Source of the DNA: Spirochaetia bacterium
Lineage (GTDB): Bacteria > Spirochaetota > Spirochaetia > SZUA-6 > Bin103
Assembly: GCA_965203055.1 (NCBI GenBank)
Contig: OZ241863.1
Span: 2,144,001-2,208,000, forward strand
Length of the DNA stretch: 64,000 bases
Direction: 5' to 3'
Of the stretch, positions 1 to 64,000 are shown piece after piece. Position 1 is the first letter of the stretch, and every line of letters begins with the position of its first letter. A model generated the notes under the pieces. It made no database searches, was not told the origin of the DNA, and worked only from the letters and a program-made list of their open reading frames with translations. A program made the translations under genes and the position numbers.

Positions 1-1
1 G

Positions 2-2926
2 GCGGCGCGCGCGCCGGGATTCGAACGGCTGCGCGGACAGCGGATCGATCAGGCCGCGGCCGGCCTGGAGCGGCTGCGGGACGCCGCGGCGCGCGCCGGC
101 GACGCGCTGCTCGGGGAGGCGCTGGCAACGCCCGCCGGCAAGACGTTCTTTTCCTTCCTGTTCGGCAACAGCCCCTATCTGAGCCGCCTGCTGTTGCGCG
201 ATCCGGAGTTTACCCGGGCGGTCGTGACCGAGCCGCCGGCGGTGGTGATGGAGCGGCTGCGCGCGGAGCTGGCCGGCGCCGACCCGGCGCAAGGGCGCGA
301 CCGCCTGATGAAGTTCCTGCGCCGCCAGCGCAGCCGCGTGGCGGTCGCCGCCGCGGTGTACGACTGCTTCGGCCTGTGCGGGGTGATGGAGTGCGCCGAG
401 CTGCTGTCCGACATGGCGGATCACGCGGTGCGCCTGACGGTGAGCCACCTGCTGCTCGGCCGCGCGCGGCGCGGCGACCTGGAGCGCCCCGCCGGCGACC
501 GCTGGGGATACTTCGTGCTGGCGATGGGCAAGCATGGCTCGCGCGAGCTGAACTACTCCTCCGACATCGACCTGATCGTGCTCTACGACCCGCAGGCGGT
601 GCGCTACACCGGCTCGAAGACCCTGCGCGACTGCTTCGTGCGCGTCACGCGCGATCTGGTCGCCATCCTCCAATCCCGCACCGGCGACGGCTACGTGTTC
701 CGCACCGACCTGCGCCTGCGCCCGGATGCCTCCTCCACCCCCACCGCCATTACCGTGGACTTCGCCCGCGACTACTACGACCGCTTCGGGCGCACCTGGG
801 AACGCACCGCGATGATCAAGGCGCGCCCGGTCGGCGGCGACGTGGCCGCCGGCGCCGCGTTCCTGAAGGAGCTGGCGCCGTTCATCTGGGACGAGGGACT
901 GGACTTCACGTCAGTGGAGGAGATCCGCTCGATGAGCCAGCAGATCCACGACTTTCACGGCCATGGCGCGGTGCGCGCCGCCGGCCACGACGTGAAGCTG
1001 GGCCGTGGCGGCATCCGCGAGATCGAGTTCTTCGTCCACATGCACCAGTTGGCGTACGGCGGGCGCAACCGGCGCCTGCGCGGCGCGCGGCTGCTCGCCA
1101 TGCTGCAGACCCTTGAAGACGAGCACCACGTCATGCCGCGCGAGGCCGCCACCTTGCGCAACGCCTACCTGCTGCTGCGCCGCGTGGAACACCGCCTGCA
1201 GATGGTCAACGACGACCAGACCCAGAAGCTGCCGGAGTCGGCGGAGGGACTCGAACAGACGGCGGTCTTCATGGGCCTGGACTCCGCGCCGGAACTGAGC
1301 AGCCTGATCGAGACCACGGCGCGGGAAGTGCACGACCTGTACCGCACCCGCTTCAACGTGCCGGAGAGCGAGCAGGACATCAGCGCGGCGCTCCTGGGAG
1401 GCCCGGAGGTGAGTCCGGACGCGGTGGCGCAGGTGGCGGCGGCGGGGTTCACCGGCCCCGAGGCGGCAATCGAGGTGTTTCGGGGCTGGGCGGACGGGCG
1501 CCACGCGGCCACCGCCTCGGAACGCGCCCGCACCATCATCCACGAGATCCTGCACGAAATCATCGCCGCGCTGGGCAAGACGCCGGATCCGGACCGCGCC
1601 CTGGCGCGCATGGACAAGTTCCTGGAGACCCTGCCGCAGGACATCTCCTTCTTCGCCATGCTCCGCGCGCATACCTGGCTGCTCCGCCTGATCGCCGACG
1701 TGATGGGCAGCGCGCCGCGCATCGCCGACACCCTGGGCGGCAACCACCGGCTGCTGCAGGCGGTGCTGGACCCCTCGTTCTTCCTGCCGATTCCGGACCG
1801 GGCGGCCTTGGCCGAGGAGCTGGGGCAGTTCCTGGAGGGCGGAGGCGGCCGCGGCGCCGGGAACGGCGCCGAGTGGCGCGTCGGCCGGGTAGCGTGGTGG
1901 GCCGGCGACCGCCGCTTCCAGGTGGGCGTCCAGACCCTGGAGAACCTGATCAGCGTGGACGAAGCGTCCGCCTCCCTGTCGCACGTCGCCGCGGTGGTGG
2001 TCGAGACCTTGCTGCGCGACGTGAACGCGGAGTTGGCGGCGCAGCACGGCGCTGCGCCGGGCGCCGGCTGCGCAGTGGTGGCGCTGGGCAAGCTGGGCGC
2101 GAACGAGATGACCTTCGAGTCCGACCTGGACCTGCTGTTCATCGCCGAGGTGCGCGACGACCGCGAGTTGACTGCCGGCCCGCGGCCGCTCGAGGCGCGG
2201 CGCTTCTACGCCCGCGCGGCGCAGCGGCTGATTGCCGCGCTGCGCAGCCGCTCGCCCGCGGGCCGGCTGTACGAAGTGGACCTGCGCCTGCGGCCCGCCG
2301 GCGAGAGCGGACCGCTGGTGACTACGCTCACCGCGTTCCGCGACTACCACGACAAGGCCGCGTGGACCTGGGAGCAGATGGCGCTGACCCGCGCCCGGGT
2401 GCTGTGCGGCGCCGCGCAGGTGGCGGACGCGGTCGCCGCCCGCATCCGCGAGGTGCTGACCCGGCGCCGCGACCCGGAACAACTCCGCCTGCAGGTGGCG
2501 CGGATGCGGGAACGGGTCGCCGCCGAGTATCCGTCCGCCGACCCGTTCGAGTTGAAGTACGTGCGCGGCGGGCTGGTGGACCTGGAGTTCATCGCCCAGT
2601 ACCTGCAACTGCGCCACGCCGCGGACGCGCCGCAGGTACTCGCCGGCGGCACTGCGGCCACGTTCGAGGCGCTGGCCGGCGCGGGTCTCCTCGCCGAGGA
2701 GGAGGCGCGCTTCCTGGCCGGCGCCAGCCGCATGCAGCGCACCCTGCAGGCGCTCCTGCGGCTCACCTGGAACCGCGACACCCCGCTCGGCGACGCCCCG
2801 GAAGCGCTGCACCGCAAGCTCGCCGCGGCGGTCGAGTGTTCCGGCTTCGGCGACCTGGAAGCGAAGCTGCGCGCCACGCAGGCCGCGGCCGAGCAGACGT
2901 TTCAGCGCTTCGTCGGGCGCGGCTGA
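2..2926 (+). CDS. glnE: Bifunctional glutamine synthetase adenylyltransferase/deadenylyltransferase (5'-partial)
   Basis: Two nucleotidyltransferase motifs (MGKHGSRELNYSSDIDL; LGKLGANEMTFESDLDL), DLRLRP twice, KLGRGGIREIEF. The frame is open from position 2 (FGNSPYLSRLL upstream of the ORF-track start). Confidence 0.95.
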   Translation, partial: AARAPGFERLRGQRIDQAAAGLERLRDAAARAGDALLGEALATPAGKTFFSFLFGNSPYLSRLLLRDPEFTRAVVTEPPAVVMERLRAELAGADPAQGRDRLMKFLRRQRSRVAVAAAVYDCFGLCGVMECAELLSDMADHAVRLTVSHLLLGRARRGDLERPAGDRWGYFVLAMGKHGSRELNYSSDIDLIVLYDPQAVRYTGSKTLRDCFVRVTRDLVAILQSRTGDGYVFRTDLRLRPDASSTPTAITVDFARDYYDRFGRTWERTAMIKARPVGGDVAAGAAFLKELAPFIWDEGLDFTSVEEIRSMSQQIHDFHGHGAVRAAGHDVKLGRGGIREIEFFVHMHQLAYGGRNRRLRGARLLAMLQTLEDEHHVMPREAATLRNAYLLLRRVEHRLQMVNDDQTQKLPESAEGLEQTAVFMGLDSAPELSSLIETTAREVHDLYRTRFNVPESEQDISAALLGGPEVSPDAVAQVAAAGFTGPEAAIEVFRGWADGRHAATASERARTIIHEILHEIIAALGKTPDPDRALARMDKFLETLPQDISFFAMLRAHTWLLRLIADVMGSAPRIADTLGGNHRLLQAVLDPSFFLPIPDRAALAEELGQFLEGGGGRGAGNGAEWRVGRVAWWAGDRRFQVGVQTLENLISVDEASASLSHVAAVVVETLLRDVNAELAAQHGAAPGAGCAVVALGKLGANEMTFESDLDLLFIAEVRDDRELTAGPRPLEARRFYARAAQRLIAALRSRSPAGRLYEVDLRLRPAGESGPLVTTLTAFRDYHDKAAWTWEQMALTRARVLCGAAQVADAVAARIREVLTRRRDPEQLRLQVARMRERVAAEYPSADPFELKYVRGGLVDLEFIAQYLQLRHAADAPQVLAGGTAATFEALAGAGLLAEEEARFLAGASRMQRTLQALLRLTWNRDTPLGDAPEALHRKLAAAVECSGFGDLEAKLRATQAAAEQTFQRFVGRG

Positions 2927-3954
2927 GTGGCCTGAGCGCCGCCGGGCGCCCGCGCCCGCGACGGCGCCGCCCGCCGCGGTTCGCCGCGCCGGCGGCGGAA
3001 ATGGGGCGGCCAGGGCGCATCGCCGCCCAGCCCCTCCGCGGCGTGGCGCGCCGCCAGCTCCAGCAGGCCGTCGAGACTGCCGGGCGCGGCATCGATCCCG
3101 GCGGCCAGGTCGCCGCGCGCGGCAAGGCGCTCCGGCATGGTGCGCAGCGTGAAGTCGCCCGGCTCGCAGGCCGGCACCTCGTCCCAGGCCAGCGGCGCGG
3201 ACACCCGGGCGTCGGCGCGCGGCCGCACCGAGTAGGCGGCGGCGATGGTGCGGTCCTTGGCGTTCTGGTTGTAGTCCAGGAACACCCCTTCGCGCTCCTC
3301 CTTACACCACTTGCTGGTGGCCCTGCCGGGCGCGCGCCGCTCCACCTCGCGGGACACCGCCAGCGCCGCCCGCCGCAGCTCGGTAAACCCCCACTGCCGG
3401 CGAATGCGCACGTAGACGTGCAGGCCGCGCGAACCGGTGGTCTTGGGCCACCCGACCAGACCGTGCTCGGCGAGCACCTCGCGCACGATCCCGGCCACCT
3501 CGCGCACCGTCTGCCAGGTCACTCCCGGCCCGGGATCCAGGTCCACGCGCAGTTCGTCGGGGCGCTCCAGGTCGTCCGCCCGCACCGGATGAGCGTGCAG
3601 GTCGATGTTGCCCAGATTGGTCATCCACACCAGTTGCGCGCGCTCGGTGACCACCAGCTCGTGGGCGGTGCGCCCGGAGGGGAAGGTCAACTCCACCGTC
3701 CGCACCCAGTCGGGGCGCTTCGCCGGCGCGCGCTTCTGATAGAACCCTTCGCCGGCGATGCCGTCCACGTAGCGCTTCAACACCAGAGGACGCCCATGGA
3801 TGGCGCGCAGGGCGCCCTCGGCCACCGCCAAGTAGTAGCGCACCAGCTCCAGCTTGGTGATGCCGGCGGCGGGAAAGTACACCTTGTCGGGACTGGTGAC
3901 CCGCACCTCGCGCCCGTCCACGGTCAGGATTTCGGCCCCCGCCTTGGCGCTCAC
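2902..3954 (-). CDS. Stand-alone LigD polymerase/primase (AEP) domain protein
   Basis: VTSPDKVYFP..ITKLELVRYY, LKRYVDGI..FYQKRAP, PDELRVDLDP, PKTTGSRGLHVY, FLDYNQN..RTIAAAYSVR. Confidence 0.9.
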   Translation of the reverse strand: MSAKAGAEILTVDGREVRVTSPDKVYFPAAGITKLELVRYYLAVAEGALRAIHGRPLVLKRYVDGIAGEGFYQKRAPAKRPDWVRTVELTFPSGRTAHELVVTERAQLVWMTNLGNIDLHAHPVRADDLERPDELRVDLDPGPGVTWQTVREVAGIVREVLAEHGLVGWPKTTGSRGLHVYVRIRRQWGFTELRRAALAVSREVERRAPGRATSKWCKEEREGVFLDYNQNAKDRTIAAAYSVRPRADARVSAPLAWDEVPACEPGDFTLRTMPERLAARGDLAAGIDAAPGSLDGLLELAARHAAEGLGGDAPWPPHFRRRRGEPRRAAPSRARAPGGAQATQPRPTKR

Positions 3955-4011
3955 CTGTTCGGCTCAGATCACGACCGCGTGATCAGCTCTGCGTACCGGT
4001 GTCATCGCCGG

Positions 4012-4809
4012 CTAGCCCATGGCGATGCCGCCGTCCACGTGAATCGCCTGTCCGGTGATGTTGCGCGCCTCTTCGGAAGCCAGGAACGCCACCAGGTTGC
4101 CGACGTCCTCGGGGGTTTGCGGCCGTCCCAGTACGGCGCTCCCGGCCACCTCGTCGAACACCGCGCGCGGTTCCTGCCCGGCGCGGGCGGGATCCTGCGC
4201 CGCCAGCATCGGCGCCAGCCGCTCCCAGAACGGGGTCCACACCAGTCCCGGGCACACCGCATTGACGTTCACGTTGTAAGGCCCCAGTTCCTTGGCCACG
4301 ATGCGGGTGAGGTTGAGCAGCGCGTTCTTGGCCGCGGCGTAGGGCGGCACGAACACCGGGTCGCGCTTCGCCGAGATGGAGGAGATGTTCACGATCTTGC
4401 CACCGCGGCGCTCCATCATGTGCGCCGCCACCGCCTTGCACATGAAGAACGGGCCCTTGACGTTGACGGCGAAGTTTTCGTCCCAGTCGGCGCCGGTCAG
4501 GCGCGTGAACGGCAGGGCGAGGCGTTCGCCGAAGTGGCCGGCGTTGTTGACCACGACGTCCACCTGCCCGAAGCGCTCCAGGGTCTGCCGCACCACCTCC
4601 CCGCAGTCGGCCTCGCTGGTCACGTCGCCGGCGACCGCCAGACCGCGCCGGCCCGCCTGCTCCGCCGCCGCGGCCGTCTGCCGGGCGCGCTCCAGGTCCA
4701 GGTCGGACACCACCACGTCGGCTCCCTCCCGGGTCAGGCAGGCGCAGATGCCGCGGCCCATGCCGCCGCCGCCGCCGGTGACGATGGCCACCTTGTCACG
4801 CAATCGCAT
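4012..4809 (-). CDS. Short-chain dehydrogenase/reductase
   Basis: TGGGGGMG, NNAG, YAAAK, NAVCPG, ITGQAIHVDGG; ATG at 4809. Confidence 0.93.
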   Translation of the reverse strand: MRLRDKVAIVTGGGGGMGRGICACLTREGADVVVSDLDLERARQTAAAAEQAGRRGLAVAGDVTSEADCGEVVRQTLERFGQVDVVVNNAGHFGERLALPFTRLTGADWDENFAVNVKGPFFMCKAVAAHMMERRGGKIVNISSISAKRDPVFVPPYAAAKNALLNLTRIVAKELGPYNVNVNAVCPGLVWTPFWERLAPMLAAQDPARAGQEPRAVFDEVAGSAVLGRPQTPEDVGNLVAFLASEEARNITGQAIHVDGGIAMG

Positions 4810-4859
4810 GCGCAACCGGCTCCGATTGGCCGGCGAACAGGTCCGGTTGCAGGCCGTCT

Positions 4860-5024
4860 TCAGTCACTGGACCCGCGGTGGGCAATCGCCACCGCAGCCG
4901 TCGTGAAGCTGGACGCCGCCGCAACTGCCGCCGGCGTCAGCCCATCACCGAGGTACAGATCGACCACGAGCACCAGGCCGCCCAGGAGGATGGCCAGCGC
5001 ACCGACGGCGAGGTGCCAAGTCAC
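4860..5024 (-). CDS. Small two-helix membrane protein (holin-like), not in ORF track
   Basis: GTG..TGA ORF of 54 aa, MTWHLAVGALAILLGGLVLVVDLYLGDGLTPAAVAAASSFTTAAVAIAHRGSSD, with two hydrophobic stretches. Confidence 0.45.
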   Translation of the reverse strand: MTWHLAVGALAILLGGLVLVVDLYLGDGLTPAAVAAASSFTTAAVAIAHRGSSD

Positions 5025-5135
5025 CGACCGACCTGCTCAGACACGGCGCCCGCCTGCCGCTGCCGCTCCCGCTCCTGCGCCTCGATGATGCGCGAGGTGC
5101 GCCATGTACGGAACTCCGGTGAACCGCGGCCCCAC

Positions 5136-5690
5136 CTACCTGCTCCCTAGCTCATGGCCCAGAAAGAAACTGGCGAGAGCAGTGCCGGCCGTCGCCAGAC
5201 CGTTGACGATCCGCTGTTCGGCAAGCTGCCGTTGCAAGCCGGCGATCTGCTCCCGCTGCACCCGATCCACGTCCCCGGACAGCGCAACCAGCGCCGCGCA
5301 CAGCGCATGCTCGCGCGGCCGATAGACCCTCACCGCGGCCGCCACCGCCTCGGTGACCGCCGCCTGGACGCTCGCGTCATGCGCCGCCGCGATACGCGCC
5401 ATTGCAGTGTCTACGCCAGCCTGCCACGCCCGCTGCAGGCTATCGCGGTCGGCCGCCGAGAGGCTTGTGTACGCCGCCAAGTCCACCGGCGGGAACGCCG
5501 GCAGCCCCGCGTCCGCGGCCGCGTCGGGCGCGGAACCGCCAGCCGGAACCGCCGGCGCGGCGCCGGCGCACAGCGCCGCGGCATCACTCTGCAGGGTGGT
5601 GTCGCCATTCGTGGTCTGCGATAGCGCGAGCCACGGCAGCCCGCACAGCAGGGTCAGCGCCAGCGAGCACCTGATCGTCTGTCTCCCCAT
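5136..5690 (-). CDS. Hypothetical exported protein with coiled-coil and C-terminal hydrophobic helix
   Basis: N-terminal signal-like SLALTLLCGLPWLALS; C-terminal QLAEQRIVNGLATAGTALASFFLG. Confidence 0.55.
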   Translation of the reverse strand: MGRQTIRCSLALTLLCGLPWLALSQTTNGDTTLQSDAAALCAGAAPAVPAGGSAPDAAADAGLPAFPPVDLAAYTSLSAADRDSLQRAWQAGVDTAMARIAAAHDASVQAAVTEAVAAAVRVYRPREHALCAALVALSGDVDRVQREQIAGLQRQLAEQRIVNGLATAGTALASFFLGHELGSR

Positions 5691-5907
5691 CGAGAACCTG
5701 TTCCTCCTGCTGCTCCGCGGCGCGTCCCGCGGCGACTGCCCGGTCGCGCGCCGCCTGGTCGCGCGCCTCGATCTGCGCTTCGGTACGGTCGCCGGCGGCG
5801 CCGTGGTCGAACGTCCGATGCAACACCAGACCCAACGCCATCACCCCGACCGCGGTGATCACCACTATACTCCACACCTTGGCCAGCGAGACACCTACTA
5901 CATGCAT
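5584..5907 (-). CDS. Hypothetical membrane protein (N-terminal TM + charged helix; i-spanin-like layout)
   Basis: WSIVVITAVGVMALGLVL followed by Ala/Glu/Gln/Arg-rich helix; overlaps next gene by 107 bp. Confidence 0.5.
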   Translation of the reverse strand: MHVVGVSLAKVWSIVVITAVGVMALGLVLHRTFDHGAAGDRTEAQIEARDQAARDRAVAAGRAAEQQEEQVLDGETDDQVLAGADPAVRAAVARAIADHEWRHHPAE

Positions 5908-6024
5908 GGCCTACGGTATCACACGTGCCGACCGCTTGACAGCGCCCGCCACCGAAGTATTCAGAAGACGTTAGAGTCCACAAAGACCGAACCGCCCCTC
6001 ACCGAATCGCCCGCGCGGGGCGGC

Positions 6025-6108
6025 GTGGTCGACCGCGGTGCAATCCATCGGCACCTCCTGGACCCAAGTTCCAGAGGCTATGATAAGTTGTTTCTATGTA
6101 GTTGTTTA
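6025..6108 (+). repeat. 84-bp inverted repeat, left copy (partner 18021-18104)
   Basis: gtggtcgaccgcggtgcaatccatcggcacctcctggacccaagttccagaggctatgataagttgtttctatgtagttgttta matches the reverse complement of 18021-18104 at 77/84 by manual alignment. Confidence 0.92.
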
Positions 6109-6136
6109 CGTATTGTGACTGCATTATGTACGGGGG

Positions 6137-6165
6137 TTGACAACCGAACGGAATCACCTTATACC
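6137..6165 (+). promoter_or_regulatory. Putative sigma70 promoter of lipoprotein 1
   Basis: TTGACA-N17-TATACC; conserved in paralogous copy at 15075. Confidence 0.6.
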
Positions 6166-6230
6166 TATCCCTATACCGTCCAGGCGGAATCGTCTCAGGC
6201 TGTCTCCGTTCGCCGGGACAGAGGGGGGAG

Positions 6231-7754
6231 ATGATGAAACATCTGGTGTATCTGGCTCTAGCGGCAGGCGCTCTTGCGATGATGGGATGTGGCGGAGTTG
6301 CACCCCCGAAGCCTGCAGCTCCGCCGGCGGCAGATCCGCCGGCGCCTACAGCGGCCAAGTACTCCTGCGGCGATGGCTACATCTTCGACGGTGATCAAGT
6401 GCTCGGGCCGGAAGGCGCGGTTGTCAATGATGTCTTCTACTGGGGTTCGAACACCTCGGGAGCGGCGCGATGCTTCTCTGACACTCGAAACAACAGTATG
6501 GTTGGCGTTGGCAGCAGGGTAGAATCGAACGCAGGCGATGCCACAGGCGCAACAGTCATGTCAGTTACCCTTCCTGACGAACGCAGGTGGTATTTCATAC
6601 TTGAATTCTCCGATGGCACCTACTGTTCTGCGGCCTCTGCAGGGGATGGGAGAGCGGCCTGCTTTGCAACGGTGGAACGAGATGCTACCGGATTTCGCTT
6701 GGACGATCTCCCTGCTGTTACACTCCCTGTTCCTGCAGGCGCACCGGAGCCTCCTCTTGTTGAAGATCCCCCCGAGCCTCCTGTTGGCAATACTTATTTC
6801 CGGTGGGGAAGGATCGAAGAAGTTACTACCGACCAACGTAGGTGGTATCTCATACTTGGGTACGGTCCTGGTGAGATCGTCGACGGGCGCGACGACGACC
6901 CCGGGCGGGGTGACCCCGCCTGTATTGCGGCTACTGCAGGGGATGGGATAGTGACCTGCACTGCAACAACGTTTCAAGGTAATGGTGACGATAAATATAC
7001 CACAGACGATCTCCCTGCCTCTACCTCGCCTCAATCTTCCGAAGGCACCGATGCCATATATGCGTACATTAGAGTTTTTAGTCGCCAGGGGGGTCTCTGG
7101 TATCTCGTGCTTGAATCCCCTGATGGCACCTTCTGTTCTGCGGCCACTGCAGGGGATGGGATAGTGACCTGCACGAGCCATCCGTATCCTCCGCTGAGTG
7201 GTGATTGGGTCCCCCCCGGTGGTCCTGGTCCTGGTGGTGGCGACGGGGGCGGGGGGCAAACTGGTGCCCCGGAGCCGGAAGATCCTCAGCCTGTTGGCAA
7301 TACTTATTTCCGGTGGGGAAGGATCGAAGAAGTTACTACCGACCAACGTAGGTGGTATCTCATACTTGGGTACGGTCCTGGTGAGATCGTCGACGGGCGC
7401 GACGACGACCCCGGGCGGGGTGACCCCGCCTGTATTGCGGCTACTGCAGGGGATGGGATAGTGACCTGCACTGCAACAACGTTTCAAGGTAATGGTGACG
7501 ATAAATATACCACAGACGATCTCCCTGCCTCTACCTCGCCTCAATCTTCCGAAGGCACCGATGCCATATATGCGTACATTAGAGTTTTTAGTCGCCAGGG
7601 GGGTCTCTGGTATCTCGTGCTTGAATCCCCTGATGGCACCTTCTGTTCTGCGGCCACTGCAGGGGATGGGATAGTGACCTGCACGAGCCATCCGTATCCT
7701 CCGCTGAGTGGTGATTGGGTCCCCCCCGGTGGTCCTGGTCCTGGTGGTGGCTGA
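6231..7754 (+). CDS. Repeat-domain lipoprotein 1 (WYxIL...CxAATAGDGxxTC family), 3'-truncated next to IS3
   Basis: Lipobox LAMMG-C19, Pro/Ala linker, five copies of the Cys-pair motif, RBS-like gaggggggag, visibly lower GC than flanks. Confidence 0.85.
   Translation: MMKHLVYLALAAGALAMMGCGGVAPPKPAAPPAADPPAPTAAKYSCGDGYIFDGDQVLGPEGAVVNDVFYWGSNTSGAARCFSDTRNNSMVGVGSRVESNAGDATGATVMSVTLPDERRWYFILEFSDGTYCSAASAGDGRAACFATVERDATGFRLDDLPAVTLPVPAGAPEPPLVEDPPEPPVGNTYFRWGRIEEVTTDQRRWYLILGYGPGEIVDGRDDDPGRGDPACIAATAGDGIVTCTATTFQGNGDDKYTTDDLPASTSPQSSEGTDAIYAYIRVFSRQGGLWYLVLESPDGTFCSAATAGDGIVTCTSHPYPPLSGDWVPPGGPGPGGGDGGGGQTGAPEPEDPQPVGNTYFRWGRIEEVTTDQRRWYLILGYGPGEIVDGRDDDPGRGDPACIAATAGDGIVTCTATTFQGNGDDKYTTDDLPASTSPQSSEGTDAIYAYIRVFSRQGGLWYLVLESPDGTFCSAATAGDGIVTCTSHPYPPLSGDWVPPGGPGPGGG
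6780..7751 (+). repeat. Intragenic direct duplication, 462 bp, period 510 bp (6780-7241 / 7290-7751)
   Basis: Copies read identical block by block. Confidence 0.95.
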
Positions 7755-7990
7755 GGCTGAGGCGGCTGAGGTGGTCCCGGTTGGTTAGACAGTCCGAGGG
7801 GTAGGTTAAGGTGTATCCGTCGGTTGTCAACCTACCCCTCCCTCTGCAAATCAGGCGGCGGTAAATCGGGGGTGGGGTCCGGGGCGGGGGTAGCTGTCCC
7901 TGTGGATATGTGGACAACTCCCGCTCCGCGGTGCGCAGCCACTCGCTCCGTTCCCGGTGCTTGCAGTTTGCCCCCCCCCCCCCCATCTCG

Positions 7991-8823
7991 CTACGCCACC
8001 TGCCCGGCCGGCGCCGCCACGCCGCAGTACCCCTCCGCCGGCGTCCGCCCGTCCAGCGCCGAGTGGGGGCGTACCTCGTTGTAGAACTCCATCCACTCCG
8101 CGATCACGCGCTGCGCCGCGAAGCCGTCCGCCAACTCGTGCAGGTACACCGCCTCATACTTCAACGACCGCCACAGCCGCTCGATGAACACGTTGTCCAG
8201 GCAGCGCCCACGACCGTCCATCGAGCAGCGTATCCCGGCCGCCTCCAACTGCCCCGTGAACGCCCTGCTGGTGAACTGGCTGCCCTGATCGGTGTTGAAG
8301 ACCTCCGGCTTGCCGTAGCGCTCCTGCGCCTGTGCCAACGCCAGCAGGCAGAACTCGCTGTCCAGCGTATTCGCCAGTTCCCAGGCCAGCACCCGCCGAC
8401 TCGCCCAGTCCATCACCGCCACCAAGTACAGGTACCCGTCCTGCACCGGGATATAGGTGATGTCTGCGCACCACACCTGATTCGGTCGCGTAATGGTAAG
8501 CCCTCTCAACAGATACGGATACACTTGATGGTCCGGGTTCGGCACCGTGGTGCGCGGCTTGCGGTAGATCGCCTCCAACCCCAGCAGCCGCATCAGCCGT
8601 CGCACCCGGTGGCGCCCCGCCGTTACCCCTCCCGCGCCAGATGCCGGGCCAGCTGCCGACTGCCGTAGAACGGGTACTTCAGGTACAACTCGTCGATGCG
8701 GCGCATCAAGCTGAGCGTCGCCGCGCTGGCTCCGCGCGGTCGGTAGTACAGGGCCGAGCGGCATACGCCGAGCAGCCGGCACTGCCGACTCAAGCTGAGA
8801 CTCGAATGCTCGCGGTCAACCAT
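7991..8823 (-). pseudogene. IS3 OrfB DDE transposase with apparent 1-nt frameshift near 8626
   Basis: WCADITY, FNTDQGSQFTS, DNVFIERLWRSLKYE; the N-terminal part (RQCRLLG..YPFYGSR) is in another frame and ends REG*. Confidence 0.85.
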
Positions 8824-8843
8824 CAGCCGTCGTTGCTCCAGGC

Positions 8844-9146
8844 TCAGCGATCGAGCCCGCGCGCTAAAAAATCACGCTCCACGGTCAACTCGCCAATCTT
8901 GGCATGGAGGTCATGGATGAGCGCCTCCTGCTCGGCGGGGCCGCGCTTGGCGGTCGCGGCGAACAGTTCTTCGAGTCCGGTCTGGGCTTGCCGCTTCCAG
9001 ACGCTGACCTGATTTGGATGAACGTGGTGCTTGGCAGCGATCGCCTGGATCGTGCGGTCCCAGCGGAACGCCTCCAGCGCCACCCTGGCTTTGAACTGTG
9101 CTGTGAATCGGCGTCGTTTCGTCGCCATCCCATCGGCCCTCCTCAT
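8844..9146 (-). CDS. IS3 OrfA (HTH)
   Basis: RRRFTAQFKARVALEA..HPNQVSVWK..KIGELTVERDFL; TTTTTTA slippery-like motif at its end. Confidence 0.9.
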   Translation of the reverse strand: MRRADGMATKRRRFTAQFKARVALEAFRWDRTIQAIAAKHHVHPNQVSVWKRQAQTGLEELFAATAKRGPAEQEALIHDLHAKIGELTVERDFLARGLDR

Positions 9147-9195
9147 GGCCTGGAATACACCTTAACCTCCTGTCCAATTTTCCGGGACCACCTCA

Positions 9196-9370
9196 CCTCA
9201 ATCTTCCGAAGGCACCGATGCCATAGCTGCGGTAGTGGGACTTCGCTCTAGCCAGTGGTAATCTCATACTTGAATCCCCTGATGGCACCTTCTGTTCTGC
9301 GGCCACTGCAGGGGATGGGATAGTGACCTGCACGAGCCATCCGTTTCCTGCTCCGTTTCCTGGGCTATGA
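9196..9370 (+). pseudogene. Orphan cassette of the lipoprotein repeat domain (+1 frameshift)
   Basis: PQSSEGTDAI-AAVVGLRSSQ-W, then tggtaatctcatacttg (extra A versus tggtatctcatacttg), then ESPDGTFCSAATAGDGIVTCTSHPFPAPFPGL*. Confidence 0.88.
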
Positions 9371-9637
9371 AGTGAACCGGGGCTCTGCAGGCATGGCCGC
9401 GGCGCGCTTGTAGCCGATGCGACCGGCCAGCAGCCAATGATAGCCGTAGAACTGCGAGCTGGTGGTGCGGGCCGCCCCGTGGGCGCACGCGGCCAGCAGC
9501 CGCCTTCCACCAGAAAATCCTACGATTTCGCGTGCGAACGGGCGTTGACGCGGGCTGGCGCCGGGCCAGCGGCGGCCTTCGGAGCCCTTGCGCCCCCGGC
9601 CGTTGGTGGGTAGATTCTCTGTCAGGAGGGAGGTGAG

Positions 9638-12577
9638 ATGCGTTGGCGTGATGCAGGTGACTCCGGTGGTGGGTCGGCGGCCGGGAGTAGTGGGACCCTG
9701 AACAAGGCGTCGCTGTATGCCCTGTTGAAGACCATTCTACAGTCGTCCGAGAGGGTGCACGTCGAGGCGGACGATCCGCATTTCAGGCTGACGCTGTCGC
9801 TGACTGACGATGCTCGGGTGGTCCTTGAGGGTGCTGTCCAGGTGGACGGTATCGATCTCTCCGGGCGTGATCTGGGGTTCTCCAGTGACGGGGGGAGCAG
9901 TGTCAGCTTCACGATGCCCGGCATCACGACGGCGGATGAGGGAAGCGACCTCGGGCGGGTAAATACCGTCGAGAAGCTCAACTTCACAGGCGCGGGCGTG
10001 ACGGCGACGCGCGTGCCCGGTTCGCCTGAGACTACCGTCAACATTCCCGGCGCCAACCCTGGGTCGGGCGGTGTGTCGTTGGCGCAGGTGGACGGGCGGA
10101 TCGATGGGAATCCGCGGGTGACGAGTCTGTCGCGCTTCGAGGCGGCGCTCCGCAAGACCACCGTCATCAGCGGACCCGCTGCCTTCACGGTGGCGTCGCC
10201 GAACGCCGCGGTGGCGATCAGCGGGTCGGTGCCGGGCGCGGAAGCGGACCGCGAGCTGGTGGTGGCGGTGACCGGCTCCCCCACCCAGACGTTCCAGCTC
10301 TCCTCGTTCGCCGGCAAGGATGCGGCCGCCGCCGCCATCACGCTCACGGACGCCAACTCGGTAAAGTGGATGGCGGGCACGGTGACGTATCGCCTTGGCC
10401 ACACCGCCGCCGGGGGGTTCGTTGCGTCCGCCAGTACCGCCGCCACCTACACCATCACCTTGACGGACAGCCGGATCGACCTTGAGACGTGGGCGCGGCG
10501 AAACGGCGAGCAGATTCCCGCCAACCGCCTGCCGAACGGCGGCGGGCTGGGGCAGGCTGCGGTGGACGCGCGGATCGACGCGAATCCGCGGGTGACGAGT
10601 CTGTCGCGCTTCGAGGCGGCGCTCCGCAAGACGACCGTCATCAGCGGACCCGCTGCCTTCACGGTGGCGTCGCCGAACGCCGCGGTGGCGATCAGCGGGT
10701 CGGTGCCGGGCGCGGAAGCGGACCGCGAGCTGGTGGTGGCGGTGACCGGCTCCCCCACCCAGACGTTTCAGCTCTCCTCGTTCGCCGGCAAGGATGCGGC
10801 CGCCGCCGCCATCACGCTCACGGACGCCAACTCGGTAAAGTGGATGGCGGGCACGGTGACGTATCGCCTTGGCCACACCGCCGCCGGGGGGTTCGTTGCG
10901 TCCGCCAGTACCGCCGGCACCTACACCATCACCTTGACGGACAGCCGGATCGACCTGGAGGGTTGGGCGCGGTTGAACGGCGGTCAGATCCCCGCCAACC
11001 GCCTGCCGAACGGCGGCGGTCTGACCCAGGGGCAGGTGGACGCGCGCATCGAGCCGTTCGCGCGCGCCGGCACCACCACCAGGGTGCCGGAATCGCACCT
11101 CCCGACCGACCTCGACCACCTTCTGGACGCGCTGGCCGACGGCGGGTGGTCCACGGAGGGGAACAACGCCGCCGAGGATGCCTGGATCGCCCAGGTTGCC
11201 AGCGCCGTGGGCCCGACCATCGGGGCGGCGCGCGGCTACACCTACGCCAGCGCCACCTGGGAGCGGACCGGCCCCACGATTACGCCGGCGTGGCTGACCG
11301 TGCGGGTGCCGGCGGGGCTGAAGGATGAGGTGGCCGCCGGGAACCTGCGTCTGATCGCCGACTACAACAACGACCCGGACGACATGGGCGATATCGCGGT
11401 GTCGAGTGGCTGGATCCACGTGGGGGACAGCACGGACGGCACCTACCGGTACTACATCCAGCGCTTCACGGGGGTGCCGGCGGGAACCAACATCGTGCAG
11501 CGCTACACCCGGTTCCGCATCGACCGCACCAAGCTCGACACCGGGGTGCCGGTGGGGACGGCGGCGGATGCAGGCGCCGTCCTGACCAAGCGCGCTGATG
11601 GGCCGGTCTGGGAGCAACTGCGGCGCCTGCACGGTCTGCAGGTGCTGCATCACGGGAGCATCGCCCGATTGGCCCTTTCCGCCTTGAATGCGATTGGGAC
11701 CCAGAACCTGACCGGCTTCGCCCCGGCGTTCGATCTCGATGATCACCCTGCCGGTGAGATCCATGCGGAGGTGGTGGCGCGCATCGTCACGCGGAGTGCG
11801 TCCAACATCGGGTGGGGCTCTGGTGGCGCGGACATTGATGGCCGGATCGTGGGGTTGGAGTTCGCCAGCGCCGTGGCGGCCGCTGATGCGTTTGTGTCGG
11901 GGGGCACGGTAGAGGGGGTCGAGGTTGGCCACCTCCTCCTTTACAAGGGTGCGGCGAAGCAGGGCGTGCTGCGGTTCTATCTGGGGCGTGACGGCTCGAA
12001 TCGTGCCGGGTATCTGCTCGACTACCGGCCGGAGAGCGGTGCTTCGAGTACCGACAACGTCACCATCGACGCGCAGCTCGACGTGTCGTTCATGCCGGCG
12101 GACGGTGGTGGTGGCAGTACTAGCGGCGTAGGCGCCAAGATTGCGACCTACGCGTTTCCAGTTGCCGCAGCGAGTTACCAGGCCAGGGTCATGATCCACG
12201 GCACATGGACCATCGAAAGCGCTGGCGCCTCGCGATACGAGCGAAGCGGTAACAACGATGCCCTGCGCATCCCGCGGGTTCTGCCGGATACGCAAGTGGG
12301 CTTTCGCGGTGTAGTGAAGGTTGGTTCTGCTACGGTATCGACATTCTTCGTGCCGTGGACGCTGCTGGTTGCGCCATCAACCACTAGCACTCACTTTGAT
12401 CATGTCAATCAGGACTACTACATGACCATTCCTTACGATGCTCGGGATAGTTATACCGTCCTGCTTATCGTGCAACGGCAGGGCTTGAATACCTATAAGG
12501 ACGCTATCTTCTTCCGCGGCTGCGGCGACAATATTCCGGCTGGTGTGACCGTCGAGTTGTACGAGTGGATGGCGTGA
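9638..12577 (+). CDS. Large repeat-containing protein, phage tail-fibre/adhesin-like
   Basis: Strong RBS aggagggaggtgag; DEGSDLG..KLNFTGAGVTAT and repeated QVDARI/QVDGRI linkers recall fibre proteins; Gly/Ala/Thr-rich; no obvious signal peptide. Confidence 0.65.
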   Translation: MRWRDAGDSGGGSAAGSSGTLNKASLYALLKTILQSSERVHVEADDPHFRLTLSLTDDARVVLEGAVQVDGIDLSGRDLGFSSDGGSSVSFTMPGITTADEGSDLGRVNTVEKLNFTGAGVTATRVPGSPETTVNIPGANPGSGGVSLAQVDGRIDGNPRVTSLSRFEAALRKTTVISGPAAFTVASPNAAVAISGSVPGAEADRELVVAVTGSPTQTFQLSSFAGKDAAAAAITLTDANSVKWMAGTVTYRLGHTAAGGFVASASTAATYTITLTDSRIDLETWARRNGEQIPANRLPNGGGLGQAAVDARIDANPRVTSLSRFEAALRKTTVISGPAAFTVASPNAAVAISGSVPGAEADRELVVAVTGSPTQTFQLSSFAGKDAAAAAITLTDANSVKWMAGTVTYRLGHTAAGGFVASASTAGTYTITLTDSRIDLEGWARLNGGQIPANRLPNGGGLTQGQVDARIEPFARAGTTTRVPESHLPTDLDHLLDALADGGWSTEGNNAAEDAWIAQVASAVGPTIGAARGYTYASATWERTGPTITPAWLTVRVPAGLKDEVAAGNLRLIADYNNDPDDMGDIAVSSGWIHVGDSTDGTYRYYIQRFTGVPAGTNIVQRYTRFRIDRTKLDTGVPVGTAADAGAVLTKRADGPVWEQLRRLHGLQVLHHGSIARLALSALNAIGTQNLTGFAPAFDLDDHPAGEIHAEVVARIVTRSASNIGWGSGGADIDGRIVGLEFASAVAAADAFVSGGTVEGVEVGHLLLYKGAAKQGVLRFYLGRDGSNRAGYLLDYRPESGASSTDNVTIDAQLDVSFMPADGGGGSTSGVGAKIATYAFPVAAASYQARVMIHGTWTIESAGASRYERSGNNDALRIPRVLPDTQVGFRGVVKVGSATVSTFFVPWTLLVAPSTTSTHFDHVNQDYYMTIPYDARDSYTVLLIVQRQGLNTYKDAIFFRGCGDNIPAGVTVELYEWMA
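10088..11019 (+). repeat. Intragenic tandem duplication, period 474 bp (158 aa)
   Basis: aatccgcgggtgacgagtctg at 10109 and 10583; near-identical with scattered substitutions. Confidence 0.93.
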
Positions 12578-13653
12578 TGGACTCGCCGTCATTCCCGACC
12601 GGTCGTTCCGCGCCTGACGCGCGCGCCGTGCGGCCGCTGGCGAACGCGCCGCCGGCCTCCCCGGCCCGGACCGTGCGCAACGCCGCCCCGGCCCGGACCG
12701 TGCGCAACGCCGCTCCGCGGACCGTGCCGGCGCTCGACAGCGACATCGAATCCCTGGTCACCGAGGATGATACGCCGGTGGACAACCTGCCCTCCGAGAA
12801 GCAGCAACGCCTGCTCACCGAGCCGTTGTACAGTTCCTGGGCCGGCCCCGGCGGCGGGCGCCCGTTTCTGGCCGCCGCCAACGTGGGCGTGTTCCCTGAA
12901 GCGCGCAATCCGGCGATCGTGCCGGACGTGTTGCTGAGTCTGGACGTGCAGGTGCACGAGAACTGGTGGGACAAGGAGCACCGCTCCTACTTCGTGTGGG
13001 AGTTCGGCAAGGCGCCGGACCTGGTGGTGGAAATCGTGTCCAACCGGAAGGGCGAGGAGATTGGGAAGAAGCGGATGAGGTACGCCCGGATGGGGGTTGG
13101 CTACTACGTGGTCTCCGATCCGTTGCGGCAGGTGATGGGAGATGAGCTGCGCGTCTTTCGGTTGAGCGGCGGGGGATACGAACGCCAGGAGTGGCCCTGG
13201 TTCCCGGAGCTGGGGCTGGGGATGACGCTGTGGGAGGGGGAGTTCGAGGGCGTGCGCAGCCGGTGGCTGCGCTGGACGGACGCGCAGGGCGAGTTGATCC
13301 CCACCGGCAAGCAGCGTGCAGAGCAGCAACAGCAGCGCGCAGAGCAGGAGGCGGCCGCTCGCCAGGCCGCAGAGACCCGTGTCCAACAGGAGGCGGCCGC
13401 GCGCCGCCAGGAAGCGGACGCACGCCAAGCCGCAGAAATCCGCGTCCAACAGGAGGCGGCCGCCCGCCGCCAGGAAGCGGACGCACGCCAAGCCGCAGAA
13501 ATCCGCGTCCAACAGGAGGCGGCCGCCCGCCGCCAGGAAGCGGACGCACGCCAAGCCGCAGAAATCCGCGTCCAACAGGAGGCGGCCGCGCGCCAAGCGG
13601 CCGAAGCGCGGGTGGCCGAACTCGAGGCATTGCTAGGCCGCAGATCCACCTGA
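12577..13653 (+). CDS. Uma2 (DUF820) family PD-(D/E)XK endonuclease with coiled-coil tail
   Basis: EDDTPVDN..SEKQQRLL, IVPDV, GKAPDLVVEIVS; ATG overlaps upstream stop (TGATG). Confidence 0.9.
   Translation: MDSPSFPTGRSAPDARAVRPLANAPPASPARTVRNAAPARTVRNAAPRTVPALDSDIESLVTEDDTPVDNLPSEKQQRLLTEPLYSSWAGPGGGRPFLAAANVGVFPEARNPAIVPDVLLSLDVQVHENWWDKEHRSYFVWEFGKAPDLVVEIVSNRKGEEIGKKRMRYARMGVGYYVVSDPLRQVMGDELRVFRLSGGGYERQEWPWFPELGLGMTLWEGEFEGVRSRWLRWTDAQGELIPTGKQRAEQQQQRAEQEAAARQAAETRVQQEAAARRQEADARQAAEIRVQQEAAARRQEADARQAAEIRVQQEAAARRQEADARQAAEIRVQQEAAARQAAEARVAELEALLGRRST
13345..13610 (+). repeat. 63-bp tandem repeat (QQEAAARRQEADARQAAEIRV)
   Basis: gtccaacaggaggcggccgc at 13381, 13444, 13507, 13570. 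Confidence 0.95.
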
Positions 13654-13887
13654 CGCTATCTGCGTCGGAAGTGGCCCGGCGGCCCTCGGCTCGGCTGGCT
13701 TGGATAGCTTGGCTCTCGCTGGATTCCCAGAATAGATCGCTGGCCCGGACGGCCCTGCAATGTCCAGCGCTGCCGGAACGTCCCGATCGCCGGCGCTCCG
13801 CGGGTGCCAAGTGCGGCAGTTGACCCGCTACCGGCGATGTTTGGTCGGCGAGCGCAGCCGGGCGCGCAAGACCCTCGACCACGTCGC

Positions 13888-14823
13888 TCACACGTTATAG
13901 CGCTCGAACCGGCCGGCGATGTTCCGGCGGGTAGCTTCCTCCTGCGAAATGAGCTGGCTGGCGGAGAGGCCCGTCAGGTTCTCCATCTGCTCCAATCGCC
14001 GGGCGAACAACGGCAGCCCCAGTTGCTCCGCTCCCCCAGCCTGCGACGTAGTGCTGCCGATGAGAATGTTGTTGGCTGCTTCCAGCTTCGACCGCCCATG
14101 CATGACGTCCCGCACGTACTTGCCGGCCCAGCCCGGGCCGGCATTCCACGCCAGCCCCATGAGCCCGCCTGCCTGCCGGACCGTCCCCACCAGACCCTTG
14201 GTGATGGCATCCGCCACCGGAGCCCAGTGCGACCGCCACAATGCGCCCGTGCGCATGATCTGGTTATTCGACATCCCTTCGTCGACGCGCAGACGTTCCG
14301 CCTCATCGGCGCGGCGTGCGGCAGCTCCCCAATCCGCCCCGAAGTTCTCGCCGGCAAGCGTCGCCCAGGTGTCGCCGGCGTCCCTGTAGACGCCGTTCCG
14401 CACCATCTCGCCATTGATTTCCTCGCCGTCGTTGCGCTTGTCGATCCACCGTTCCTTGCCGATCAGCGACTCGATGATCTGATCGTATTGCTGATCCGTG
14501 CCCTGCCATCGATCCCGGTTCGTGCGCCGGTCATCATTCACCGGTTCGACGGCCCGCGAACCTCCGGTGATCCGGATCACCTGACCGGGATGGATCAGAT
14601 CCGGGTTCTCGATGTTGTTCCGCTGGGCCAGCGCTTGCACCGTCGTGCCGTACCGGCGCGCGATGGCGCCCAGGGTCTCCCCCGGGCGCACCGTATGGGT
14701 CTGCGTCTCCGGAGACCGCGCCTGCCGGCGCCCCGGATGCCCCGGCGCGGCGCCAAACGGAGTATCTGATGCCATCCTGCGATCCTCCCATTGACCAGTG
14801 GCGGCGTCGAAGTATACCCCCAA
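13888..14823 (-). CDS. LysM-domain protein with unknown C-terminal region (alternative start 14775)
   Basis: HTVRPGETLGAIARRYGTTVQALAQRNNIENPDLIHPGQVIRI; GGAGG upstream of ATG 14775. Confidence 0.85.
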   Translation of the reverse strand: MGVYFDAATGQWEDRRMASDTPFGAAPGHPGRRQARSPETQTHTVRPGETLGAIARRYGTTVQALAQRNNIENPDLIHPGQVIRITGGSRAVEPVNDDRRTNRDRWQGTDQQYDQIIESLIGKERWIDKRNDGEEINGEMVRNGVYRDAGDTWATLAGENFGADWGAAARRADEAERLRVDEGMSNNQIMRTGALWRSHWAPVADAITKGLVGTVRQAGGLMGLAWNAGPGWAGKYVRDVMHGRSKLEAANNILIGSTTSQAGGAEQLGLPLFARRLEQMENLTGLSASQLISQEEATRRNIAGRFERYNV

Positions 14824-14865
14824 TATCCGCCCTCGTCACCTCCTCGATGGCGGGCGGGCGACGGC

Positions 14866-15013
14866 GCGCGCATTTCCAAAATGCAGGTAAGGGTCGGGCC
14901 GCTTGGCGGCCAAGCCCAGTCCCCGGCTGCGCCGGCGCCTGAGCCGATACCTTCGCCGCCGAAGGAGCGGCGCTGTCCGCGCTGGCCACCGCAGCGCCGC
15001 GCGCCGAGGCCGC
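14866..15013 (-). mobile_element. Internally deleted remnant of the HNH cassette at 25524-27320
   Basis: 14868-14923 matches 25526-25582; ~14923-15013 matches ~26050-26155. Confidence 0.88.
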
Positions 15014-15074
15014 TAAGGATAACTTGTTTCCATGTCGTTGTTTATCATATTATGGACTGCATTGTGTACGGGGG

Positions 15075-15103
15075 TTGACAGCCGAACGGAATCACCTTAA
15101 CTT
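15075..15103 (+). promoter_or_regulatory. Putative sigma70 promoter of lipoprotein 2
   Basis: TTGACA-N17-TAACTT; the region 15018-15166 is homologous to 6082-6230. Confidence 0.65.
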
Positions 15104-15166
15104 ACCAACATATGCCGTCCAGGCGGCATCGCCTCAGTGCTGTCTCCGCTTGCGGGACCGGGGGGA

Positions 15167-16498
15167 ATGATGAAGCATCTGGTGTATCTGGCTCTAGCGG
15201 CAGGCGCTATTGCGGTGACAGGATGTGACGACGTTGCAGCTCCGAAGCCTGCAGCTCCGCTGGCGGCCGCACCGGCGCCTACACCGGCGGCCGAGTACTC
15301 CTGCGGCGATGGCTACATCTTCGACAGTGATCAAGTGCCCGGGCCGGAAGGCGCGGTCGTCAACGATGTCTTCTACTGGGGTTCGAGCACCTCGGGAGCG
15401 GCGCGATGCTTCTCTGACACTCGAAACAACAGCATAGTCGGCAGGGTAGAATCGAACGCGGGCGATGCCATAGCCGCAACAACCATGTCAGTTACCCTTT
15501 CCGGCGAACGCAGGTGGTATCTCATACTTGAATTCTCCGATGGCACCTACTGTTCTGCGGCCACTGCAGGGGATGGGAGAGCGACCTGCTTTGCAACGGT
15601 GGAACGAGATGCTACTGGATTTCGCGTAGACGATCTCCCTGCTGTTCCACTTCCTGTTCCTGAAGGCGCACCGGAGCGTCCTGTTGTAGATCCTCCCGGT
15701 GGTCCCGGTCCTGGTGGTGGCGACGTGGGCGGGGGGCATACCGGTGCCCCGGAGCCTGCCCCGAAGCCGGAAAAGAGGAAATTCAAGAATGCAAGGGTCG
15801 CCTATATTGCGGACCCGGATCAGAGCCGAGGCGGCGTTGACCGCCTGAGATTCGTTACCCGGGAGGGATTGGACGATTACGACGATCTTCCTGACGAACG
15901 TAGGTTGTATTTAATACTTAAGTTGAACGTTCCACGTGACGGTTACATCACCTCTCATAATTGTATTGTGGCTACTACAGGGAATGGGAGAGTGACCTGC
16001 GTTGCACCGTTGAAATTCTGGTGGGACCATTCTCACTGCAGCGACGGCGAATGCAATGGAGACGGTGATGGTCATATTCGGTTTACATATAACGCCACAG
16101 GACGGACCGCGCCGCATCCATCAGTAGACCATTTCCCTACCTCTACCTCGCCTCAATCTTCCGACGGCGACAATGCCATAGGCGTGACAGCCTATCTCCT
16201 CTATAGTGATGTGCAAAGCAACCCTCGCCACTATGGCAGGGAGACTTTTTACGTACCTCCAGGCTGGCCTAGTTCTCCTAGCACAGATAGGTGGTATTTC
16301 ATACTTGCATTCTCCGACCTCCACCCGCATCGCCCGTTTGATCTCGATCTCGATCCAAACGGGGTCAATGATCATACCTTCTGTATTGCGGCAACTAAAG
16401 GTGATGGAATAGTGACCTGCCATGAAATGGTGAAAGGAGTTTCTACTAAATATGCGAATGGTTACATTGACCAATGGGAAGTACCATACGTGCCGTAG
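15167..16498 (+). CDS. Repeat-domain lipoprotein 2, paralog of 6231-7754
   Basis: MMKHLVYLALAAGAIAVTG-C lipobox; N-terminal ~175 aa closely similar to lipoprotein 1; three Cys-pair motifs, two with different loops. Confidence 0.87.
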   Translation: MMKHLVYLALAAGAIAVTGCDDVAAPKPAAPLAAAPAPTPAAEYSCGDGYIFDSDQVPGPEGAVVNDVFYWGSSTSGAARCFSDTRNNSIVGRVESNAGDAIAATTMSVTLSGERRWYLILEFSDGTYCSAATAGDGRATCFATVERDATGFRVDDLPAVPLPVPEGAPERPVVDPPGGPGPGGGDVGGGHTGAPEPAPKPEKRKFKNARVAYIADPDQSRGGVDRLRFVTREGLDDYDDLPDERRLYLILKLNVPRDGYITSHNCIVATTGNGRVTCVAPLKFWWDHSHCSDGECNGDGDGHIRFTYNATGRTAPHPSVDHFPTSTSPQSSDGDNAIGVTAYLLYSDVQSNPRHYGRETFYVPPGWPSSPSTDRWYFILAFSDLHPHRPFDLDLDPNGVNDHTFCIAATKGDGIVTCHEMVKGVSTKYANGYIDQWEVPYVP

Positions 16499-16508
16499 CG
16501 GTGAGCGG

Positions 16509-16552
16509 TGAGGTGGTCACCGGTTGGTTAGACAGTCCGAGGGGTAGGTTAA
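16509..16552. mobile_element. Solo IS3 end
   Basis: tgaggtggtcaccggttggttagacagtccgaggggtaggttaa equals 7767-7809 plus one inserted A. Confidence 0.9.
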
Positions 16553-16601
16553 CCGAGATTCTCAACTACTGCAAGGCCACCCTGATCTCAATCCACAAGA
16601 C

Positions 16602-16630
16602 TTGACAATATCTCAGAACACCGGTAATTT
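16602..16630 (+). promoter_or_regulatory. Putative sigma70 promoter
   Basis: TTGACA-N17-TAATTT upstream of the 16792 gene. Confidence 0.6.
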
Positions 16631-16791
16631 TGGTACGAAGCGGTCCCGCCGACTACTGGCCGCGAATGGCTTGTCGTTGCGGGACCCGGACATCTGAACG
16701 GGCGCGGGCTGGCGCCGGGCCGGCGGCGGCCTCGGAGCCCCTCGGCCCCCGGCCGTTGGTGGGGTAGATTCTCTGTCAGGAGGTAGGTGAT

Positions 16792-17796
16792 ATGCGTTGG
16801 CGTGATGCAGGTGACTCCGGTGGCGGGTCGGTGGCCGGGAGTAGTGGGAGTTTTGAGGAAGCGCTACGGCGCGTAACTGTCATTGTGGACGGAGATACCG
16901 TCAACATTTTGAATCGTCCTGCTCCCTATCGGATAAGCAGCGATGCTATAGTTCCTGAGAGAGAGGCTGACAGGAGGCTACGGTTGGCGGCGAGCACGTC
17001 GGCTATTGATTCTGCGGAACTGGACGGCGAGTCTACCACGATCAAGCTGTCCGATCTTCTCGCCAAGCAGGTGATTCCGACTCGCTCGCATGTGATGAAC
17101 TCGTCCAACTCGGTGACGTTCCGGGGCGTTGAGGGTAGGACGATGTACATTGGGACGATGTACATTGGCAGGTCAGAAGATCGCCAGTTCCTGATCGGTT
17201 CCGACTCCCCCAGTACCTATCGCGTCTACATCCGTGACGACCGGATTGACATTCGCCCGGAGCGCCTCGAAAGGACGGTTGATGACCGCATCAAGCCGTT
17301 CGCGCGCGCCGGCGCCACCCCCACCAAGATTGCGACCTACAGTTTTCCACCTGCCGATTTAGAGCCGTACCCGGCGGGTACTCCTATCAACGGCAGTTGG
17401 CTCATCGCAAGCACCGCTACCCCCGATCGATACGAGCCAAGCGATGACAACATTGCCCTGCGCATCCCGCGGAATCTGCCGGCTACGCTATCGGGCTTTT
17501 ACGGTGAAGTGAAGGTTGGTTCTACTAAGGTATCGACATTCATCGTGCCGTGGACGCTGGTGGTTGCGCCCACTAGCACTAGCGCTCTCACACTTAACGC
17601 TCATAATGTCGAGCAGGGCTATTACATGACCATTCCTGACAATAATCAGAATGGTTATAGCGTCATGCTTGTCGTGCAACGGCAGGCCGTAAATAACTAT
17701 AAGGACGCTATCTACTTCCGGGGCTGCGGCAACAATATTCCGGCTATTCCGGCTGGTGTGCCCGTGACCGTCGATTTGTACGAGTTGTTGTCGTGA
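16792..17796 (+). CDS. Short paralog of the fibre-like protein
   Basis: Same leader/RBS and start MRWRDAGDSGGGS; one diverged repeat unit (FEEALRRVTVI), DDRIKPFARAG, homologous C-terminal domain (KIATY..STFIVPWTL..KDAIYFRGCG). Confidence 0.8.
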   Translation: MRWRDAGDSGGGSVAGSSGSFEEALRRVTVIVDGDTVNILNRPAPYRISSDAIVPEREADRRLRLAASTSAIDSAELDGESTTIKLSDLLAKQVIPTRSHVMNSSNSVTFRGVEGRTMYIGTMYIGRSEDRQFLIGSDSPSTYRVYIRDDRIDIRPERLERTVDDRIKPFARAGATPTKIATYSFPPADLEPYPAGTPINGSWLIASTATPDRYEPSDDNIALRIPRNLPATLSGFYGEVKVGSTKVSTFIVPWTLVVAPTSTSALTLNAHNVEQGYYMTIPDNNQNGYSVMLVVQRQAVNNYKDAIYFRGCGNNIPAIPAGVPVTVDLYELLS

Positions 17797-18020
17797 CGGC
17801 CAATGGCCCTCGCGTACCGTGACAGACAACTTCGGCGGCGGCGTGAATGAGCGGTCGCCGGTATGGCGGCGAGGCGCGACGGCAGCGCTCCGGTGGTGAA
17901 CCGGCCGCCCCCGGCAACCGCAACGGCGCCGTCCACTGCCGTGCCGTCCATGACACTGAGCACCGATCACCAGGGTTACCACGGTCCGGCGCAACGGCGA
18001 GTCCTATCCGATCCGATCGA

Positions 18021-18104
18021 TAAACAACGACATAGAAATAAGTTATCATAGCCTCTGGAACTTGGGTCCGGGAGGTACCGATGGATTGCACCGCTCTCGA
18101 CCAC
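18021..18104 (-). repeat. 84-bp inverted repeat, right copy
   Basis: Reverse complement matches 6025-6108 at 77/84. Confidence 0.92.
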
Positions 18105-18107
18105 TTC

Positions 18108-18194
18108 ACCTATAAGGACGCTATCTTCTTCCGCGGCTGCGGCTACAATATTCCGGCTGGTGTGACCGTCGAGTTGTACGAGTGGATGGCGTGA
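18108..18194 (+). pseudogene. Orphan 3' end of the fibre-like gene
   Basis: 86/87 identical to 12491-12577, including the stop codon. Confidence 0.92.
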
Positions 18195-18335
18195 CGGCCA
18201 ATGGCCCTCGCGTACCGCGCTGCGGTCGTGGTTCGAGGTGGCGACCGGCAAATCGTACACCCGGTCGGTTACCACGGTCCAGCGCAGAATAACTCGCTGG
18301 CCCGGACGGCCCCGCAATGTCCAGCGCGCGGGCGT

Positions 18336-19598
18336 TCAGACCGGAAGCTGAATGGCGGCGTAGGGGTACACCGCCGCCTTGGCGCCGCGCGGGAAGCGCG
18401 CGGTGAGGTGCGTCATTACTTCGCTCCAGTCAGCGCACGCCACTACCTGGCCGCCGCGGCCGTAGCCGTCCAGGTCGGTGCGTGACTGGTAGCGCGAGCA
18501 GACCAGGAGCTGCCCGGCCTTGCGGATCGGGCAGTGCTCGACCGGTGACCAGATGCTGCCGCCGTAGTCGGTGCCGAAGCGGCCGCCGAGGTAGTGCGCC
18601 GCCTGTCCCTCGACGCTCTGGCAGATCACCACCGCGGTCCCGCCCTCCTTGAGGGAGAGATCGGGCGGCCACATCCCCTTCACCGCCTGATTCTCGATCG
18701 GGTAGGTGTTGGTCACCACCACCTCGCAGTCGCCGGCCATGGCGGTGGCGTACAGCTTCCGCGCCGCGGCCACGCCGGCGCGGTGCTGCTCCACGAACTG
18801 GCCGGCCAGCACCTGCACCACCTCGCGCCGCGGGTTGATCAGCAGATCGATCTTGAAGTCCAGGCCCACCATGGCGACTGCTTCTTCCAGGTCCCGGCGG
18901 ATCACGCTGTCTTCGATGTTGCCGAGCAGATCGACCCCGCCGGCGCCGTCCGCGCGCCGCGCCGCGGCGTCACGGCGGCCGAGGACGCGGTGGTTGTGAT
19001 CCACGGTGGCGATGCCGGCGACGCCCGGCACGAGCAGCTTGGCGCCGCCGCCGAACCCGGCCGAGCGATGCGGAATGAGACCGCCGATGCCAATCCGCAG
19101 ATCGCATTCCATCACCTCGCGGTTGATTTCCACGCGCGTGCCGCGGCTGGTGGTGCCCACCTCGACCAGGTGGTCGAACGGATTGTGATTGTAGACCCGG
19201 TAGCGGCGCACCACCTCCGCGCCCAGCTTCTTGGTGAAGTCTTCGAGGGACATCGCCGCGTGATTGGCGAATGCGCCTACCAGCCGAATCCGGTCCTCCT
19301 CCAGACCGGCGGCGCGCAGCTCGGCCAGCACCAGCGGCAGGATGCGCCAGGTGGGCGCCGGCCGGGTGAGGTCGTCGAACAGGATTACCGCCTGCTTGCG
19401 GCCGCGCGCCAACTCGCGCAGCCGCGCGGTGCCCAGCGGGCGCTCCAGTTGGGCGCGGAGCTGGGCGTCGTCGAGGGCAACGGCGTCGTGCCCGGCCATC
19501 AGGCACTCCCGTACCTGCCAGGAGGCCGGGAACCGCAGCTCCATGTCGCGGTCCCCGTACCAGGCGTGGGTGGGTATTCGGATCGTCGTGCTATCCAT
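18336..19598 (-). CDS. LarA (nickel-pincer racemase/epimerase) family protein
   Basis: DDLTRPAP, ANHAAM, YNHNP, GTTSRGT, PHRSAGFGGGAKLLVPGVAG. Confidence 0.85.
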   Translation of the reverse strand: MDSTTIRIPTHAWYGDRDMELRFPASWQVRECLMAGHDAVALDDAQLRAQLERPLGTARLRELARGRKQAVILFDDLTRPAPTWRILPLVLAELRAAGLEEDRIRLVGAFANHAAMSLEDFTKKLGAEVVRRYRVYNHNPFDHLVEVGTTSRGTRVEINREVMECDLRIGIGGLIPHRSAGFGGGAKLLVPGVAGIATVDHNHRVLGRRDAAARRADGAGGVDLLGNIEDSVIRRDLEEAVAMVGLDFKIDLLINPRREVVQVLAGQFVEQHRAGVAAARKLYATAMAGDCEVVVTNTYPIENQAVKGMWPPDLSLKEGGTAVVICQSVEGQAAHYLGGRFGTDYGGSIWSPVEHCPIRKAGQLLVCSRYQSRTDLDGYGRGGQVVACADWSEVMTHLTARFPRGAKAAVYPYAAIQLPV

Positions 19599-19629
19599 GG
19601 CGGCGTGCAGTGTGCGCCGGGAGCGCGCC

Positions 19630-21420
19630 CTATGGCGAGCCCGCGCGCGGTCGTGCCCGCGGCCGTGCCCGCTGCGCCGCGGCCCAGGCCAGAAAGCGCG
19701 CGGCCGGCCAGGTGTTGGCGATGCGGCCGGGTTCGACCCAGCCGCGCTGCGCCTGCCGCACGCCCCACTGCAGGCGGTCGAAGTCTCCCACGTGGTGGGC
19801 GTCCGAGTTCACCACGATGATCACCTCGTGGGCGCGCGTCCGCCGCAACACGTCGTCCGCGGCGTCGAGCCGGTTGAGGCCGCCGTTGATCTCGATGGCG
19901 GTGCCGGTGCGGGCGGCCGCGGCCAGTACCGCGTCCACGTCCAGCTCGATGCCGGGCCGGCGGCCGATCATGCGCCCGCTGAGATGACCGATCACGTTGA
20001 CCGCCGGATCCTCCATGGCGCGGATGATGCGGCGGGTCTGGGCGGCGCGGTCCAGGTCGAACGCCGAATGCACCGCGGCCACGCACCAGTCGAACGAAGC
20101 GCGGAACGCGGCGTCGTAGTCGAGGCTGCCGTCGGGGCCGATGTTCAGCTCCACCCCGTGCAGCAGGCGCAGGCCGGGGTGGGCGCCGGCCTGCTCGCGC
20201 AACGCGGCGCGTTGCTCCAGCAGCCGCTCCCGGCTCACGCCGTTGAAGCCAAGATTCTCGCCGTGGTCGGTGACCGCCAGATAGGAGAGGCCGCGCGCCG
20301 CTGCCGCGGCCACCATCTGCGGCAGGGTACTGCGCCCGTCGCCGGAGGCGTCGGTATGCAGGTGCAGGTCGCCGCGCAGGTCGGCCAGCGCCACCGGCGC
20401 GGGCAGCTCGCCGCGGGCGGCGGCTTCGATCTCGCCGCAGTCCTCGCGCATCGGCGGCGGGATGAGCGGCAGGTCGAGCGCGGCGTAGACGTCGCGCTCC
20501 GCCTCCCCGGCGAGCCGGGTTCCGTGCTCGTCCCACAGCCCGTACTCGTTGAGCAGCCAGCCGCGGGCCGCGGCCAGCCCGCGCAGCTTGACGTTGTGCG
20601 CCGCCGAGCCGGTGAAGTAGAGCGCCGCGGCTCCGAACTGATCCGGCGCCACTACGCGCAGGTCGACCTGCAGGCCGCGCCGCGTGACCCGGGCGCCGCC
20701 GCCGCCGTCGTCGAGCAGCGGCAGTGCCGCGAAGCGCTCGATCACGGGGCGCGGGTCGGCGGCGGCCACCAGCACGTCCAGGTCGGCGATGGTGGGCCGC
20801 AGCCGGCGCAGGCTGCCGCAGTAGCGCACCTGCTCAACCGCCGGCAGATCCGCCAGCGCGGCCACCACGAGCTGCGCGTCCGGCAACACCTGGGCGATCG
20901 GCAGCCGCAGCTCCTTGCCGGCCATGCCGACCCGGCGCAGGCCCCGGGCCAGCGCCTGCTCGGTCTTGGCGCCCAGGCCCGGCAGCGCGCGCACCAGATG
21001 TTGCTCCAGGGCGGCCTGCAACTGCTCGATGCTGGCGACGCCCAGCTCCGCCCGCAGCCGCGCCAGGGTCCTGGGGCCGAGGCCCGGCACCGCGGCGAGT
21101 TGCTGGACGGCCGGCGGAAACCGGTCGCGGAGCTGATCCAGCTTGGCGATGCGGCCGCGCTCGAAGAACTCGCGCACCTTGCGGGCAATCGCCTTGCCGA
21201 CGCCGTCGAGCCGGAGCAACTCCGCCTCCGACAGCGCCGCCAGCTCCTCCGGCGCGGCGCGCAGCCGGCGCAGCGCGCGGTCGTAGGCGCGGGCGCGGAA
21301 CGACTGCGCGCTGCCGTCGTCGAGAATGGTCAGCCGGTGCAGCTCGCTGAGCTGCGCCAGCAGTTCCTGCGTCTGCCGCGCACTCCCGCGGCGCGCCGCC
21401 GCCTCGGGGCCGCCAGCCAT
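19630..21420 (-). CDS. polX: DNA polymerase X / PHP domain protein
   Basis: FRARAY, GSLRR..ADLDVL, YFTGSAAHN, DLHLHT..SGDG, TDHG, NSDAH. Confidence 0.92.
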   Translation of the reverse strand: MAGGPEAAARRGSARQTQELLAQLSELHRLTILDDGSAQSFRARAYDRALRRLRAAPEELAALSEAELLRLDGVGKAIARKVREFFERGRIAKLDQLRDRFPPAVQQLAAVPGLGPRTLARLRAELGVASIEQLQAALEQHLVRALPGLGAKTEQALARGLRRVGMAGKELRLPIAQVLPDAQLVVAALADLPAVEQVRYCGSLRRLRPTIADLDVLVAAADPRPVIERFAALPLLDDGGGGARVTRRGLQVDLRVVAPDQFGAAALYFTGSAAHNVKLRGLAAARGWLLNEYGLWDEHGTRLAGEAERDVYAALDLPLIPPPMREDCGEIEAAARGELPAPVALADLRGDLHLHTDASGDGRSTLPQMVAAAAARGLSYLAVTDHGENLGFNGVSRERLLEQRAALREQAGAHPGLRLLHGVELNIGPDGSLDYDAAFRASFDWCVAAVHSAFDLDRAAQTRRIIRAMEDPAVNVIGHLSGRMIGRRPGIELDVDAVLAAAARTGTAIEINGGLNRLDAADDVLRRTRAHEVIIVVNSDAHHVGDFDRLQWGVRQAQRGWVEPGRIANTWPAARFLAWAAAQRARPRARPRAGSP

Positions 21421-21540
21421 GGCGCAACTCTAAGACGCTTGGCGCGGCGCCGGCAAGCGCGGGCCGGCGCCCGCTACCCGTCCAGCTTGCCGTAGAGCAC
21501 TGTTGCGTAGCCGGCGGCCGGTGGCTCCGAGCGGCCTTTC

Positions 21541-22353
21541 CTAACCCTTGAGGGCGCCGGCGGTGAGGCCGCTCACGAACTGGCGCAGGGCGATGCCGAA
21601 TACCACCACCAGGGGCAGCGTGGCGATTACGAAGCCGGCCATCATGGGTCCGTACTGCGTCAGGTAAGTGCCCTGGAAGAAGCGCAGCCCCACTGCCACC
21701 GGGCGCAGCGAGTCGCTGGAGATCGCCACCAGCGGCCAGATGAAGTCGTTCCAGGTAGCGAGCAGGTGGACGATCAGGATGGTGATCACGACCGGCACCG
21801 ACAGTGGCAGACCGATCAGCCAGTAGCAGTGCAGCTTGTTGGCGCCGTCCATGTAGGCGGACTCGAAGATCTCTTCCGGCAGGTTGGCGAAGAAGGTACG
21901 GAACACCAGGATCGAGAACGGCTGGCTGACCGCGATCCAAGGCAGAATGAGCGCCCACGGCGTATTGATCAGGCCGAACTGCCTGACCTCCATGAACAGC
22001 GGCACGATCTGCAGCACCGACGGAATCATCAGCAGCGAAATGGTCGCCAGGAACAGAACGTGGTCGCCGGGAAACCGGTAGCGGGCAAAGGCGAAGGCGG
22101 CCAGCGAGGCGAACAACGCGATGCCGATGATGCTCAGCAGGCTGTAGTAGGTGCTGTTGACCAGATACACCGACACCACTTCCCAGGCGATCGCGTAGTT
22201 GCTCCAGGTCAGGGGGAACATCGGCAGCCAGAACTCGTGGTAGAACTGGCTGAGGTTCTTGAACGAAGTGATGAACATGAAGATGAAGGGAAAGAAGGTG
22301 AGCGCGGCAATCAGGGTAAGCGCGGAAATAGCGGCGATGCGTGGCAGAGACAT
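21541..22353 (-). CDS. Carbohydrate ABC transporter permease (MalG-like)
   Basis: EIFESAYMDGA EAA motif, WNDFIWPL, GLTAGALKG. Confidence 0.93.
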   Translation of the reverse strand: MSLPRIAAISALTLIAALTFFPFIFMFITSFKNLSQFYHEFWLPMFPLTWSNYAIAWEVVSVYLVNSTYYSLLSIIGIALFASLAAFAFARYRFPGDHVLFLATISLLMIPSVLQIVPLFMEVRQFGLINTPWALILPWIAVSQPFSILVFRTFFANLPEEIFESAYMDGANKLHCYWLIGLPLSVPVVITILIVHLLATWNDFIWPLVAISSDSLRPVAVGLRFFQGTYLTQYGPMMAGFVIATLPLVVVFGIALRQFVSGLTAGALKG

Positions 22354-22360
22354 GTGCCGG

Positions 22361-23299
22361 CTACCGCCGGGCGACGTACTCGGTTTCGACTCTGATGCCC
22401 TTGAAGTTCAGGTAGGTGAGTCCGAATATCAGGATGAACAGGACGAAGCCGATGGTGGTAGCGTACCCCATTCTGGCGTACCAGAAGCCCATGTTGTACA
22501 TGTAGAGGCCGGGCACCAGGGTGGCGAATCCGGGGCCGCCCTCGGTAAGGATGAGCTGCACGCCGAAGCTCTGCAGCGAGTTGATCACGCTCAGGATCAG
22601 AATCAGCTTGACCTGTCCCAGCACCATGGGCAGGTCGATGAACCAGAATCTCTTGACCACGTTCACCCCGTCGATCAGCGCGGAGTCGAGGATCTCCGAG
22701 GAAATGGCCTGCAAACCTGACAGATAGATGAGCAGGGAAAACCCGCCCACCCAGGGGAACCCGATGAACATCATCCCCAGCAGCGCGAAGCGCGCGTCGC
22801 CGAGCCACGCGCGGCGCAGATTCTCCAGCCCGACCAGACTCAGGAACTGGTTGATGATGCCCACTTCCGCATCGTAGATGAACCCCCACACCAGCACCAT
22901 GACGATGAACGGTACCACCATCGGAAACACCAGCATGGCGCGCGACACGTATTGCAGCCGCGCCGACTTCATGTTGAATATCAGCTCCGCGGCGAACAGC
23001 GGCGCGGTGACGTTCACCACGATGGCGAAGGCGGACAGCTTGAGAAGATTGGCGAGCGCCGTCAGGAAGATGTCGTCGCCGGCCAGCTCGATGAAGTTGC
23101 TCAGCCCGATGAAGCGCGATACCCCGCCCACCGTCCAGCGCGTAAAGGAATGCTGGACGGCGGACAGGAACGGGTAGTAGGAGAACAGCAGCATGAGCAG
23201 GAAGGAGGGGGCGAGGAACAGGTAGACGGTCCTGTTGGCGTAGATTCGCCGCAACAGGTCCTGGAACGACGAGCGGACGGGTATCGGCGTCGCAGACAA
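22361..23299 (-). CDS. Carbohydrate ABC transporter permease (MalF-like)
   Basis: FIGLSNF, GLQAISSEILDSALIDG, LTEGGPG. Confidence 0.93.
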   Translation of the reverse strand: MSATPIPVRSSFQDLLRRIYANRTVYLFLAPSFLLMLLFSYYPFLSAVQHSFTRWTVGGVSRFIGLSNFIELAGDDIFLTALANLLKLSAFAIVVNVTAPLFAAELIFNMKSARLQYVSRAMLVFPMVVPFIVMVLVWGFIYDAEVGIINQFLSLVGLENLRRAWLGDARFALLGMMFIGFPWVGGFSLLIYLSGLQAISSEILDSALIDGVNVVKRFWFIDLPMVLGQVKLILILSVINSLQSFGVQLILTEGGPGFATLVPGLYMYNMGFWYARMGYATTIGFVLFILIFGLTYLNFKGIRVETEYVARR

Positions 23300-23367
23300 G
23301 GATGATTAGTCCCGGGAGCGCCCCGGACGCGGCGGCGCCCGGGAGCGCTTACGTCAGGCGGGAGCTG

Positions 23368-24825
23368 CTACAGTCCCCATTCGGGGTTGGCCGCGACCAT
23401 GCGGTCGACGCCCGCCTCCAGGATCTTCTGCAGTTCCGCGGCGCCGTCCTCCAGGGACATGCCGCCGCCGAGGATCTCGGCCACCATGCTGCGCCCGATG
23501 TCACCGGCCTGCACGTCGTAGAAGCCGAAGAACACGAGCTGCTCGCCGGGCCCCGCCTCGGTGGTGATCGATGAGATCATGCCGTCCAGCAGGTCGGTGC
23601 TGCGTTCGCCCTTGATGTTCGGGATCAGCACGTTGGCTTCTTCGATCATCGGAATTGCCCGCTCCGGCACCGTGAGGAAGCGCAGGAAGTCGACCGCGAG
23701 ATCGGTCTTGCCGCCCTCGATCGCGGTGGCGGTGATGGCGAGCTGCGTGGCGTGGGCGCCGCCGAGACCGCGCACGAATTTGCCGGTCCCGTACGGCGAG
23801 CTGTCGGTGGTCACCGGCGGAAACCAGAAGGTTCCGAAGTCGAAGTCGCGCAGCGGATCGTTGACCAACGCCAGCAGGTTCCAGGTGCCGGCCCAGGCAA
23901 TCGCGGCGCGCCCGGTGATCCAGGGGCGGAAGTCCCCGCCGTCGGTCTTGGTGGCCCAGTCTCCCTGCCAGTAGGGCGCCCATTCCTTGAGCAGGCGCAG
24001 CCACTCCTGTTGCTGTGGATCGTTCAGGTTCAGGGTGCCGTTGCGGACCGCGCGCGCCACCTCCTCGTGATTGCTGAAGCCGCTCTCGTCGGCATCGATC
24101 CGTTCGACGATATCCAGGGCCGTAGCCTCGTACAGCAGTACGAAGGTCCAGTCCAGATGATTGTTGACGTGCGCCGTCTGGAACGGAATGTAACCTGCTT
24201 CCCGGATGGTTTCCTGGATCTCCATGAACTCCTGCCAGTCGCGCGGCACCTCGAGGCCGAGTTCATTGAAGATCGCCTTGTTGTACACCCAACCGGTCGC
24301 CACCAAGTCGATGGAGAGTCCGTACAACGCGCCGTTCGACTGAATCTTCGGGCGCAGGGTGGAATCGAAGAACAGGTCCCACCACTTGGCGCTGCCGGGC
24401 GCGTACGGGTTGGGTTCCTGCAGGTAGGGCATCAGGTCGACGAACCAGTTGTTGTCCTTGTACTGATACGCCCACTCGTTCTTGACGCTGAGAATATCGG
24501 GAGCGGTGCCGCCGCTGAGTTGGGTGACCACCCATTCCAGCCCGGACACCGGATCGGTCAGGACTTCGATGCTGACGCCGGGATGGAGCCGCTGATACTC
24601 GGCGACGATCTCGTTCGCCACCACCAGCTTGTCCAGCCCTTCGCCGCGCACCACCCCCGGCGTGTAGCTGCCGAGGTGGATGCTCATCTGGCCGCTGAGC
24701 CCGTCGCCGGCCGCGGCCTCTTCGCCGCCGGCGGCGAACGCCGCGGTTCCCGCCAGGAGCAGCAGACCGGCGCCGGCGATGGCCGGTGCGAGGTTCTTGA
24801 AGTCAACCATGGTGTTCCTCCTCAT
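23368..24825 (-). CDS. Carbohydrate ABC transporter substrate-binding protein
   Basis: Signal peptide ..AFAAGGEE, GTAPDI, YNKAIFNELGLEVPRDW. Confidence 0.9.
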   Translation of the reverse strand: MRRNTMVDFKNLAPAIAGAGLLLLAGTAAFAAGGEEAAAGDGLSGQMSIHLGSYTPGVVRGEGLDKLVVANEIVAEYQRLHPGVSIEVLTDPVSGLEWVVTQLSGGTAPDILSVKNEWAYQYKDNNWFVDLMPYLQEPNPYAPGSAKWWDLFFDSTLRPKIQSNGALYGLSIDLVATGWVYNKAIFNELGLEVPRDWQEFMEIQETIREAGYIPFQTAHVNNHLDWTFVLLYEATALDIVERIDADESGFSNHEEVARAVRNGTLNLNDPQQQEWLRLLKEWAPYWQGDWATKTDGGDFRPWITGRAAIAWAGTWNLLALVNDPLRDFDFGTFWFPPVTTDSSPYGTGKFVRGLGGAHATQLAITATAIEGGKTDLAVDFLRFLTVPERAIPMIEEANVLIPNIKGERSTDLLDGMISSITTEAGPGEQLVFFGFYDVQAGDIGRSMVAEILGGGMSLEDGAAELQKILEAGVDRMVAANPEWGL

Positions 24826-24849
24826 AGGTTGCTCATGGTGTCGATGGTT

Positions 24850-25345
24850 CGCTCACTTTCGGAAATCTCATGCGGCTTCCGGAGCCGACGTCGAAGGTCA
24901 CGTAGTCGGAGTCCGCGCTCGCCGCGCCGATGCCGGCCGCGCCCGGGAGCAAGGCGCCGCCGCGCCACACCACGCGGTCGCCCTCGCGGATCACCGGCCG
25001 CGCGCTCCCGGCCACCGGCACCGCCACCAGCGCGCGGCAGTTGACCGGCACGCTGACAGTGACCGGCGGGATCATCTGCGCCTGCAACGGTCCCACCGGC
25101 TCGGGGGCCGCTGCCGCCGGCTGCCAGTGCAAACTCCTTGCGCAGCAGGGGTGAGGAGATGGCGGGCTCTGGTGGGAGGATCCAGGTCGCCTTCCAGTCG
25201 GCGGCGCCCAGCAATCCCATCTCGAACCACGCCGGCGCGCTCCACGGTCTGGGCCGGCCCGCCTCGTCCCAGACCCGGACCGCCCAGTAGCAGCGTTCGC
25301 CGCCAGCCAGCGGCGCACGCGATGTTGGTGGAGTCGCCGACAGCG
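24850..25345 (-). pseudogene. Alpha-L-rhamnosidase (GH78)-like remnant with catalytic core deleted
   Basis: N-terminal RCYWAVRVWD..WSAPAWFEMGLL..DWKATWI..PLLRKEF fused to C-terminal VSVPVNCRALVAVP..FDVGSG in different frames. Confidence 0.75.
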
Positions 25346-25627
25346 TGCAGCCCCTCCTCCTCCGCCTCGGGCACCGGTGAATCGGCGGAGGCGCCGGACG
25401 GAATCAGGCGTGGAGTCAGGGCAGCAATCCCTCTACACTCCGGGAGCGCCGCAGGAACGCCCACCGGCAAGATTCCGCGAGTATGTCACGCCGCTCCCCA
25501 CCGGTCAAGCAAGCGCCCGCGGTGGGCGCATTTCCAAAATGTAGGTAAGCGTCAGGCCGCTTGGCGGCCAAGCCCAAGTCCCAGTGTAAGATGACGTTCT
25601 CGGCGATCTTGATCACCGGTTTCTTGA

Positions 25628-26983
25628 TCACCGGTCTACCGGCGCCTGACGATCCTCGCCGGGGCGCCCGAATCCGGCGCCGACGTGGCGGTAGCGGTGA
25701 TGGGCGGCGCACAGCAGCCGGAGATTGTTCGGCTCGGCGGCGCCGCCGCAGGCATACGGCACGACGTGATCGATCTGCAGCAGGTGTTGCGAGCCGCAGC
25801 GGCGCCCGCTGGTGCGGTCCACGTAGCGGCAGCGGCCCCGGTCGCGCCGCCACACCTCGCGCTTGACCGCCGCCGGGATGGCGCGGCCGGGCACGCCCGG
25901 CTTCGCTGCCGAAGTCTGGGTCCGCGGCGGCGCAGCCAGCTGCGCGCACGCCGCAGCCTGCCGGCCGAGGCGCTACGTCTTCGGCGCCGAAGTTGCGTCG
26001 CCCGCCGGCTTCGCTGCCGATGTGTGCGGGCGGTCAGCGGCTTGGCCTCCCGGCTCCGCCGGCGCCTGAGCCGATACCTTCGCCGCCGAAGGAGCGGCGC
26101 TGTCCGCGCCGGCCTCCTGCTTCGCTGCCGGGGCGGCGCCACGAGCCGAGGCCGCCTGCGTCTTCGGCGCCGAAGTTTGCTCGGCGCCTTTGGCCGGCGC
26201 GGCGCGCCGCCCGCGCGGCGGCCGGGCCGGGTCGTGGCGGTCGAGCCCTTCCCGCACCAGCCGCCCCATGAGCTGCCCCAACGTCAGGTGCGGATCGACG
26301 TGGGACAGGAGGCCCTTGAGCCGCTCCAAGCCGCGCCGGCACTCATCGTCGATCACCGCCTTGAGTTCCCAGCGCCCGCCGCCCAGGGGCCGCACCCGAT
26401 CCCCCGGCGGCGCCAGCTCCGGGTCCACCTCGGCCAGCAACTGCATCACCTCCCGGCTGCTCTTGCCGGACGCCTGCTCCACCAGCTCCCGCCGCGCCTC
26501 CGAGTCCAGCGCCGGCGCCGGCGCCGGCTTCCGCTCCGCCGACCGCGGCGGCGCCGAGCCGTCCTGCGACTGAGCGGCAGCCCCGCACCCGACACCGCCC
26601 GGCGCGCTACGCGCCGCGCGTTCCTTCCTGCGCTCCTGCCGGTCGAACGCGTGCTGCAACTGCGCCGCCGCGTTCAGCGTCATCAAGCCATTCTGCAGGC
26701 GCTCGCGCACGCCCTCGACCTCCGCGCACAGCCGCATCGCCTTGATGCGCCGCCACGCTGCAGCGTCGCTGTAACCCAGTTCGCGCACCGCGTAATCGAA
26801 CAGACTCGAGAACCCGCGGCGCAGGTACAGGCGGCGCTTCTGAATCTCGCGCAGGTGGTCGATCACGACCACTTCGAGATGGTGTTCGATGCCGGAAAGT
26901 TCCTTGATCCGCTCCAGCAGGCGGTCGTCTGAGAGAGCGGATACGGTAGTGGTGACGGCCCCGTCTGAAGCATGTTTGTTCAT
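25628..26983 (-). pseudogene. HNH endonuclease with helical N-terminal domain, interrupted by in-frame TAG at 25973-25975
   Basis: N-term HLREIQKRRLYLRRGFSSLFDY..LGYS; C-term WRRDRGRC..C..QIDHVVP..GG..NNLRLLC..HH in the same frame after the stop. Confidence 0.85.
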
Positions 26984-26989
26984 GACATA

Positions 26990-27018
26990 AGTATAATCAT
27001 GGAAACTACTTGAGTCAA
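26990..27018 (-). promoter_or_regulatory. Near-consensus sigma70 promoter, probably leaderless HNH mRNA
   Basis: TTGACT-N17-TATACT, then 6 nt to ATG. Confidence 0.75.
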
Positions 27019-27377
27019 TTTCTTCGGCCCGGAAGATGGCACCTGCTGGCGTGACTCGGCGGCGTATTCCAAGCGGCTGGACGTTCCGTCAGATGCTGCT
27101 GCCGAGAATGTCGCCGGCGTCGACAGGGCGCGATTTGCCGGGTACCGAGGGGCCGGCTTCGGCGCCGGCGCGGGCGGCGTTGAGAGCAAGCAGGCGGGCG
27201 AGCACTTCGTCGCGGACTCCGGCGCGGTCCATGGCGGCGTGCAGCTCGCGCGGTACTCGGAGTACGCCTTGCCGGCGGCTTCGACGGCGGAATCGGTACC
27301 AACAATTGGGAAGTGCGCCCCCGCGGTCGGACACATGCCGTTGCGCGGTGTGTCATCACCGACGCGTGCCGCAGGCG

Positions 27378-28538
27378 TCAGTGCCGTCGTACCATGAATT
27401 GTGCGGGATCTTGACTGAACTTCCTTAGCAGAAGGTTGCTAAGTCGCACTAATCCCGCGGAGCTTTCGTGTGTACATAAGTGCAACCCGTTTGACAACTC
27501 ACGACTGGATCGAAAGCGATCACCGTTGGCCTGAACTGGGGTATCGTGGATAGTATATCGTTGCCCGCGTAACACGATCGGACAATCTTCAGCCGTTACC
27601 TTACCCATTCTGATGAGCCATTCGGTAATTTCAACAAGGATATCATACCACTTGACAATCTGGCGTTCTGACTGATCCGGAAGCCGTAAGGACCTGGGTG
27701 GCGAAGGCTTTTCAGTTGTGATCGGAGAGAACTTGGAGAGTTTGATCAATCCGGTATCGGTATCATGGACAACGTCAGGTTTCTGATCGACAGCTACTCT
27801 CGACATCCTTTCACGGTTCGCTGGTGAGGTGACTTGTGAGCCATGGCGCGTTGACGGCGTCGTCGTAACGATGGACTTTGATTTGTCCATCAGAAATCGT
27901 CGACACGAATCCAGATCGGGTTTGTCACCATTCATTTCTTCATACTTATCCGCCAACAGATCCAGCAGCAACGAATCGGGTTCTTCAAGCAAAGCACGCC
28001 ATATTTTTGGAAGCGCGCCCGCTGTCTCTCGTGCTCTGACCACATCTTGATAATCTGACCGCGCTGCGTCAAGGGCTTTACCGGAGCTTACCCTGTCATA
28101 GCTCAGGTATCGGTCCAACAAGCCTGCAGACTCATCGACGTCTTGCTGCAGGAGCCGTAATTTACAAACCATTCTCTCATCGTAGTTCCCCCGCTCACCA
28201 GGAAGAAATAAGCTCCACTCTCGACCATCCGTCAAGACGGCCATCGGGACCCCCGAATGGAAGACGTACTCGAACAGTTGCCTGTCCGCCCCGTCCGTTA
28301 GACCAACGTTCTTGACTTCGATAAAGACGACAGGACGCTCTGCCGGATCGCACAGTGCGTAATCGACGCGGCGTCCTTCGAGCGAGAACTCCGGGTATAC
28401 AACATTAGTATCAAAGACAGGCCATCCCAGCTCGTTCAGTACCGGCAAGAGGACACCTTGGGACACAGCCCTCTCGGAAGGAAAATCTCCTCTCCGCAGT
28501 CGTTCTCGCACTCTTTCAAGGTGGTCTGACAGCGCCAT
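27378..28538 (-). CDS. HsdR_N-like PD-(D/E)XK restriction-endonuclease-domain protein
   Basis: LNELGW..VYPEF..RVDYAL..VFIEVK..QLFEY..VLTDGREW; lower GC; no adjacent methyltransferase. Confidence 0.8.
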   Translation of the reverse strand: MALSDHLERVRERLRRGDFPSERAVSQGVLLPVLNELGWPVFDTNVVYPEFSLEGRRVDYALCDPAERPVVFIEVKNVGLTDGADRQLFEYVFHSGVPMAVLTDGREWSLFLPGERGNYDERMVCKLRLLQQDVDESAGLLDRYLSYDRVSSGKALDAARSDYQDVVRARETAGALPKIWRALLEEPDSLLLDLLADKYEEMNGDKPDLDSCRRFLMDKSKSIVTTTPSTRHGSQVTSPANRERMSRVAVDQKPDVVHDTDTGLIKLSKFSPITTEKPSPPRSLRLPDQSERQIVKWYDILVEITEWLIRMGKVTAEDCPIVLRGQRYTIHDTPVQANGDRFRSSRELSNGLHLCTHESSAGLVRLSNLLLRKFSQDPAQFMVRRH

Positions 28539-28557
28539 CGGTGTTTCCCGTGCTCCG

Positions 28558-29487
28558 TTATGCGGAGGCGGGGGTGGGGAGTCTGGGCGCCGGATGGGCG
28601 AGCTGCGGGTGCGCGATCAAGTGGCGGTATACGTCGCTGCAAGAGGCGAGGGTCAGGCCGGCGCGGCGGGCGTGTTCCAGCAGCAGGTCGATCTGGCCGG
28701 CGCCGCGGTCCACGCGGTAGACCGACCAGGGATGGAAGCAGGGGGAGTAGGTCAGCAACCCCTCGTCGCGGGCGTAGTCGATGCCGGGAGCGTATGCCTG
28801 GTACACCTCGCGGCCGGTGGCGGGGATCCGGGACGGGTAGCCCCACGGCAAGGCCGGAGGCCAGGCGACGGCCGCCGGTTGGCCGGTGAGGATGTTGTCG
28901 TGCCAGGCGTGGGCGGAGATCTCCAGCAGTTCGGGGTAGCCGTCGTCGCTGAACCGGAAAGGCTGCGTAAGCGGCGCGGGAGCGACCTGATTAGCCTGCC
29001 AGCTCAGGGTGCGCACGTAGCGGTAGCCCGCCTCCCACAATGCCTCCAGCAGCCGCGTCTCGCCGAGGAAGCCGTGCGCGAAGCCGCCCGGCGCGGTAAA
29101 GCCGATCACCTCGCGCCCGAACAGCTCCTCGATGATCCGTTTCGAGTCGACCAGTTCGCGGCGCACCGCGCCCGCATCGTCGCGGATGGCCACCATGTTT
29201 TCGTGCGTGAAGCTGTGCGACTGCAGATCGAACAGGTCGTGATCCAGGATCTCCCGCAGGCGCGCTCCCGCGGCCACGGCAAGCCGGGCTACGATGAAGA
29301 AGGTAGCCGGCGCCCGGCGGCGCAGATGCACCTCGGCCACCGCCCGCACGCCGTCCAGGCACTCGTCGAGGCGCGTTCCCTCATAGCTCACCGCCTGCTG
29401 ATAGGTCGTTGCGGAATAGGGCTTGGCGCCGAGCTCCCACCAGGGATAGATCGCTTCGGTGTCGTATCCGGCTGCGTAGAAGGTCAT
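28558..29487 (-). CDS. Polysaccharide deacetylase family protein
   Basis: YDTE, ATFFI, QSHSFTH, GFTAPGG, CFHPW. Confidence 0.82.
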   Translation of the reverse strand: MTFYAAGYDTEAIYPWWELGAKPYSATTYQQAVSYEGTRLDECLDGVRAVAEVHLRRRAPATFFIVARLAVAAGARLREILDHDLFDLQSHSFTHENMVAIRDDAGAVRRELVDSKRIIEELFGREVIGFTAPGGFAHGFLGETRLLEALWEAGYRYVRTLSWQANQVAPAPLTQPFRFSDDGYPELLEISAHAWHDNILTGQPAAVAWPPALPWGYPSRIPATGREVYQAYAPGIDYARDEGLLTYSPCFHPWSVYRVDRGAGQIDLLLEHARRAGLTLASCSDVYRHLIAHPQLAHPAPRLPTPASA

Positions 29488-29659
29488 GACGGCATCGACC
29501 TTACTCCGGGGTCCGGCGCAACGCAAGCCGCCGCCCCCACCGGTAGCTTACGTCGCAAGGCTCGTAGGCCGGCATGTATACGCCGGTGGACAACATGCCC
29601 TCCGAGAAGCAGCGATTCACGTGGACGGCGGCATCGCCATGGGCTAGCGAGCCAACCGG

Positions 29660-30751
29660 CTACGCTTCGCGGTAGGGGCGCAGCGTCTCGTAGCGCGGCT
29701 CCAGGCCGATCCCCGGCACCTCCGGCGGACTCACGGTGCCGTCGTCGTTCAGGGTCAAGGTCTCGGTGTAGATCTTCCCCCACATCGGATCCAGGTAGCG
29801 CGGGTAGAACTCCAGAATGAGACCGTTGGCGATGGCGCTCACCAGGTGAACGTGCACTTCCTGCGCGCCGTGCGGGGCAATGTCGAGATCGTGCGCCTGG
29901 GCCAGCGCCGTCACCTTCATGAACTCCGAGATGCCGCCGAGGATCACCGCGTCGGGATTCAGGATCGGCACGCAGCCGGTGGCGATCAGATCGCGGAACC
30001 CGTAGCGGGTGTACTCGTTTTCGCCGGTGGCGAGCGGGATGGTGGTCTTCTCGGCGACGCGCTTGTGTCCCTCGTAGTCGTCCGGGGCGATCGGCTCCTC
30101 GAACCAGAACGGGTCATACTCCGCTACCCGCTCGGCGACCTGCACCGCCTCGTACCAGCGGTAGGCGCAGTTGGCGTCGATCATCAGCTTGACCTCCGGG
30201 CCGACCGCGGCGCGCGCCGCCCGCACCCGGGCCACGTCCTCGGCGATCGGCAGCGCGCCGATCTTCATCTTCACCGCCTTGGCGCCCGCCGCCACGTGGC
30301 CGGCCAACTCCTCCTGCAACTCCTTCAGCCCCTTGCCGTCCTCGTAGTAGCCGCCGGCGACGTAGGTCGGCACGCGCCCGCGGAACCCGCCGAGGAGCCG
30401 GTACAACGGCAGGCCGGCGACCTTGGCGCGCAGGTCCCACAGGGCAATGTCGATGGCGCTGATGGCGCGGGTGGTGAGGCCGCGGCGGCCCACCAGCTTC
30501 GGCACCCACAGCTTGTGCCACAACCGCTCGACGTTGATCGGGTCCTCGCCGATCAGCAGCGGGGTGAAGTGCCTGATGGCGTCTCCCACCACGCCCCGCT
30601 TGGTGGCGCCGATACCGACTCCGGTCACCCCCTCGTCGGTGTCGATGAATACGAAGCCCACGCCGCTGTGGGTGTAGGTGTGCAGGCCGTTGGTGATGGG
30701 CTGGCGGCGCGGCCAGCGGTAACTCTCGACGCGAACGCCGGTGATCTTCAT
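29660..30751 (-). CDS. Mandelate racemase/muconate lactonizing enzyme family protein
   Basis: SAIDIALWD, KMKIG, MIDAN, WFEEP, ATGENE. Confidence 0.93.
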   Translation of the reverse strand: MKITGVRVESYRWPRRQPITNGLHTYTHSGVGFVFIDTDEGVTGVGIGATKRGVVGDAIRHFTPLLIGEDPINVERLWHKLWVPKLVGRRGLTTRAISAIDIALWDLRAKVAGLPLYRLLGGFRGRVPTYVAGGYYEDGKGLKELQEELAGHVAAGAKAVKMKIGALPIAEDVARVRAARAAVGPEVKLMIDANCAYRWYEAVQVAERVAEYDPFWFEEPIAPDDYEGHKRVAEKTTIPLATGENEYTRYGFRDLIATGCVPILNPDAVILGGISEFMKVTALAQAHDLDIAPHGAQEVHVHLVSAIANGLILEFYPRYLDPMWGKIYTETLTLNDDGTVSPPEVPGIGLEPRYETLRPYREA

Positions 30752-30969
30752 GAGCGTGCTCCCGTGCTGCGGCGCCGGCCGGGGTCCTGAAGCCCGGCGC
30801 CGCGCCGCGGATGTCGCCGTAACGGAAGCACAACCGGGCCGGCTGGTAAACCGGCTCCGCCGCGCGCCCCGGCACGCCGCCCCGGCGGATTGACTTTGCG
30901 CGCCAACCGGTGGAGCCTGTAGCGCACAGGCGCCGGCCGGCGGCGGCCCGGCGGCGAGGAGGAGCGCGC

Positions 30970-31983
30970 ATGAAGGCAAGGATCGTGGGCCGGCGGCAGG
31001 CGGACGTGGTACCGGCGCCGGTACCTGAGCCGACGGAAGACTGGGCCGTGGTCAAGGTGCACGCCTCGGCCATGTGCACCGAATACAAGGCCTGGCTGGC
31101 CGGGACCCGGCACGAGGTAATCGGCCACGAGGGGGCCGGCGAGGTGGTGGCCGTCGCGCAGCCGGGGCGGGTGCGGGTCGGAGACCGCGTCGTGGTAATG
31201 CCGCAGTTCCCGTGCGGCACCTGCGCCCTGTGCCGCTCCGGCGACTACATCTATTGCGAGGACACCATCGACTACGCGGCCGTGCACGGGACCCAGGACG
31301 GGCGCGGCACGTTCGCGCACCACGTACTCAAGCCATCCTGGCTGCTGCTGCCGATCCCCGACGGGGTGACCTATGAGCAGGCCACCATGGCGATCGACGG
31401 CATCGGCGCCTCGTTCGGCGGCATGCAGGCGATCGGCGTGAATGCCTTCGACACGGTGCTGATCACCGGCCTGGGGCCGGTGGGCCTGGGCGGCGTGATC
31501 AACGCCCGCTTTCGCGGCGCCCGGGTGCTGGCGGTGGAACCGGCGCCGTGGCGGGCTGCGCTGGGCCGCGAACTGGGCGCCGAGGTAGTGCTGAATCCCG
31601 CGGCCGGCGACGTGCCGGCGCGCATCCGCGAGTTGACCGGAGGGCGCGGCGTGGACTGCGCGCTGGACTGTTCCGGGGCGGTTGCCGGCGAGCGGCTGTG
31701 CATCGATGCGGCGCGGCGCCGCGGGCGGGTCGCCTTCGTCGGCGAGAGCGCCAAGGAGCTGGCCGTTACGGTGAGCCCCGACCTGATCCGCAAAGGGCTG
31801 CACGTAGCCGGCACCTGGCTCTACAACCTGCGCGACTACGAGGGGGTGATGCGGGTCATTGCCGAGTCGCCGCTGATCGACAAGCTGATCAGCCACGTCA
31901 TGCCGATGAGCCGCATTCAGGAAGCCTTCGGCCTCCTCGCCGCCGGCGAGGCCGCCAAGATCGTGCTCCACCCCTGGGAGTGA
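30970..31983 (+). CDS. Zinc-binding (MDR) dehydrogenase
   Basis: GHEGAG, CGTCALCRSG..C, GLGPVG. Confidence 0.92.
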   Translation: MKARIVGRRQADVVPAPVPEPTEDWAVVKVHASAMCTEYKAWLAGTRHEVIGHEGAGEVVAVAQPGRVRVGDRVVVMPQFPCGTCALCRSGDYIYCEDTIDYAAVHGTQDGRGTFAHHVLKPSWLLLPIPDGVTYEQATMAIDGIGASFGGMQAIGVNAFDTVLITGLGPVGLGGVINARFRGARVLAVEPAPWRAALGRELGAEVVLNPAAGDVPARIRELTGGRGVDCALDCSGAVAGERLCIDAARRRGRVAFVGESAKELAVTVSPDLIRKGLHVAGTWLYNLRDYEGVMRVIAESPLIDKLISHVMPMSRIQEAFGLLAAGEAAKIVLHPWE

Positions 31984-32063
31984 CGGCGCCGCACCGCGGC
32001 GCCGGGGCCGGCGTTCGTTGCGCATGCGCCGCCCCTGCGCGGCAGCGCGCACCACTCAAGGAA

Positions 32064-32135
32064 AGCGAGCGAAGGGAATCGAACCCTCGTCACGAGCTTG
32101 GGAAGCTCGGGTAATAACCATTATACGACGCTCGC
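32064..32135 (-). tRNA. tRNA-Gly(CCC), CCA not encoded
   Basis: Acceptor GCGAGCG/CGCTCGC, anticodon arm CGAGC-TTCCCAA-GCTCG, T-arm GGTTCGATTCC. Confidence 0.96.
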
Positions 32136-32216
32136 CGGTCTCGGGGAGTATAGTACCAGCGTACGCGCCCGCTGTCCACCCGCCGGCGCGGCAGGAACGG
32201 ACAATCGCGCGGGCGC

Positions 32217-32911
32217 CTACTTCAGCAGCTCCTGCTCGGACTCTTCCGGCTCGATTACCTCGATCCCCATCTGCCGCAGTTCCTGAGCCCGCCGGCTGTG
32301 GATCGACGCGGTGGCCAGAATGACCCGCGCCGGGCGCACCCCGGTGCGCTCCTCGTACAGACGGCGCTTGCGTTCCAGCCGGGTGCCGATGGCGCGCCCC
32401 ACGCTGGCGGCGATCTCGACCAGAATATGCCGGTGATCGTAGATCAGGACATCGAACTGCTCGCCGGCGATGGTGCGCTGCTCGACCCTGACGCCGAAGG
32501 ACTGCTCCAACACCGCCGCCATGGTCTGCCGAAACACGCTTTCGTTGCGGATGCCCCAACGCGCTCCCAGGCGATCGATCGCCCGCTGAACGTCATCGAA
32601 CCGGGTGGCTACCTCGGCCCGGAACTCCCGCAGCTCGCGCTCCACCCGATCGAGACGCTGTTCCACCCGATCGAAACGCCGCTCCACCCGATCGAAACGC
32701 CGGTTAGTCTCGGCACTTAACGCCCGCAGTTCGGCCAGCACCAGGGCAACTCGTCGCGGCGCGCGAACGTCTTCAGGAACGCCCGGTAAAGTTCCGGCTC
32801 AAGCTCCGGGCGCCGTTCGAGCAGGTCGGGCAAGCGGCGGCTGAACAGCTCGATGAGGTCTTCGTCGCGCAATGACGCGGGGAGAGCCTTTCCGGTCTCC
32901 GTGGATTCCAC
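32217..32911 (-). pseudogene. DUF3782-like PD-(D/E)XK coiled-coil protein with apparent 1-nt frameshift near 32747
   Basis: LGARWGIRNESVFR, EQFDVLI..LVEI; 21-bp repeats at 32641/32662/32683; N-terminus lies in an adjacent frame. Confidence 0.7.
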
Positions 32912-32965
32912 CCTCCGACTCCGGCAACAAGCTACCACGTCAGCCGCCTGTCAGTCGAGCTCCGG

Positions 32966-33943
32966 TCAGCGCGCCGGACGGGTGAGGAGCTCGTCGCCGA
33001 ACATGGACAGCACGAGCCGGCTGTCAGCGTCTACCACGTAGGGAATGGACACCGGCCCGCCGGGATGTTGCATCGTCAATATGGTGCGGGTCTCCGCGGG
33101 AGTAATCGCCTCCAGCTTCAGCTCTACCAGGATCGGATATTCGGGCAGGGAAGATTCCAACAACCCGAATACCGCGTCTTCGGGAAGCTCGCCCGGAACG
33201 GTCATCTCGAGCTGTAGGATCGAACTGGAGGGTATTTCCTGGCCCGCCGCGGGCGACTGCGACACGATGCTGCCGGGGGCCTCGCCGGGCAGCGCGGCGC
33301 GAACCCGGAACACGAACGGCAGGTTGAGCGCCGCCAACTCGTCGCGCACCTCCGGGAATGGCCGCGCCACGTAGTCCGGCAACTCGATCAGGTCGCCCCG
33401 AGGCCCCTTGCTCACCACCAGCTCAAGCTGCACCACGCCGTCGACCGGCGTGTCGGGAGCGGGGTTCTGCGCCAGAATGGTTCCCGCCGGGGCCGCATCC
33501 GTCACCCGCGCCACCGGCTCCTCGATCCGGATCAACTCGCGGTAGGAGGCGAACACCGTCTGCAACTCCAGCCGCACCTCTTCCAGGTCGCGCCCCACGT
33601 AGTGGCCTACCCGGTCGACCACCGGGCCGCGGCTGATCACCAACAGCACCGGGCGGCCGGCCTTCACCAGGGTCCCGGCCTGCGGCTCTTGCTCGATTAC
33701 CGTCCACTTGGGGTGATCGGCAGAGATTCGTCCCTCGACGCGCGGTGCGAGAGACTTCTCCTGCAGCCGGCCCATCGCCGCCAGCAGGTCTTCGGCAACG
33801 ACGTCGGGAACCAGCGTCTCCTCGGCGCCGCGCAGCGTGGCGAAGAACGCGATGAGCCCGCTCGCGACCAGCACCGCGCAGATGAGCGCGGCAAGCAGGA
33901 AGCCGCTGATCGGCTTGGGATCAGGAGCAGACGGCGGCGCCAC
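32966..33943 (-). CDS. PASTA-domain membrane protein
   Basis: N-terminal TM, three PASTA-like units (VIEQEPQAG, ILAQNPAP, IVSQSPAAG); follows fmt. Confidence 0.88.
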   Translation of the reverse strand: MAPPSAPDPKPISGFLLAALICAVLVASGLIAFFATLRGAEETLVPDVVAEDLLAAMGRLQEKSLAPRVEGRISADHPKWTVIEQEPQAGTLVKAGRPVLLVISRGPVVDRVGHYVGRDLEEVRLELQTVFASYRELIRIEEPVARVTDAAPAGTILAQNPAPDTPVDGVVQLELVVSKGPRGDLIELPDYVARPFPEVRDELAALNLPFVFRVRAALPGEAPGSIVSQSPAAGQEIPSSSILQLEMTVPGELPEDAVFGLLESSLPEYPILVELKLEAITPAETRTILTMQHPGGPVSIPYVVDADSRLVLSMFGDELLTRPAR

Positions 33944-33952
33944 GGCGGCGAA

Positions 33953-34945
33953 TCAGCCTCCGGCGCCGGCCCGGGGGACGCGCGCGGCAGCGGCCGCCTC
34001 CGGCGGACCGAGTCGAGCTCCCGCGATTGCGGGATGGCCGTTGGCAAAGGCGCGCCAATCGAGGGGCTTCCGGCCCGCCAACTGCAGGCGCTTGAGCCAC
34101 AGCCGCTGCCTGCCGGTGCGCACCAGTATCCCGCGCTGCCGGTCCACCGCAACCACCTGCCCGGCAGCCCCGGGACGAGGCCCCGCCGCGCCCTCCTCCT
34201 CAGCGCACACCGCCGCCTCCAGCACCGCCAGCCGGCGCCCGTTCCAGGAGGTAAAGGCGCGCGGCCAGGGATCGTAGGCGCGCACCGCCCGCTCGATGTG
34301 CGCCGCGGGGCGGCGCCAATCGATGCATCCCTGCTCCTTGAGGAGAAGTGAGCACCAGGTCGCCGCCGCCGGATCTTGCGGCCGCGCCTGCTCCACGCCG
34401 GCGGCCACCGCGTCCACCACCTCCCGCAGCAGGGCGGCGCCGAGCCGGGCCAGCCGCGGCCCCAGCGAGCCACTGGTCTCGGTTCCGTCCAACGACTGCT
34501 CCCGCTGCGCCAGAATGTCGCCGGCATCCACCTCGGGCGCCAACCGCTGGACCGTAACCCCGGTGCGCATGGCGCCGCTCAGGATGGCGGCCGGAATGGG
34601 CGCCGGCCCGCGCCACTGCGGCAGCAGCGACGGATGCACGTTGAGGCCGCCGCGCGCGAAGAGGTCGAGGAACCAGGGGCGGAAGATCTTGCCGAATGCC
34701 ACCGCCACCAGGAGCTGCGGCTGCAACCGCGCCAGCTCGGCGGCAAACGCGCGCCCCAGGCGTTCGGGCTGCAACACGGTCAGACCGCGCGCCAACGCCG
34801 CCCGCTTCACCGCCGGCGGGCGCGGCGTAGCGCGGCGCCCGGCCGGCCGGTCCGGGGCGGTGAGCACCGCGCACAGTTCGCCGTCGGTAAGCGCCTCGAG
34901 CGCGGGCAGGGCGAACTCCGGGGTACCGGCGAACACGATCCGCAC
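33953..34945 (-). CDS. fmt: Methionyl-tRNA formyltransferase
   Basis: FAGTPEFA, NVHPSLLPQWRGPAPI, VDAGDI. Confidence 0.95.
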   Translation of the reverse strand: MRIVFAGTPEFALPALEALTDGELCAVLTAPDRPAGRRATPRPPAVKRAALARGLTVLQPERLGRAFAAELARLQPQLLVAVAFGKIFRPWFLDLFARGGLNVHPSLLPQWRGPAPIPAAILSGAMRTGVTVQRLAPEVDAGDILAQREQSLDGTETSGSLGPRLARLGAALLREVVDAVAAGVEQARPQDPAAATWCSLLLKEQGCIDWRRPAAHIERAVRAYDPWPRAFTSWNGRRLAVLEAAVCAEEEGAAGPRPGAAGQVVAVDRQRGILVRTGRQRLWLKRLQLAGRKPLDWRAFANGHPAIAGARLGPPEAAAAARVPRAGAGG

Positions 34946-34948
34946 CGG

Positions 34949-35452
34949 CTACGACCGATCCTCCGGCACGGCGCCGCGCGCCGCGTACTCGCGCTGCACC
35001 CGGGCCTGCTCAGCCTCGCTCAGGTGGTCGATGAACAGCACGCCGTTCAGATGATCGAGCTCATGCTGGATCACACGCGCCAGCATGCCCTGCGCGTCGA
35101 TGGTAAACCGCCGCCCGCGCCGGTTCCGCGCCTGCACCCGCACTGCCGCCGCCCGCTTCACCTCGGCGCGCGGCCCCGGAATGCTCAGGCACCCCTCTTC
35201 GCCGGCCTCGGTGTCGATGCCGGTGCGGACGATCTGCGGATTGATGAACACCCGTTCCCGGTCGTCCGGGGCCTTGGTCACGAACATCCGCACCATGCGG
35301 TTGACCTGCGTGGCGGCCAGACCGATCCCCTCGCGCTGCTTCATGGCGTCGAGCATCTCGCCGGCCAGGCGGCGCACCTCCGGGGTAACCTCCGGAATCG
35401 GATCGGCACGCCTGCGCAGCGCGGGGTGGCCGAGCGTGACGATCTCAAGCAT
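34949..35452 (-). CDS. def: Peptide deformylase
   Basis: GIGLAATQ, EGCLS, QHELDHL. Confidence 0.97.
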   Translation of the reverse strand: MLEIVTLGHPALRRRADPIPEVTPEVRRLAGEMLDAMKQREGIGLAATQVNRMVRMFVTKAPDDRERVFINPQIVRTGIDTEAGEEGCLSIPGPRAEVKRAAAVRVQARNRRGRRFTIDAQGMLARVIQHELDHLNGVLFIDHLSEAEQARVQREYAARGAVPEDRS

Positions 35453-35523
35453 GACCGGGGTCAGTATAGCCGCGCGGCAAGCTCATTGTCAGGTGCGGCC
35501 ACAGCGCGGCAGCGCGGCGGGCG

Positions 35524-37551
35524 TCACAGCACGGAGGTGGGATCGACGTCCACTTCCAGGTGCACGCCGGCGGGTACCCGGAATGCGCGGCAGGTGCGTT
35601 GCACCCACGCATGCAGCGGCCCCAGGGTGGGGTGGCGCAGCAACACGTGATAGCGATAACTCCCGGCGATCCGTTCGATCGCGCACTCTACCGGCCCCAA
35701 CAGCTCGCCGTCGGTCCGCGCGGCCGGCGGCGGCCGGCGGTTGCGCCGGAGCTGCTCGGCAAAATCGCCGGCCGCGGCATGAGCGCGGTTGCGGTTGCGG
35801 GAACGGATCACGATGCGGATCAGGCGCGCGAAGGGCGGGAAGCGCAGCTCGCGCCGCAGCTCGATCTCGCGGCGATAGAACTCCTCGGCGCGGCCCTCCA
35901 CGGCGAGCCGGATGGCATCCTGGTCGGGCAGGCAGGTCTGCACCAGCACGCGGCCGTCCGGCAGCGCCCGGCCGGCGCGGCCCGACACCTGGACGATGAG
36001 GTTGAAGGTGCGTTCCGCGGCGCGGAAGTCAGGCACGTGCAGCCCGGTATCGGCGTTGATGATGCCGACCAGGCGCACGGCCGGGAAATCGAGTCCCTTG
36101 GCCACCATCTGGGTCCCGACCAGGACGTCCACCGCCCCTTCCCGGAACTGCTCCAGCACCGTGCGCAGTTCCCGGCGGTTGCGCGCGGCGTCGGTGTCCA
36201 GACGCCGCACGCGGAGCCCCGGCAGCGCTGCCGCCAGTTCCTCCTCGACGCGTTGGGTGCCGTAACCGCTGTACCCGACGTCCAATGAGGAGCACTCCGG
36301 GCAGAGCCGCATCGGCGCGGTCCGATAGCCGCAGTAGTGGCACAGCATGGCCCGGGTCGCCTTGTGGTAGGTCAGACTGACCGAGCAGCGGACGCAGCGC
36401 ATCTCGAACCCGCAACTGCGGCAGTGAAAGAAGTAGGCGAACCCGCGGCGATTGAGGAACAGGATCGATTGCCGGCGGGCGGCGGTCGCGGCCCGAATCT
36501 CCTCCACCAGCCGCGCCGACAGCGGCCCCTGCCGGCCCTTCATCTCCACCACGTCGATGGCCGGCATGCGCCCGCGGCCTGGCCGCTGCGTCAGATCGAG
36601 GCGCCGCAGGCGGCCGCCGGCCATGTTGTGGAGCGCCTCCAGCGACGGGGTCGCGCTGCCCATCACCAGGGTGGCGCCCTCTTGCCGGCAGCGGTGCATG
36701 GCCACTTGGCGCGCGTGGTAGCGGGGCGTGGCGCTCGACTTGTAGGAGCTCTCGTGCTCCTCGTCCAGGACGATCATGCCGAGGTCGCGCAGCGGCGCGA
36801 ATACCGCGCTGCGCGCGCCGATCACCACGCAGGCGGCGCCGCTCCTGATCCTGCTCCACTGCTGCAGCCGTTGCGACGGCGTCAACGCCGAGTGAATCAC
36901 CGCCACCCGGGGCCCGAACACGTCGCCGAACTGATCCACCACCTGGTGCGTCAGGGAGATCTCCGGCACCAGATAGATCACGCCGCGCCCGGCCGCGACG
37001 GTGCGCCGGGCCGCCTCCAGGAACACCGCGGTCTTGCCGGAGCCGGTCACCCCGCGCAGGTAGAAGCGCCGGGCGCGGGCCGCTGCCGGCGGCTGCTCGG
37101 GCGCGGCGGGCGCGGCCGAGGCGGGCGCGGCCGCGTCGAGATGCGCCGTCAGGGCGGCCACCGCGCGGCGCTGCTCGGCCGTGAGCTCGTAGGTGCGCCA
37201 CCGCTCCGGGTCGAGGTCGAAGTCGTCGCTCAGCGTCTCGCGCCGCCCTCCCGGAATCATCGCCGCCAGCGCCTCGCCCAGCGAACACAGGTAGGTGTCG
37301 GCCACCCAACGCGCCAGCTCCAGCAACGCCGAGTCGAACACCGGCTGCGCGTCCACCCTGCGCCCGATGGCGCGCAACTCCACGTCCGGCGGCGCCCGGC
37401 GCGACACCCCGACGACGAAGCCGGTAACCCGCCGGCGGCCGAACGGCGCCACTACGCGCACGCCCAACTCGGTGGCGGCGTCGGCCAGGTCGAGGTAGGT
37501 GAAATGCTGGCGCAGCGGGAGGTTGAACGCCACCTCCAGGTAGCGCGGCAC
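35524..37551 (-). CDS. priA: Primosomal protein N'
   Basis: GVTGSGKT, DEEH, Cys clusters, GTQMVAKGLDF, QVSGRAGR. Confidence 0.96.
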   Translation of the reverse strand: MPRYLEVAFNLPLRQHFTYLDLADAATELGVRVVAPFGRRRVTGFVVGVSRRAPPDVELRAIGRRVDAQPVFDSALLELARWVADTYLCSLGEALAAMIPGGRRETLSDDFDLDPERWRTYELTAEQRRAVAALTAHLDAAAPASAAPAAPEQPPAAARARRFYLRGVTGSGKTAVFLEAARRTVAAGRGVIYLVPEISLTHQVVDQFGDVFGPRVAVIHSALTPSQRLQQWSRIRSGAACVVIGARSAVFAPLRDLGMIVLDEEHESSYKSSATPRYHARQVAMHRCRQEGATLVMGSATPSLEALHNMAGGRLRRLDLTQRPGRGRMPAIDVVEMKGRQGPLSARLVEEIRAATAARRQSILFLNRRGFAYFFHCRSCGFEMRCVRCSVSLTYHKATRAMLCHYCGYRTAPMRLCPECSSLDVGYSGYGTQRVEEELAAALPGLRVRRLDTDAARNRRELRTVLEQFREGAVDVLVGTQMVAKGLDFPAVRLVGIINADTGLHVPDFRAAERTFNLIVQVSGRAGRALPDGRVLVQTCLPDQDAIRLAVEGRAEEFYRREIELRRELRFPPFARLIRIVIRSRNRNRAHAAAGDFAEQLRRNRRPPPAARTDGELLGPVECAIERIAGSYRYHVLLRHPTLGPLHAWVQRTCRAFRVPAGVHLEVDVDPTSVL

Positions 37552-37561
37552 GGTCGCCCCG

Positions 37562-38332
37562 CTACTCCGGTTCGGCGACCGCGGCGGGCGGCGGGCCGCT
37601 GCCGGCGGCGAGCAGCCGTTCCAGGACCCGCAGATCGTCCCATACCGGGCGCCGCAAGGAGGAGTCGCGGAGTACCGCGCTGGGGTGATAGGTGGCCACC
37701 AGCGGCAGGGCGTGCGGCAGGCCGCGGATCTGGTAGTGGTGCACCCGGCCGCGCAGCGCGCCGAGCGGCGCCGGCCGTCCGGTGAGCGCCTGGCTGGCGA
37801 TGCGGCCGAGGCTGAGCAGCGCGCGCGGCCGCAGCAGGCGAATCTGCCGCTGCAGGAACGGCCGGCAGGCGCGCGACTCGTCCGGCTGCGGATCGCGGTT
37901 GTCGGGCGGGCGGCACTTCACCACGTTGGTGATGAAGCAGTTCGCATCCCGCCGCAGGTCGATGGCCGCCAGCCAGCGGTCCAGATATTGGCCCGCCGGG
38001 CCGACGAACGGGCGCCCGCTGCGGTCTTCCTCACGCCCCGGCCCTTCGCCGACCACCATTACCAGCGGGCGCGCCGCCCCCTCCCCGGGCACGCTGTTGG
38101 CGCGGCCCGCGCACAACCCGCAGGCGCGGCAGGCGGCGACTTCCGCGGCCACCCGCGGCAAGCTGTCCTCGTCCGCGCCGCGCGCCGCCGGCACAGGCGC
38201 CGGCATAGCCGCCGGTGCCCGCCGCGGGCGCGGGAAGCGCACGGCCGGCGGCGCGCCGGCCGCACGCTCGCCGGTGGTGTAGTAATCCTCAAGCAGGGTC
38301 AGCAACCGCCAGAAGCGCTGGTCGCGCGTCAT
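37562..38332 (-). CDS. Uracil-DNA glycosylase family 4
   Basis: GEGPG..ED..GRPFVG, NVVKCRPP, TYHPS. Confidence 0.93.
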   Translation of the reverse strand: MTRDQRFWRLLTLLEDYYTTGERAAGAPPAVRFPRPRRAPAAMPAPVPAARGADEDSLPRVAAEVAACRACGLCAGRANSVPGEGAARPLVMVVGEGPGREEDRSGRPFVGPAGQYLDRWLAAIDLRRDANCFITNVVKCRPPDNRDPQPDESRACRPFLQRQIRLLRPRALLSLGRIASQALTGRPAPLGALRGRVHHYQIRGLPHALPLVATYHPSAVLRDSSLRRPVWDDLRVLERLLAAGSGPPPAAVAEPE

Positions 38333-39117
38333 GCCGCAACGCACGGCGGATACCACACCCGCTCCAGGAACAGCCCCCGCGCGGGCGCGGTTGGCCCCGC
38401 CTCGCCGCGCTCGCGACGCGCCAGCAGCCGGCCGACGTCGGCGGCCGGCGCGCCGCTCTCGGCGAACTCCAGCAGGGTTCCCACAATGCTGCGCACCATC
38501 CGCCAGAGGAACGAGGTGGCGACGATGCGAAACACCACGTACGGCGGGCGCGGAAAGAAGCAGGCGCTGAGCACCCGCCGCACCTTGGAGCGGCTCGGGT
38601 CGCGCGCCGCGGCGAACACCGTAAAGTCATGCTCGCCCACCAGGTACGCTGCGGCGCGGTTCAGATAGCGCAGGTCCGGACGGCGGCGCAGGTGGTAGCA
38701 GTAGCGGCGCAGATGCGGCAATCCTACGGCGCCGGCGAGAAGCTGATAATGATACGCCCGCGCCAGCGCCGCGCGGCGCGCGTCGAAATCCGCCGCCGCC
38801 GGGCGCGCCGCCAGCACGCGTACGTCGGGCGGCAGGTAGGAGTTGACGGCCACCGTCCAGCGTTCCGCCGGAAAGCTCATCGGCGCGGTGAAGTTGGCGA
38901 CCTGTCCCACGGCGTGAACGCCAGAGTCGGTGCGCCCGGCGGCGCGCACCCGCACCGGACGCTCCAACATGCGGGCCAAGCCCGCCTCCAGCGTTCCCTG
39001 TACCGTGCGCTGCCGCGGTTGCGCCTGCCAGCCGGCGAAGTCGGTGCCGTCGTAGGCCAGGGTAAGCATGACGTTGGTCTCGCCTGCGGCAAGGCGCGCC
39101 GGCGACCCGGGCGTCAC
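38329..39117 (-). CDS. truA: tRNA pseudouridine(38-40) synthase
   Basis: AYDGTDFAGWQ, AGRTDSGVHA, FLWRMVR. Confidence 0.95.
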   Translation of the reverse strand: MTPGSPARLAAGETNVMLTLAYDGTDFAGWQAQPRQRTVQGTLEAGLARMLERPVRVRAAGRTDSGVHAVGQVANFTAPMSFPAERWTVAVNSYLPPDVRVLAARPAAADFDARRAALARAYHYQLLAGAVGLPHLRRYCYHLRRRPDLRYLNRAAAYLVGEHDFTVFAAARDPSRSKVRRVLSACFFPRPPYVVFRIVATSFLWRMVRSIVGTLLEFAESGAPAADVGRLLARRERGEAGPTAPARGLFLERVWYPPCVAA

Positions 39118-39518
39118 CCGCGCTCCACCTCGGGGGCTGCCGGGCGGCGCTCGATGACGCACATGGCGATGACCGCCTCCTTTTCGTGGGACAGCGAGAT
39201 GAACACCTCGGTGCCGCCGAGGCGGTCGAGGGCCGCGCGCGCCGACCCGGCGAGGCACATCTCCGGCTTGCCGAGCGCGTTGTTCATTACCGCCATGTCA
39301 CGCAGGGAGAGGCCTGCCAGGCCCGAGCCCAGCGCCTTGCCGAACGCCTCCTTGGCGGCAAACCGGGCGGCCAGCGACAGCAAGACCGCCGCCCCGCTGC
39401 GCTTGCGGCACTGTTCCAGCTCGGCCGGATGGTAGAACCGCTCCAGCAACCCCGGAATCTGCTGCCAGCGGCGGAGCCGTTGGGGATGAACTACGTCGAT
39501 GCCGACGCCCAGGATCAC
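39114..39518 (-). CDS. acpS: Holo-ACP synthase
   Basis: GVGID, RFAAKEA..KALG, ISLSHE. Confidence 0.95.
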   Translation of the reverse strand: MILGVGIDVVHPQRLRRWQQIPGLLERFYHPAELEQCRKRSGAAVLLSLAARFAAKEAFGKALGSGLAGLSLRDMAVMNNALGKPEMCLAGSARAALDRLGGTEVFISLSHEKEAVIAMCVIERRPAAPEVERG

Positions 39519-39581
39519 CGTGTCGTCACCATGCGGGCACTACCGTAATCACGCTCACCATTGCGCGCCATCCGCCGGCCG

Positions 39582-40736
39582 TCAACCGGCGCTCACCGGC
39601 TCCACTGGCTCCGGCGCCGCCTCGCCGGCCGCATCCAGCGCCGCCGCCAGCCGTACCGCCTGGACCGCGGCCGCCACGTCGTGCACCCGCACGATGTCGG
39701 CGCCGCGCAGCAGGGCGATGGTGTTGGCCGCGGTGGTGCCCGCAAGACGTTCCTCCGGGGCCACGCCGAGGAACGACTTGCGCGACACGCCTACCAGCAC
39801 CGGGCCGAGCGCGCGCAACACCGGCAGGCCCTGCAGCAGGCGCAGATTGTCGCCGGCCCGCTTGCCGAAGCCGATACCCGGATCGACGATCAATTGACAG
39901 CGCGCGATGCCGGCGGCGAACGCGTCGTTGAGGCGCTGCTTGAGCTCGCCCAGCACCTCGCCCACGGTGTCTTCGTAGTGGACCCGCTGCTGCATGGTGC
40001 GCGGCGTGCCGCGCAGGTGCATTACCACCGCCGGCACGCCGCGGTCCGCTGCCAGGCGGCGCAGCCCGCGGTCGCGCAGTCCGGACACGTCGTTGATCAT
40101 GGCCGCGCCGGCGTCCAGGGCGGCGCGCGCCACTTCGGCCTTGGAGGTATCGATGGAAACCGGCGGCCCCCCGGCCGCGGCTACGGCTTCGACCGCCGGC
40201 ACCACCCGCCGGATCTCTTCCTCGGCGGCAACCGGCGCGGCGCCGGGACGGGTCGATTCACCCCCCACGTCGATCAGGTCGGCGCCCTGCTCCGCCATCC
40301 GCAACGCCGCCTCCACCGCCGCGGCGCCGCACCGCCGGCTCGGCGGGTAGAACGAGTCAGGGGTGGTGTTGACGATGCCCATCACCAGCGCCCGGCGGCC
40401 ATACTCCAGCGTCCCGCCGGCGACGGCGATGCTTCCGGGCAGCGGCTCCCACGCCGCCGCCAGCTCCACGCCGAACTGGCGCGTGCCAGGCTCCGCCTGC
40501 CAGCAGGCGGCCACCGCCGCCACGCAACGGCCGGCCAGCGTGGCCTGCAAAGTGGCGCCGCGCACGTGGAACTCCGCCCCGACCGCGCGCAACGCGGCGC
40601 CGGCCGCGCGGCGCTGCGCCTCGCTGAGGGCATCGATGCGAACCTGAACCAGGGGCGGCGCAACGCGTCCCGGAGCGGCCGGACGCCGGCCCCCCAGAGG
40701 GCTCACGCGCACGTTGTGAGCTACGTCGTAACGCAT
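39582..40736 (-). CDS. folP: Dihydropteroate synthase with N-terminal extension
   Basis: MGIVNTTPDSF, DVGGESTRPG, DPGIGFGK, SRKS, RVHDV. Confidence 0.94.
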   Translation of the reverse strand: MRYDVAHNVRVSPLGGRRPAAPGRVAPPLVQVRIDALSEAQRRAAGAALRAVGAEFHVRGATLQATLAGRCVAAVAACWQAEPGTRQFGVELAAAWEPLPGSIAVAGGTLEYGRRALVMGIVNTTPDSFYPPSRRCGAAAVEAALRMAEQGADLIDVGGESTRPGAAPVAAEEEIRRVVPAVEAVAAAGGPPVSIDTSKAEVARAALDAGAAMINDVSGLRDRGLRRLAADRGVPAVVMHLRGTPRTMQQRVHYEDTVGEVLGELKQRLNDAFAAGIARCQLIVDPGIGFGKRAGDNLRLLQGLPVLRALGPVLVGVSRKSFLGVAPEERLAGTTAANTIALLRGADIVRVHDVAAAVQAVRLAAALDAAGEAAPEPVEPVSAG

Positions 40737-40770
40737 TCGACACGGCTCCTACCCGGCAGCGCCGAGTACC

Positions 40771-40860
40771 CTACTTCTTCTTGTGGCGGTTCTTTCGCAG
40801 TTTCTTCTTGCGCTTATGAGTGGCTATCTTGTGACGCTTACGCTTTCGCCCACACGGCAT
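40771..40860 (-). CDS. AURKAIP1/COX24-domain (bS22/mS38-like) small basic ribosomal protein, not in ORF track
   Basis: MPCGRKRKRHKIATHKRKKKLRKNRHKKK (29 aa), GGGAG RBS upstream. Confidence 0.85.
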   Translation of the reverse strand: MPCGRKRKRHKIATHKRKKKLRKNRHKKK

Positions 40861-41041
40861 CTGGCAGATACTCCCAAAATCGTCGTAACGAGAATTGTCG
40901 TAACGAATTGTGCGGCCGCGGGACCCACGACCCGCGCCGCGCCGTCACGGTCCACCGGGCGGTACGCTGCGCGGCGCCACTATCGCGCTTGCGCGGGCGC
41001 GCTGTCAAGTCGATCCCGACCGGCCGCGGCGTGGCGGAGTC

Positions 41042-42265
41042 TCAGCCGCGGTAGACGCGGGTGTCCGGGCGGAACGCGGCCCACGAGAACCAGAAGTGGT
41101 TCACGCTCACCACCGGACGCAGCCTGCTGCCCGCGAGCGGCCCGGCAGTCGCTGCGCCAAGCAGATTCCACGAGCTGGAGGTCTGCCGGTCGCGGATCCC
41201 GGCCCCGTCCCACTCGAACTCCAGGACGCGGCCGTCCAGCTCCCGGCTGAAGGCCGCGCCGGTGCCGACGTCGCGGCCGGCGGCGATGCTGGCCGAGTCG
41301 AGCGCGGAGGCGGTGCCCGCCTGCCAGAACACCGCGACCGCCTGCCCGGCCACCGTATCGTTGATCACCAGGCGCTCGGCCAGCACTTCGTACGGGTAGG
41401 CCACGGTGTCGCCATCCAGGTCCACCGACAACACCCGCGCCAGCGGCCGCAGCGCCGCCGGCGTGCGCGGTCCGCGGTAGAGGAACGGCGTGTTGTTCAC
41501 GTTGTCGTAGCCGGCGTAGGGATTGCGCCCATAGGCGCGCTGGTAGCCGGTATCGCGCGACAGCACCTCGGCGTGCGGGTAGCTGGCGCGGAACTCCTCC
41601 CAACTGATGATGTTGGCCGGATAGAACTCCAGCCGGCTGCCGGCGTAGCGGCCGGCGATCGCCTCACCGGTAGCCTGCTGCCACCAAGTCTCGGTCTGCC
41701 GGTCGTACATGATCAGGTTGCTGTAGCGCAGCCGCCCGGTGGTGCCGAAGTCGAGTATCTGCCCGTCGAACTCGCGCTTGAAGCCGATGGCGGTGTTGCA
41801 CAGCGGGCAGAACGTGACGGTGACGGGCACCCCGCCCACCTCGTCGTTGACGATCTCGTGCCAGGTAAGCACCTGCAGCGGGTAGGCCTTGGCCGTCTCG
41901 CCGACCTCCACCAGCACCACCGGTTCCTGCGCTCCGAGCCACGCCGCGGCGGCCTCGGCGGTGACGAAGCGAGGGGCGTCGAGCGCCGGAATCCCATCCT
42001 TGGGCGGTCCGCCGGAGAGAACTTCGGCGTAGGGCACGGTATGCCGGCTGAAGTCGGTGCGGAACTCCCGCGCCGCGCCGCGCGGCGGCGCCTCCTCCTC
42101 GAGCAGCGCCGGCGCCGGGGCGGCGGTGCCCGGGCGCGGCGCGGCGCCGGCCGGCGCTGCGCCGCCCGCCAGCAGCGCCAGGGCGAACAGCGGCAGCCCG
42201 CAGGCCCGAAACCAGCGGCCGGCGGGCGAAGCCGCGGCAACGCTTGTCGTCGTCGTACGTCTCAC
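41042..42265 (-). CDS. DUF3179-domain exported protein
   Basis: GGPPKDGIPAL, WHEIVND, TFCPLC, SNLIMYDRQT, FWFSW. Confidence 0.88.
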   Translation of the reverse strand: MRRTTTTSVAAASPAGRWFRACGLPLFALALLAGGAAPAGAAPRPGTAAPAPALLEEEAPPRGAAREFRTDFSRHTVPYAEVLSGGPPKDGIPALDAPRFVTAEAAAAWLGAQEPVVLVEVGETAKAYPLQVLTWHEIVNDEVGGVPVTVTFCPLCNTAIGFKREFDGQILDFGTTGRLRYSNLIMYDRQTETWWQQATGEAIAGRYAGSRLEFYPANIISWEEFRASYPHAEVLSRDTGYQRAYGRNPYAGYDNVNNTPFLYRGPRTPAALRPLARVLSVDLDGDTVAYPYEVLAERLVINDTVAGQAVAVFWQAGTASALDSASIAAGRDVGTGAAFSRELDGRVLEFEWDGAGIRDRQTSSSWNLLGAATAGPLAGSRLRPVVSVNHFWFSWAAFRPDTRVYRG

Positions 42266-42412
42266 GGAGTGACGAAAGCCTACTCAAGCGCCGCCGGGAT
42301 TGCAAACGCACCGAGCATGCATGACAAAGACCTGCAACCAGCCACCCAAGCCAACCCGGCCGCGGCAGTTGACCAAGTGACGGTCGCGTTGAGATATTCC
42401 GTTTGCCTGCGA

Positions 42413-42484
<72 letters not shown>

Positions 42485-42662
42485 TACCGCCAGCCATTCG
42501 ATCACCTCATCGGCACCACTGCCCGGCGCAGCGCGGCTCCTGCGGGGGCGGCAGCGTCCCGCCGCGGCGGGACGCCGGGAACTCGTGCGCCCGCGCTGCT
42601 GCCGATATTGGAAGTATGCCCCGTAACGGTACGCCGTAGCGGGGGCCCGCGCAGGCCCGGCG

Positions 42663-44108
42663 ATGAGAGGACGGCACATTCACTTGGTAGGGGCGAAGGG
42701 CACGGGGATGGCGGCCCTGGCCGAGATCCTGGCCGCGCGCGGCGCGTTGCTGAGCGGCTCGGACGTGGCCGACACCTTCCAGACCCAGGAGATTCTGGAT
42801 CGCCTGGGTCTGCGCCCCGGCGTCGGCTTTGCCGCCGCCGACCTGCCGGCGGACACCGATTGGGTGATTCATTCGGCCGCCTACGAACGCGGCGAGAATC
42901 CGCAACTGGTGGCCGCCGCGGCGCGCGGGATCCCGCTCTCCAGCTACCCCGAAGCGCTGGGCGAACTGTCCCGCGCGGCGACCTCGGTGGCGATTGCCGG
43001 GGTCCACGGCAAGACCACTACCACCGCGCTCTGCGGCCTGCTGGCGGCCGCCCTCGAGCTTCCGGCCACCGTGCTGACCGCCACCGGCGTGCCCAACTTC
43101 GGCGGCGGCGCTACCCTGCAGCTCGGTTCCACCTACCTGGTGGCGGAGACCTGCGAGTACCGAAGCCACTTCGCCAACTTTCAGGCGCGCCACCTGGTGA
43201 TCACGACGGTGGAGTTGGAGCACGTGGACGCGTTTCCGACGCGCGCCGCGGTGGAGGCCGCCTTCCTCGGCTTCGCCGGCTCGCTGCCGGCCGGGGGGTG
43301 CCTCATCTACTGCGCCGACGACCCCGGCGCGGCGCAGGTGGCGGCGGCGGTCGCCGGGCGGCGCCCCGACATCCGGCTGCGCCCCTACGGCGAGCGCGCG
43401 GCCGGCCCGCTGCGGATCAGCGGCGTGACGCTGGCGCCCGGCGCCACCCGCTTCCGCCTGGATTGCCTGCCGGACCCGATCACGCTGCGCGTCCCCGGGC
43501 GCCACAACACGGCCAACGCGGCCGCCGCGGTAGCGGCCGCCATGCTGTTGCTGGAGGAGGAGGGGCGCCCGCCGGACCGGGCCGCGCAGAGGGCCATGAC
43601 CCGCGCGCTGGCCGACTACCGCGGCGGCAAGCGGCGTACGGAACTGGTCGGCGAGTGCCGCGGCGTCCTGATCATGGACGACTACGCGCATCACCCCACC
43701 GAGTTGACCACCACGCTGGCCGGTCTGCGCGCGTTCTATCCCGGGCGCCGGATCGTGGTGGACTTCATGAGCCACACCGTCTCCCGCACGCTGGCGCTGC
43801 TGGCCGACTTCGGCGCCGCGTTCGCGGCCGCCGACGAGGTGCTCCTGCATCCGGTCTACGGCTCCGCGCGGGAGGAGGGGGCTGCAGCCGCGGCCGGCGC
43901 GCGCGCCGGCCGCGCGCTGTTCCGCGCGGTGGCGCGCCATCATCCGCGGGCGCGCTACTGCGAGACGCCGGACGCCGCCGCGGCCTACCTGGCCGCCACC
44001 CTGGGCCGCGGCGACCTGCTGGTCACCATGGGCGCGGGGGACAACTGGCGCGTCGGGCGCGAGGCGCTGCGGCGGCTGCGGCGCGCCGCCCGCGGAGGCG
44101 GCGGATGA
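42663..44108 (+). CDS. murC: UDP-N-acetylmuramate--L-alanine ligase
   Basis: GAKGTGM, GSD, GVHGKTTT, DDYAHHPTE, MGAG. Confidence 0.94.
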   Translation: MRGRHIHLVGAKGTGMAALAEILAARGALLSGSDVADTFQTQEILDRLGLRPGVGFAAADLPADTDWVIHSAAYERGENPQLVAAAARGIPLSSYPEALGELSRAATSVAIAGVHGKTTTTALCGLLAAALELPATVLTATGVPNFGGGATLQLGSTYLVAETCEYRSHFANFQARHLVITTVELEHVDAFPTRAAVEAAFLGFAGSLPAGGCLIYCADDPGAAQVAAAVAGRRPDIRLRPYGERAAGPLRISGVTLAPGATRFRLDCLPDPITLRVPGRHNTANAAAAVAAAMLLLEEEGRPPDRAAQRAMTRALADYRGGKRRTELVGECRGVLIMDDYAHHPTELTTTLAGLRAFYPGRRIVVDFMSHTVSRTLALLADFGAAFAAADEVLLHPVYGSAREEGAAAAAGARAGRALFRAVARHHPRARYCETPDAAAAYLAATLGRGDLLVTMGAGDNWRVGREALRRLRRAARGGGG

Positions 44109-44965
44109 AGAGCATGACCGGCTTTGGCCGCGCCGAGCACGCCGCGCCGCGGTGGCGCATAAGCGTGGAGATCAAGTCCTACAACAGCCGCTTCCTGGAG
44201 ACCAGTCTCAGCGTCCCGGCGGGCTTCGCGGAGTTGGAACCGCGCCTGCGCAGCGCGGTCGCGGAACGGGTGGCGCGCGGGCGCGTCGAACTGTCGCTGG
44301 CGCTGCAGGATCTGACCGATGCGCTGCAGGTGACCGTCGATACCGCCTCCGCGCGGGCCTACTTCGCGGCGCTGCAGGATCTGGCGGCGCTGGTCGGCGG
44401 CGGTCCGGTGACCTTGGGCCACCTGTTGGCCGTGGGCGGATTCTTCGGCGAGCAGCGCGCGCCGCGGGTCGAGGAAGCGTGGCGCGAATGCCAGCTACCG
44501 CTGCGGCAGGCGTTCGCCCGGCTGGAGGCCGCGCGCGCCCGCGACGGCGCCGTGACCGCCGAGGATCTGGCCCGGCTGCTGGCGCTGCTCGAGGAAGAGG
44601 TGGGCGTCATTGAACGCGAGGCGCCCCCGGCGGCGCAACGCATGCACGCCGCGATGGCGGCCCGGGTACGTGAATTGCTGGCCGAGTCGGTGGACGAGGG
44701 CCGGCTGATCGCGGCGCTGGCTGCGGTCCTCGCCAAGGCCGACGTCAACGAAGAACTGGTGCGGTTGCGCGGCCATCTGGACGCGTTCCGGCACGCGCTT
44801 GGCGCCGGCGAACCCGCCAAGAAGCTGGAGTTCATCTGTCAGGAAATGATGCGCGAGGTCAACACGATCGCCGCCAAGGGTTCCGCCTACGCCATGAGCG
44901 CCGCGGCGGTGCGGGCCAAGACCGCCATCGAGCGCATGCGCGAGCACCTGCGCAACGTCGAGTAG
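44105..44965 (+). CDS. YicC/YloC family endoribonuclease
   Basis: MKSMTGFG, EIKSYNSRFLE, EELVRL, QEMMREVNT. Confidence 0.93.
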   Translation: MKSMTGFGRAEHAAPRWRISVEIKSYNSRFLETSLSVPAGFAELEPRLRSAVAERVARGRVELSLALQDLTDALQVTVDTASARAYFAALQDLAALVGGGPVTLGHLLAVGGFFGEQRAPRVEEAWRECQLPLRQAFARLEAARARDGAVTAEDLARLLALLEEEVGVIEREAPPAAQRMHAAMAARVRELLAESVDEGRLIAALAAVLAKADVNEELVRLRGHLDAFRHALGAGEPAKKLEFICQEMMREVNTIAAKGSAYAMSAAAVRAKTAIERMREHLRNVE

Positions 44966-45489
44966 TGCGCATCGCGATCTCCGGCAAGAGCGGGTGCGGG
45001 AACTCCACCGTGTCGCGCCTGGTGGCGCGGCGCCTTGGCCTGCGGTTGATCAACTTCACCTTCAAGGACCTGGCGGCGGAGTATCGGGTCAGCTTCGCCG
45101 AGCTGCACCGGCGGGCGGCGCACGACCCCTCGATCGACCGCCTCCTGGACCGGCGCCAACTGGCCGCGGCCGCGGCCGGTAACTGCGTGCTCGGTTCGCG
45201 GCTCGCCATCTGGTTGCTCGAGGACGCCGACCTGAAGGTGTATCTGGCGGGAGAGCCGCACGTACGGGCGCGGCGCATCGCGCGGCGCGAGGGCATACCG
45301 TACGCCGCGGCGCTGGCCGCCATGAACGCCCGCGACGACCAGGACCGCGCGCGTTACCTCGAGCGCTACGCCATCGACATCGACCGCTGCGAGCACGCCG
45401 ATCTGACGTTGGACACGGCAAGCCGGGACCAGTTCCAGGTGGCATCTGCCATCGTGGCCGCGGCCGAGGTACCCGACTGCGGCGAATAG
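44965..45489 (+). CDS. cmk: Cytidylate kinase-like (archaeal-type) P-loop kinase
   Basis: ISGKSGCGNSTVS, GSRLAIW, D..RY..RYAID. Confidence 0.8.
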   Translation: MRIAISGKSGCGNSTVSRLVARRLGLRLINFTFKDLAAEYRVSFAELHRRAAHDPSIDRLLDRRQLAAAAAGNCVLGSRLAIWLLEDADLKVYLAGEPHVRARRIARREGIPYAAALAAMNARDDQDRARYLERYAIDIDRCEHADLTLDTASRDQFQVASAIVAAAEVPDCGE

Positions 45490-45504
45490 CGATATTGTAT
45501 AGTC

Positions 45505-45696
45505 GTGATACTGCCACTCACGCTGCTCGTCCGCAACGTAGACAACCGCTACGAGCTCGCCGCCGCGGCCATGCGCCGGGCCCATCATCTCACGATCATC
45601 GGCGATGACGACGTGGAGACCAACCGCGGCAAGGTGGTCTCCACCGCCGTCAAGCAGATCCTCACCCGCAAGGTAAAGTACGAGATCGAACGGTAG
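45505..45696 (+). CDS. rpoZ: RNA polymerase omega subunit
   Basis: NRYELAAAAMRRA..KVVSTAV; position between yicC cluster and miaA. Confidence 0.8.
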   Translation: MILPLTLLVRNVDNRYELAAAAMRRAHHLTIIGDDDVETNRGKVVSTAVKQILTRKVKYEIER

Positions 45697-45727
45697 CGGC
45701 TCGGAGGGCGGGCGGCAGCAGCCGCCG

Positions 45728-46687
45728 GTGGCGTTGCTGATCGGCGCCACCGCGGTCGGCAAGTCGGCGCTGCTGCAGGAGCTGGCCGAGCGCCTGGAGG
45801 CCTGCCGCGTCGAGGTAATCAACGCCGACTCACGCCAAGTGTACCGCGGCCTGGACATCGGCACGGCCAAGCCGCCGCCCGGGCTGCGCCGCCGGGTGCC
45901 GCACCACTTGATCGACGTCGCCGCGCCCGAGGCGCAGTTCACGGCCGGCGACTTCGTGCGCGCCGCGCACCGCCTGGTGGCCGACATCCACCGGCGCGGC
46001 GGGCTGCCGTTGATCGCCGGCGGCGCGGCGTTCTACCTCTGGTCGTTCCTGCACGGTCTGCCGGCGGCGCCGCCGGCAGACCCGGAGTTGCGCGGGAAGC
46101 TGCAGCAGCGCGCCCGCCGCGAGGGAGCGGACGCGCTGCACCGCGAGTTGGCGCTGCGCGATCCCGCGGCCGCGGCCCGGCTTCCCGCCGCAGACACCAA
46201 CCGCGTGGTGCGCGCCCTGGAGGTATACCGGCTCAGCGGACGACCCTGGTCGACCTTCCGCCCCCCGCAGGCCATGCGCCGCGACTACCCGCTGCTCATA
46301 CTGGGGCTGCAGCGCGAGCGGCCCGCCCTGTATGCCCGCATCGACCGGCGGGTAGAGCAGATGTTCCGCGCCGGGCTGGCCGCCGAGGTGGCGGCGTTGC
46401 GCGCCCGCGGCTACCACGCCGGCACCCCCGGCCTGCGCAGCATCGGCTACGCCGAGTTCTTCCACGAGCCCGCGCCGGCGGCGCGGCGCGCGCTGATTCA
46501 GCGCAACACCCGCCGCTTCGCCAAGCGGCAGATCACCTTCTTTCGCCGCTTCCCGGAGGTGCGCTGGTACCACGCCGACGACGCGCGCGGCGTGGCGGCT
46601 GCCCTGCAGAGCTTCCTCCGCGGCGCGCCGGCGGCACCGCCGGCGGAGGTCCCGCTCAGCCGCTCTTGCCGGCCTTCGGGGCGGTAA
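45728..46687 (+). CDS. miaA: tRNA dimethylallyltransferase
   Basis: GATAVGKS, DSRQVYRGLDIGTAKP, HHLID, AKRQITF. Confidence 0.95.
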   Translation: MALLIGATAVGKSALLQELAERLEACRVEVINADSRQVYRGLDIGTAKPPPGLRRRVPHHLIDVAAPEAQFTAGDFVRAAHRLVADIHRRGGLPLIAGGAAFYLWSFLHGLPAAPPADPELRGKLQQRARREGADALHRELALRDPAAAARLPAADTNRVVRALEVYRLSGRPWSTFRPPQAMRRDYPLLILGLQRERPALYARIDRRVEQMFRAGLAAEVAALRARGYHAGTPGLRSIGYAEFFHEPAPAARRALIQRNTRRFAKRQITFFRRFPEVRWYHADDARGVAAALQSFLRGAPAAPPAEVPLSRSCRPSGR

Positions 46688-47471
46688 TGGTCCGGGTCAG
46701 AATCGCGAACGCCTCGTCGACGTCGTCCACCAGATGGATCAGCTTCCGGTCTTCGGCGCTGATCGTGCCCCACTCCAGGAGCTTCTCGAAGTTCACTACG
46801 TCGTTCCAGTATTCGCGCCCGTAGACGATCACCTCCACCGGGCGCTGCACCTTGCGGGTCTGCAGCAGCGTCAACACCTCGAACAATTCGTCCATGGTGC
46901 CGTAGCCGCCGGGGAACACCACCAACGCGCGCGCCAGATACATGAACCAGAACTTGCGCATGAAGAAGTAATGGAACTCCACCGCCAGCCCCGGGCTGAT
47001 GTAGCGGTTGGGCAGCGGCTCATGCGGCAGGCTGATGGTCAGTCCGACGCTCTGGCCGCCGGCCTCGGCGGCGCCGCGGTTGGCCGCCTCCATCATCCCG
47101 GGACCGCCCCCGGAGCACACCACCAGTTCGCCTTCCGCGCCGGACTCCTTGGTCCACGAGGTTACCTTGCGGGCCAGCGCGCGGGCGTCTTCGTAGTAGG
47201 CGGCGAGGCGGATCTGGCGTTGCGCGTGGCGCATCTCGGCGCGCCCGGCGCCGGAGCGGCGGCCGGAAGCGAGCGCGCCGTAGCGCTCTTCCGCCTCCGC
47301 CAGCGAGCGGGCGCTGGTGGAACCGAAGAACACGATGGCGCTGCGGATCCGGCGGCGGCGCAGGCGCGCCTGCGGCTCCAGGTACTCGGACAGAATGCGC
47401 AGCTCGCGCGCGTCGCGGCTGCGCAGAAACGGCAGGTTCTCATATGCCTTCTTGATGCTGGAATCAGCCAT
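46656..47471 (-). CDS. LOG family (TIGR00730-like) protein
   Basis: [31 protein letters not shown]. Confidence 0.92.
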
Positions 47472-48381
47472 GGGTGGGAAGCGCCCTCCTGGCGCCGGTC
47501 GGCTCCGGTCCGAGGCCCGCGAGCACCTCGCGCATGGTCTCGCCGATCGCCGCGGGTGACTCGACCACCGCGGCGCCGGCCGCGCGCAGCGCCTGCTGCT
47601 TGGCGCGGGCGGTGCCGGCGGCGCCCGCTATGATCGCCCCCGCATGCCCCATGCGGCGTCCGGGCGGGGCGCTCGCGCCGGCGATGAAGGCCACCACCGG
47701 CTTGCTCATGGCGGTGACGTACTCCGCCGCCTCCTGTTCCGCGGTACCGCCGATCTCGCCGATCAGCACCACCGCCCGGGTCGCCGGATCGGCCTCGAAC
47801 AACTCCAGCGCCTCCCGCTGCGAGGTGCCGATCACCGGGTCGCCGCCAACCCCTACGCTCCCCGACTGCCCGATTCCGAGGCGCGTCAACTGGTCCACCG
47901 CCTCGTAGACCAGGGTGCCGGAGCGGGAGATCACGCCCACCTCGCCCGGCCGGTAGACCGCGGGCGGCATGATGCCGGCCCGAGCGCGGAACTTGGGCGC
48001 GATGACGCCGGGGCAGTTGGGGCCGACCAGCCGGGTCCCGCTACCCCGCAGGCAGCGCTTGACCTGCACCATGTCGCGGGTGGGGACGTACTCGGTGATG
48101 CAGATCACCACCGGGACGCCGGCGTCGGCGGCTTCCAGAATGGCGTCCGCGGCATGCGGGGCGGGGACGAAGATCAGCGCCACGTTGGCTCCCTGCTCCG
48201 CCGCGGCCGCGCGTACCGTGTCGTACACCGGCGTGTCCTCCAGCCGCTGGCCGCCGCGCCCGGGGGTGACGGCCGCCACCACCTTGGTGCCGTAGGCGCG
48301 GCTGATACGCGCCTGAAGCTGGCCGGCGCGGCCGAATCCCTGGATCAGGATGCGGCTCGATCGGTTCAGCAATACCGCCAC
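47464..48381 (-). CDS. sucD: Succinyl-CoA synthetase alpha subunit
   Basis: GPNCPG, SRSGTL, GEIGG, RMGHAGA. Confidence 0.95.
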
Positions 48382-48383
48382 CT

Positions 48384-49553
48384 TCAGCCTCCTGCGCGCG
48401 CCGCCGCGACCGCGGCGCGCGCCGCCTCGGCGAACCCGTCGGCGCGGGTCAGCTCGACGCCGGCCGCGTCGAGCACCGCCAGGCCCTGGTCGACGTTGGT
48501 ACCGGCGAGCCGTACCACGGTGGGCTGCGGCAGGTCGCCGCGCGACTTCGCCGCCACCAGCCCGGCCGCGATCACGTCGGTGCGCGCCAAGCCGCCGAAG
48601 ACGTTGATCAGCACGGCGCGCACCTCGGGGTCGGCGCCGATGATGCCGAGGGCGGCGACGACCGCTTCCTGCCGGTTGGCGGTGCCGATGTCCAGGAAGT
48701 TGGCCGGCTCCCCGCCCGCCAACTTGATCGCGTCCAGCGTAGCCATGGCCAGTCCGGCGCCATTCACCAGACAACCGATGCTACCCTCCAGCTTGACGTA
48801 GTTGTCGATGCCGGCGTCGTGCGCCTGCAGCTCCCGTTCCTCCTCCTGACTGCGGTCGCGCAGCCGGGCCAGCTCCGGCTGCCGGAACAGCGCGTTGTCG
48901 TCCACCGCGAACTTGGCGTCGCCGGCCAGCAGGCGGCCGTCCGCGGCAACCACCAGCGGATTGACCTCTATCATGCTGGCATCGCTGGCCTCGAACGCGG
49001 CCACCAGCGCGCCGAGCAGCCGGGTGGCAGGCCGCAACAGGTCGCCGTCCAGCCCCAAGGCCCCGGCCAGCGCCCGGGCCTGAAACGGCTGCAGCCCGCA
49101 GGCAGGATCGACGTACGCGCGCTCAAGCGCCTCCGGCCGCGCCGCGGCGACCTCTTCGATCTCCATGCCGCCCGCGGCCGAAGCGATCACCACCGGCAAG
49201 CCGACCGAGTTGTCGATGGCCACGCTGAGATAGAGTTCGCGCGCGATGGCGACCCGTTCCTCGACCAGCAGCGCGGCTACCGGCAGACCGCCGGGACCGG
49301 TCTGGTTGGTGACCAGGCGCGCGCCCAGCAGGTCGCGCGCCGCGGCGCCCGCCTCCGCCGGCGTCGCCGCCAGTCTGATGCCGCCCGCCTTGCCACGCGC
49401 GCCGGTGTGCGCCTGCGCCTTGACCACGCAGCCGCGCGGCAGCTCGGCGGCGGCGGCCTCCGCCTGCGCGGCGCTGCGCGCCACGCGCCCGCGCGGCACG
49501 CTCACGCCATACCGCGCCAACAGTTCCTTGGCCTGATACTCGTGCAGCTTCAC
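48384..49553 (-). CDS. sucC: Succinyl-CoA synthetase beta subunit
   Basis: [31 protein letters not shown]. Confidence 0.95.
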
Positions 49554-49653
49554 CTTTGCACTCTCATCGCCGGGTATCCAATCCGGTCGGCGCGGGGCTG
49601 TCAACGCGCCCCGCCGGGGAGGACAGACGGCGGCCGCGCGCTGCGGGTGCCGC

Positions 49654-51174
49654 TTATGGCCGCAGGCCGATGGTCAGACGCCGGCCGCGGCGCAGGACGC
49701 GCACCAGGTACTCATCCTCGCCGCCGTCGCCCAGGATGCGGAAGAAGTCGGCGGCATCGCGGATGGCGGCGCCGTTGATGTGGGTGATCAGGTCCATCTG
49801 GCGGAAGCCGGCGATGGCCGCCGCCCCGGTCTCGTTGACTTGCCCCACCAGCACCCCGCGCCGGCTGCCGCCGATGCCGAGCTGCTCCCGCGCCCGATCG
49901 CTCAGATTGGCGGCCGCCACGTGGACCGGAAAGATACCCGGCCAATCGCGCACCGCGCGCTGGCCGTCGTCGTCCCGCAAGGCCACGCGCACCCGCAACC
50001 GGACCGGCCGGCCGTCGCGCACCACCTCGAAGTTGCTGTCCCGGCCCGGCTCCAGCGCGCCGACGGTTCGTATCAGCTCCGCGCTGCCGGTAACCGCGGC
50101 TCCGTCGACGTGGGTCACCCAGTCGCCGGGGCGCAAGCCGCCGCGCGCGGCCGGCGAGTTTTCGATCACGCTCCAGGCCAGCGCGCCGTCCACGTCGGCG
50201 ACGCCCAGCGCGCTCCGCATCGCGTCGCTGGCCGAGCTGACGAACGCCCCCAGATACCCGTAACGCACGGCGCCGGATTCGATCAGATCGCGGACGCCGC
50301 GCTTGGCGGCGTTGATCGGCAGGGCAAACCCGACGCCGGCGCTGACACCGCTGCGGGACGCGATCCAGGTGTTGACGCCGATCACCTCCCCCTGCAGGTT
50401 GACCAGCGCGCCGCCCGAGTTGCCGGGGTTGATGGCGGCGTCGGTCTGGATGTACTGGGCGATGTTGAGACCGTCGAGACGGCTAGATGGTTCCCGTTCG
50501 AGCGCGCTCACGATGCCGGACGTGACACTCGACTGGAACCCGAACGGGCTGCCGACCGCCAGCACCAGGTCGCCCACCAGCAGCCGGCTCGAGTCCCCGA
50601 GGCGGGCCAGGGGCAGCCCGTCCGGGCCGCGGAACGCGATCACGGCGATGTCCTGCCGCGGGTCGCGGCCCACCAGTTGGGCGCTGAAGTCGCGCCCGTC
50701 GTCCAGGGTCACCGTGATGCCCTCCGCGGCCACGATCACGTGGTTGTTGGTCAGTACGTAGTAGAGGGTGCCGGTGTTGCTGACGATGATGCCCGAGCCG
50801 GTGCCGCCGGGCACCTCCGGCCGGCCGAACTCCGGCACCCGGCGCGGCGCAAAGTCGAAGCGGCTGCGACTGCCGGGCGGCAGCGTGGTTTCGATCTTGA
50901 CCACTACCGGCCGCACGGAAGCGGCGACCTGCCGAAACGAAGCCTGAATTTCCTGCAGCAACGCCATGCCGGAACTCTGTCCCGGCAACGCCGCTGCGGC
51001 CGGTGACGACACCGGGACCTCCGCGGCCGGCGCCAGCGGCTCGAAGGAGGAGGGAGCGCTGTCGTTCGGGTCATCGAAGATGCCGGCCGCGGCCGCGGCG
51101 GCCGCGCTCAGCAAGAGCCCGGCGCCTACCGCAATGAGACGCGGCGACAAGCGGATACGTGCCTGGTCAACCAT
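49654..51174 (-). CDS. DegP/HtrA serine protease with two PDZ domains
   Basis: TNNHV, DIAV, QTDAAINPGNSGG. Confidence 0.94.
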   Translation of the reverse strand: MVDQARIRLSPRLIAVGAGLLLSAAAAAAAGIFDDPNDSAPSSFEPLAPAAEVPVSSPAAAALPGQSSGMALLQEIQASFRQVAASVRPVVVKIETTLPPGSRSRFDFAPRRVPEFGRPEVPGGTGSGIIVSNTGTLYYVLTNNHVIVAAEGITVTLDDGRDFSAQLVGRDPRQDIAVIAFRGPDGLPLARLGDSSRLLVGDLVLAVGSPFGFQSSVTSGIVSALEREPSSRLDGLNIAQYIQTDAAINPGNSGGALVNLQGEVIGVNTWIASRSGVSAGVGFALPINAAKRGVRDLIESGAVRYGYLGAFVSSASDAMRSALGVADVDGALAWSVIENSPAARGGLRPGDWVTHVDGAAVTGSAELIRTVGALEPGRDSNFEVVRDGRPVRLRVRVALRDDDGQRAVRDWPGIFPVHVAAANLSDRAREQLGIGGSRRGVLVGQVNETGAAAIAGFRQMDLITHINGAAIRDAADFFRILGDGGEDEYLVRVLRRGRRLTIGLRP

Positions 51175-51468
51175 GGTCCTGAACCTCGTTGCTCATTCGT
51201 GTCGATACCATTGTAGAGAACCGCGGCCACGTTGCCTCGCAGTTAACCTGCCGTTAAGGAGCGGCAACATCAGGCCGGCTCGGTGGCCGTCACGGCGGCG
51301 TCACGGCGGCCAACGACACGACGCCGTACCGGCGATTGAGGCGCGGATAGTCGAGCGCCTCGCAGTCGGCCAGTGCGGTGACCACGGCTTCCTGAAAGAA
51401 GTTGGCGTCTCGCCACCCGCTTGCGAATCAGATAAAATCGTATACATGTTGTACCCGACCGAGTACGC

Positions 51469-52761
51469 ATGATTCGCGCTTGGCTCCTCGATTATCGACC
51501 CCTCGGCCAGTCTCTTGCAAGCGCCGCCGCGGCCGCCGCCGCTACCCTGCCGCAGCACTTCACCCGGCTCGCGCCGCCGGGCGACGGGCGGTGCGAGTGG
51601 GCGCTGCTCACCACCTGCCACCGCTGCGAAGTGTACACCTTCCAGGCGCGCGGGGAGGCGGTGCAGGCCCTGTTGCGGGCGCACCTCCCATCCGCCGCGG
51701 CGCAAGCCTCGGTGGTGCGCTGCGGCTCCGCGGCGGCGCGCCACCTGATGCGCGTCGCCGCGGGCCTGGACTCGATGCTGCTCGGCGAGACCGACGTCCA
51801 GCACCAGGTGGTCGGGGCGCTGGCTCAGGCGGCGCAGGCGGGCGGCGCAGGCCCGGTGCTGGACGCCCTGTTTCGCGCCGCCATTCACGCCGGCAAGCGG
51901 GTGCGGACGGCCACCGCGATCGGCCGCCACGCCACCTCCCTGGCGCCGGCGGCGGTCGATCTGGTGGCGACGCGGCTGGGCTCGATCAGGCAGGCGCAGG
52001 CCCTCGTGTTCGGCGCCGGCGCCATGGCGCAACGCGCCTGCGAGCGCCTGCGGGCGCTCGGCGTCGGCGGGCTGACCGTCGCCAACCGCACCCTTGCCCG
52101 CGCCCAGGAGCTGGCGCGCGCCTGCGGCGGCCGCGCCGTGCCGTGGGAAGGCGGCCTCACGGCGCTGGGCGCGGCCGACGTCGCCATTGCCGCCACCGCG
52201 GCCCCGGAACCGTTCATCGACAGCCGGATGCTGCGCGCGGCGACCGGCGCCCGGCCGCGGCGCCCGCTGCATCTGGTCGATCTGGCGCTGCCCCGCAACG
52301 TGCAACGGGACGCCGCTGCGCCGGCCGCGGTCCGCTACTACGACTTCGCCGATCTGGTGGAGGCCACGCGCGCCAGCCATGCGGCGCGCGCCGCGGAAGT
52401 GCCGCGCGCCGAAGCGGTCATCGACCAGGAGTTGGCGCGCTTCCGAGACTGGTTGCAGCACCGCGCCATTGCGCCTACCCTGCGCCTGCTCGGCGAACTC
52501 GGCAGCGCCGCCCGCGATGCCGAGTTGGAACGGGCCTGGCGGCGGCTGCCGGAACTTTCCGCCCGCGAGCGGCGGGTGGTCGAGTCACTGGCCCACAACG
52601 TGGCGCGGCGGCTCCTGCGCCGGCCGCTGCAGCGGCTGCGGGCGGCGGCCGGCAGCGCGCAGGCGGAACACTATCGGGCGGTGGTGGAGCACCTGTTCGC
52701 CGGCCCCGAATCCGTCGGCCGCCGCGGCGCCGGCTTGGCGCCGGACGATTCCACTACCTGA
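51469..52761 (+). CDS. hemA: Glutamyl-tRNA reductase
   Basis: TTCHRCE, GLDSMLLGE, GAGAM, ANRT, DLALPRN. Confidence 0.9.
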   Translation: MIRAWLLDYRPLGQSLASAAAAAAATLPQHFTRLAPPGDGRCEWALLTTCHRCEVYTFQARGEAVQALLRAHLPSAAAQASVVRCGSAAARHLMRVAAGLDSMLLGETDVQHQVVGALAQAAQAGGAGPVLDALFRAAIHAGKRVRTATAIGRHATSLAPAAVDLVATRLGSIRQAQALVFGAGAMAQRACERLRALGVGGLTVANRTLARAQELARACGGRAVPWEGGLTALGAADVAIAATAAPEPFIDSRMLRAATGARPRRPLHLVDLALPRNVQRDAAAPAAVRYYDFADLVEATRASHAARAAEVPRAEAVIDQELARFRDWLQHRAIAPTLRLLGELGSAARDAELERAWRRLPELSARERRVVESLAHNVARRLLRRPLQRLRAAAGSAQAEHYRAVVEHLFAGPESVGRRGAGLAPDDSTT

Positions 52762-52776
52762 TCCGGGAGCACATTC

Positions 52777-53481
52777 ATGGCCGCCAGCGAGTCACCGCGC
52801 CGCACCCCCCGCACCCTCAGTCACTTCGCGCTGCTGCGCTTCACCGATGCCTACTGGCAACTCGACGCGGCCCGGCGCCGGCAGCATCGCCAGGCGCTGT
52901 GGGAGGGGTTGGCGGGGGTGGCGGACGCCGTGCATCTCTACCAGACGTTCCCCCTGCACGACAGCGCCGACCTGGTGGTCTGGAGCGCGCTGCAGGCGGC
53001 GGAGCCGGAGCGCGTCCATGACTACTTTCGCGATCTCGCGCAGCTCCTGGCGCCGCTGCGCCCGCTGCTGGAAGTGAAGCGGCCGCTGTGGGGCTTCACG
53101 CGTCCCTCGACCTATACCAGGAGCCGCTCCACGCAGGAGATCGATCCCTTCAGCGCGGCCCGCAAGCGCTTCCTGATCGTCTATCCGTTCGTCAAGACCA
53201 GCGCCTGGTACGCGTTGAGCCGCGATACCCGGCAAGGGATGATGAACGGCCACATCCGGGTTGGGAAGGAGTACCCCGACGTTACCCAGTTGCTGCTCTA
53301 TTCGGTGGGGGTGCAGGATCAGGAGTTCGTCGTGGTCTACGAGACCGATGACCTGACGCGGTTCTCCGATCTGGTGAACCAGTTGCGCAGCACCGAGGCG
53401 CGCGCCTACACCGAGCGCGACACGCCGCTGACCTGCGCGCTCCACCACCCCACGGCGAGCGCGCTCGAGTTGTTCGCGTGA
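52777..53481 (+). CDS. Chlorite dismutase-like protein, probable coproheme decarboxylase (ChdC/HemQ)
   Basis: VYPFVK..WY..R..MM.GHIRVG..DQEFVV; lies inside heme operon. Confidence 0.82.
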   Translation: MAASESPRRTPRTLSHFALLRFTDAYWQLDAARRRQHRQALWEGLAGVADAVHLYQTFPLHDSADLVVWSALQAAEPERVHDYFRDLAQLLAPLRPLLEVKRPLWGFTRPSTYTRSRSTQEIDPFSAARKRFLIVYPFVKTSAWYALSRDTRQGMMNGHIRVGKEYPDVTQLLLYSVGVQDQEFVVVYETDDLTRFSDLVNQLRSTEARAYTERDTPLTCALHHPTASALELFA

Positions 53482-53500
53482 GCGCCGCCGGCGGGCGCGG

Positions 53501-54571
53501 GTGAGCGCCGTTCCGCTGCTCGCCGCCTGCCGCCGGCAGGCGGTGGCGCGCGTGCCGATCTGGCTGATGCGGCAGGCGGGACGCTACCTGCCGGAGTACC
53601 GCGAACTGCGCTCCCGGCATGGCATGCTGGAGCTGATCGGCAGCCCGGAGCTGGCCGCCAGGGTGACCTTGCAGCCGTTGCGGCGCTTCGACCTGGACGC
53701 GGCAATCATCTTCGCCGACATCCTGCCTCCGCTCATGGGCATGGGACTGGAACTGTCGTTCGGGCGCGGCGCCGGTCCCGCGATTCACAACCCGATTCGC
53801 GCGCCGGCCGACGTGGACGCGCTGCGGGTGCCCGATCCGCACCGGCACGCGGCGGCGACGTTGCGCGCCCTGCAACTGGTGCGCGGCGAGCTGCCGCCGG
53901 CGGTAGCTCTGATCGGCTTCGCCGGCGCTCCGTTCACCCTCGCGACCTACGCCATCGAGGGCGGCGCCTCGCGCCAGTTCACCCTCACCAAGCGGATGAT
54001 GTTCGAGCAGCCGGCGGCGTGGCATGCGCTGATGACCAAGCTGGCGCGGATGGTGACCGAGTATCTGGCCGCCCAGGCCGCGGCCGGGGCGCAGGTGCTG
54101 CAGCTCTTCGATAGCTGGGCGGGGGCGCTGAGCGCCGCCGACTACCGCGAGCACGTGCTGCCCTACGTGCAACAGATCGGCGCCGGCCTGCAGGCCGCGG
54201 GGGCGCCGTTGATCTACTTCAGCACCGGCACCACCGGCCTGCTGCACCTGCTGGCCGGGCTGCGGTGCGCGGTCCTGAGCGTGGACTGGCGCGCCGACCT
54301 GGCCGCGGTGCGGCGCCTGCTGCCGGACGCCATGGCGCTGCAGGGCAACCTGGAGCCGGCGCTGTTGTTCGCGCCGCCGGAGGTGTTGGAGCGGCGCGCG
54401 CGCGCCATCCTCGCCGCGGCGGCGGCCACGCCGGGGTTCATCTTCAACCTCGGTCACGGCGTCCTGCCCCAGACCCCGCCCGCCGCGGTCGCGCGGCTGG
54501 TCGAGCTCGTCCACGGCTTCCCGCTGCCGGCCGCGGCCGCCGGCGCCGCGCCGCGAGGGGCGGGCGCATGA
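53501..54571 (+). CDS. hemE: Uroporphyrinogen decarboxylase
   Basis: WLMRQAGRYLPEY, GFAGAPFTL, FNLGHG. Confidence 0.96.
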   Translation: MSAVPLLAACRRQAVARVPIWLMRQAGRYLPEYRELRSRHGMLELIGSPELAARVTLQPLRRFDLDAAIIFADILPPLMGMGLELSFGRGAGPAIHNPIRAPADVDALRVPDPHRHAAATLRALQLVRGELPPAVALIGFAGAPFTLATYAIEGGASRQFTLTKRMMFEQPAAWHALMTKLARMVTEYLAAQAAAGAQVLQLFDSWAGALSAADYREHVLPYVQQIGAGLQAAGAPLIYFSTGTTGLLHLLAGLRCAVLSVDWRADLAAVRRLLPDAMALQGNLEPALLFAPPEVLERRARAILAAAAATPGFIFNLGHGVLPQTPPAAVARLVELVHGFPLPAAAAGAAPRGAGA

Positions 54572-55497
54572 GCCTGCTCGGGGTATTGGTGATGGCCTAC
54601 GGCGGTCCCGACTCGCTCGCTGACGTGCCCGCCTACCTGCAGGACATTCGCGGCGGCCGGCCGACCCCGCCTGCCCTGGTAGCGGAGGTTCGGGAGCGCT
54701 ACCGCAGGATCGGCGGCCGCTCGCCCCTGCGCGCCGCCACCGAGCGGCAGGCCGCGGCCCTGGGTCAGGCCTTGCGCGAGCGCGGCGTCGAGGCGGTGGT
54801 GGCGGTGGGGATGCGGCACTGGCAGCCGCGCATTGCCGCGGCGGTCGGCCGGCTGGCCGAGCAGGGCGTAACCCGGGCGGTCGGGGTGGCGCTGGCGCCG
54901 CACTATTCCCGGCGCAGCGTCGGCGCCTACCAGGAGCAGGTCCGCGCCGCGGCGGCCGGGCTGCCGGCGGCGCCGCGCTTCGCCTTCGTCTCCCACTTCG
55001 GCGACCACCCGCGCTTCATTGCCGCGGTAGCGCGCGGCCTGCTGCAGGTGCGGGCGGCGCTGCGCGATCCGGCTCGCGCCCGGGTGCTGTTCTCCGCCCA
55101 CAGCCTGCCGGCCGCGTGGGTAGCGGGCGGCGACCCCTACCCCGCGCAGCTGCGCGCTTCGGCGGCCGCGGCGGCGGCGCGCGCCGGCCTGCAGCCATGG
55201 CAGTGGCGGCAGTGCTTCCAGTCGGCCGGAGCGCGCCCCGGGGCGTGGCTGGGGCCGTCGCTGGAGGAGGAGCTGCGCGCCGCGGCCGGCGCCGGCGTAC
55301 GTGAGGTGACCGTGGCGCCGTTCGGCTTCGTGGCCGACCACGTCGAGATCCTGTTCGACATCGACCTCGAGCTGCGCGCGCTCGGCGAATCGCTTGGGGT
55401 ACGGGTGACGCGTACCCCGGCGCTCGGCAGCGACCCGGAGCTGATCGCAGCGCTGGCCGACCGGGTGCAGGAGGCCGCGGCTGCGGGCCTGCGGTGA
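54568..55497 (+). CDS. hemH: Ferrochelatase
   Basis: MAYGGP, IGGRSPL, FSAHSLP, FQS..WLGP, FVADHVEIL.DID. Confidence 0.93.
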   Translation: MSLLGVLVMAYGGPDSLADVPAYLQDIRGGRPTPPALVAEVRERYRRIGGRSPLRAATERQAAALGQALRERGVEAVVAVGMRHWQPRIAAAVGRLAEQGVTRAVGVALAPHYSRRSVGAYQEQVRAAAAGLPAAPRFAFVSHFGDHPRFIAAVARGLLQVRAALRDPARARVLFSAHSLPAAWVAGGDPYPAQLRASAAAAAARAGLQPWQWRQCFQSAGARPGAWLGPSLEEELRAAAGAGVREVTVAPFGFVADHVEILFDIDLELRALGESLGVRVTRTPALGSDPELIAALADRVQEAAAAGLR

Positions 55498-55528
55498 CGG
55501 ACCTGGGGGCCGGCGGCGCGCGCGGGTA

Positions 55529-56929
55529 GTGGTGGTGGGCGCCGGCATCACCGGTCTGGCCACCGCCTATTACCTGCAGCGCAGCGCCGCGGCCGAACAG
55601 TGCGAGGTGGCGGTGCTGGAGGCCGCGCCGCGGCCCGGCGGCAAGTTGCGCACCGAACGCCGCGACGGCTTTCTGCTGGAGGCCGGTCCCGACTCGTTCC
55701 TGACCGGCAAGCCGGACGCGGTCGAGCTGTGCCGCGAGCTGGGCCTTGCGCCCTCCCTGATCGCGCAGTCGCAGCCGCGCGCCGCCTTCGTGCTGCGCCG
55801 CGGCCGGCTGGTGCCGATCCCGCCCGGCATGCGGCTGGTCCACCCGACCCGGCCGTGGGCGCTGCTGCGTTCTCCGCTGCTGTCGCCGGGCGGGCGGATT
55901 CGGGCGTTGGCCCACCCCCTGGTGCCGCCGCGGCGCGGCGCCGGAGATGAGAGCGTCGGCGCCTTCGTGCAGCGCCGCTACGGGGCGGAGCTGCTGCGCG
56001 TGCTCGGCGAGCCGCTGTTGGCCGGCATCCATCTGGCCGACCCCTGGCGGCTCAGTTTGGCGGCCACCTTCCCGGCGCTGCGCAGCGCCGGGCGCCGGCC
56101 GGCCGCGCCGCCGCCGACCCCGCCGCCGGGCCCGCCGGAACTGGCGCACCTGCGCGGCAGCCCGTTCGCGAGCCTCACCGGCGGCATGGAGCAACTCGCC
56201 GGCGCGCTGGCGGCGCGGCTGGGCAAGTCGCTGCGCACCGGCGCCGCGGCGGCGGCCATCGATCGCGCGCCGCGCGGCTACCGCGTGCGCCTGCGGGCGC
56301 CGGCCAGGCGCGCCGCGGGCGAGGAGCTTGCCGCCGCGGCGGTGGTGGTCACCACGCCGGCGGCCGCCGCGGCGCCGCTGGTGAGGCGCGTCAACCCACC
56401 GCTGGCGCAGCTTCTCGCCGCCGCCGAGGCCGCCTCTTCGGCCATCGTCACGCTCGGCTACCGCGACCCGCGCGTTGCGCTGCCGCGGCCCGGCTCCGGG
56501 TTCGTGGTGCCGCGCGGCGAAGGCAGCCGCCTGTTGGCCTGCACCTGGAGCTCCGGCAAGTGGGCCGGGCGCGCTCCGGCGGGCGGCGTCCTGGTACGGG
56601 GGTTCGTCGGCGGCTGGCGCCAGCCGGAACTGCCGGCGCGCACCGACGCCGAGCTGATCGCGCTGGTCGAGGCCGAGCTCGGCGCCATCCTGGGCGGCGG
56701 CTTCGCCCACGCCCGCCGGCCGGCCGTCAGCGGCGTGCAGCGCTGGCCGGGCGGCACCCCGCTGTATCGCGTCGGCCATCACCGGTGGCTGGCCCAGGTG
56801 CGGGCGGCCGGCGCCGCCACGCCCGGCCTGTGGCTCGCCGGCGCGGCCTACGACGGCGCCGGCATCCCCGACTGCATCCGCCAGGCCCGCGCCGCCGCCG
56901 GCGCCGTAGCCGCCTTCCTCACCGCATGA
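55529..56929 (+). CDS. hemY: HemY-type (co/proto)porphyrinogen oxidase; true start may be GTG 55494 via a G-run indel
   Basis: GAGITGL, EAGPDSF, Y.VGH, G.GIPDCI. Confidence 0.9.
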   Translation: MVVGAGITGLATAYYLQRSAAAEQCEVAVLEAAPRPGGKLRTERRDGFLLEAGPDSFLTGKPDAVELCRELGLAPSLIAQSQPRAAFVLRRGRLVPIPPGMRLVHPTRPWALLRSPLLSPGGRIRALAHPLVPPRRGAGDESVGAFVQRRYGAELLRVLGEPLLAGIHLADPWRLSLAATFPALRSAGRRPAAPPPTPPPGPPELAHLRGSPFASLTGGMEQLAGALAARLGKSLRTGAAAAAIDRAPRGYRVRLRAPARRAAGEELAAAAVVVTTPAAAAAPLVRRVNPPLAQLLAAAEAASSAIVTLGYRDPRVALPRPGSGFVVPRGEGSRLLACTWSSGKWAGRAPAGGVLVRGFVGGWRQPELPARTDAELIALVEAELGAILGGGFAHARRPAVSGVQRWPGGTPLYRVGHHRWLAQVRAAGAATPGLWLAGAAYDGAGIPDCIRQARAAAGAVAAFLTA

Positions 56930-56942
56930 ACCGATTCGGCCT

Positions 56943-57671
56943 TCAGGGCACCAGCTCGGCGATCGCCCGGACGATGCGGTCGGGGCGTACCGCGGCCTGC
57001 GCCGGCAAGCCCTCGGCGCGGCTGTCCACCCATACCGTGCGCAGGCCGACGGCCTGGCCGCCGGCTATGTCCTTGGCCAAGTCATCGCCGACCATCCAGG
57101 CGTGCTCCGGCGGCGCGCGGAGCGCCGCCAGGGCGTGCTCGAACACCTCCGGCGACGGCTTGCCGATCCCGAACTCCCCCTCCACCACTACCACGTCGAA
57201 GCGCGGCGCCAGTTGCACCTGTTCGATCTTGGCGCGCTGACCGGCCGCCTCGCCGTTGGTGACCAGCGCCAGCGCCACCCCCCGGCGGCGCAGCTCGGCG
57301 AGCGTTTCCAGGGCGCCGGCGAACGGCTGCAGCGCCTCGATGCGGGCCTGCACCACGAATGGGCCAACCCAGCGCGAAATGCCGTCGTCGCGCAGCGCGA
57401 GCTGCCGCAGGGCGCGGCGGGCGATGCGGGAGCGCGCCTCGGCCTGTTGGAGGCGGCCCCAGTCGGCCCGCTCAGGGTCCTGCCAATACCAGCGGTCGGC
57501 GGTCAGAAACGCCTGCCGGAGCCGGCCCCGGTCCAGCCCGCGGGTGCGCGCCAGTTCGGCCGCCGCCCGCTCCCAGGCGGCGCGCGACGCGCGGTGGGTA
57601 TCGACGACCGTGTCGTCCATGTCGAACAGGATGGCGGCGGGGAGCGCGGCGCCGGCGGCAGCATGATCCAC
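56943..57671 (-). CDS. HAD-superfamily hydrolase
   Basis: FDMDDT, VTNG, GKP, VGDDL..DI. Confidence 0.9.
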   Translation of the reverse strand: MDHAAAGAALPAAILFDMDDTVVDTHRASRAAWERAAAELARTRGLDRGRLRQAFLTADRWYWQDPERADWGRLQQAEARSRIARRALRQLALRDDGISRWVGPFVVQARIEALQPFAGALETLAELRRRGVALALVTNGEAAGQRAKIEQVQLAPRFDVVVVEGEFGIGKPSPEVFEHALAALRAPPEHAWMVGDDLAKDIAGGQAVGLRTVWVDSRAEGLPAQAAVRPDRIVRAIAELVP

Positions 57672-57826
57672 GCTGCCACGGTAGGCCACGACGGCGCCCT
57701 GTTCAACGGCCCGCGGCGCCGCCGCGCGCCGCGCGGTTGATCTTTCGCATGGTTGCGGCGACAATAGGGTTCTGAGAGAGCGCAGCTTGCCGGTCGCCGG
57801 TTGCAGCCCCGAGGAAACGAGAGCGC

Positions 57827-58294
57827 ATGACCATCTACCGTGAATTGCAACTTCAACCAATCAGCTCCGTCGCGCTGGAGACGGCGTTGACCGTCAGCAG
57901 CGACACCGCCGCCGGCGAGGTGGTGGCCGCCATGCGGGCCGCGCGGAGCAGTCACGCGCTGGTGCTGGACGGCGGGCGCTTGGCGGGTATCTTCACCTAC
58001 CGCGATCTGCTGGTACGGGCGGTGACCCCCGACGGTCTGCCGGCCGCGCCGGTGCGCCAATTCATGACGCCCGACCCGACCACGCTGCCCGCCGCGGCGC
58101 CGCTGAGCGAGGCGATCGAACCGATGGCCGCGGGCGGCTACCGCCACCTCCCGGTCGCCGACGGCGCGGGCGGCTACCTCGGGGTCCTTACCAGCCACAA
58201 CCTGTTCCAGTTTCTCGCCGAGCTGTTGCCCGACCGCATCCTCAATCTGCCGCCGCGGCCGCACCAGACGCTGCGCGTGCCGGACGGCGCGTGA
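57827..58294 (+). CDS. CBS-domain protein
   Basis: GIFTYRD, FMTPDP, YRHLPV. Confidence 0.88.
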   Translation: MTIYRELQLQPISSVALETALTVSSDTAAGEVVAAMRAARSSHALVLDGGRLAGIFTYRDLLVRAVTPDGLPAAPVRQFMTPDPTTLPAAAPLSEAIEPMAAGGYRHLPVADGAGGYLGVLTSHNLFQFLAELLPDRILNLPPRPHQTLRVPDGA

Positions 58295-60174
58295 TGGCGG
58301 ACAGCGGCCGACCGGCGCGCGGCGGCACCCTCGACCGCTCCGAGCTGGACCGGGTAACGGTGCGCTTCGCCGGCGACTCCGGGGACGGCCTGCAAGTGGT
58401 CGGGGCGCAGTTGACCAACGTCTCGGCGGCGTTCGGCAACGATCTGTCGACCCTGCCCGACTACCCGGCGGAAATCCGCGCTCCGGCGGGGACCTTGCCG
58501 GGGGTGAGCGCGTTTCAGATCAGCTTCGCCAGCGAGGACATTCACACCCCCGGCGACGCCCCGGACGTGCTGGTGGCGCTCAATCCGGCGGCGCTCAAGG
58601 CCAACCTGCCGGACATTCCCAGCGGCGGCACCCTGATCATCAACGAGGACGCCTTCACTGCCCAGGGTCTCAACAAGGCGGGCTACGACGGCAACCCGCT
58701 CGACGACGCCTCCCTGAGCAGCTACCGCGTGATCAGGCTGCCGATCACCTCGCAGAACGAGAAGGCGCTCGACCACCTCGGTCTGAGCCCGCGCCAGGCC
58801 GGGCGTTCCAAGAACTTCTACGCGCTCGGCATCATCTATTGGCTCTACGATCGTCCCGCGGAGCCCACCCTGCGCTGGTTCGAGCAGAAGTGGGGTTCGC
58901 GCCCGCAGGTGGTCGCCGCCAACAGCGCGGCGCTGAAGGCCGGCTACTCGTTCGCCGATACCACCGAACTGTTCACCTCCGCGTACCGCGTGCCGCCGGC
59001 CGCGCTCCCGCCCGGCACCTACCGCAACATCACCGGCAATCAGGCCACGGCGCTCGGCTTCATAACCGCGGCCCATCTCGCCGGCCGGCCATTGTTCTAC
59101 GCCAGCTACCCGATCACCCCGGCCAGCACGGTGCTGCATGAGCTGGCGCACCACCGCAACCTGGGCATCGTCACCTTCCAGGCGGAGGACGAAATCGCGG
59201 CGATCGGCGCGGCCATCGGGGCCGCGTTCGGCGGGTCGCTGGCGTTGACCGGTACCAGCGGTCCGGGGCTGGCGTTGAAGAGCGAGGCGCTGGGGCTGGC
59301 GGTGGTGGTGGAGCTGCCGCTGGTGGTGATCGACGTGCAGCGCGCCGGCCCCTCCACCGGCATGCCCACCAAGACCGAGCAGGCGGATCTGCTGCAGGCC
59401 ATGTTCGGCCGCAACGGCGAGGCGCCGGTGGCCGTCGTCGCCCCGGCCACGCCCGGCGACTGCTTCGCCATGGCACTGGAGGCATTCCGCATCGCGGTCA
59501 CCCACATGACCCCGGTGCTGTATCTCTCCGACGGCTACCTGGCGAACGGCTCCGAGCCGTGGCGCATCCCGGCGCTGGATGACCTGCCGTCGATACCGGT
59601 GCGGTTCCACACCGACCCGGCGGGGTTCCAGCCCTACGCGCGCGACCCGCGCACCCTGGCCCGCCCGTGGGCGATTCCCGGCAGCGCGGGACTGGAGCAC
59701 CGGGTCGGGGGGCTGGCGAAGGAGGACGTCACCGGCGACGTCAGCTACGACCCGGAGAACAACGAACGCATGGTGCGGCTGCGGGCGCGCAAGATCGCCG
59801 GCATCGCGGCCGGCATTCCGCCGGTGGAGGTGCGCGGCCCGGACCGCGGCCGGCTGCTGGTGCTCGGCTGGGGCAGCACCAGCGGCGCCATCACCACCGC
59901 CTGCGAAAAGCTGCGCGAGCAGGGCGTGGCGGTGTCCAACGCCCACCTGCGACACCTGAATCCGTTTCCGTCCAACCTGGGCGCGGTGCTGCAACGGTTC
60001 GAGCAGGTGCTGATCCCGGAGTTGAACCTGGGCCAGCTTCGCATGCTCATCGCCGACGCCTATGGCGTCAATGCCCGGCGCCTCTCCAAGCTGCAGGGCA
60101 AGCCGTTCCTGGTGCGCGAGGTGCAGGCCGCCATCGTCGAGGAACTGGCGAGGATCGACCATCATGCCAACTGA
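58291..60174 (+). CDS. korA: 2-oxoacid:acceptor oxidoreductase alpha subunit
   Basis: AGDSGDG, YPAEIRAP, YPITP, QAEDE, QRAGPSTG. Confidence 0.92.
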   Translation: MMADSGRPARGGTLDRSELDRVTVRFAGDSGDGLQVVGAQLTNVSAAFGNDLSTLPDYPAEIRAPAGTLPGVSAFQISFASEDIHTPGDAPDVLVALNPAALKANLPDIPSGGTLIINEDAFTAQGLNKAGYDGNPLDDASLSSYRVIRLPITSQNEKALDHLGLSPRQAGRSKNFYALGIIYWLYDRPAEPTLRWFEQKWGSRPQVVAANSAALKAGYSFADTTELFTSAYRVPPAALPPGTYRNITGNQATALGFITAAHLAGRPLFYASYPITPASTVLHELAHHRNLGIVTFQAEDEIAAIGAAIGAAFGGSLALTGTSGPGLALKSEALGLAVVVELPLVVIDVQRAGPSTGMPTKTEQADLLQAMFGRNGEAPVAVVAPATPGDCFAMALEAFRIAVTHMTPVLYLSDGYLANGSEPWRIPALDDLPSIPVRFHTDPAGFQPYARDPRTLARPWAIPGSAGLEHRVGGLAKEDVTGDVSYDPENNERMVRLRARKIAGIAAGIPPVEVRGPDRGRLLVLGWGSTSGAITTACEKLREQGVAVSNAHLRHLNPFPSNLGAVLQRFEQVLIPELNLGQLRMLIADAYGVNARRLSKLQGKPFLVREVQAAIVEELARIDHHAN

Positions 60175-61210
60175 TACCGTAGCGACCGCTACCACGGCGG
60201 GGCCGGGCGCGGCGCGCCAGCCCCTGACGCGCAAGGACTTCGTCTCCGGCCAGGAGGTCCGCTGGTGCCCCGGGTGCGGCGACTACGCGATTCTGGCGCA
60301 GGCGCAACGGGTGCTGCCGGAGCTGGGCGTGCCGCGCGAGAACATCGTCTTCATCAGCGGCATCGGCTGCTCGAGCCGCTTCCCCTACTACATGGAAACC
60401 TACGGCTTCCACTCGATCCACGGCCGCGCCGCCACCCTGGCGTCGGGGCTCAAGATCACCCGCCCGGAGCTGCTGGTGTTCGTCATTACCGGCGACGGTG
60501 ACGGGCTGTCGATCGGCGGCAACCACCTGATCCACGCGCTGCGGCGCAACATGGATCTGAACATCATCCTGTTCAACAATCGGATCTACGGCCTTACCAA
60601 AGGGCAATATTCACCCACCAGCGAGGTGGGCAAGCAGACCGTCAGCTCGCCCGACGGGACCCTGGAGCTGCCGATCAGTCCGGCGCGCATCGCCCTGGCC
60701 GCGGAAGCGAGCTTCGTGGCGCGCACCGTGGCCACCGACACCAGGCATCTGACAGCGACCCTGGAGCGCGCGGCGCACCATCGCGGCGGCTGCTTCGTCG
60801 AGGTGTATCAGAACTGCAACGTGTACAACGACGGCGCCTTCGACTACTTCGCCGAACGCAGCGTGCGGGCCGAGCAGAGCATCAACCTGGAACACGGCAA
60901 GCCGTTGATCTTCGGCAAGAACCGTGACAAGGGCATCCGGCTCGACGGTCTGCGGCCGGTGATCTGCGCCGCCGACCATCCCGACCTGTTGATTCACGAC
61001 GAAAAGATTCCGAGCAACGTGCTGCCCTACGTGCTGGCCCACATGTCGCCGGCGGCCGGCGTGCCGCTGCCGCTCGGGGTGCTGCGTGCGGTGGACAAGC
61101 CCACCTACGAGGAGCGCATGGCCGGCCAGATCGAGGCCGCCCGGGAGCGGCAGGGCGACGGCGACGTGGCGGCGCTGCTGCGCGGCCCGGAGACCTGGAC
61201 CATTGGCTGA
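60164..61210 (+). CDS. korB: 2-oxoacid:ferredoxin oxidoreductase beta subunit
   Basis: WCPGCGD, SGIGCSSR, GDGD, NNRIYGLTKGQ. Confidence 0.93.
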   Translation: MPTDTVATATTAGPGAARQPLTRKDFVSGQEVRWCPGCGDYAILAQAQRVLPELGVPRENIVFISGIGCSSRFPYYMETYGFHSIHGRAATLASGLKITRPELLVFVITGDGDGLSIGGNHLIHALRRNMDLNIILFNNRIYGLTKGQYSPTSEVGKQTVSSPDGTLELPISPARIALAAEASFVARTVATDTRHLTATLERAAHHRGGCFVEVYQNCNVYNDGAFDYFAERSVRAEQSINLEHGKPLIFGKNRDKGIRLDGLRPVICAADHPDLLIHDEKIPSNVLPYVLAHMSPAAGVPLPLGVLRAVDKPTYEERMAGQIEAARERQGDGDVAALLRGPETWTIG

Positions 61211-61751
61211 CCGGACGGCCGCGGCCGCGGCGCTGGTGTGCGCCGAGTGCGGGTTCGCCAACGTGACGGAGAGCGCGGAATGCGAAGCCTGCGGCGACAG
61301 CCTGTACCGCGCGCCGCAGGCGGCGCCTCGGCACGCCGAGGACGACCACCTGCTGGCCGACCCGGTGGACGCGCTGGTCTCCGGCAGTCCGGTGTTGGTG
61401 GAGGCCGGCGCCTCGGTCGCCGCCGCCGCCGCGCTGATGCGCGAGTCGCGCCGCGGCTGCGTGCTGGTGGTGGACGCCGGCAAGGTCAGGGGAATCTTTA
61501 CCGACGGCGACCTGCTGGAACGGGTGGTCGCCGCCGGCCGGGCGCCGCGCGCGGTGACGGTCGAACAGGTGATGACCCGCGACCCGGTGGTGTTGCGCCA
61601 CGACGACAGCGTGGCCGTGGCGATCCACAAGATGGTATTGGGATCGTTTCACCACCTCCCGCTGGTCGACCCCTCCGGGCGCATCTACGCGGTAGTGTCC
61701 GAGCACGACGTCCTCAGGCATCTGCGCCGGGCAATGGAACGCCGGGAATGA
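61203..61751 (+). CDS. Zinc-ribbon + CBS-domain protein
   Basis: CAECG..N..CEACG then GIFTDGD, VMTRDP, FHHLPL. Confidence 0.85.
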   Translation: MADRTAAAAALVCAECGFANVTESAECEACGDSLYRAPQAAPRHAEDDHLLADPVDALVSGSPVLVEAGASVAAAAALMRESRRGCVLVVDAGKVRGIFTDGDLLERVVAAGRAPRAVTVEQVMTRDPVVLRHDDSVAVAIHKMVLGSFHHLPLVDPSGRIYAVVSEHDVLRHLRRAMERRE

Positions 61752-63526
61752 GGCGCGCGCCGACCCGGCCCAACGTCATCCTCATCCTTACCGACGACCA
61801 GGGATACGGCGATCTCTCCTATACCGGCAACCCGGTGCTGCGCACCCCGGCGCTGGACCGGCTGCAGGCCGAGAGCGCGCGCTTTACCGACTTCCACGTG
61901 TGCCCGGTGTGCACCCCGACGCGCGGCGAGTTGATGACCGGCCGCGACGCGCTGCGCAACGGCGCCACCTTCGTATGCATGGGCCGCTCGCTGCTGCGCG
62001 CCGACCTCCCCACCGCGGCCGACCTGTTCGCCGCCAACGGCTACCGCACCGGACACTTCGGCAAGTGGCACCTGGGCGACAACTACCCCTACCGGCCGCA
62101 GGACCGCGGCTTTCAGGAAACGATCTGGCACCCGAGCTGGGGGATCAGCTCGGCCGCGGACTACTACGGCAACGACTACTTCGACGACCGCTACCGGCAC
62201 CGCGCCGAGCTGGAGGAGTTTCGCGGCTATTGCACCGACGTGTGGTTCGAGCAGGCCGGCGCCTGGATGCGGCGCTGCCGGCGCAGCGGCGACCCGTTCT
62301 TCGCCTACCTGGCCACCAACGCGCCGCACGGTCCGCTGTGGGTTCCCGACCACTATCGCGCGCCCTACCGGGACGCGGTCGCGCGCGGCGAGGTGACCGC
62401 GAACCACGCCAGCTTCTTCGCCATGATCGCCTGCATCGACGAGAACCTGGCGCGCCTGGACTGGTTCCTGCACCAGCACGACCTGTACGACGACACCATC
62501 CTGATCTTCCTGACCGACAACGGCACCGCCTCCGGCGAGGCGGTGCACAACGCCGGGATGCGCGGCAAGAAGGCCTCGCTGTACGACGGCGGCCATCGGG
62601 TGCCCTGTCTGCTGCGCTGGCCGGCCGGCGGCATCGGCGGGCAGGGCGGCGGCCCGCGCCCGGCCCCGGCCGCCGGGCGCGCCACCACCGCCCGCGACGT
62701 GTCCGGCGTGGCGCGCGCCACCGATCTGCTGCCGACGCTGATCGACCTGTGCCAACTGCGCGTCGATCCCGGCGTGGAGTTCGACGGCGTGTCGCTGGCG
62801 GGCGCGGCGCGCGGCACCGAGGCAGCGCTGCCGGAGCGTATGACGGTGGTGCAGTACGGGCACCCCAACGAGCAGCCGGAGTTCGGCAAGAGCGGCAAGT
62901 ACGCCGCCGCGGTGCTGTGGGGCCGCTGGCGGCTGGTGCACGGCGGCGAGCTGTACGACATCGCCGCCGACCCCGGGCAGGCGCGCGACGTCGCCGCCCA
63001 ACACCCGGAGGTGGCGGCGCGCATGCGCGCTCACTACGAGGCGTGGTGGGCCGGAGTGGAGGGCAACCTGGAACGCTACCAGCCGCTCACCATCGGCGCC
63101 GCGGAGGAGAATCCGATGCGGCTGTGCAGCGCCGACTGGGCCTGGGCCTACGCCGACAACCAGCGCGACATACGCACCCCCATGACCGGCAGCGGCACTT
63201 GGCACGTGCAGGCCGCGCGGGACGGCGCCTACTCCTTTACCCTGCGCCGCTGGCCGCAGGAGTCGGGCTTGGCCATCGCCGGGCCGGCGCCGCCGTGGCG
63301 CGGCGTGGACGGCGGCTGGCCGGCCGGCAACGCGCTGCCGGCGGCCTCGGCCTGGCTGCGCGCCGGCCCGGCCGAGGAGACCCTGCCGGTGCCGGACGGC
63401 GCCGCCGAAGTGACCTTCCGGCTCCCCCTGGAACGCGGCCCGGCGCAGATCAGGAGCTGGTGGCTGGACGCCGCCGGCAACCACCTGGCCGGCGCCTTCT
63501 ACCTCACCGCCGAACGGCTGACCTGA
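61748..63526 (+). CDS. Arylsulfatase-family sulfatase
   Basis: PNVILILTDDQG, CTPTR (CxPxR), GKWHLG, TDNG. Confidence 0.94.
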   Translation: MRRAPTRPNVILILTDDQGYGDLSYTGNPVLRTPALDRLQAESARFTDFHVCPVCTPTRGELMTGRDALRNGATFVCMGRSLLRADLPTAADLFAANGYRTGHFGKWHLGDNYPYRPQDRGFQETIWHPSWGISSAADYYGNDYFDDRYRHRAELEEFRGYCTDVWFEQAGAWMRRCRRSGDPFFAYLATNAPHGPLWVPDHYRAPYRDAVARGEVTANHASFFAMIACIDENLARLDWFLHQHDLYDDTILIFLTDNGTASGEAVHNAGMRGKKASLYDGGHRVPCLLRWPAGGIGGQGGGPRPAPAAGRATTARDVSGVARATDLLPTLIDLCQLRVDPGVEFDGVSLAGAARGTEAALPERMTVVQYGHPNEQPEFGKSGKYAAAVLWGRWRLVHGGELYDIAADPGQARDVAAQHPEVAARMRAHYEAWWAGVEGNLERYQPLTIGAAEENPMRLCSADWAWAYADNQRDIRTPMTGSGTWHVQAARDGAYSFTLRRWPQESGLAIAGPAPPWRGVDGGWPAGNALPAASAWLRAGPAEETLPVPDGAAEVTFRLPLERGPAQIRSWWLDAAGNHLAGAFYLTAERLT

Positions 63527-63578
63527 GTTCCCGGCGCGCGCGGGCGGCGGCGCCCGCTGCTCTGCCGCCCTGCCCGCG

Positions 63579-64000
63579 CTACCAGTTGGTAAAGGCGCCG
63601 TCGTCGCGGGACAGCCGCGGCGGCCACTCCTGCGGGCGGAAGCGGGCGCGCTCGGCCGCCTCCAGGTCCAGGTCGACGCCGAGCCCCGGCGCGTCCGGGC
63701 AGTAGGCGAAGCCGTCCTCCCAGCCGATCTGCTGCGGAAACAGCTCGGTGGCGAAGGTGCCGGGGCGGCGCGGCATCTCCTGCACGCCGACGTTGGCCGC
63801 GGCCATGCACAGGGACACGCAGGCCGCGGCGCTCACCGGGCCGAGCGGATTGTGCGGCGCGATGTCGATGTAGTGGGTCTCCGCCCAGTGGGTGATCTTG
63901 AGCGCTTCGGTGATTCCGCCGGCGATGCACAGGTCGATCCGGGCGTAGTCGATCAGCTCCTCCTCGATCACCTCGCGGAACGGCCACTTCGACGCCCACT
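63579..64000 (-). CDS. Enolase-superfamily (galactonate dehydratase-like) enzyme, 5'-partial
   Basis: GGITEALKI, APHNPLGP, PGLGVD. Confidence 0.85.
   Translation of the reverse strand, partial: WASKWPFREVIEEELIDYARIDLCIAGGITEALKITHWAETHYIDIAPHNPLGPVSAAACVSLCMAAANVGVQEMPRRPGTFATELFPQQIGWEDGFAYCPDAPGLGVDLDLEAAERARFRPQEWPPRLSRDDGAFTNW

Follow-up and report, generated by a model that had tools for sequence, protein, structure and literature searches.

We analyzed a 64,000-nucleotide stretch of DNA (the window) from a sponge-associated bacterium labelled a spirochaete. A low-GC island (55–60% GC vs about 72%) with housekeeping genes on both sides was found to carry two modules, A and B, each containing a lipoprotein gene and a fibre-like gene, and the remnant of a third. 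The features of the locus are as follows (strand in parentheses).

6019–13880 (+): module A presence/absence unit; in runs X3 and X6, contigs pass from 6018 to 13881 across 25 unrelated-position letters
6025–6081 (+): upstream block X, common only to the inverted copy at 18048–18104
6082–6108 (+): AT-rich 27-nt core, present in all three modules by three-way comparison
6109–6230 (+): promoter/RBS of lipoprotein A, with TTGACA at 6136
6231–7754 (+): lipoprotein A (P0001, 507 aa), lipobox LAMMGC
7768–9197 (−): IS3-family element; orfB 7991–8782 (rve, 1.8e-25), orfA 8844–9146 (HTH_Tnp_1, 4e-11)
9198–9369 (+): frameshifted C-terminal remnant of lipoprotein A (9190–9349 vs 7023–7190, 83%)
9549–9637 (+): fibre leader A, 82/89 identical to 16703–16791 and present at L001 too
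9638–12577 (+): fibre-like gene A (P0003, 979 aa), containing a 474-nt tandem repeat
12577–13653 (+): Uma2-family nuclease gene with 63-nt repeats (Pfam Uma2, 1.2e-15)
13728–13770 (+): 43-nt downstream box, 40/43 vs 18285–18327 (E 3e-11)
13888–14823 (−): LysM-domain protein gene between modules A and B (LysM, 9.5e-18)
14850–15013 (no strand): a dispersed short repeat, represented by two of its ends; the genome has dozens of copies
15018–15166 (+): core and promoter/RBS of module B, from blastn and the three-way comparison
15167–16498 (+): lipoprotein B (P0002 from ATG, about 443 aa), with its natural C-terminus and a 97% identical copy in G041
16508–16552 (no strand): IS3 solo left end of module B
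16550–16581 (no strand): end of a second repeat family, found again without mismatch at 9 other genome sites
16703–16791 (+): fibre leader B, a blastn match to leader A
16792–17796 (+): fibre-like gene B (P0004, 334 aa), with an N-terminus of 19 residues followed by a single beta domain and the tip domain
18019–18104 (−): inverted core and block X, abutting the third-module fibre remnant
18081–18194 (+): 37-codon chimeric ORF, the start codon of inverted X being in frame with the last 30 fibre codons
18108–18327 (+): third-module remnant, comprising the final 90 nt of a fibre gene together with the post-stop and 43-nt boxes

Comparison of positions 5900–18500 with the whole window by blastn recovered every repeat listed in an earlier note on this DNA (E 3e-11 to 0.0). 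Positions 6082–6774 matched 15018–15698 (88% over 701 nt, E 0.0), followed by 7762–7809 with 16505–16552 (96% over 49 nt, E 6e-14), 9549–9695 with 16703–16849 (93% over 148 nt, E 8e-57), and 12135–12580 with 17324–17799 (77% over 478 nt, E 4e-99). Beyond the 701-nt match, lipoproteins A and B shared scattered motifs only. The third-module remnant matched the end of fibre A (12491–12580 and 18108–18197; 98% over 90 nt, E 2e-38) and carried a post-stop box identical to that of module B (17794–17819 and 18192–18217); the end of a LarA gene at 18336 abuts this remnant. The shared blocks of modules A and B have a single duplication age (synonymous divergence of 0.17 in the N-terminal part of the lipoprotein and 0.13 in the fibre tip), and the gene interiors were replaced later.

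Mobile DNA accounted for part of what the modules have in common. The IS3 end that the earlier note regarded as shared was present in both modules but not at an equivalent position: in module A a whole element lies inside the lipoprotein gene, which it cuts in a Pro/Gly linker, whereas module B holds a 45-nt solo end 10 nt past the natural stop. The junction DNA described there as conserved was, in part, insertion-sequence debris. The IS3 element of module A, whose terminal repeats were read from the sequence, has a 98.6% identical copy elsewhere in the genome. The Uma2 gene is multi-copy, and its ATG overlaps the stop codon of fibre A (TGATG); its match to the genomic paralogues begins exactly at 12577, and the other copies carry upstream regions of their own.

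An inverted copy of the upstream region had been missed in the earlier note: positions 6025–6108 are the reverse complement of 18021–18104 (84 nt, 92%). Simple duplication accounts neither for this repeat nor for the identical outer breakpoint of block X in two copies. The minus strand of block X showed a GGAGG motif and the start of a 25-codon ORF beginning at 6048, and the core contained an outward promoter-like site (TAAACA-17-TATCAT), although the regional number of such sites was not above shuffled expectation.

The lipoprotein genes combine a conserved front with variable ends. Their promoter regions (6082–6230 and 15018–15166) were identical at 128 of 149 positions; the promoter scan did not call the hexamers of lipoprotein A, which come from reading the sequence. 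Lipoprotein A holds a perfect 510-nt tandem duplication (6780–7241 and 7290–7751) and matched no Pfam, PHROG, or NCBIfam family above cut-off. The N-terminal domain, of about 170–185 residues, showed 75–98% identity (median 85%) among the 18 known lipoproteins, behind which four unrelated types of C-terminus were found. With core genes of G011, which belongs to another genus, this genome shares 68% (PolX) and 65–70% (fmt-priA) identity, yet lipoproteins A and B were 96–97% identical to genes in G011/G041, and the G011 genes lie in a chromosomal context different from the island here. The lipoprotein genes have thus moved recently, and intact, between genera. The likeness between G000 and G041 ends within the IS3 end of module B.

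The fibre-like family is very rare (18 clusters in 1.84 billion) and had no match in 50,697 phage records or IMG/VR. A third paralogue in this genome, L001, lies 1.1 Mb away without a lipoprotein gene. The fibres here are devoid of the N-terminal domain seen in longer relatives. The tip profile matched a 445-aa protein that ends in the tip domain (hhalign probability 95%, E 3.8e-8) and is encoded in two Mu-like prophages of G012, from a related genus, with the major head gene (phrog_371, 8e-90) on one side and the tail sheath gene (phrog_907) on the other. The tip therefore has phage ancestry, and the designation "fibre-like" is upheld by this homology to a protein of a prophage structural module. 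A collagen-like stretch in one distant relative also matched tail-fibre PHROGs. An AlphaFold2 model of fibre B (pLDDT 77.7) gave no Foldseek match in the PDB at E ≤ 0.001; fold matches to phage fibre tips (phage K gp144, T7 gp17, and a monocin side fibre) stood at Z 5.9–6.1, below the tool's trust level of Z 8.

Divergence along these genes was strongly non-uniform. Between fibre A and L001, dS rose from 0.063 within the first 1914 nt to 1.38 beyond them, the blastn match stopping at 11552. Fibre alleles from other samples (P0027, P0028, and P0029) contained the domains of A, B, and L001 in other orders. The dN/dS of the fibre tip was above 1 (2.29; bootstrap range 1.49–4.19, with 0 of 2000 replicates ≤1), as estimated by a counting method from one pair of 150 codons in GC-biased genes. 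Strains also differed at the locus: besides the contigs lacking module A, run X3 showed a joint of 6077 to 15018, placing the upstream flank of A onto module B, and run X1 covered 5000–6272 unbroken. These joints come from short contigs of other studies, in which one side of each joint spans about 30 nt. Together with the four lipoprotein C-terminal types, these data bear out the earlier description of a recombining, diversifying locus. They do not extend to a dedicated "system": no recombinase was found among the ORFs scanned in the window from 1 to 37 kb, the only reverse-transcriptase matches in the genome were at 301848 and 523259, away from the locus, and no silent-cassette array was found.

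We consider that the locus is probably (at about 0.6) a horizontally gained island, varying by strain and carrying surface genes, rather than a programmed variation machine. Under this reading, an ancestral unit ordered as AT-rich core, promoter, lipoprotein gene, leader, fibre gene, and downstream boxes would have been duplicated in tandem at least twice. Recombination with other alleles may then have replaced the gene interiors, swapping the C-terminal domains of the lipoprotein behind the Pro/Gly linker and swapping or removing whole domains of the fibre, while IS3 and other mobile DNA would have inserted, deleted, and rejoined sequence. The lipoprotein would be anchored in the membrane and exposed, its N-terminal domain constant and its outer part open to exchange; the fibre-like protein would derive from a Mu-like phage virion protein, keeping a receptor-binding-type tip probably under positive selection. 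No signal peptide was found in the fibre proteins, which counts against a surface island and leaves their exposure or secretion without explanation.

It is doubtful, in our estimate, that the two genes form a cognate pair travelling together, in which the lipoprotein would, in the manner of T5, hide or imitate the receptor of the neighboring fibre, or else anchor the fibre on the cell. Co-occurrence elsewhere, on which the earlier note had let its two-gene module depend, was mixed. One island here holds two pairs and a remnant, and in the congener G010 two clusters place fibre and lipoprotein genes 31–70 nt apart. Of 92 genomes in the order, three had the fibre family, and all three were among the four that had the lipoprotein family, out of 24 in the family; a fibre gene lay within 5 kb of a lipoprotein gene at 3/7 loci, against 2–3% expected by rough arithmetic (about 13 lipoprotein genes in 5 Mb). 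However, each gene also occurred alone: G011/G041 had both lipoproteins yet no fibre match in the whole genome, the fibres of L001 and G010:1382241 had no lipoprotein, neither of the two fibre-tip genes of G012 was near any of its about 14 lipoprotein genes, and most lipoprotein copies in G010 and G012 were not beside fibres. In the window, the genes are joined via insertion-sequence debris without a conserved spacer, and, both families being island cargo, common hot spots could yield the adjacency. T5 Llp has about 60 residues, whereas the lipoproteins here have 440–510, with exchangeable C-terminal domains and 4–14 copies per genome. One T5 study places the superinfection-exclusion lipoprotein Llp "adjacent and downstream to pb5", the receptor-binding protein (PMC9586334), an arrangement resembling ours in that a receptor-binding-type gene stands beside a lipoprotein gene, both at the surface-recognition interface; here, no sequence relation was found, the lipoprotein comes first, the genome is not that of a phage, and receptor binding is putative. 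The repeated adjacency in G010 may mean a real functional pair, for which the preferred reading, a horizontally gained island, leaves room.

Decay offers another account, in which the fibres are relics of a lost prophage, the lipoproteins unrelated neighbors, and the shared blocks the residue of one old duplication. An island crowded with ends of insertion sequences and short dispersed repeats, into which a Uma2 gene has been inserted, and in which lipoprotein A is truncated and the third module nearly gone, would suit it; no prophage was found at the locus, and neither a capsid gene (PF05065) nor a TerL probe had a match in the genome. This account is unlikely given three intact fibre ORFs (979, 978 at L001, and 334 codons), a dN/dS of 0.33 over the stretch common to fibre A and L001, a tip value of 2.3 at low dS, over the neutral value of 1, and the recent intact passage of lipoprotein genes between genera. 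The uniform divergence that the earlier note associated with duplication and decay was also not what we observed. A switch operated by programmed DNA inversion, as in the shufflon, the Mu G segment, or Mycoplasma vsa, with the 84-nt repeats or the 27-nt core exchanging the expressed module, appears very improbable. The inverted repeats do bracket the whole 12-kb locus, 15018–15046 and 18019–18047 bracket module B, the core occurs in all three copies with the outer breakpoint of X the same in two, and the core region appears, by eye, inverted upstream of the G041 copy of lipoprotein B. Nevertheless, no recombinase gene was among the scanned ORFs, and each lipoprotein or fibre gene has its own promoter or leader within the segment, so that inversion would not alter the expressed gene. 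None of the 15 joints listed from four runs (27 more exist) showed a strand change, all being skips, and the G010 clusters had no flanking inverted repeats.

The locus belongs with known kinds of variable loci, namely phage fibres of mosaic build, families of variable lipoproteins, and replacement islands. In phages, the genes for tail fibres and receptor-binding proteins are mosaic, with domains exchanged between fibre genes; the alleles here likewise swap, duplicate, or drop whole domains, and positive selection acts on the beta domain that forms the tip, which is homologous to a structural-module gene of Mu-like prophages. Unlike mosaic phage fibres, these genes lie outside prophages, every one behind a leader of its own, and differ in the missing N-terminal domain and the absence of matches in phage records or IMG/VR. 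Variable surface lipoprotein families with a conserved 5′ region include Mycoplasma Vlp, Vsa, and Vsp and the prophage-borne Erp and Mlp of Borrelia. In this organism, itself labelled a spirochaete, conservation similarly covers promoter, signal peptide, and N-terminal region, the rest is variable, and several copies occur per genome; by contrast, neither the promoter nor the coding sequence of the window copies contains a homopolymer tract, a site-specific recombinase was not found, and variation is between strains and genera, not within a clone. A study of replacement flexible genomic islands describes content that varies among strains between conserved flanks and is exchanged by homologous recombination (Lopez-Perez et al. 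2014, PMC4033161). The locus resembles these islands in both respects and in encoding presumed exposed structures, for which a link to phage pressure is proposed, not shown; it differs in that the variation seen comprises only the presence or absence of module A and one A–B joint, in short contigs, that the lipoprotein genes occupy another chromosomal context in G011, and that insertion sequences take part in the rearrangements.

The two proteins would be exposed at the cell surface, where the fibre tip may bind a receptor and the two may be functionally tied. We infer a part for both genes in surface recognition when the cell is in conflict with phages or with its neighbors, a role that would explain why they gather in defence and variable islands and cross between genera.

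Self-comparison of positions 5900–18500 recovered all of the repeats listed in the earlier note (E 3e-11 to 0.0). Modules A and B, two diverged units of a lipoprotein gene and a fibre-like gene, have 701 nt in common (88% identity), spanning an AT-rich core, the promoter and ribosome-binding site, and the first half of the lipoprotein gene; the lipoprotein promoters are identical at 128 of 149 positions (86%). The modules are 93% identical over 148 nt that take in the leader and codons 1–19 of the second gene, and 77% identical over 478 nt at the 3′ end of that gene. The GC content of the locus is 55–60%, as against 70–77% in the flanks. A second low-GC patch (~57%) at 27378–28538 contains an ORF of 386 residues that includes a type I restriction HSDR_N domain.

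Features of the locus (window positions)
Left flank: GlnE, LigD-primpol and SDR, all housekeeping genes
6025–6108: 84 nt, the reverse complement of 18021–18104 (92% identity)
7768–9197: complete IS3 of module A, interrupting lipoprotein A within its Pro/Gly linker
9198–9369: frameshifted C-terminal remnant of lipoprotein A, directly after IS3
15018–15046: 29-nt inverted repeat, paired with 18019–18047
18108–18327: third-module remnant, with the 3′-terminal 90 nt of the second gene (98% identical to A), a post-stop box (identical to that of module B) and a 43-nt box (40/43 against module A)
Right flank: LarA and PolX, both housekeeping genes

The 84-nt inverted repeat had been overlooked in the earlier note. 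The 27-nt core is found in all three modules, and the upstream block outside it (X, 6025–6081) only in module A and the inverted copy, where its outer breakpoint is identical. The inverted copy carries, within X, a Shine-Dalgarno sequence and an ATG in frame with the 30 terminal codons that the fibre remnant retains, an arrangement that may be due to chance. The IS3 end reported for both modules is indeed the same sequence, although it belongs to a whole IS3 in module A and to a 45-nt remnant in module B. This remnant begins 10 nt past the natural stop of lipoprotein B and is directly followed by the end of a second repeat family, and the sequences on either side of the module A IS3 are non-contiguous in an intact lipoprotein gene. 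A poly-C run of ~15 lies inside IS3 just past the transposase stop (7971–7985), and contigs from two other runs are 3 bases shorter at 7973.

A multi-copy Uma2 nuclease gene adjoins fibre A precisely at the stop codon (TGATG). The four other Uma2 copies examined (window-relative 1706152, -169490, -982180 and 2383186) have a common upstream region with TATAGT or TATACT at its end, a few nucleotides 5′ of the ATG, an arrangement that looks leaderless; in the window copy (12565–12600), the end of fibre A replaces this region, with the junction precisely at the ATG. Two short repeat blocks at 14850–15013, with dozens of copies in the genome, lie ~430–530 bp apart elsewhere, and the pair looks like a small mobile element with an internal deletion.

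Synonymous divergence between modules A and B was 0.17 in the N-terminal part of the lipoprotein and 0.13 in the fibre tip, and their leaders are 92% identical. The retained homologous blocks share one age, and their similar divergence fits a single co-duplication of the lipoprotein–fibre pair. The earlier note had held that uniform divergence would indicate one old duplication followed by decay. Instead, the gene interiors of A and B do not align at all, which implies that they were replaced rather than worn down; likewise, dS between fibre A and L001, a third fibre paralogue 1.1 Mb away, rises from 0.063 before position 11552 to 1.38 after it, the same pattern as between A and B. In the fibre tip, dN was 0.295 and dS 0.129 (dN/dS 2.29; bootstrap 1.49–4.19, with 0 of 2000 replicates at or below 1), pointing to positive selection on the tip as judged from the sequence comparison. 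The corresponding ratio for the lipoprotein N-terminal part was 0.67.

Lipoproteins A and B (443–507 residues) both carry a lipobox (LAMMGC in A, AVTGC in B), whose cysteine hardly varies among family members. Neither protein matched a Pfam, PHROGs or NCBIfam family above cut-off; bPH_6 scored 20.9 bits on lipoprotein A, below its cut-off of 22, and was rejected. Only 17 relatives were found among 5.8 billion clusters, and the family is present in 4 of 24 genomes of the taxonomic family. All 18 lipoproteins compared consist of an N-terminal part of ~170–185 residues followed by a Pro/Gly linker. The N-domains are 75–98% identical (median 85%, 153 pairs), and the C-terminal parts beyond the linker fall into four unrelated clusters. 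Distant paralogues have the N-domain alone in common, with FN3-like, Calx-beta or other repeats behind it; there are two in the window genome and ~13–14 each in a congener (G010) and in a related genome with Mu-like prophages (G012). The AlphaFold2 model of the lipoprotein (pLDDT 43) was too low in confidence for a fold search, the ESM Atlas returned nothing for the N-domain, and the lipoprotein alignment (A2) gave one weak, uninformative 39-residue match in JGI metagenomes (L015).

The two distant paralogues of the window genome (L002, G000:2960001–2980000; paralogues at 3817–7388 and 11854–14945) have Calx-beta ends and lie 10 kb apart in opposite orientation. Their downstream genes have the same first 10 residues and then encode an O-antigen-ligase-like protein in one case and a repeat protein in the other; L002 is another duplication junction. 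A lipoprotein N-domain fragment with one stop codon was also seen at G000:C1:298655–299026, 3 kb from one of two reverse transcriptase matches in the genome (301848–302333).

The fibre-like proteins are present in 3 of 92 genomes of the order. An HMMER search of 1.84 billion representatives yielded 18 clusters at E ≤ 0.001, six of them at E ≤ 1e-30. Nothing exceeded the cut-offs of Pfam, PHROGs or NCBIfam; tblastn of fibre A (P0003) and P0032 against 50,697 phage records gave no match, IMG/VR held no relative of P0032, JGI metagenomes gave no match to the fibre alignment (A3), and PDB sequence profiles yielded nothing below E 0.28. Close fibre alleles are domain mosaics.

Domain layouts of fibre alleles
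Fibre A: leader, N-domain, two 158-residue units, middle part, tip a
Fibre B: leader, a different unit, tip b
L001: equal to A over 638 codons, then diverging
P0027: A unit, B unit, A middle part, L001 tip
P0029: N-domain fused straight to a tip

The origin of the tip was indicated by G012, where the tip profile (A1) matched at 1495509 (E 1e-7) and 1080629 (E 2e-6). The domain there forms the C-terminus of a ~445-residue protein, and hhalign of the fibre tip with this protein gave 95% probability (E 3.8e-8). Its gene follows those for the head protease and major head protein and precedes those for the tail sheath, tube and tape measure, within two nearly identical Mu-like prophages that have transposase A and B genes.

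Mu-like prophages of G012
L019 (1487001–1503000): tip protein directly after the major head gene
L020 (1072001–1089000): tip protein directly after the major head gene

Homology and gene context together show the fibre tip to be of phage origin. The fold assignment is only suggestive. The AlphaFold2 model of fibre B (pLDDT 77.7) has two beta domains and matched phage K gp144, the T7 gp17 tip and a monocin side fibre at Z 5.9–6.1, and the C1q, TNF and BclA jelly rolls at Z 4–5, all below the Z of 8 at which the search tool advises trust. Foldseek of this model against the PDB gave nothing at E ≤ 0.001, a BFVD search returned jelly-roll noise only, and the best ESM Atlas score (0.83, viral and fibre clusters) is a lead only. 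The window fibre genes lie outside any prophage: their flanks are housekeeping, and searches of the genome with the PF05065 capsid and the G010 terminase (TerL) gave no match. The three fibre genes of the window genome are orphans, and L001 sits in a BREX/TerB/DUF499 defence island.

The lipoprotein genes have moved between genera. Both occur in G041 (coordinates identical to those of G011, a genome of another genus in the same family), 96–97% identical to those of the window and 10 kb apart, whereas PolX is 68% and the fmt–priA region 65–70% identical between the two genomes; this difference indicates a recent crossing of the genus boundary. The homology extends from ~17–21 nt 5′ of the start to just beyond the stop codon, in a different chromosomal setting where insertion sequences and a nucleotidyltransferase–AIPR pair in converging orientation lie downstream of each gene. 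G041 contained no fibre match. The likeness stops within the IS3 end remnant, which marks the insertion sequence as a rearrangement point. The nucleotidyltransferase and AIPR abortive-infection pair downstream of each gene is itself duplicated (L013, 5776–7253 and 12182–14175). By the lipoprotein B copy of G041, the AT-rich core looks inverted relative to the window, and a run rich in G (G6 A G9) immediately precedes a −35-like hexamer (L013, 9880–9905); the two window lipoprotein copies have no homopolymer tract of the high-frequency switch type in promoter or coding sequence.

Strain variation was seen in contigs from sequencing runs of other studies, labelled as sponge and marine metagenomes, in which each joint is supported by ~30 nt on one side. 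With that support, module A is absent from runs X3 and X6 of two studies (joint 6018–13881), the flank of A lies on the core of B in X3 (joint 6077–15018), and the right end of IS3 is joined straight to the fibre leader at 9577 in X3 and X6. Module A is present in run X1. Gene content therefore differs between the same flanks across strains, as in a replacement-type island, to the extent that these joints, short on one side, allow. Joints 11552–18171 and 16505–18179 were discarded, having sides of <30 nt and probably deriving from paralogues. The 20 runs listed included no RNA run.

The inverted repeats (84 nt, 92%; also 29 nt) bracket the variable segment, as a programmed DNA-inversion switch would have it. 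However, every gene has its own promoter inside the invertible segment, so that inversion at the 84-nt repeats would leave expression unchanged. Pfam analysis of chosen ORFs at 1–37 kb of the window found the IS3 transposase and no site-specific recombinase, and the 15 joints listed all preserve strand (27 more exist; all come from short contigs, not reads). We therefore regard a switch as highly improbable. A diversity-generating retroelement was rejected: the only RVT_1 matches lie at genome positions 301848 and 523259, >1.6 Mb away, and two differences separate the copies of the 90-nt repeat at the fibre 3′ end, neither of them involving adenine. A transposon bounded by the 84-nt repeats was likewise discarded, as it lacks a target duplication and the right-hand repeat region persists in strains without module A.

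Whether the lipoprotein and the fibre form a true cognate pair is a separate matter. This island holds two pairs plus one remnant, two clusters of G010 have fibre and lipoprotein genes spaced 31–70 nt apart, and the genomes with the fibre family are a subset of those with the lipoprotein family. The pairing proposed in the earlier note recurs in G010, but each gene also occurs alone: G011 has lipoproteins without a fibre, L001 and G010:1382241 are fibres without a lipoprotein, neither of the two G012 tip genes is near any lipoprotein gene, and lipoprotein copies are mostly solitary. On balance, a cognate pair appears unlikely, though not far-fetched. The G010 clusters adjoin a terminase gene (phrog_38, 1e-59), an integrase and Abi genes. 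Two tandem AAA-ATPase_like/PDDEXK_9 genes precede both clusters (L016 and L017), and a gene of this type also flanks L002; the lipoprotein pair of L017 is inverted relative to L016, with no flanking inverted repeats of note.

The most far-reaching reading, to which we assign a probability of roughly one in eight as a whole, is that of a matched ligand pair, a unit of surface identity that passes from one genus of sponge-associated bacteria to another. The tip would bind the variable outer domain of the neighbouring lipoprotein and would serve exclusion, decoy or kin recognition against phages or phage-like particles with related tips, the partners co-diversifying; such co-diversification would account for the tip dN/dS of 2.3 as well as the exchange of lipoprotein ends.

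Three themes already known come together at the locus: mosaicism of phage fibre genes, variable lipoprotein families whose 5′ part is conserved, and replacement-type flexible islands (PMC4033161). The conserved promoter, signal peptide and N-terminus with variable C-termini of variable lipoprotein families are found here as well. The pb5–Llp pair of phage T5 (PMC9586334) is a possible functional parallel. The receptor-binding lipoproteins of the T5 Llp/Cor type are small (tens of residues), in contrast to the 443–507 residues of those in the window, and the constant adjacency to a receptor-binding gene typical of Llp is matched here and in the two G010 clusters but not in G011, G012 or L001. 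Since defining features of each were looked for and were absent, we do not class the locus as an inversion system, a diversity-generating retroelement or a member of the Llp family. The following is new: the fibre family is rare and stands here as orphan genes, its co-duplication with a lipoprotein gene is dated, the tip is apparently under positive selection, and two genera have near-identical lipoprotein genes.

The locus illustrates surface-gene diversification in uncultured host-associated bacteria and is unusually well dated, synonymous divergence being the same in every retained block of the duplication. A rare phage-virion domain, out of its prophage, stays intact in chromosomal islands under what appears to be positive selection, and it adjoins exchangeable lipoproteins of a family that passes from genus to genus with hardly any change. 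Were the two proteins to bind each other, the locus would represent a mobile receptor-and-ligand cassette for which we found no described counterpart; otherwise, it still shows cleanly how recombination and insertion sequences build a replacement-type surface island. In addition, it yields an unannotated fibre-tip family worth structural and binding study.

Follow-up and report, generated by a model that had tools for sequence, protein, structure and literature searches.

Two paralogous lipoprotein genes built from repeated cysteine-containing units in a Spirochaetia bacterium

In a 64-kb stretch of DNA from a Spirochaetia bacterium (the window; contig OZ241863.1, positions 2,144,001 to 2,208,000 of the forward strand), two genes, A and A', carry short DNA boxes that recur on either side of dissimilar segments. 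A question arises, do these boxes belong to a system that switches a surface antigen, as VlsE and TprK are switched, or do they record the ordinary evolution of a repeat protein? We lean, if only slightly, towards A and A' being two expressed-type paralogues of an undescribed modular lipoprotein family whose evolution proceeds through duplication, conversion and indels, and through the swapping of modules. We see no sign of a programmed antigen-switching system.

Genes, boxes and units of the locus

The features on which the argument rests are listed by window coordinates, strand and content.

6025..6108, +, repeat segment upstream of gene A, paired with 18021-18104 in an 84-nt inverted repeat (92% complementary)
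6117..6161, +, conserved 45-nt upstream segment with TTGACA, common to A' (15055-15099, 96%) and partly to the related locus L001
6231..7754, +, gene A, 507-aa lipoprotein; the evidence includes family member P0007
6582..6662, +, unit 1 core of A: box A, 7-aa loop EFSDGTY, box B
6780..7241, +, perfect 462-bp tandem duplication, equal to 7290-7751 (period 510)
6837..6959, +, unit 2 core of A: box A, 21-aa loop, box B; exact copy at 7347-7469
7095..7172, +, unit 3 core of A: variant box A, loop ESPDGTF, box B; exact copy at 7605-7682
7212..7276, +, Pro/Gly linker DNA (PPGGPGPGGGDGGGGQTGAPEP), 92% identical to 15692-15756
7767..9195, -, IS3-family insertion sequence (HTH_Tnp_1, rve), terminal inverted repeats starting TGAGGTGGTCCCGG
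7991-8782, -, orfB of the IS3-family element
8844-9146, -, orfA of the IS3-family element
9196..9372, +, "orphan cassette", a 3' gene remnant directly adjoining the IS end
9638..12577, +, gene B, 979 aa, downstream neighbour of A, no family, internal 474-bp repeat
15164..16498, +, gene A', 444-aa lipoprotein, reading frame open from GTG 15137
15509..15589, +, unit 1 core of A', with box A and box B matches
15899..16000, +, unit 2' core of A', loop KLNVPRDGYITSHN
16286..16420, +, unit 3' core of A', 25-aa loop
16509..16552, +, solo left inverted repeat remnant of the IS3-family element, 11 nt past the A' stop, also in L001
16792..17796, +, gene B', 334 aa, sharing its first residues and last ~150 aa (56% identity) with B
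18021..18197, +, rearrangement scar: inverted A-upstream copy (18021-18104) and B-type gene end (18108-18197)

Gene A encodes a signal with its Cys, a 4-Cys N-domain that includes unit 1, and two identical two-unit modules; it terminates within a truncated copy of the Pro/Gly linker (7722-7751), immediately ahead of the IS. In A', the N-domain with unit 1 and the Pro/Gly linker are followed by units 2' and 3', which box C connects. As a degenerate 39-mer, with at most 3 mismatches allowed, box B gives nine matches in the 64 kb (6624, 6921, 7134, 7431, 7644, 9293, 15551, 15962 and 16382), where 0 are expected and 100 shuffles gave 0; no copy lies elsewhere in the window than in 6231-16498. The nine units that an earlier note on this DNA had counted are thus all present, yet two of them, units 4 and 5 of gene A, cannot be counted as independent, because 6780-7241 equals 7290-7751 at 462/462 bases and they are exact copies made by the tandem duplication. 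Box A lies where that note had placed it, six times within 3 mismatches (6585, 6840, 7350, 15512, 15902, 16289; 0 expected) and at 7098, 7608 and ~9256 as a more divergent variant (CTCTGGTATCTCGTGCTTG) that belongs to an 89-nt repeat family, D3. Box C recurs, also as described, exactly at 7019, 7529 and 16141 and partially at 9196, and the five loop peptides quoted, with their range of 7-25 aa, had been read correctly.

Eight of the nine box-B copies sit in the two complete genes, and the remaining one is in a frameshifted fragment adjoining the IS. This fragment is the 3' end of a gene that the IS3-family element has severed; the right junction of the element is ambiguous by a few bases. A 1-base insertion places a stop inside box A, such that the remnant reads PQSSEGTDAIAAVVGLRSSQW-stop and continues in the +1 frame as LILESPDGTFCSAATAGDGIVTCTSHPFPAPFPGL-stop; its homologue in family members P0004, P0014 and P0018 is their natural C-terminal unit. 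In a related genome, in which all seven box-B copies of locus L001 (21 kb) lie inside its two genes, only 16 nt of the remnant are retained. It had been taken for an orphan cassette, a reading that an IS-severed, frameshifted gene end does not bear out.

Part of the repeat segment upstream of A (6025-6108) is found again upstream of A' (15018-15046). A strict sigma-70 scan called no promoter upstream of A or A', the TTGACA segment included. B and B' are absent beside both orthologues of A and A' in L001, and scar segment 18108-18197 represents the final 28 codons of a gene of B type (98% to 12491-12580). No small conserved reading frame was found after the stop codons of A and A'.

An uncharacterised family with an invariant cysteine framework

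Searches with A and A' gave no match in Pfam, NCBIfam, PHROGs, PDB sequences or Foldseek, in agreement with the earlier description of the family as uncharacterised. The family is small, with 17 matches among 5.8 billion clusters; a set of 1.84 billion representatives gave 25 at E<=1e-3, of which 24 are credible clusters and the other a Sushi-repeat false positive. Its members share a lipoprotein-type N-terminus with a nearly invariant Cys, a conserved 4-Cys N-domain and Pro/Gly linkers. C47, C82, C130 and C142 are invariant in 18/18 sequences and in 33/33 aligned family members, and the box-B Cys pair falls on adjacent predicted strands; the constant Cys framework that had been proposed is therefore upheld. 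In P0001-P0017 one N-domain with its linker precedes four unrelated C-terminal classes, the unit repeats in eight proteins and the others in five, three and one. Distant members carry an F5/8 type C domain (P0026) or an fn3-like domain (P0029). The number of modules varies from one in P0014 to two in P0004 and two-plus in P0007 and P0008. P0018 displays an apparent deletion with its breakpoint inside box B, which may be an assembly collapse because this protein is known from a single 2,082-bp metagenome contig.

AlphaFold2 secondary structure is all beta, with box A at E76-85 and the box-B strands at E90-95 and E101-107 (pLDDT 64-84 there), suggesting that the boxes are the core strands of a predicted beta unit. 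Since the models are poor over the full length (pLDDT 40.5) and mediocre for the N-domain (58.0, pTM 0.58), strands and disulfides are to be taken as putative. A and A' would be surface-type or periplasm-facing lipoproteins.

DNA-level likeness of the units and variation of the loops

Where two boxes encode the same residue they use the same codon in 109 of 127 pairs, compared with 46.2 +/- 6.0 expected from the genes' own codon usage; 109 was reached in none of 5000 simulations. The boxes are thus over-conserved at synonymous sites, well past what selection on the protein would call for, a point that the earlier note had asked to have checked, and it follows that the units have either a recent common DNA ancestry or a history of gene conversion. 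The codon over-conservation fits recombination or conversion involving the boxes; alternatively, selection could act on the DNA itself, for example on recombination anchors, along the lines of the earlier note. Over the module region of A and A', 139/165 nt are identical in box columns and 109/255 in aligned non-box columns, a further 136 being gapped, and at unchanged residues the same codon is used in 35/39 box versus 13/23 non-box columns. The two module copies of A are identical at 462/462 positions in the window and at 342/344 in L001, but only 96-97.6% identical between the genomes, and the substitutions I>K, Q>E, R>S and A>V are present in both copies, indicating concerted evolution. 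The repeats are genuine, and recombination maintains their likeness.

Are the loops between the boxes hypervariable? Comparison of the window with the related genome that carries L001 (dS 0.025) reveals that all three A' loops are identical, with 0/46 codons changed; about 2.5 changes would be expected if they were spread evenly, so that this result is not significant alone and displays no excess. The N-domain loop occurs in three variants of constant length among 18 proteins. The large differences that had suggested hypervariable, CDR-like loops are those between paralogous unit types within one protein, and the description does not hold. The 25-aa loop of unit 3', set beside the equivalent unit in P0003, is a short loop bearing an 18-aa insertion. 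In the sole variable loop tip, that of unit 2 of A, the difference consists of point changes and a 6-nt indel within a GACGACGAC/CCCGGGCGGGG stretch, and in close genomes 7/31 of its visible columns are changed versus 13/242 elsewhere. Over the N-domain, A and A' give a dN/dS of 0.65; the value for A' and its L001 orthologue is 0.63. Given the high dN/dS and the changes in one loop tip, some diversifying pressure on exposed parts is plausible.

Competing explanations and known systems

According to PMC11499132, vls combines one expression site with contiguous arrays of silent cassettes ~90% identical to its central region, and its recombination is segmental and unidirectional. The locus resembles Borrelia vls in that a lipoprotein of a Spirochaetia host has variable segments flanked by segments alike in DNA; it differs in having two complete genes and one decayed, IS-severed fragment instead of an array, and in A' loops that two genomes have in common without change. 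Programmed antigenic or phase variation, in which the boxes would anchor segmental gene conversion from silent cassettes into expressed genes as in vlsE and tprK, is in our estimate very unlikely. It would account for conserved boxes with over-conserved synonymous sites around unalignable segments, the feature shared with vls and tprK (139/165 box versus 109/255 non-box identities), for a promoterless partial unit, and for a unit 2 loop tip of A that differs among all five alleles or copies seen, in a Spirochaetia host. Yet the partial unit is the only fragment in 64 kb, IS-adjoining, frameshifted and reduced to 16 nt in the relative; box B resides in complete genes (8/9 copies in the window, 7/7 in L001), each of A and A' has its own start and the common upstream segment, the A' loops are unchanged (0/46 codons, not significant alone), and the variable tip can be traced to a short repeat with a 6-nt indel and not to an imported segment. 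Variable regions did not differ between isolates for A' in the window versus L001, many promoterless donor cassettes were found in neither the 64-kb window nor L001, and A, A' and seven relatives of this branch matched no Pfam family at cutoff, VlsE/Vmp-like and Tpr families included. The analogy with VlsE and TprK that had been drawn thus fails at its defining feature, because no cassette array occurs in the DNA examined and both genes are complete. Other switching devices were likewise not found here: the island showed no homopolymer switch or site-specific invertase, its sole recombinase is the IS3 transposase, and at the ribosome-binding region there is only a G6/G5 run; no invertase lies near the 84-nt inverted repeat around the island. 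Among the island reading frames scanned there is no reverse transcriptase of a diversity-generating retroelement, and repeat copies show either 100% identity or differences at every type of base, not at adenines alone.

Could the boxes be alike only through the requirements of the fold, in an ordinary ancient repeat protein free of recombination? They fall on the Cys pair and the strands predicted to form the core, and the loops on insertion-tolerant places, but codon identity (109/127 versus 46 expected; 35/39 box versus 13/23 non-box columns between A and A'), the perfect 462-bp duplication and the parallel substitutions in the module copies disfavour this, and we regard it as improbable. 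Mycoplasma Vlp, Vsa and Vsp proteins have a conserved lipoprotein N-terminus followed by tandem repeats, the copy number of which depends on the strain. A and A' share with them the conserved lipoprotein N-terminus and copy-number-variable tandem repeats, and differ in that their modules are 70-170 aa long, Cys-containing and predicted to fold as beta structures, whereas those repeats are short and of low complexity. Mycoplasma variable surface lipoproteins are the subject of PMC10535464 and PMC3720590. In myxobacterial SitA, as PMC5562445 and PMC8546572 describe it, a lipoprotein with a conserved N-terminal part carries modular, exchangeable C-terminal parts. The likeness to A and A' extends to the lipoprotein signal, the conserved N-terminal part and the polymorphic C-terminal part; neither a toxin domain nor a conserved downstream immunity-type gene was found here. 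A polymorphic lipoprotein toxin of this type, with a delivery N-terminus, exchangeable C-terminal toxins and downstream immunity genes or orphan C-terminal pieces, might explain one N-domain and linker before four unrelated C-terminal classes, the lipoprotein signal, the orphan C-terminal fragment downstream of A and the IS-rich, highly plastic locus. We hold it to be highly improbable: no toxin family occurs in A, A' or P0002, P0003, P0005, P0006, P0009, P0013 and P0017 (the only match in these seven relatives is a weak, sub-threshold He_PIG in P0017), the window modules are copies of the N-domain's own structural unit, no small conserved reading frame follows the stop codons, and B and B' are large, belong to no family and are absent beside both L001 orthologues.

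It is unlikely, too, that the boxes, the Pro/Gly linker and box C are kept as DNA recombination anchors that exchange loops and modules among paralogues, decayed copies and alleles, as a cassette-shuffling form of surface variation. This reading is compatible with the box codons, the mosaic pattern of A versus A', the P0018 junction in box B and the variable loop tip, and its setting would be an environmental, high-GC Spirochaetia bacterium and a new disulfide-pinned beta scaffold.

Returning to the modular family that we favour, the repeat modules of this branch may be extra copies of the second half of the N-domain (~135 aa). The unit would be a beta meander in which box A (RRWYLIL) forms one strand, box B (C-x4-AGDG-x3-C) a tight hairpin with two Cys facing each other in a putative disulfide, and box C (DDLP-STSPQSS) the unit end and linker, the "loop" being an insertion-tolerant connection from the box-A strand to the box-B hairpin. 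Recent unit duplication, homogenisation by intragenic gene conversion and unequal crossing-over, or both, would have made the boxes near-identical, and the same conversion and crossing-over process the perfect 462-bp duplication. Diversity would arise over evolutionary time through gain and loss of module copies and small loop indels, and further where entire C-terminal modules are exchanged at the conserved linker and where IS elements mediate rearrangement, of which the "orphan cassette" is probably debris. The conserved N-domain may serve as a membrane-proximal handle, with variable modules that bind ligands or surfaces.

The locus also carries a caution, that conserved-anchor repeats and one stray fragment do not amount to an antigenic-variation system; a long-standing question would be opened only if population data reveal active shuffling. 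For annotation the family is of use, since none of the relatives searched has a name. If the reading is right, the 4-Cys N-domain and the repeated Cys-hairpin unit define a new domain family in few uncultured lineages, and A and A' provide a clean natural case of a bacterial surface-type lipoprotein that undergoes concerted evolution and swaps modules.

The island and its two gene sets

The window is chromosomal, with about 72% G+C. Ordinary housekeeping genes flank, on both sides, an island at about 5.7-18.3 kb of the window, where G+C is lowered to 57-66%. This island contains two similar two-gene sets, in each of which a lipoprotein gene (A or its paralogue A') precedes a second gene (B or B'), with a Uma2-family gene and a LysM gene between the sets. 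Orthologues of A and A' are carried by L001, a 21-kb locus of a related genome.

Features of the island, its flanks and locus L001
Flanks, both sides of the island: GlnE, LigD primase-polymerase, SDR, lactate-racemase-like gene, PolX
6231-7754: gene A, first of set 1
7767-9195, minus strand: IS3-family element with HTH_Tnp_1 and rve ORFs; terminal inverted repeats start TGAGGTGGTCCCGG
9638-12577: gene B, after A, set 1
15164-16498: gene A', first of set 2
16792-17796: gene B', after A', set 2
L001, 840-10000 and 11400-14200: ISL3 and IS3 transposases, AIPR, nucleotidyltransferase and AAA_14/DUF4143 genes

Over about 560 bp at the 5' end of their coding sequences, A and A' are 89-90% identical (repeats D6 and D7), and they share a 45-nt upstream segment with TTGACA (D16); a sigma-70 promoter scan found none for either gene. 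Third-codon G+C is 0.51-0.52 in A and A', where the genes around them have about 0.9. The two genes use codons almost evenly, and ATA, AGG, CTT, GCA and ACT, codons rare in host genes, are fixed in their repeated boxes. This composition suggests a foreign origin of A and A', from a donor of lower G+C.

Further observations concern the surroundings. A run of G directly precedes the start codons of A (6222-6228) and A' (15157-15163), G6 in the window and G5 in L001 (about 9994-9999); it is probably just a ribosome-binding site and, being too short, is no argument for slippage switching. An 84-nt inverted repeat, 92% complementary (6025-6108 and 18021-18104), brackets the whole 12-kb island, its right arm repeating the A-upstream segment in inverted and truncated form, joined to a B fragment. 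No invertase lies near this repeat; homologous recombination may invert the island. The Uma2-family gene (12565-13653) encodes a putative endonuclease whose C-terminal part consists of four 63-bp tandem repeats (QQEAAARRQEADARQAAEIRV; 13282-13594). Rfam finds as RNA elements of the window only two tRNAs, both far from the island. ARAGORN also calls a 90-nt tRNA-Tyr (anticodon ATA) within an ORF at 60006-60095, probably falsely, as Rfam does not confirm it at gathering score.

B and B' form a second unannotated family, with first residues in common (MRWRDAGDSGGGS), a 147-nt upstream/5' block of 86% identity and about 150 C-terminal residues of 56% identity. B has an internal repeat of 474 bp (95% identity), and its last 28 codons recur on their own at 18108-18197 (98% identity). 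Only five relatives of this family are found among 5.8 billion clusters; Pfam and PHROGs gave no match, nor did tblastn of B against 50,697 phage records. The approximately 9 kb between the A genes of L001 are wholly unlike the window in content, and an AIPR and nucleotidyltransferase pair occurs twice in that locus (5755-7232 and 12161-14154).

A lipoprotein family and its modelled unit

A search of 5.8 billion clusters with A' returned just 17 proteins, and a profile of these yields 25 matches among 1.84 billion representatives (E<=1e-3). One, P0034, is a Sushi-repeat false positive; ten belong to a close branch and fourteen are distant, sharing only the conserved N-terminal domain (N-domain, which includes unit 1). 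Pfam, NCBIfam, PHROGs and PADLOC hold no fitting family for A-type proteins and, judging from these libraries and from relatives listed without source names, the family appears to be undescribed. The nearest DNA record is OZ241907.1, 'MAG: Spirochaetia bacterium'. In every member the signal peptide ends in Cys, and four Cys are invariant (18/18 proteins, and 33/33 in a larger alignment). In most, a Pro/Gly linker of G-G-G-D type follows the N-domain. What comes after the linker falls, among the 17 close proteins, into four unrelated classes (unit repeats in 8, three others in 5, 3 and 1), while distant members have an F5/8 type C or fn3-like domain there.

Several origins and systems were considered and rejected. 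A plasmid origin found no match in tblastn of A' against 72,556 plasmids. A prophage or tail-fibre origin of the neighbours was discarded, PHROGs giving nothing for A', B or B' and for A a weak unnamed family only (E 2.5e-5). PADLOC reports nothing relevant to defence, and a diversity-generating retroelement was dismissed, with neither a reverse transcriptase nor an adenine-biased repeat pair.

AF2 modelled the full-length protein poorly (pLDDT 40.5). The N-domain model, built on a 33-sequence alignment, reaches pLDDT 58.0 and pTM 0.58, with 64-84 across the unit, and is all beta: box A forms strand 76-85 and the halves of box B strands 90-95 and 101-107. In the model the two Cys of box B lie opposite each other with an AGDG turn between them, from which we infer a cross-strand disulfide; the loop would be the connection from the box-A strand to the box-B hairpin. 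Foldseek of the N-domain model against PDB returned no match at E<=0.001 (best TM about 0.2), and a PDB sequence profile yielded low-complexity and signal-peptide noise only (best E 0.01). The ESM Atlas held no usable match for the A' N-domain, and for B' only scores of 0.78 or lower.

Boxes, loops and recombination

The earlier note described nine units built on repeated DNA boxes. The boxes are real: box B (degenerate 39-mer, <=3 mismatches) occurs at nine sites in the window, all on the plus strand within 6624-16420, and in 0/100 shuffled sequences. Box A has six sites at <=3 mismatches, plus a diverged variant at 7098, 7608 and about 9256 (repeat family D3); box C, the unit end and linker, has three exact sites and a partial copy at 9196. 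The loop peptides had also been read correctly. The count of nine holds for box-B sites, but units 4 and 5 of gene A are copies of units 2 and 3, since 6780-7241 and 7290-7751 match at 462/462 bases, and the ninth unit is a broken fragment.

That fragment (9196-9372), taken for an orphan cassette, abuts the IS3-family element. Gene A ends within the Pro/Gly linker, 15 nt ahead of the left IS end; to the right of the element the sequence restarts directly in mid-box C and reads PQSSEGTDAIAAVVGLRSSQW-stop, and after a 1-base insertion the next frame reads LILESPDGTFCSAATAGDGIVTCTSHPFPAPFPGL-stop. P0004, P0014 and P0018, products of intact genes, naturally end in the fragment's unit (...WYLILEFSDGTFCSTATAGDGIVTCTSHPFPPPYP). 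As the IS flanks are contiguous in no unit, a deletion accompanied the insertion. The orthologue of A in the related genome is truncated at the same codon without the IS, and that genome retains only 16 nt of the fragment (ATAGTGACCTGCACGA). Abutting the IS, frameshifted, and dispensable in the relative, the supposed cassette is debris.

In both genomes the A' stop is followed, 11 nt on, by a solo remnant of the same IS end, 44 nt long; the 3' end of both A genes thus carries the IS or its remnant. The IS end resembles linker DNA (GGTGGTCC-GGT), its inverted repeat (GAGGTGGTCCCGGT) being similar to Pro/Gly-linker DNA (CGGTGGTCCTGGT; sites 7722-7766, 7767-7792 and 16498-16552). The element may prefer targets similar to its own ends, which would explain repeated insertion at the ends of A genes. 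The IS also contains a run of 14 C (7971-7984), which lies just past the stop of orfB, a gene encoded on the opposite strand.

Are the loops hypervariable, as claimed? Between the window and L001, A' differs over 443 codons by 8 synonymous and 16 nonsynonymous changes with 7 gapped columns (dS 0.025, ratio 0.63); 0/46 loop codons changed where about 2.5 were expected by chance, which is no excess of loop change and alone is not significant. In the 18 proteins that have it, the N-domain loop keeps its length and takes three forms (EFSDGTY, QFPDGTY, HFSDGTY). Across 287 columns, gene A and its L001 orthologue differ by 12 nonsynonymous and 6 synonymous changes, and 8 columns are gapped; changed columns number 7 of the 31 visible at the unit-2 loop tip, 0/14 in the unit-3 loops and 13/242 in the remainder. 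This tip (GRDD-x-GDP) exists in five versions in the five proteins with this unit type. At the DNA level the genomes differ there by a 6-nt indel in GACGACGAC/CCCGGGCGGGG and one or two point changes, ordinary slippage-type change with no imported segment. In unit 3', the 25-aa length of the loop comes from an 18-aa insertion into the short loop that P0003 has in this unit. Overall, the loops are sites of indel accumulation, with one tip a local hot spot, and the large differences listed earlier are those between paralogous unit types; general hypervariability is not borne out.

The boxes behave differently from the rest of the units. In a test on five distinct unit types and 19 box codons, with the expectation drawn from the genes' own non-box usage, the same codon was used in 109/127 same-residue pairs versus 46.2 +/- 6.0 expected (maximum 70; 0/5000 draws reached 109), a figure that is not a probability because the units are related. 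Box synonymous sites are thus over-conserved, as the earlier note proposed to check, and far from saturated. Between the modules of A and A', identity is 40/55 aa and 139/165 nt in box columns and 24/85 aa and 109/255 nt in non-box aligned columns, with 136 more non-box columns gapped; at unchanged residues the codon is identical in 35/39 cases in boxes versus 13/23 outside. The N-domains of A and A' have dS 0.136 and dN 0.088 (ratio 0.65). The distance between boxes of different unit types is about that between the paralogues A and A', and the rest of the units is unalignable, a pattern that point substitution alone cannot explain. Either short conversion tracts homogenise the boxes, or segments between them were replaced.

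Direct signs point to ongoing intragenic recombination: the 462-bp duplication, the likeness of the module copies in L001 (342/344 identical to each other, against 96-97.6% between genomes), the same four substitutions in both module copies, and a module number that varies among relatives. In P0018, unit 1 passes into a unit-2 tail exactly at box B, although its source is a single 2,082-bp contig and assembly collapse is therefore possible.

How the family probably diversifies

The over-conserved box codons speak against a purely ancient repeat in which recombination played no part, a reading that we consider improbable. Programmed variation by gene conversion, suggested by analogy with VlsE and TprK, is very unlikely: no cassette array was found in the DNA compared, the 64-kb window and the 21-kb locus L001, the window holds no loop donors elsewhere, and tblastn of A and A' returned only both genes and the fragment. 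Equally hard to credit is a SitA-like polymorphic toxin. The architecture is in common, but no toxin domain turned up in A, A' or the seven close relatives scanned, and the downstream gene is not conserved: neither B nor B' occurs beside the L001 orthologues.

We lean, with some reserve, towards a modular surface-type lipoprotein family with a repeated beta unit that is pinned by Cys and whose core the boxes would form. Diversification would proceed on evolutionary time scales through duplication and deletion, conversion, loop indels, module exchange at linker sites and IS activity. Given the lipoprotein signal, the exported-type Cys pattern, the carbohydrate-binding and fn3 domains of distant members and the raised dN/dS, A and A' may serve in binding or adhesion at the cell surface.
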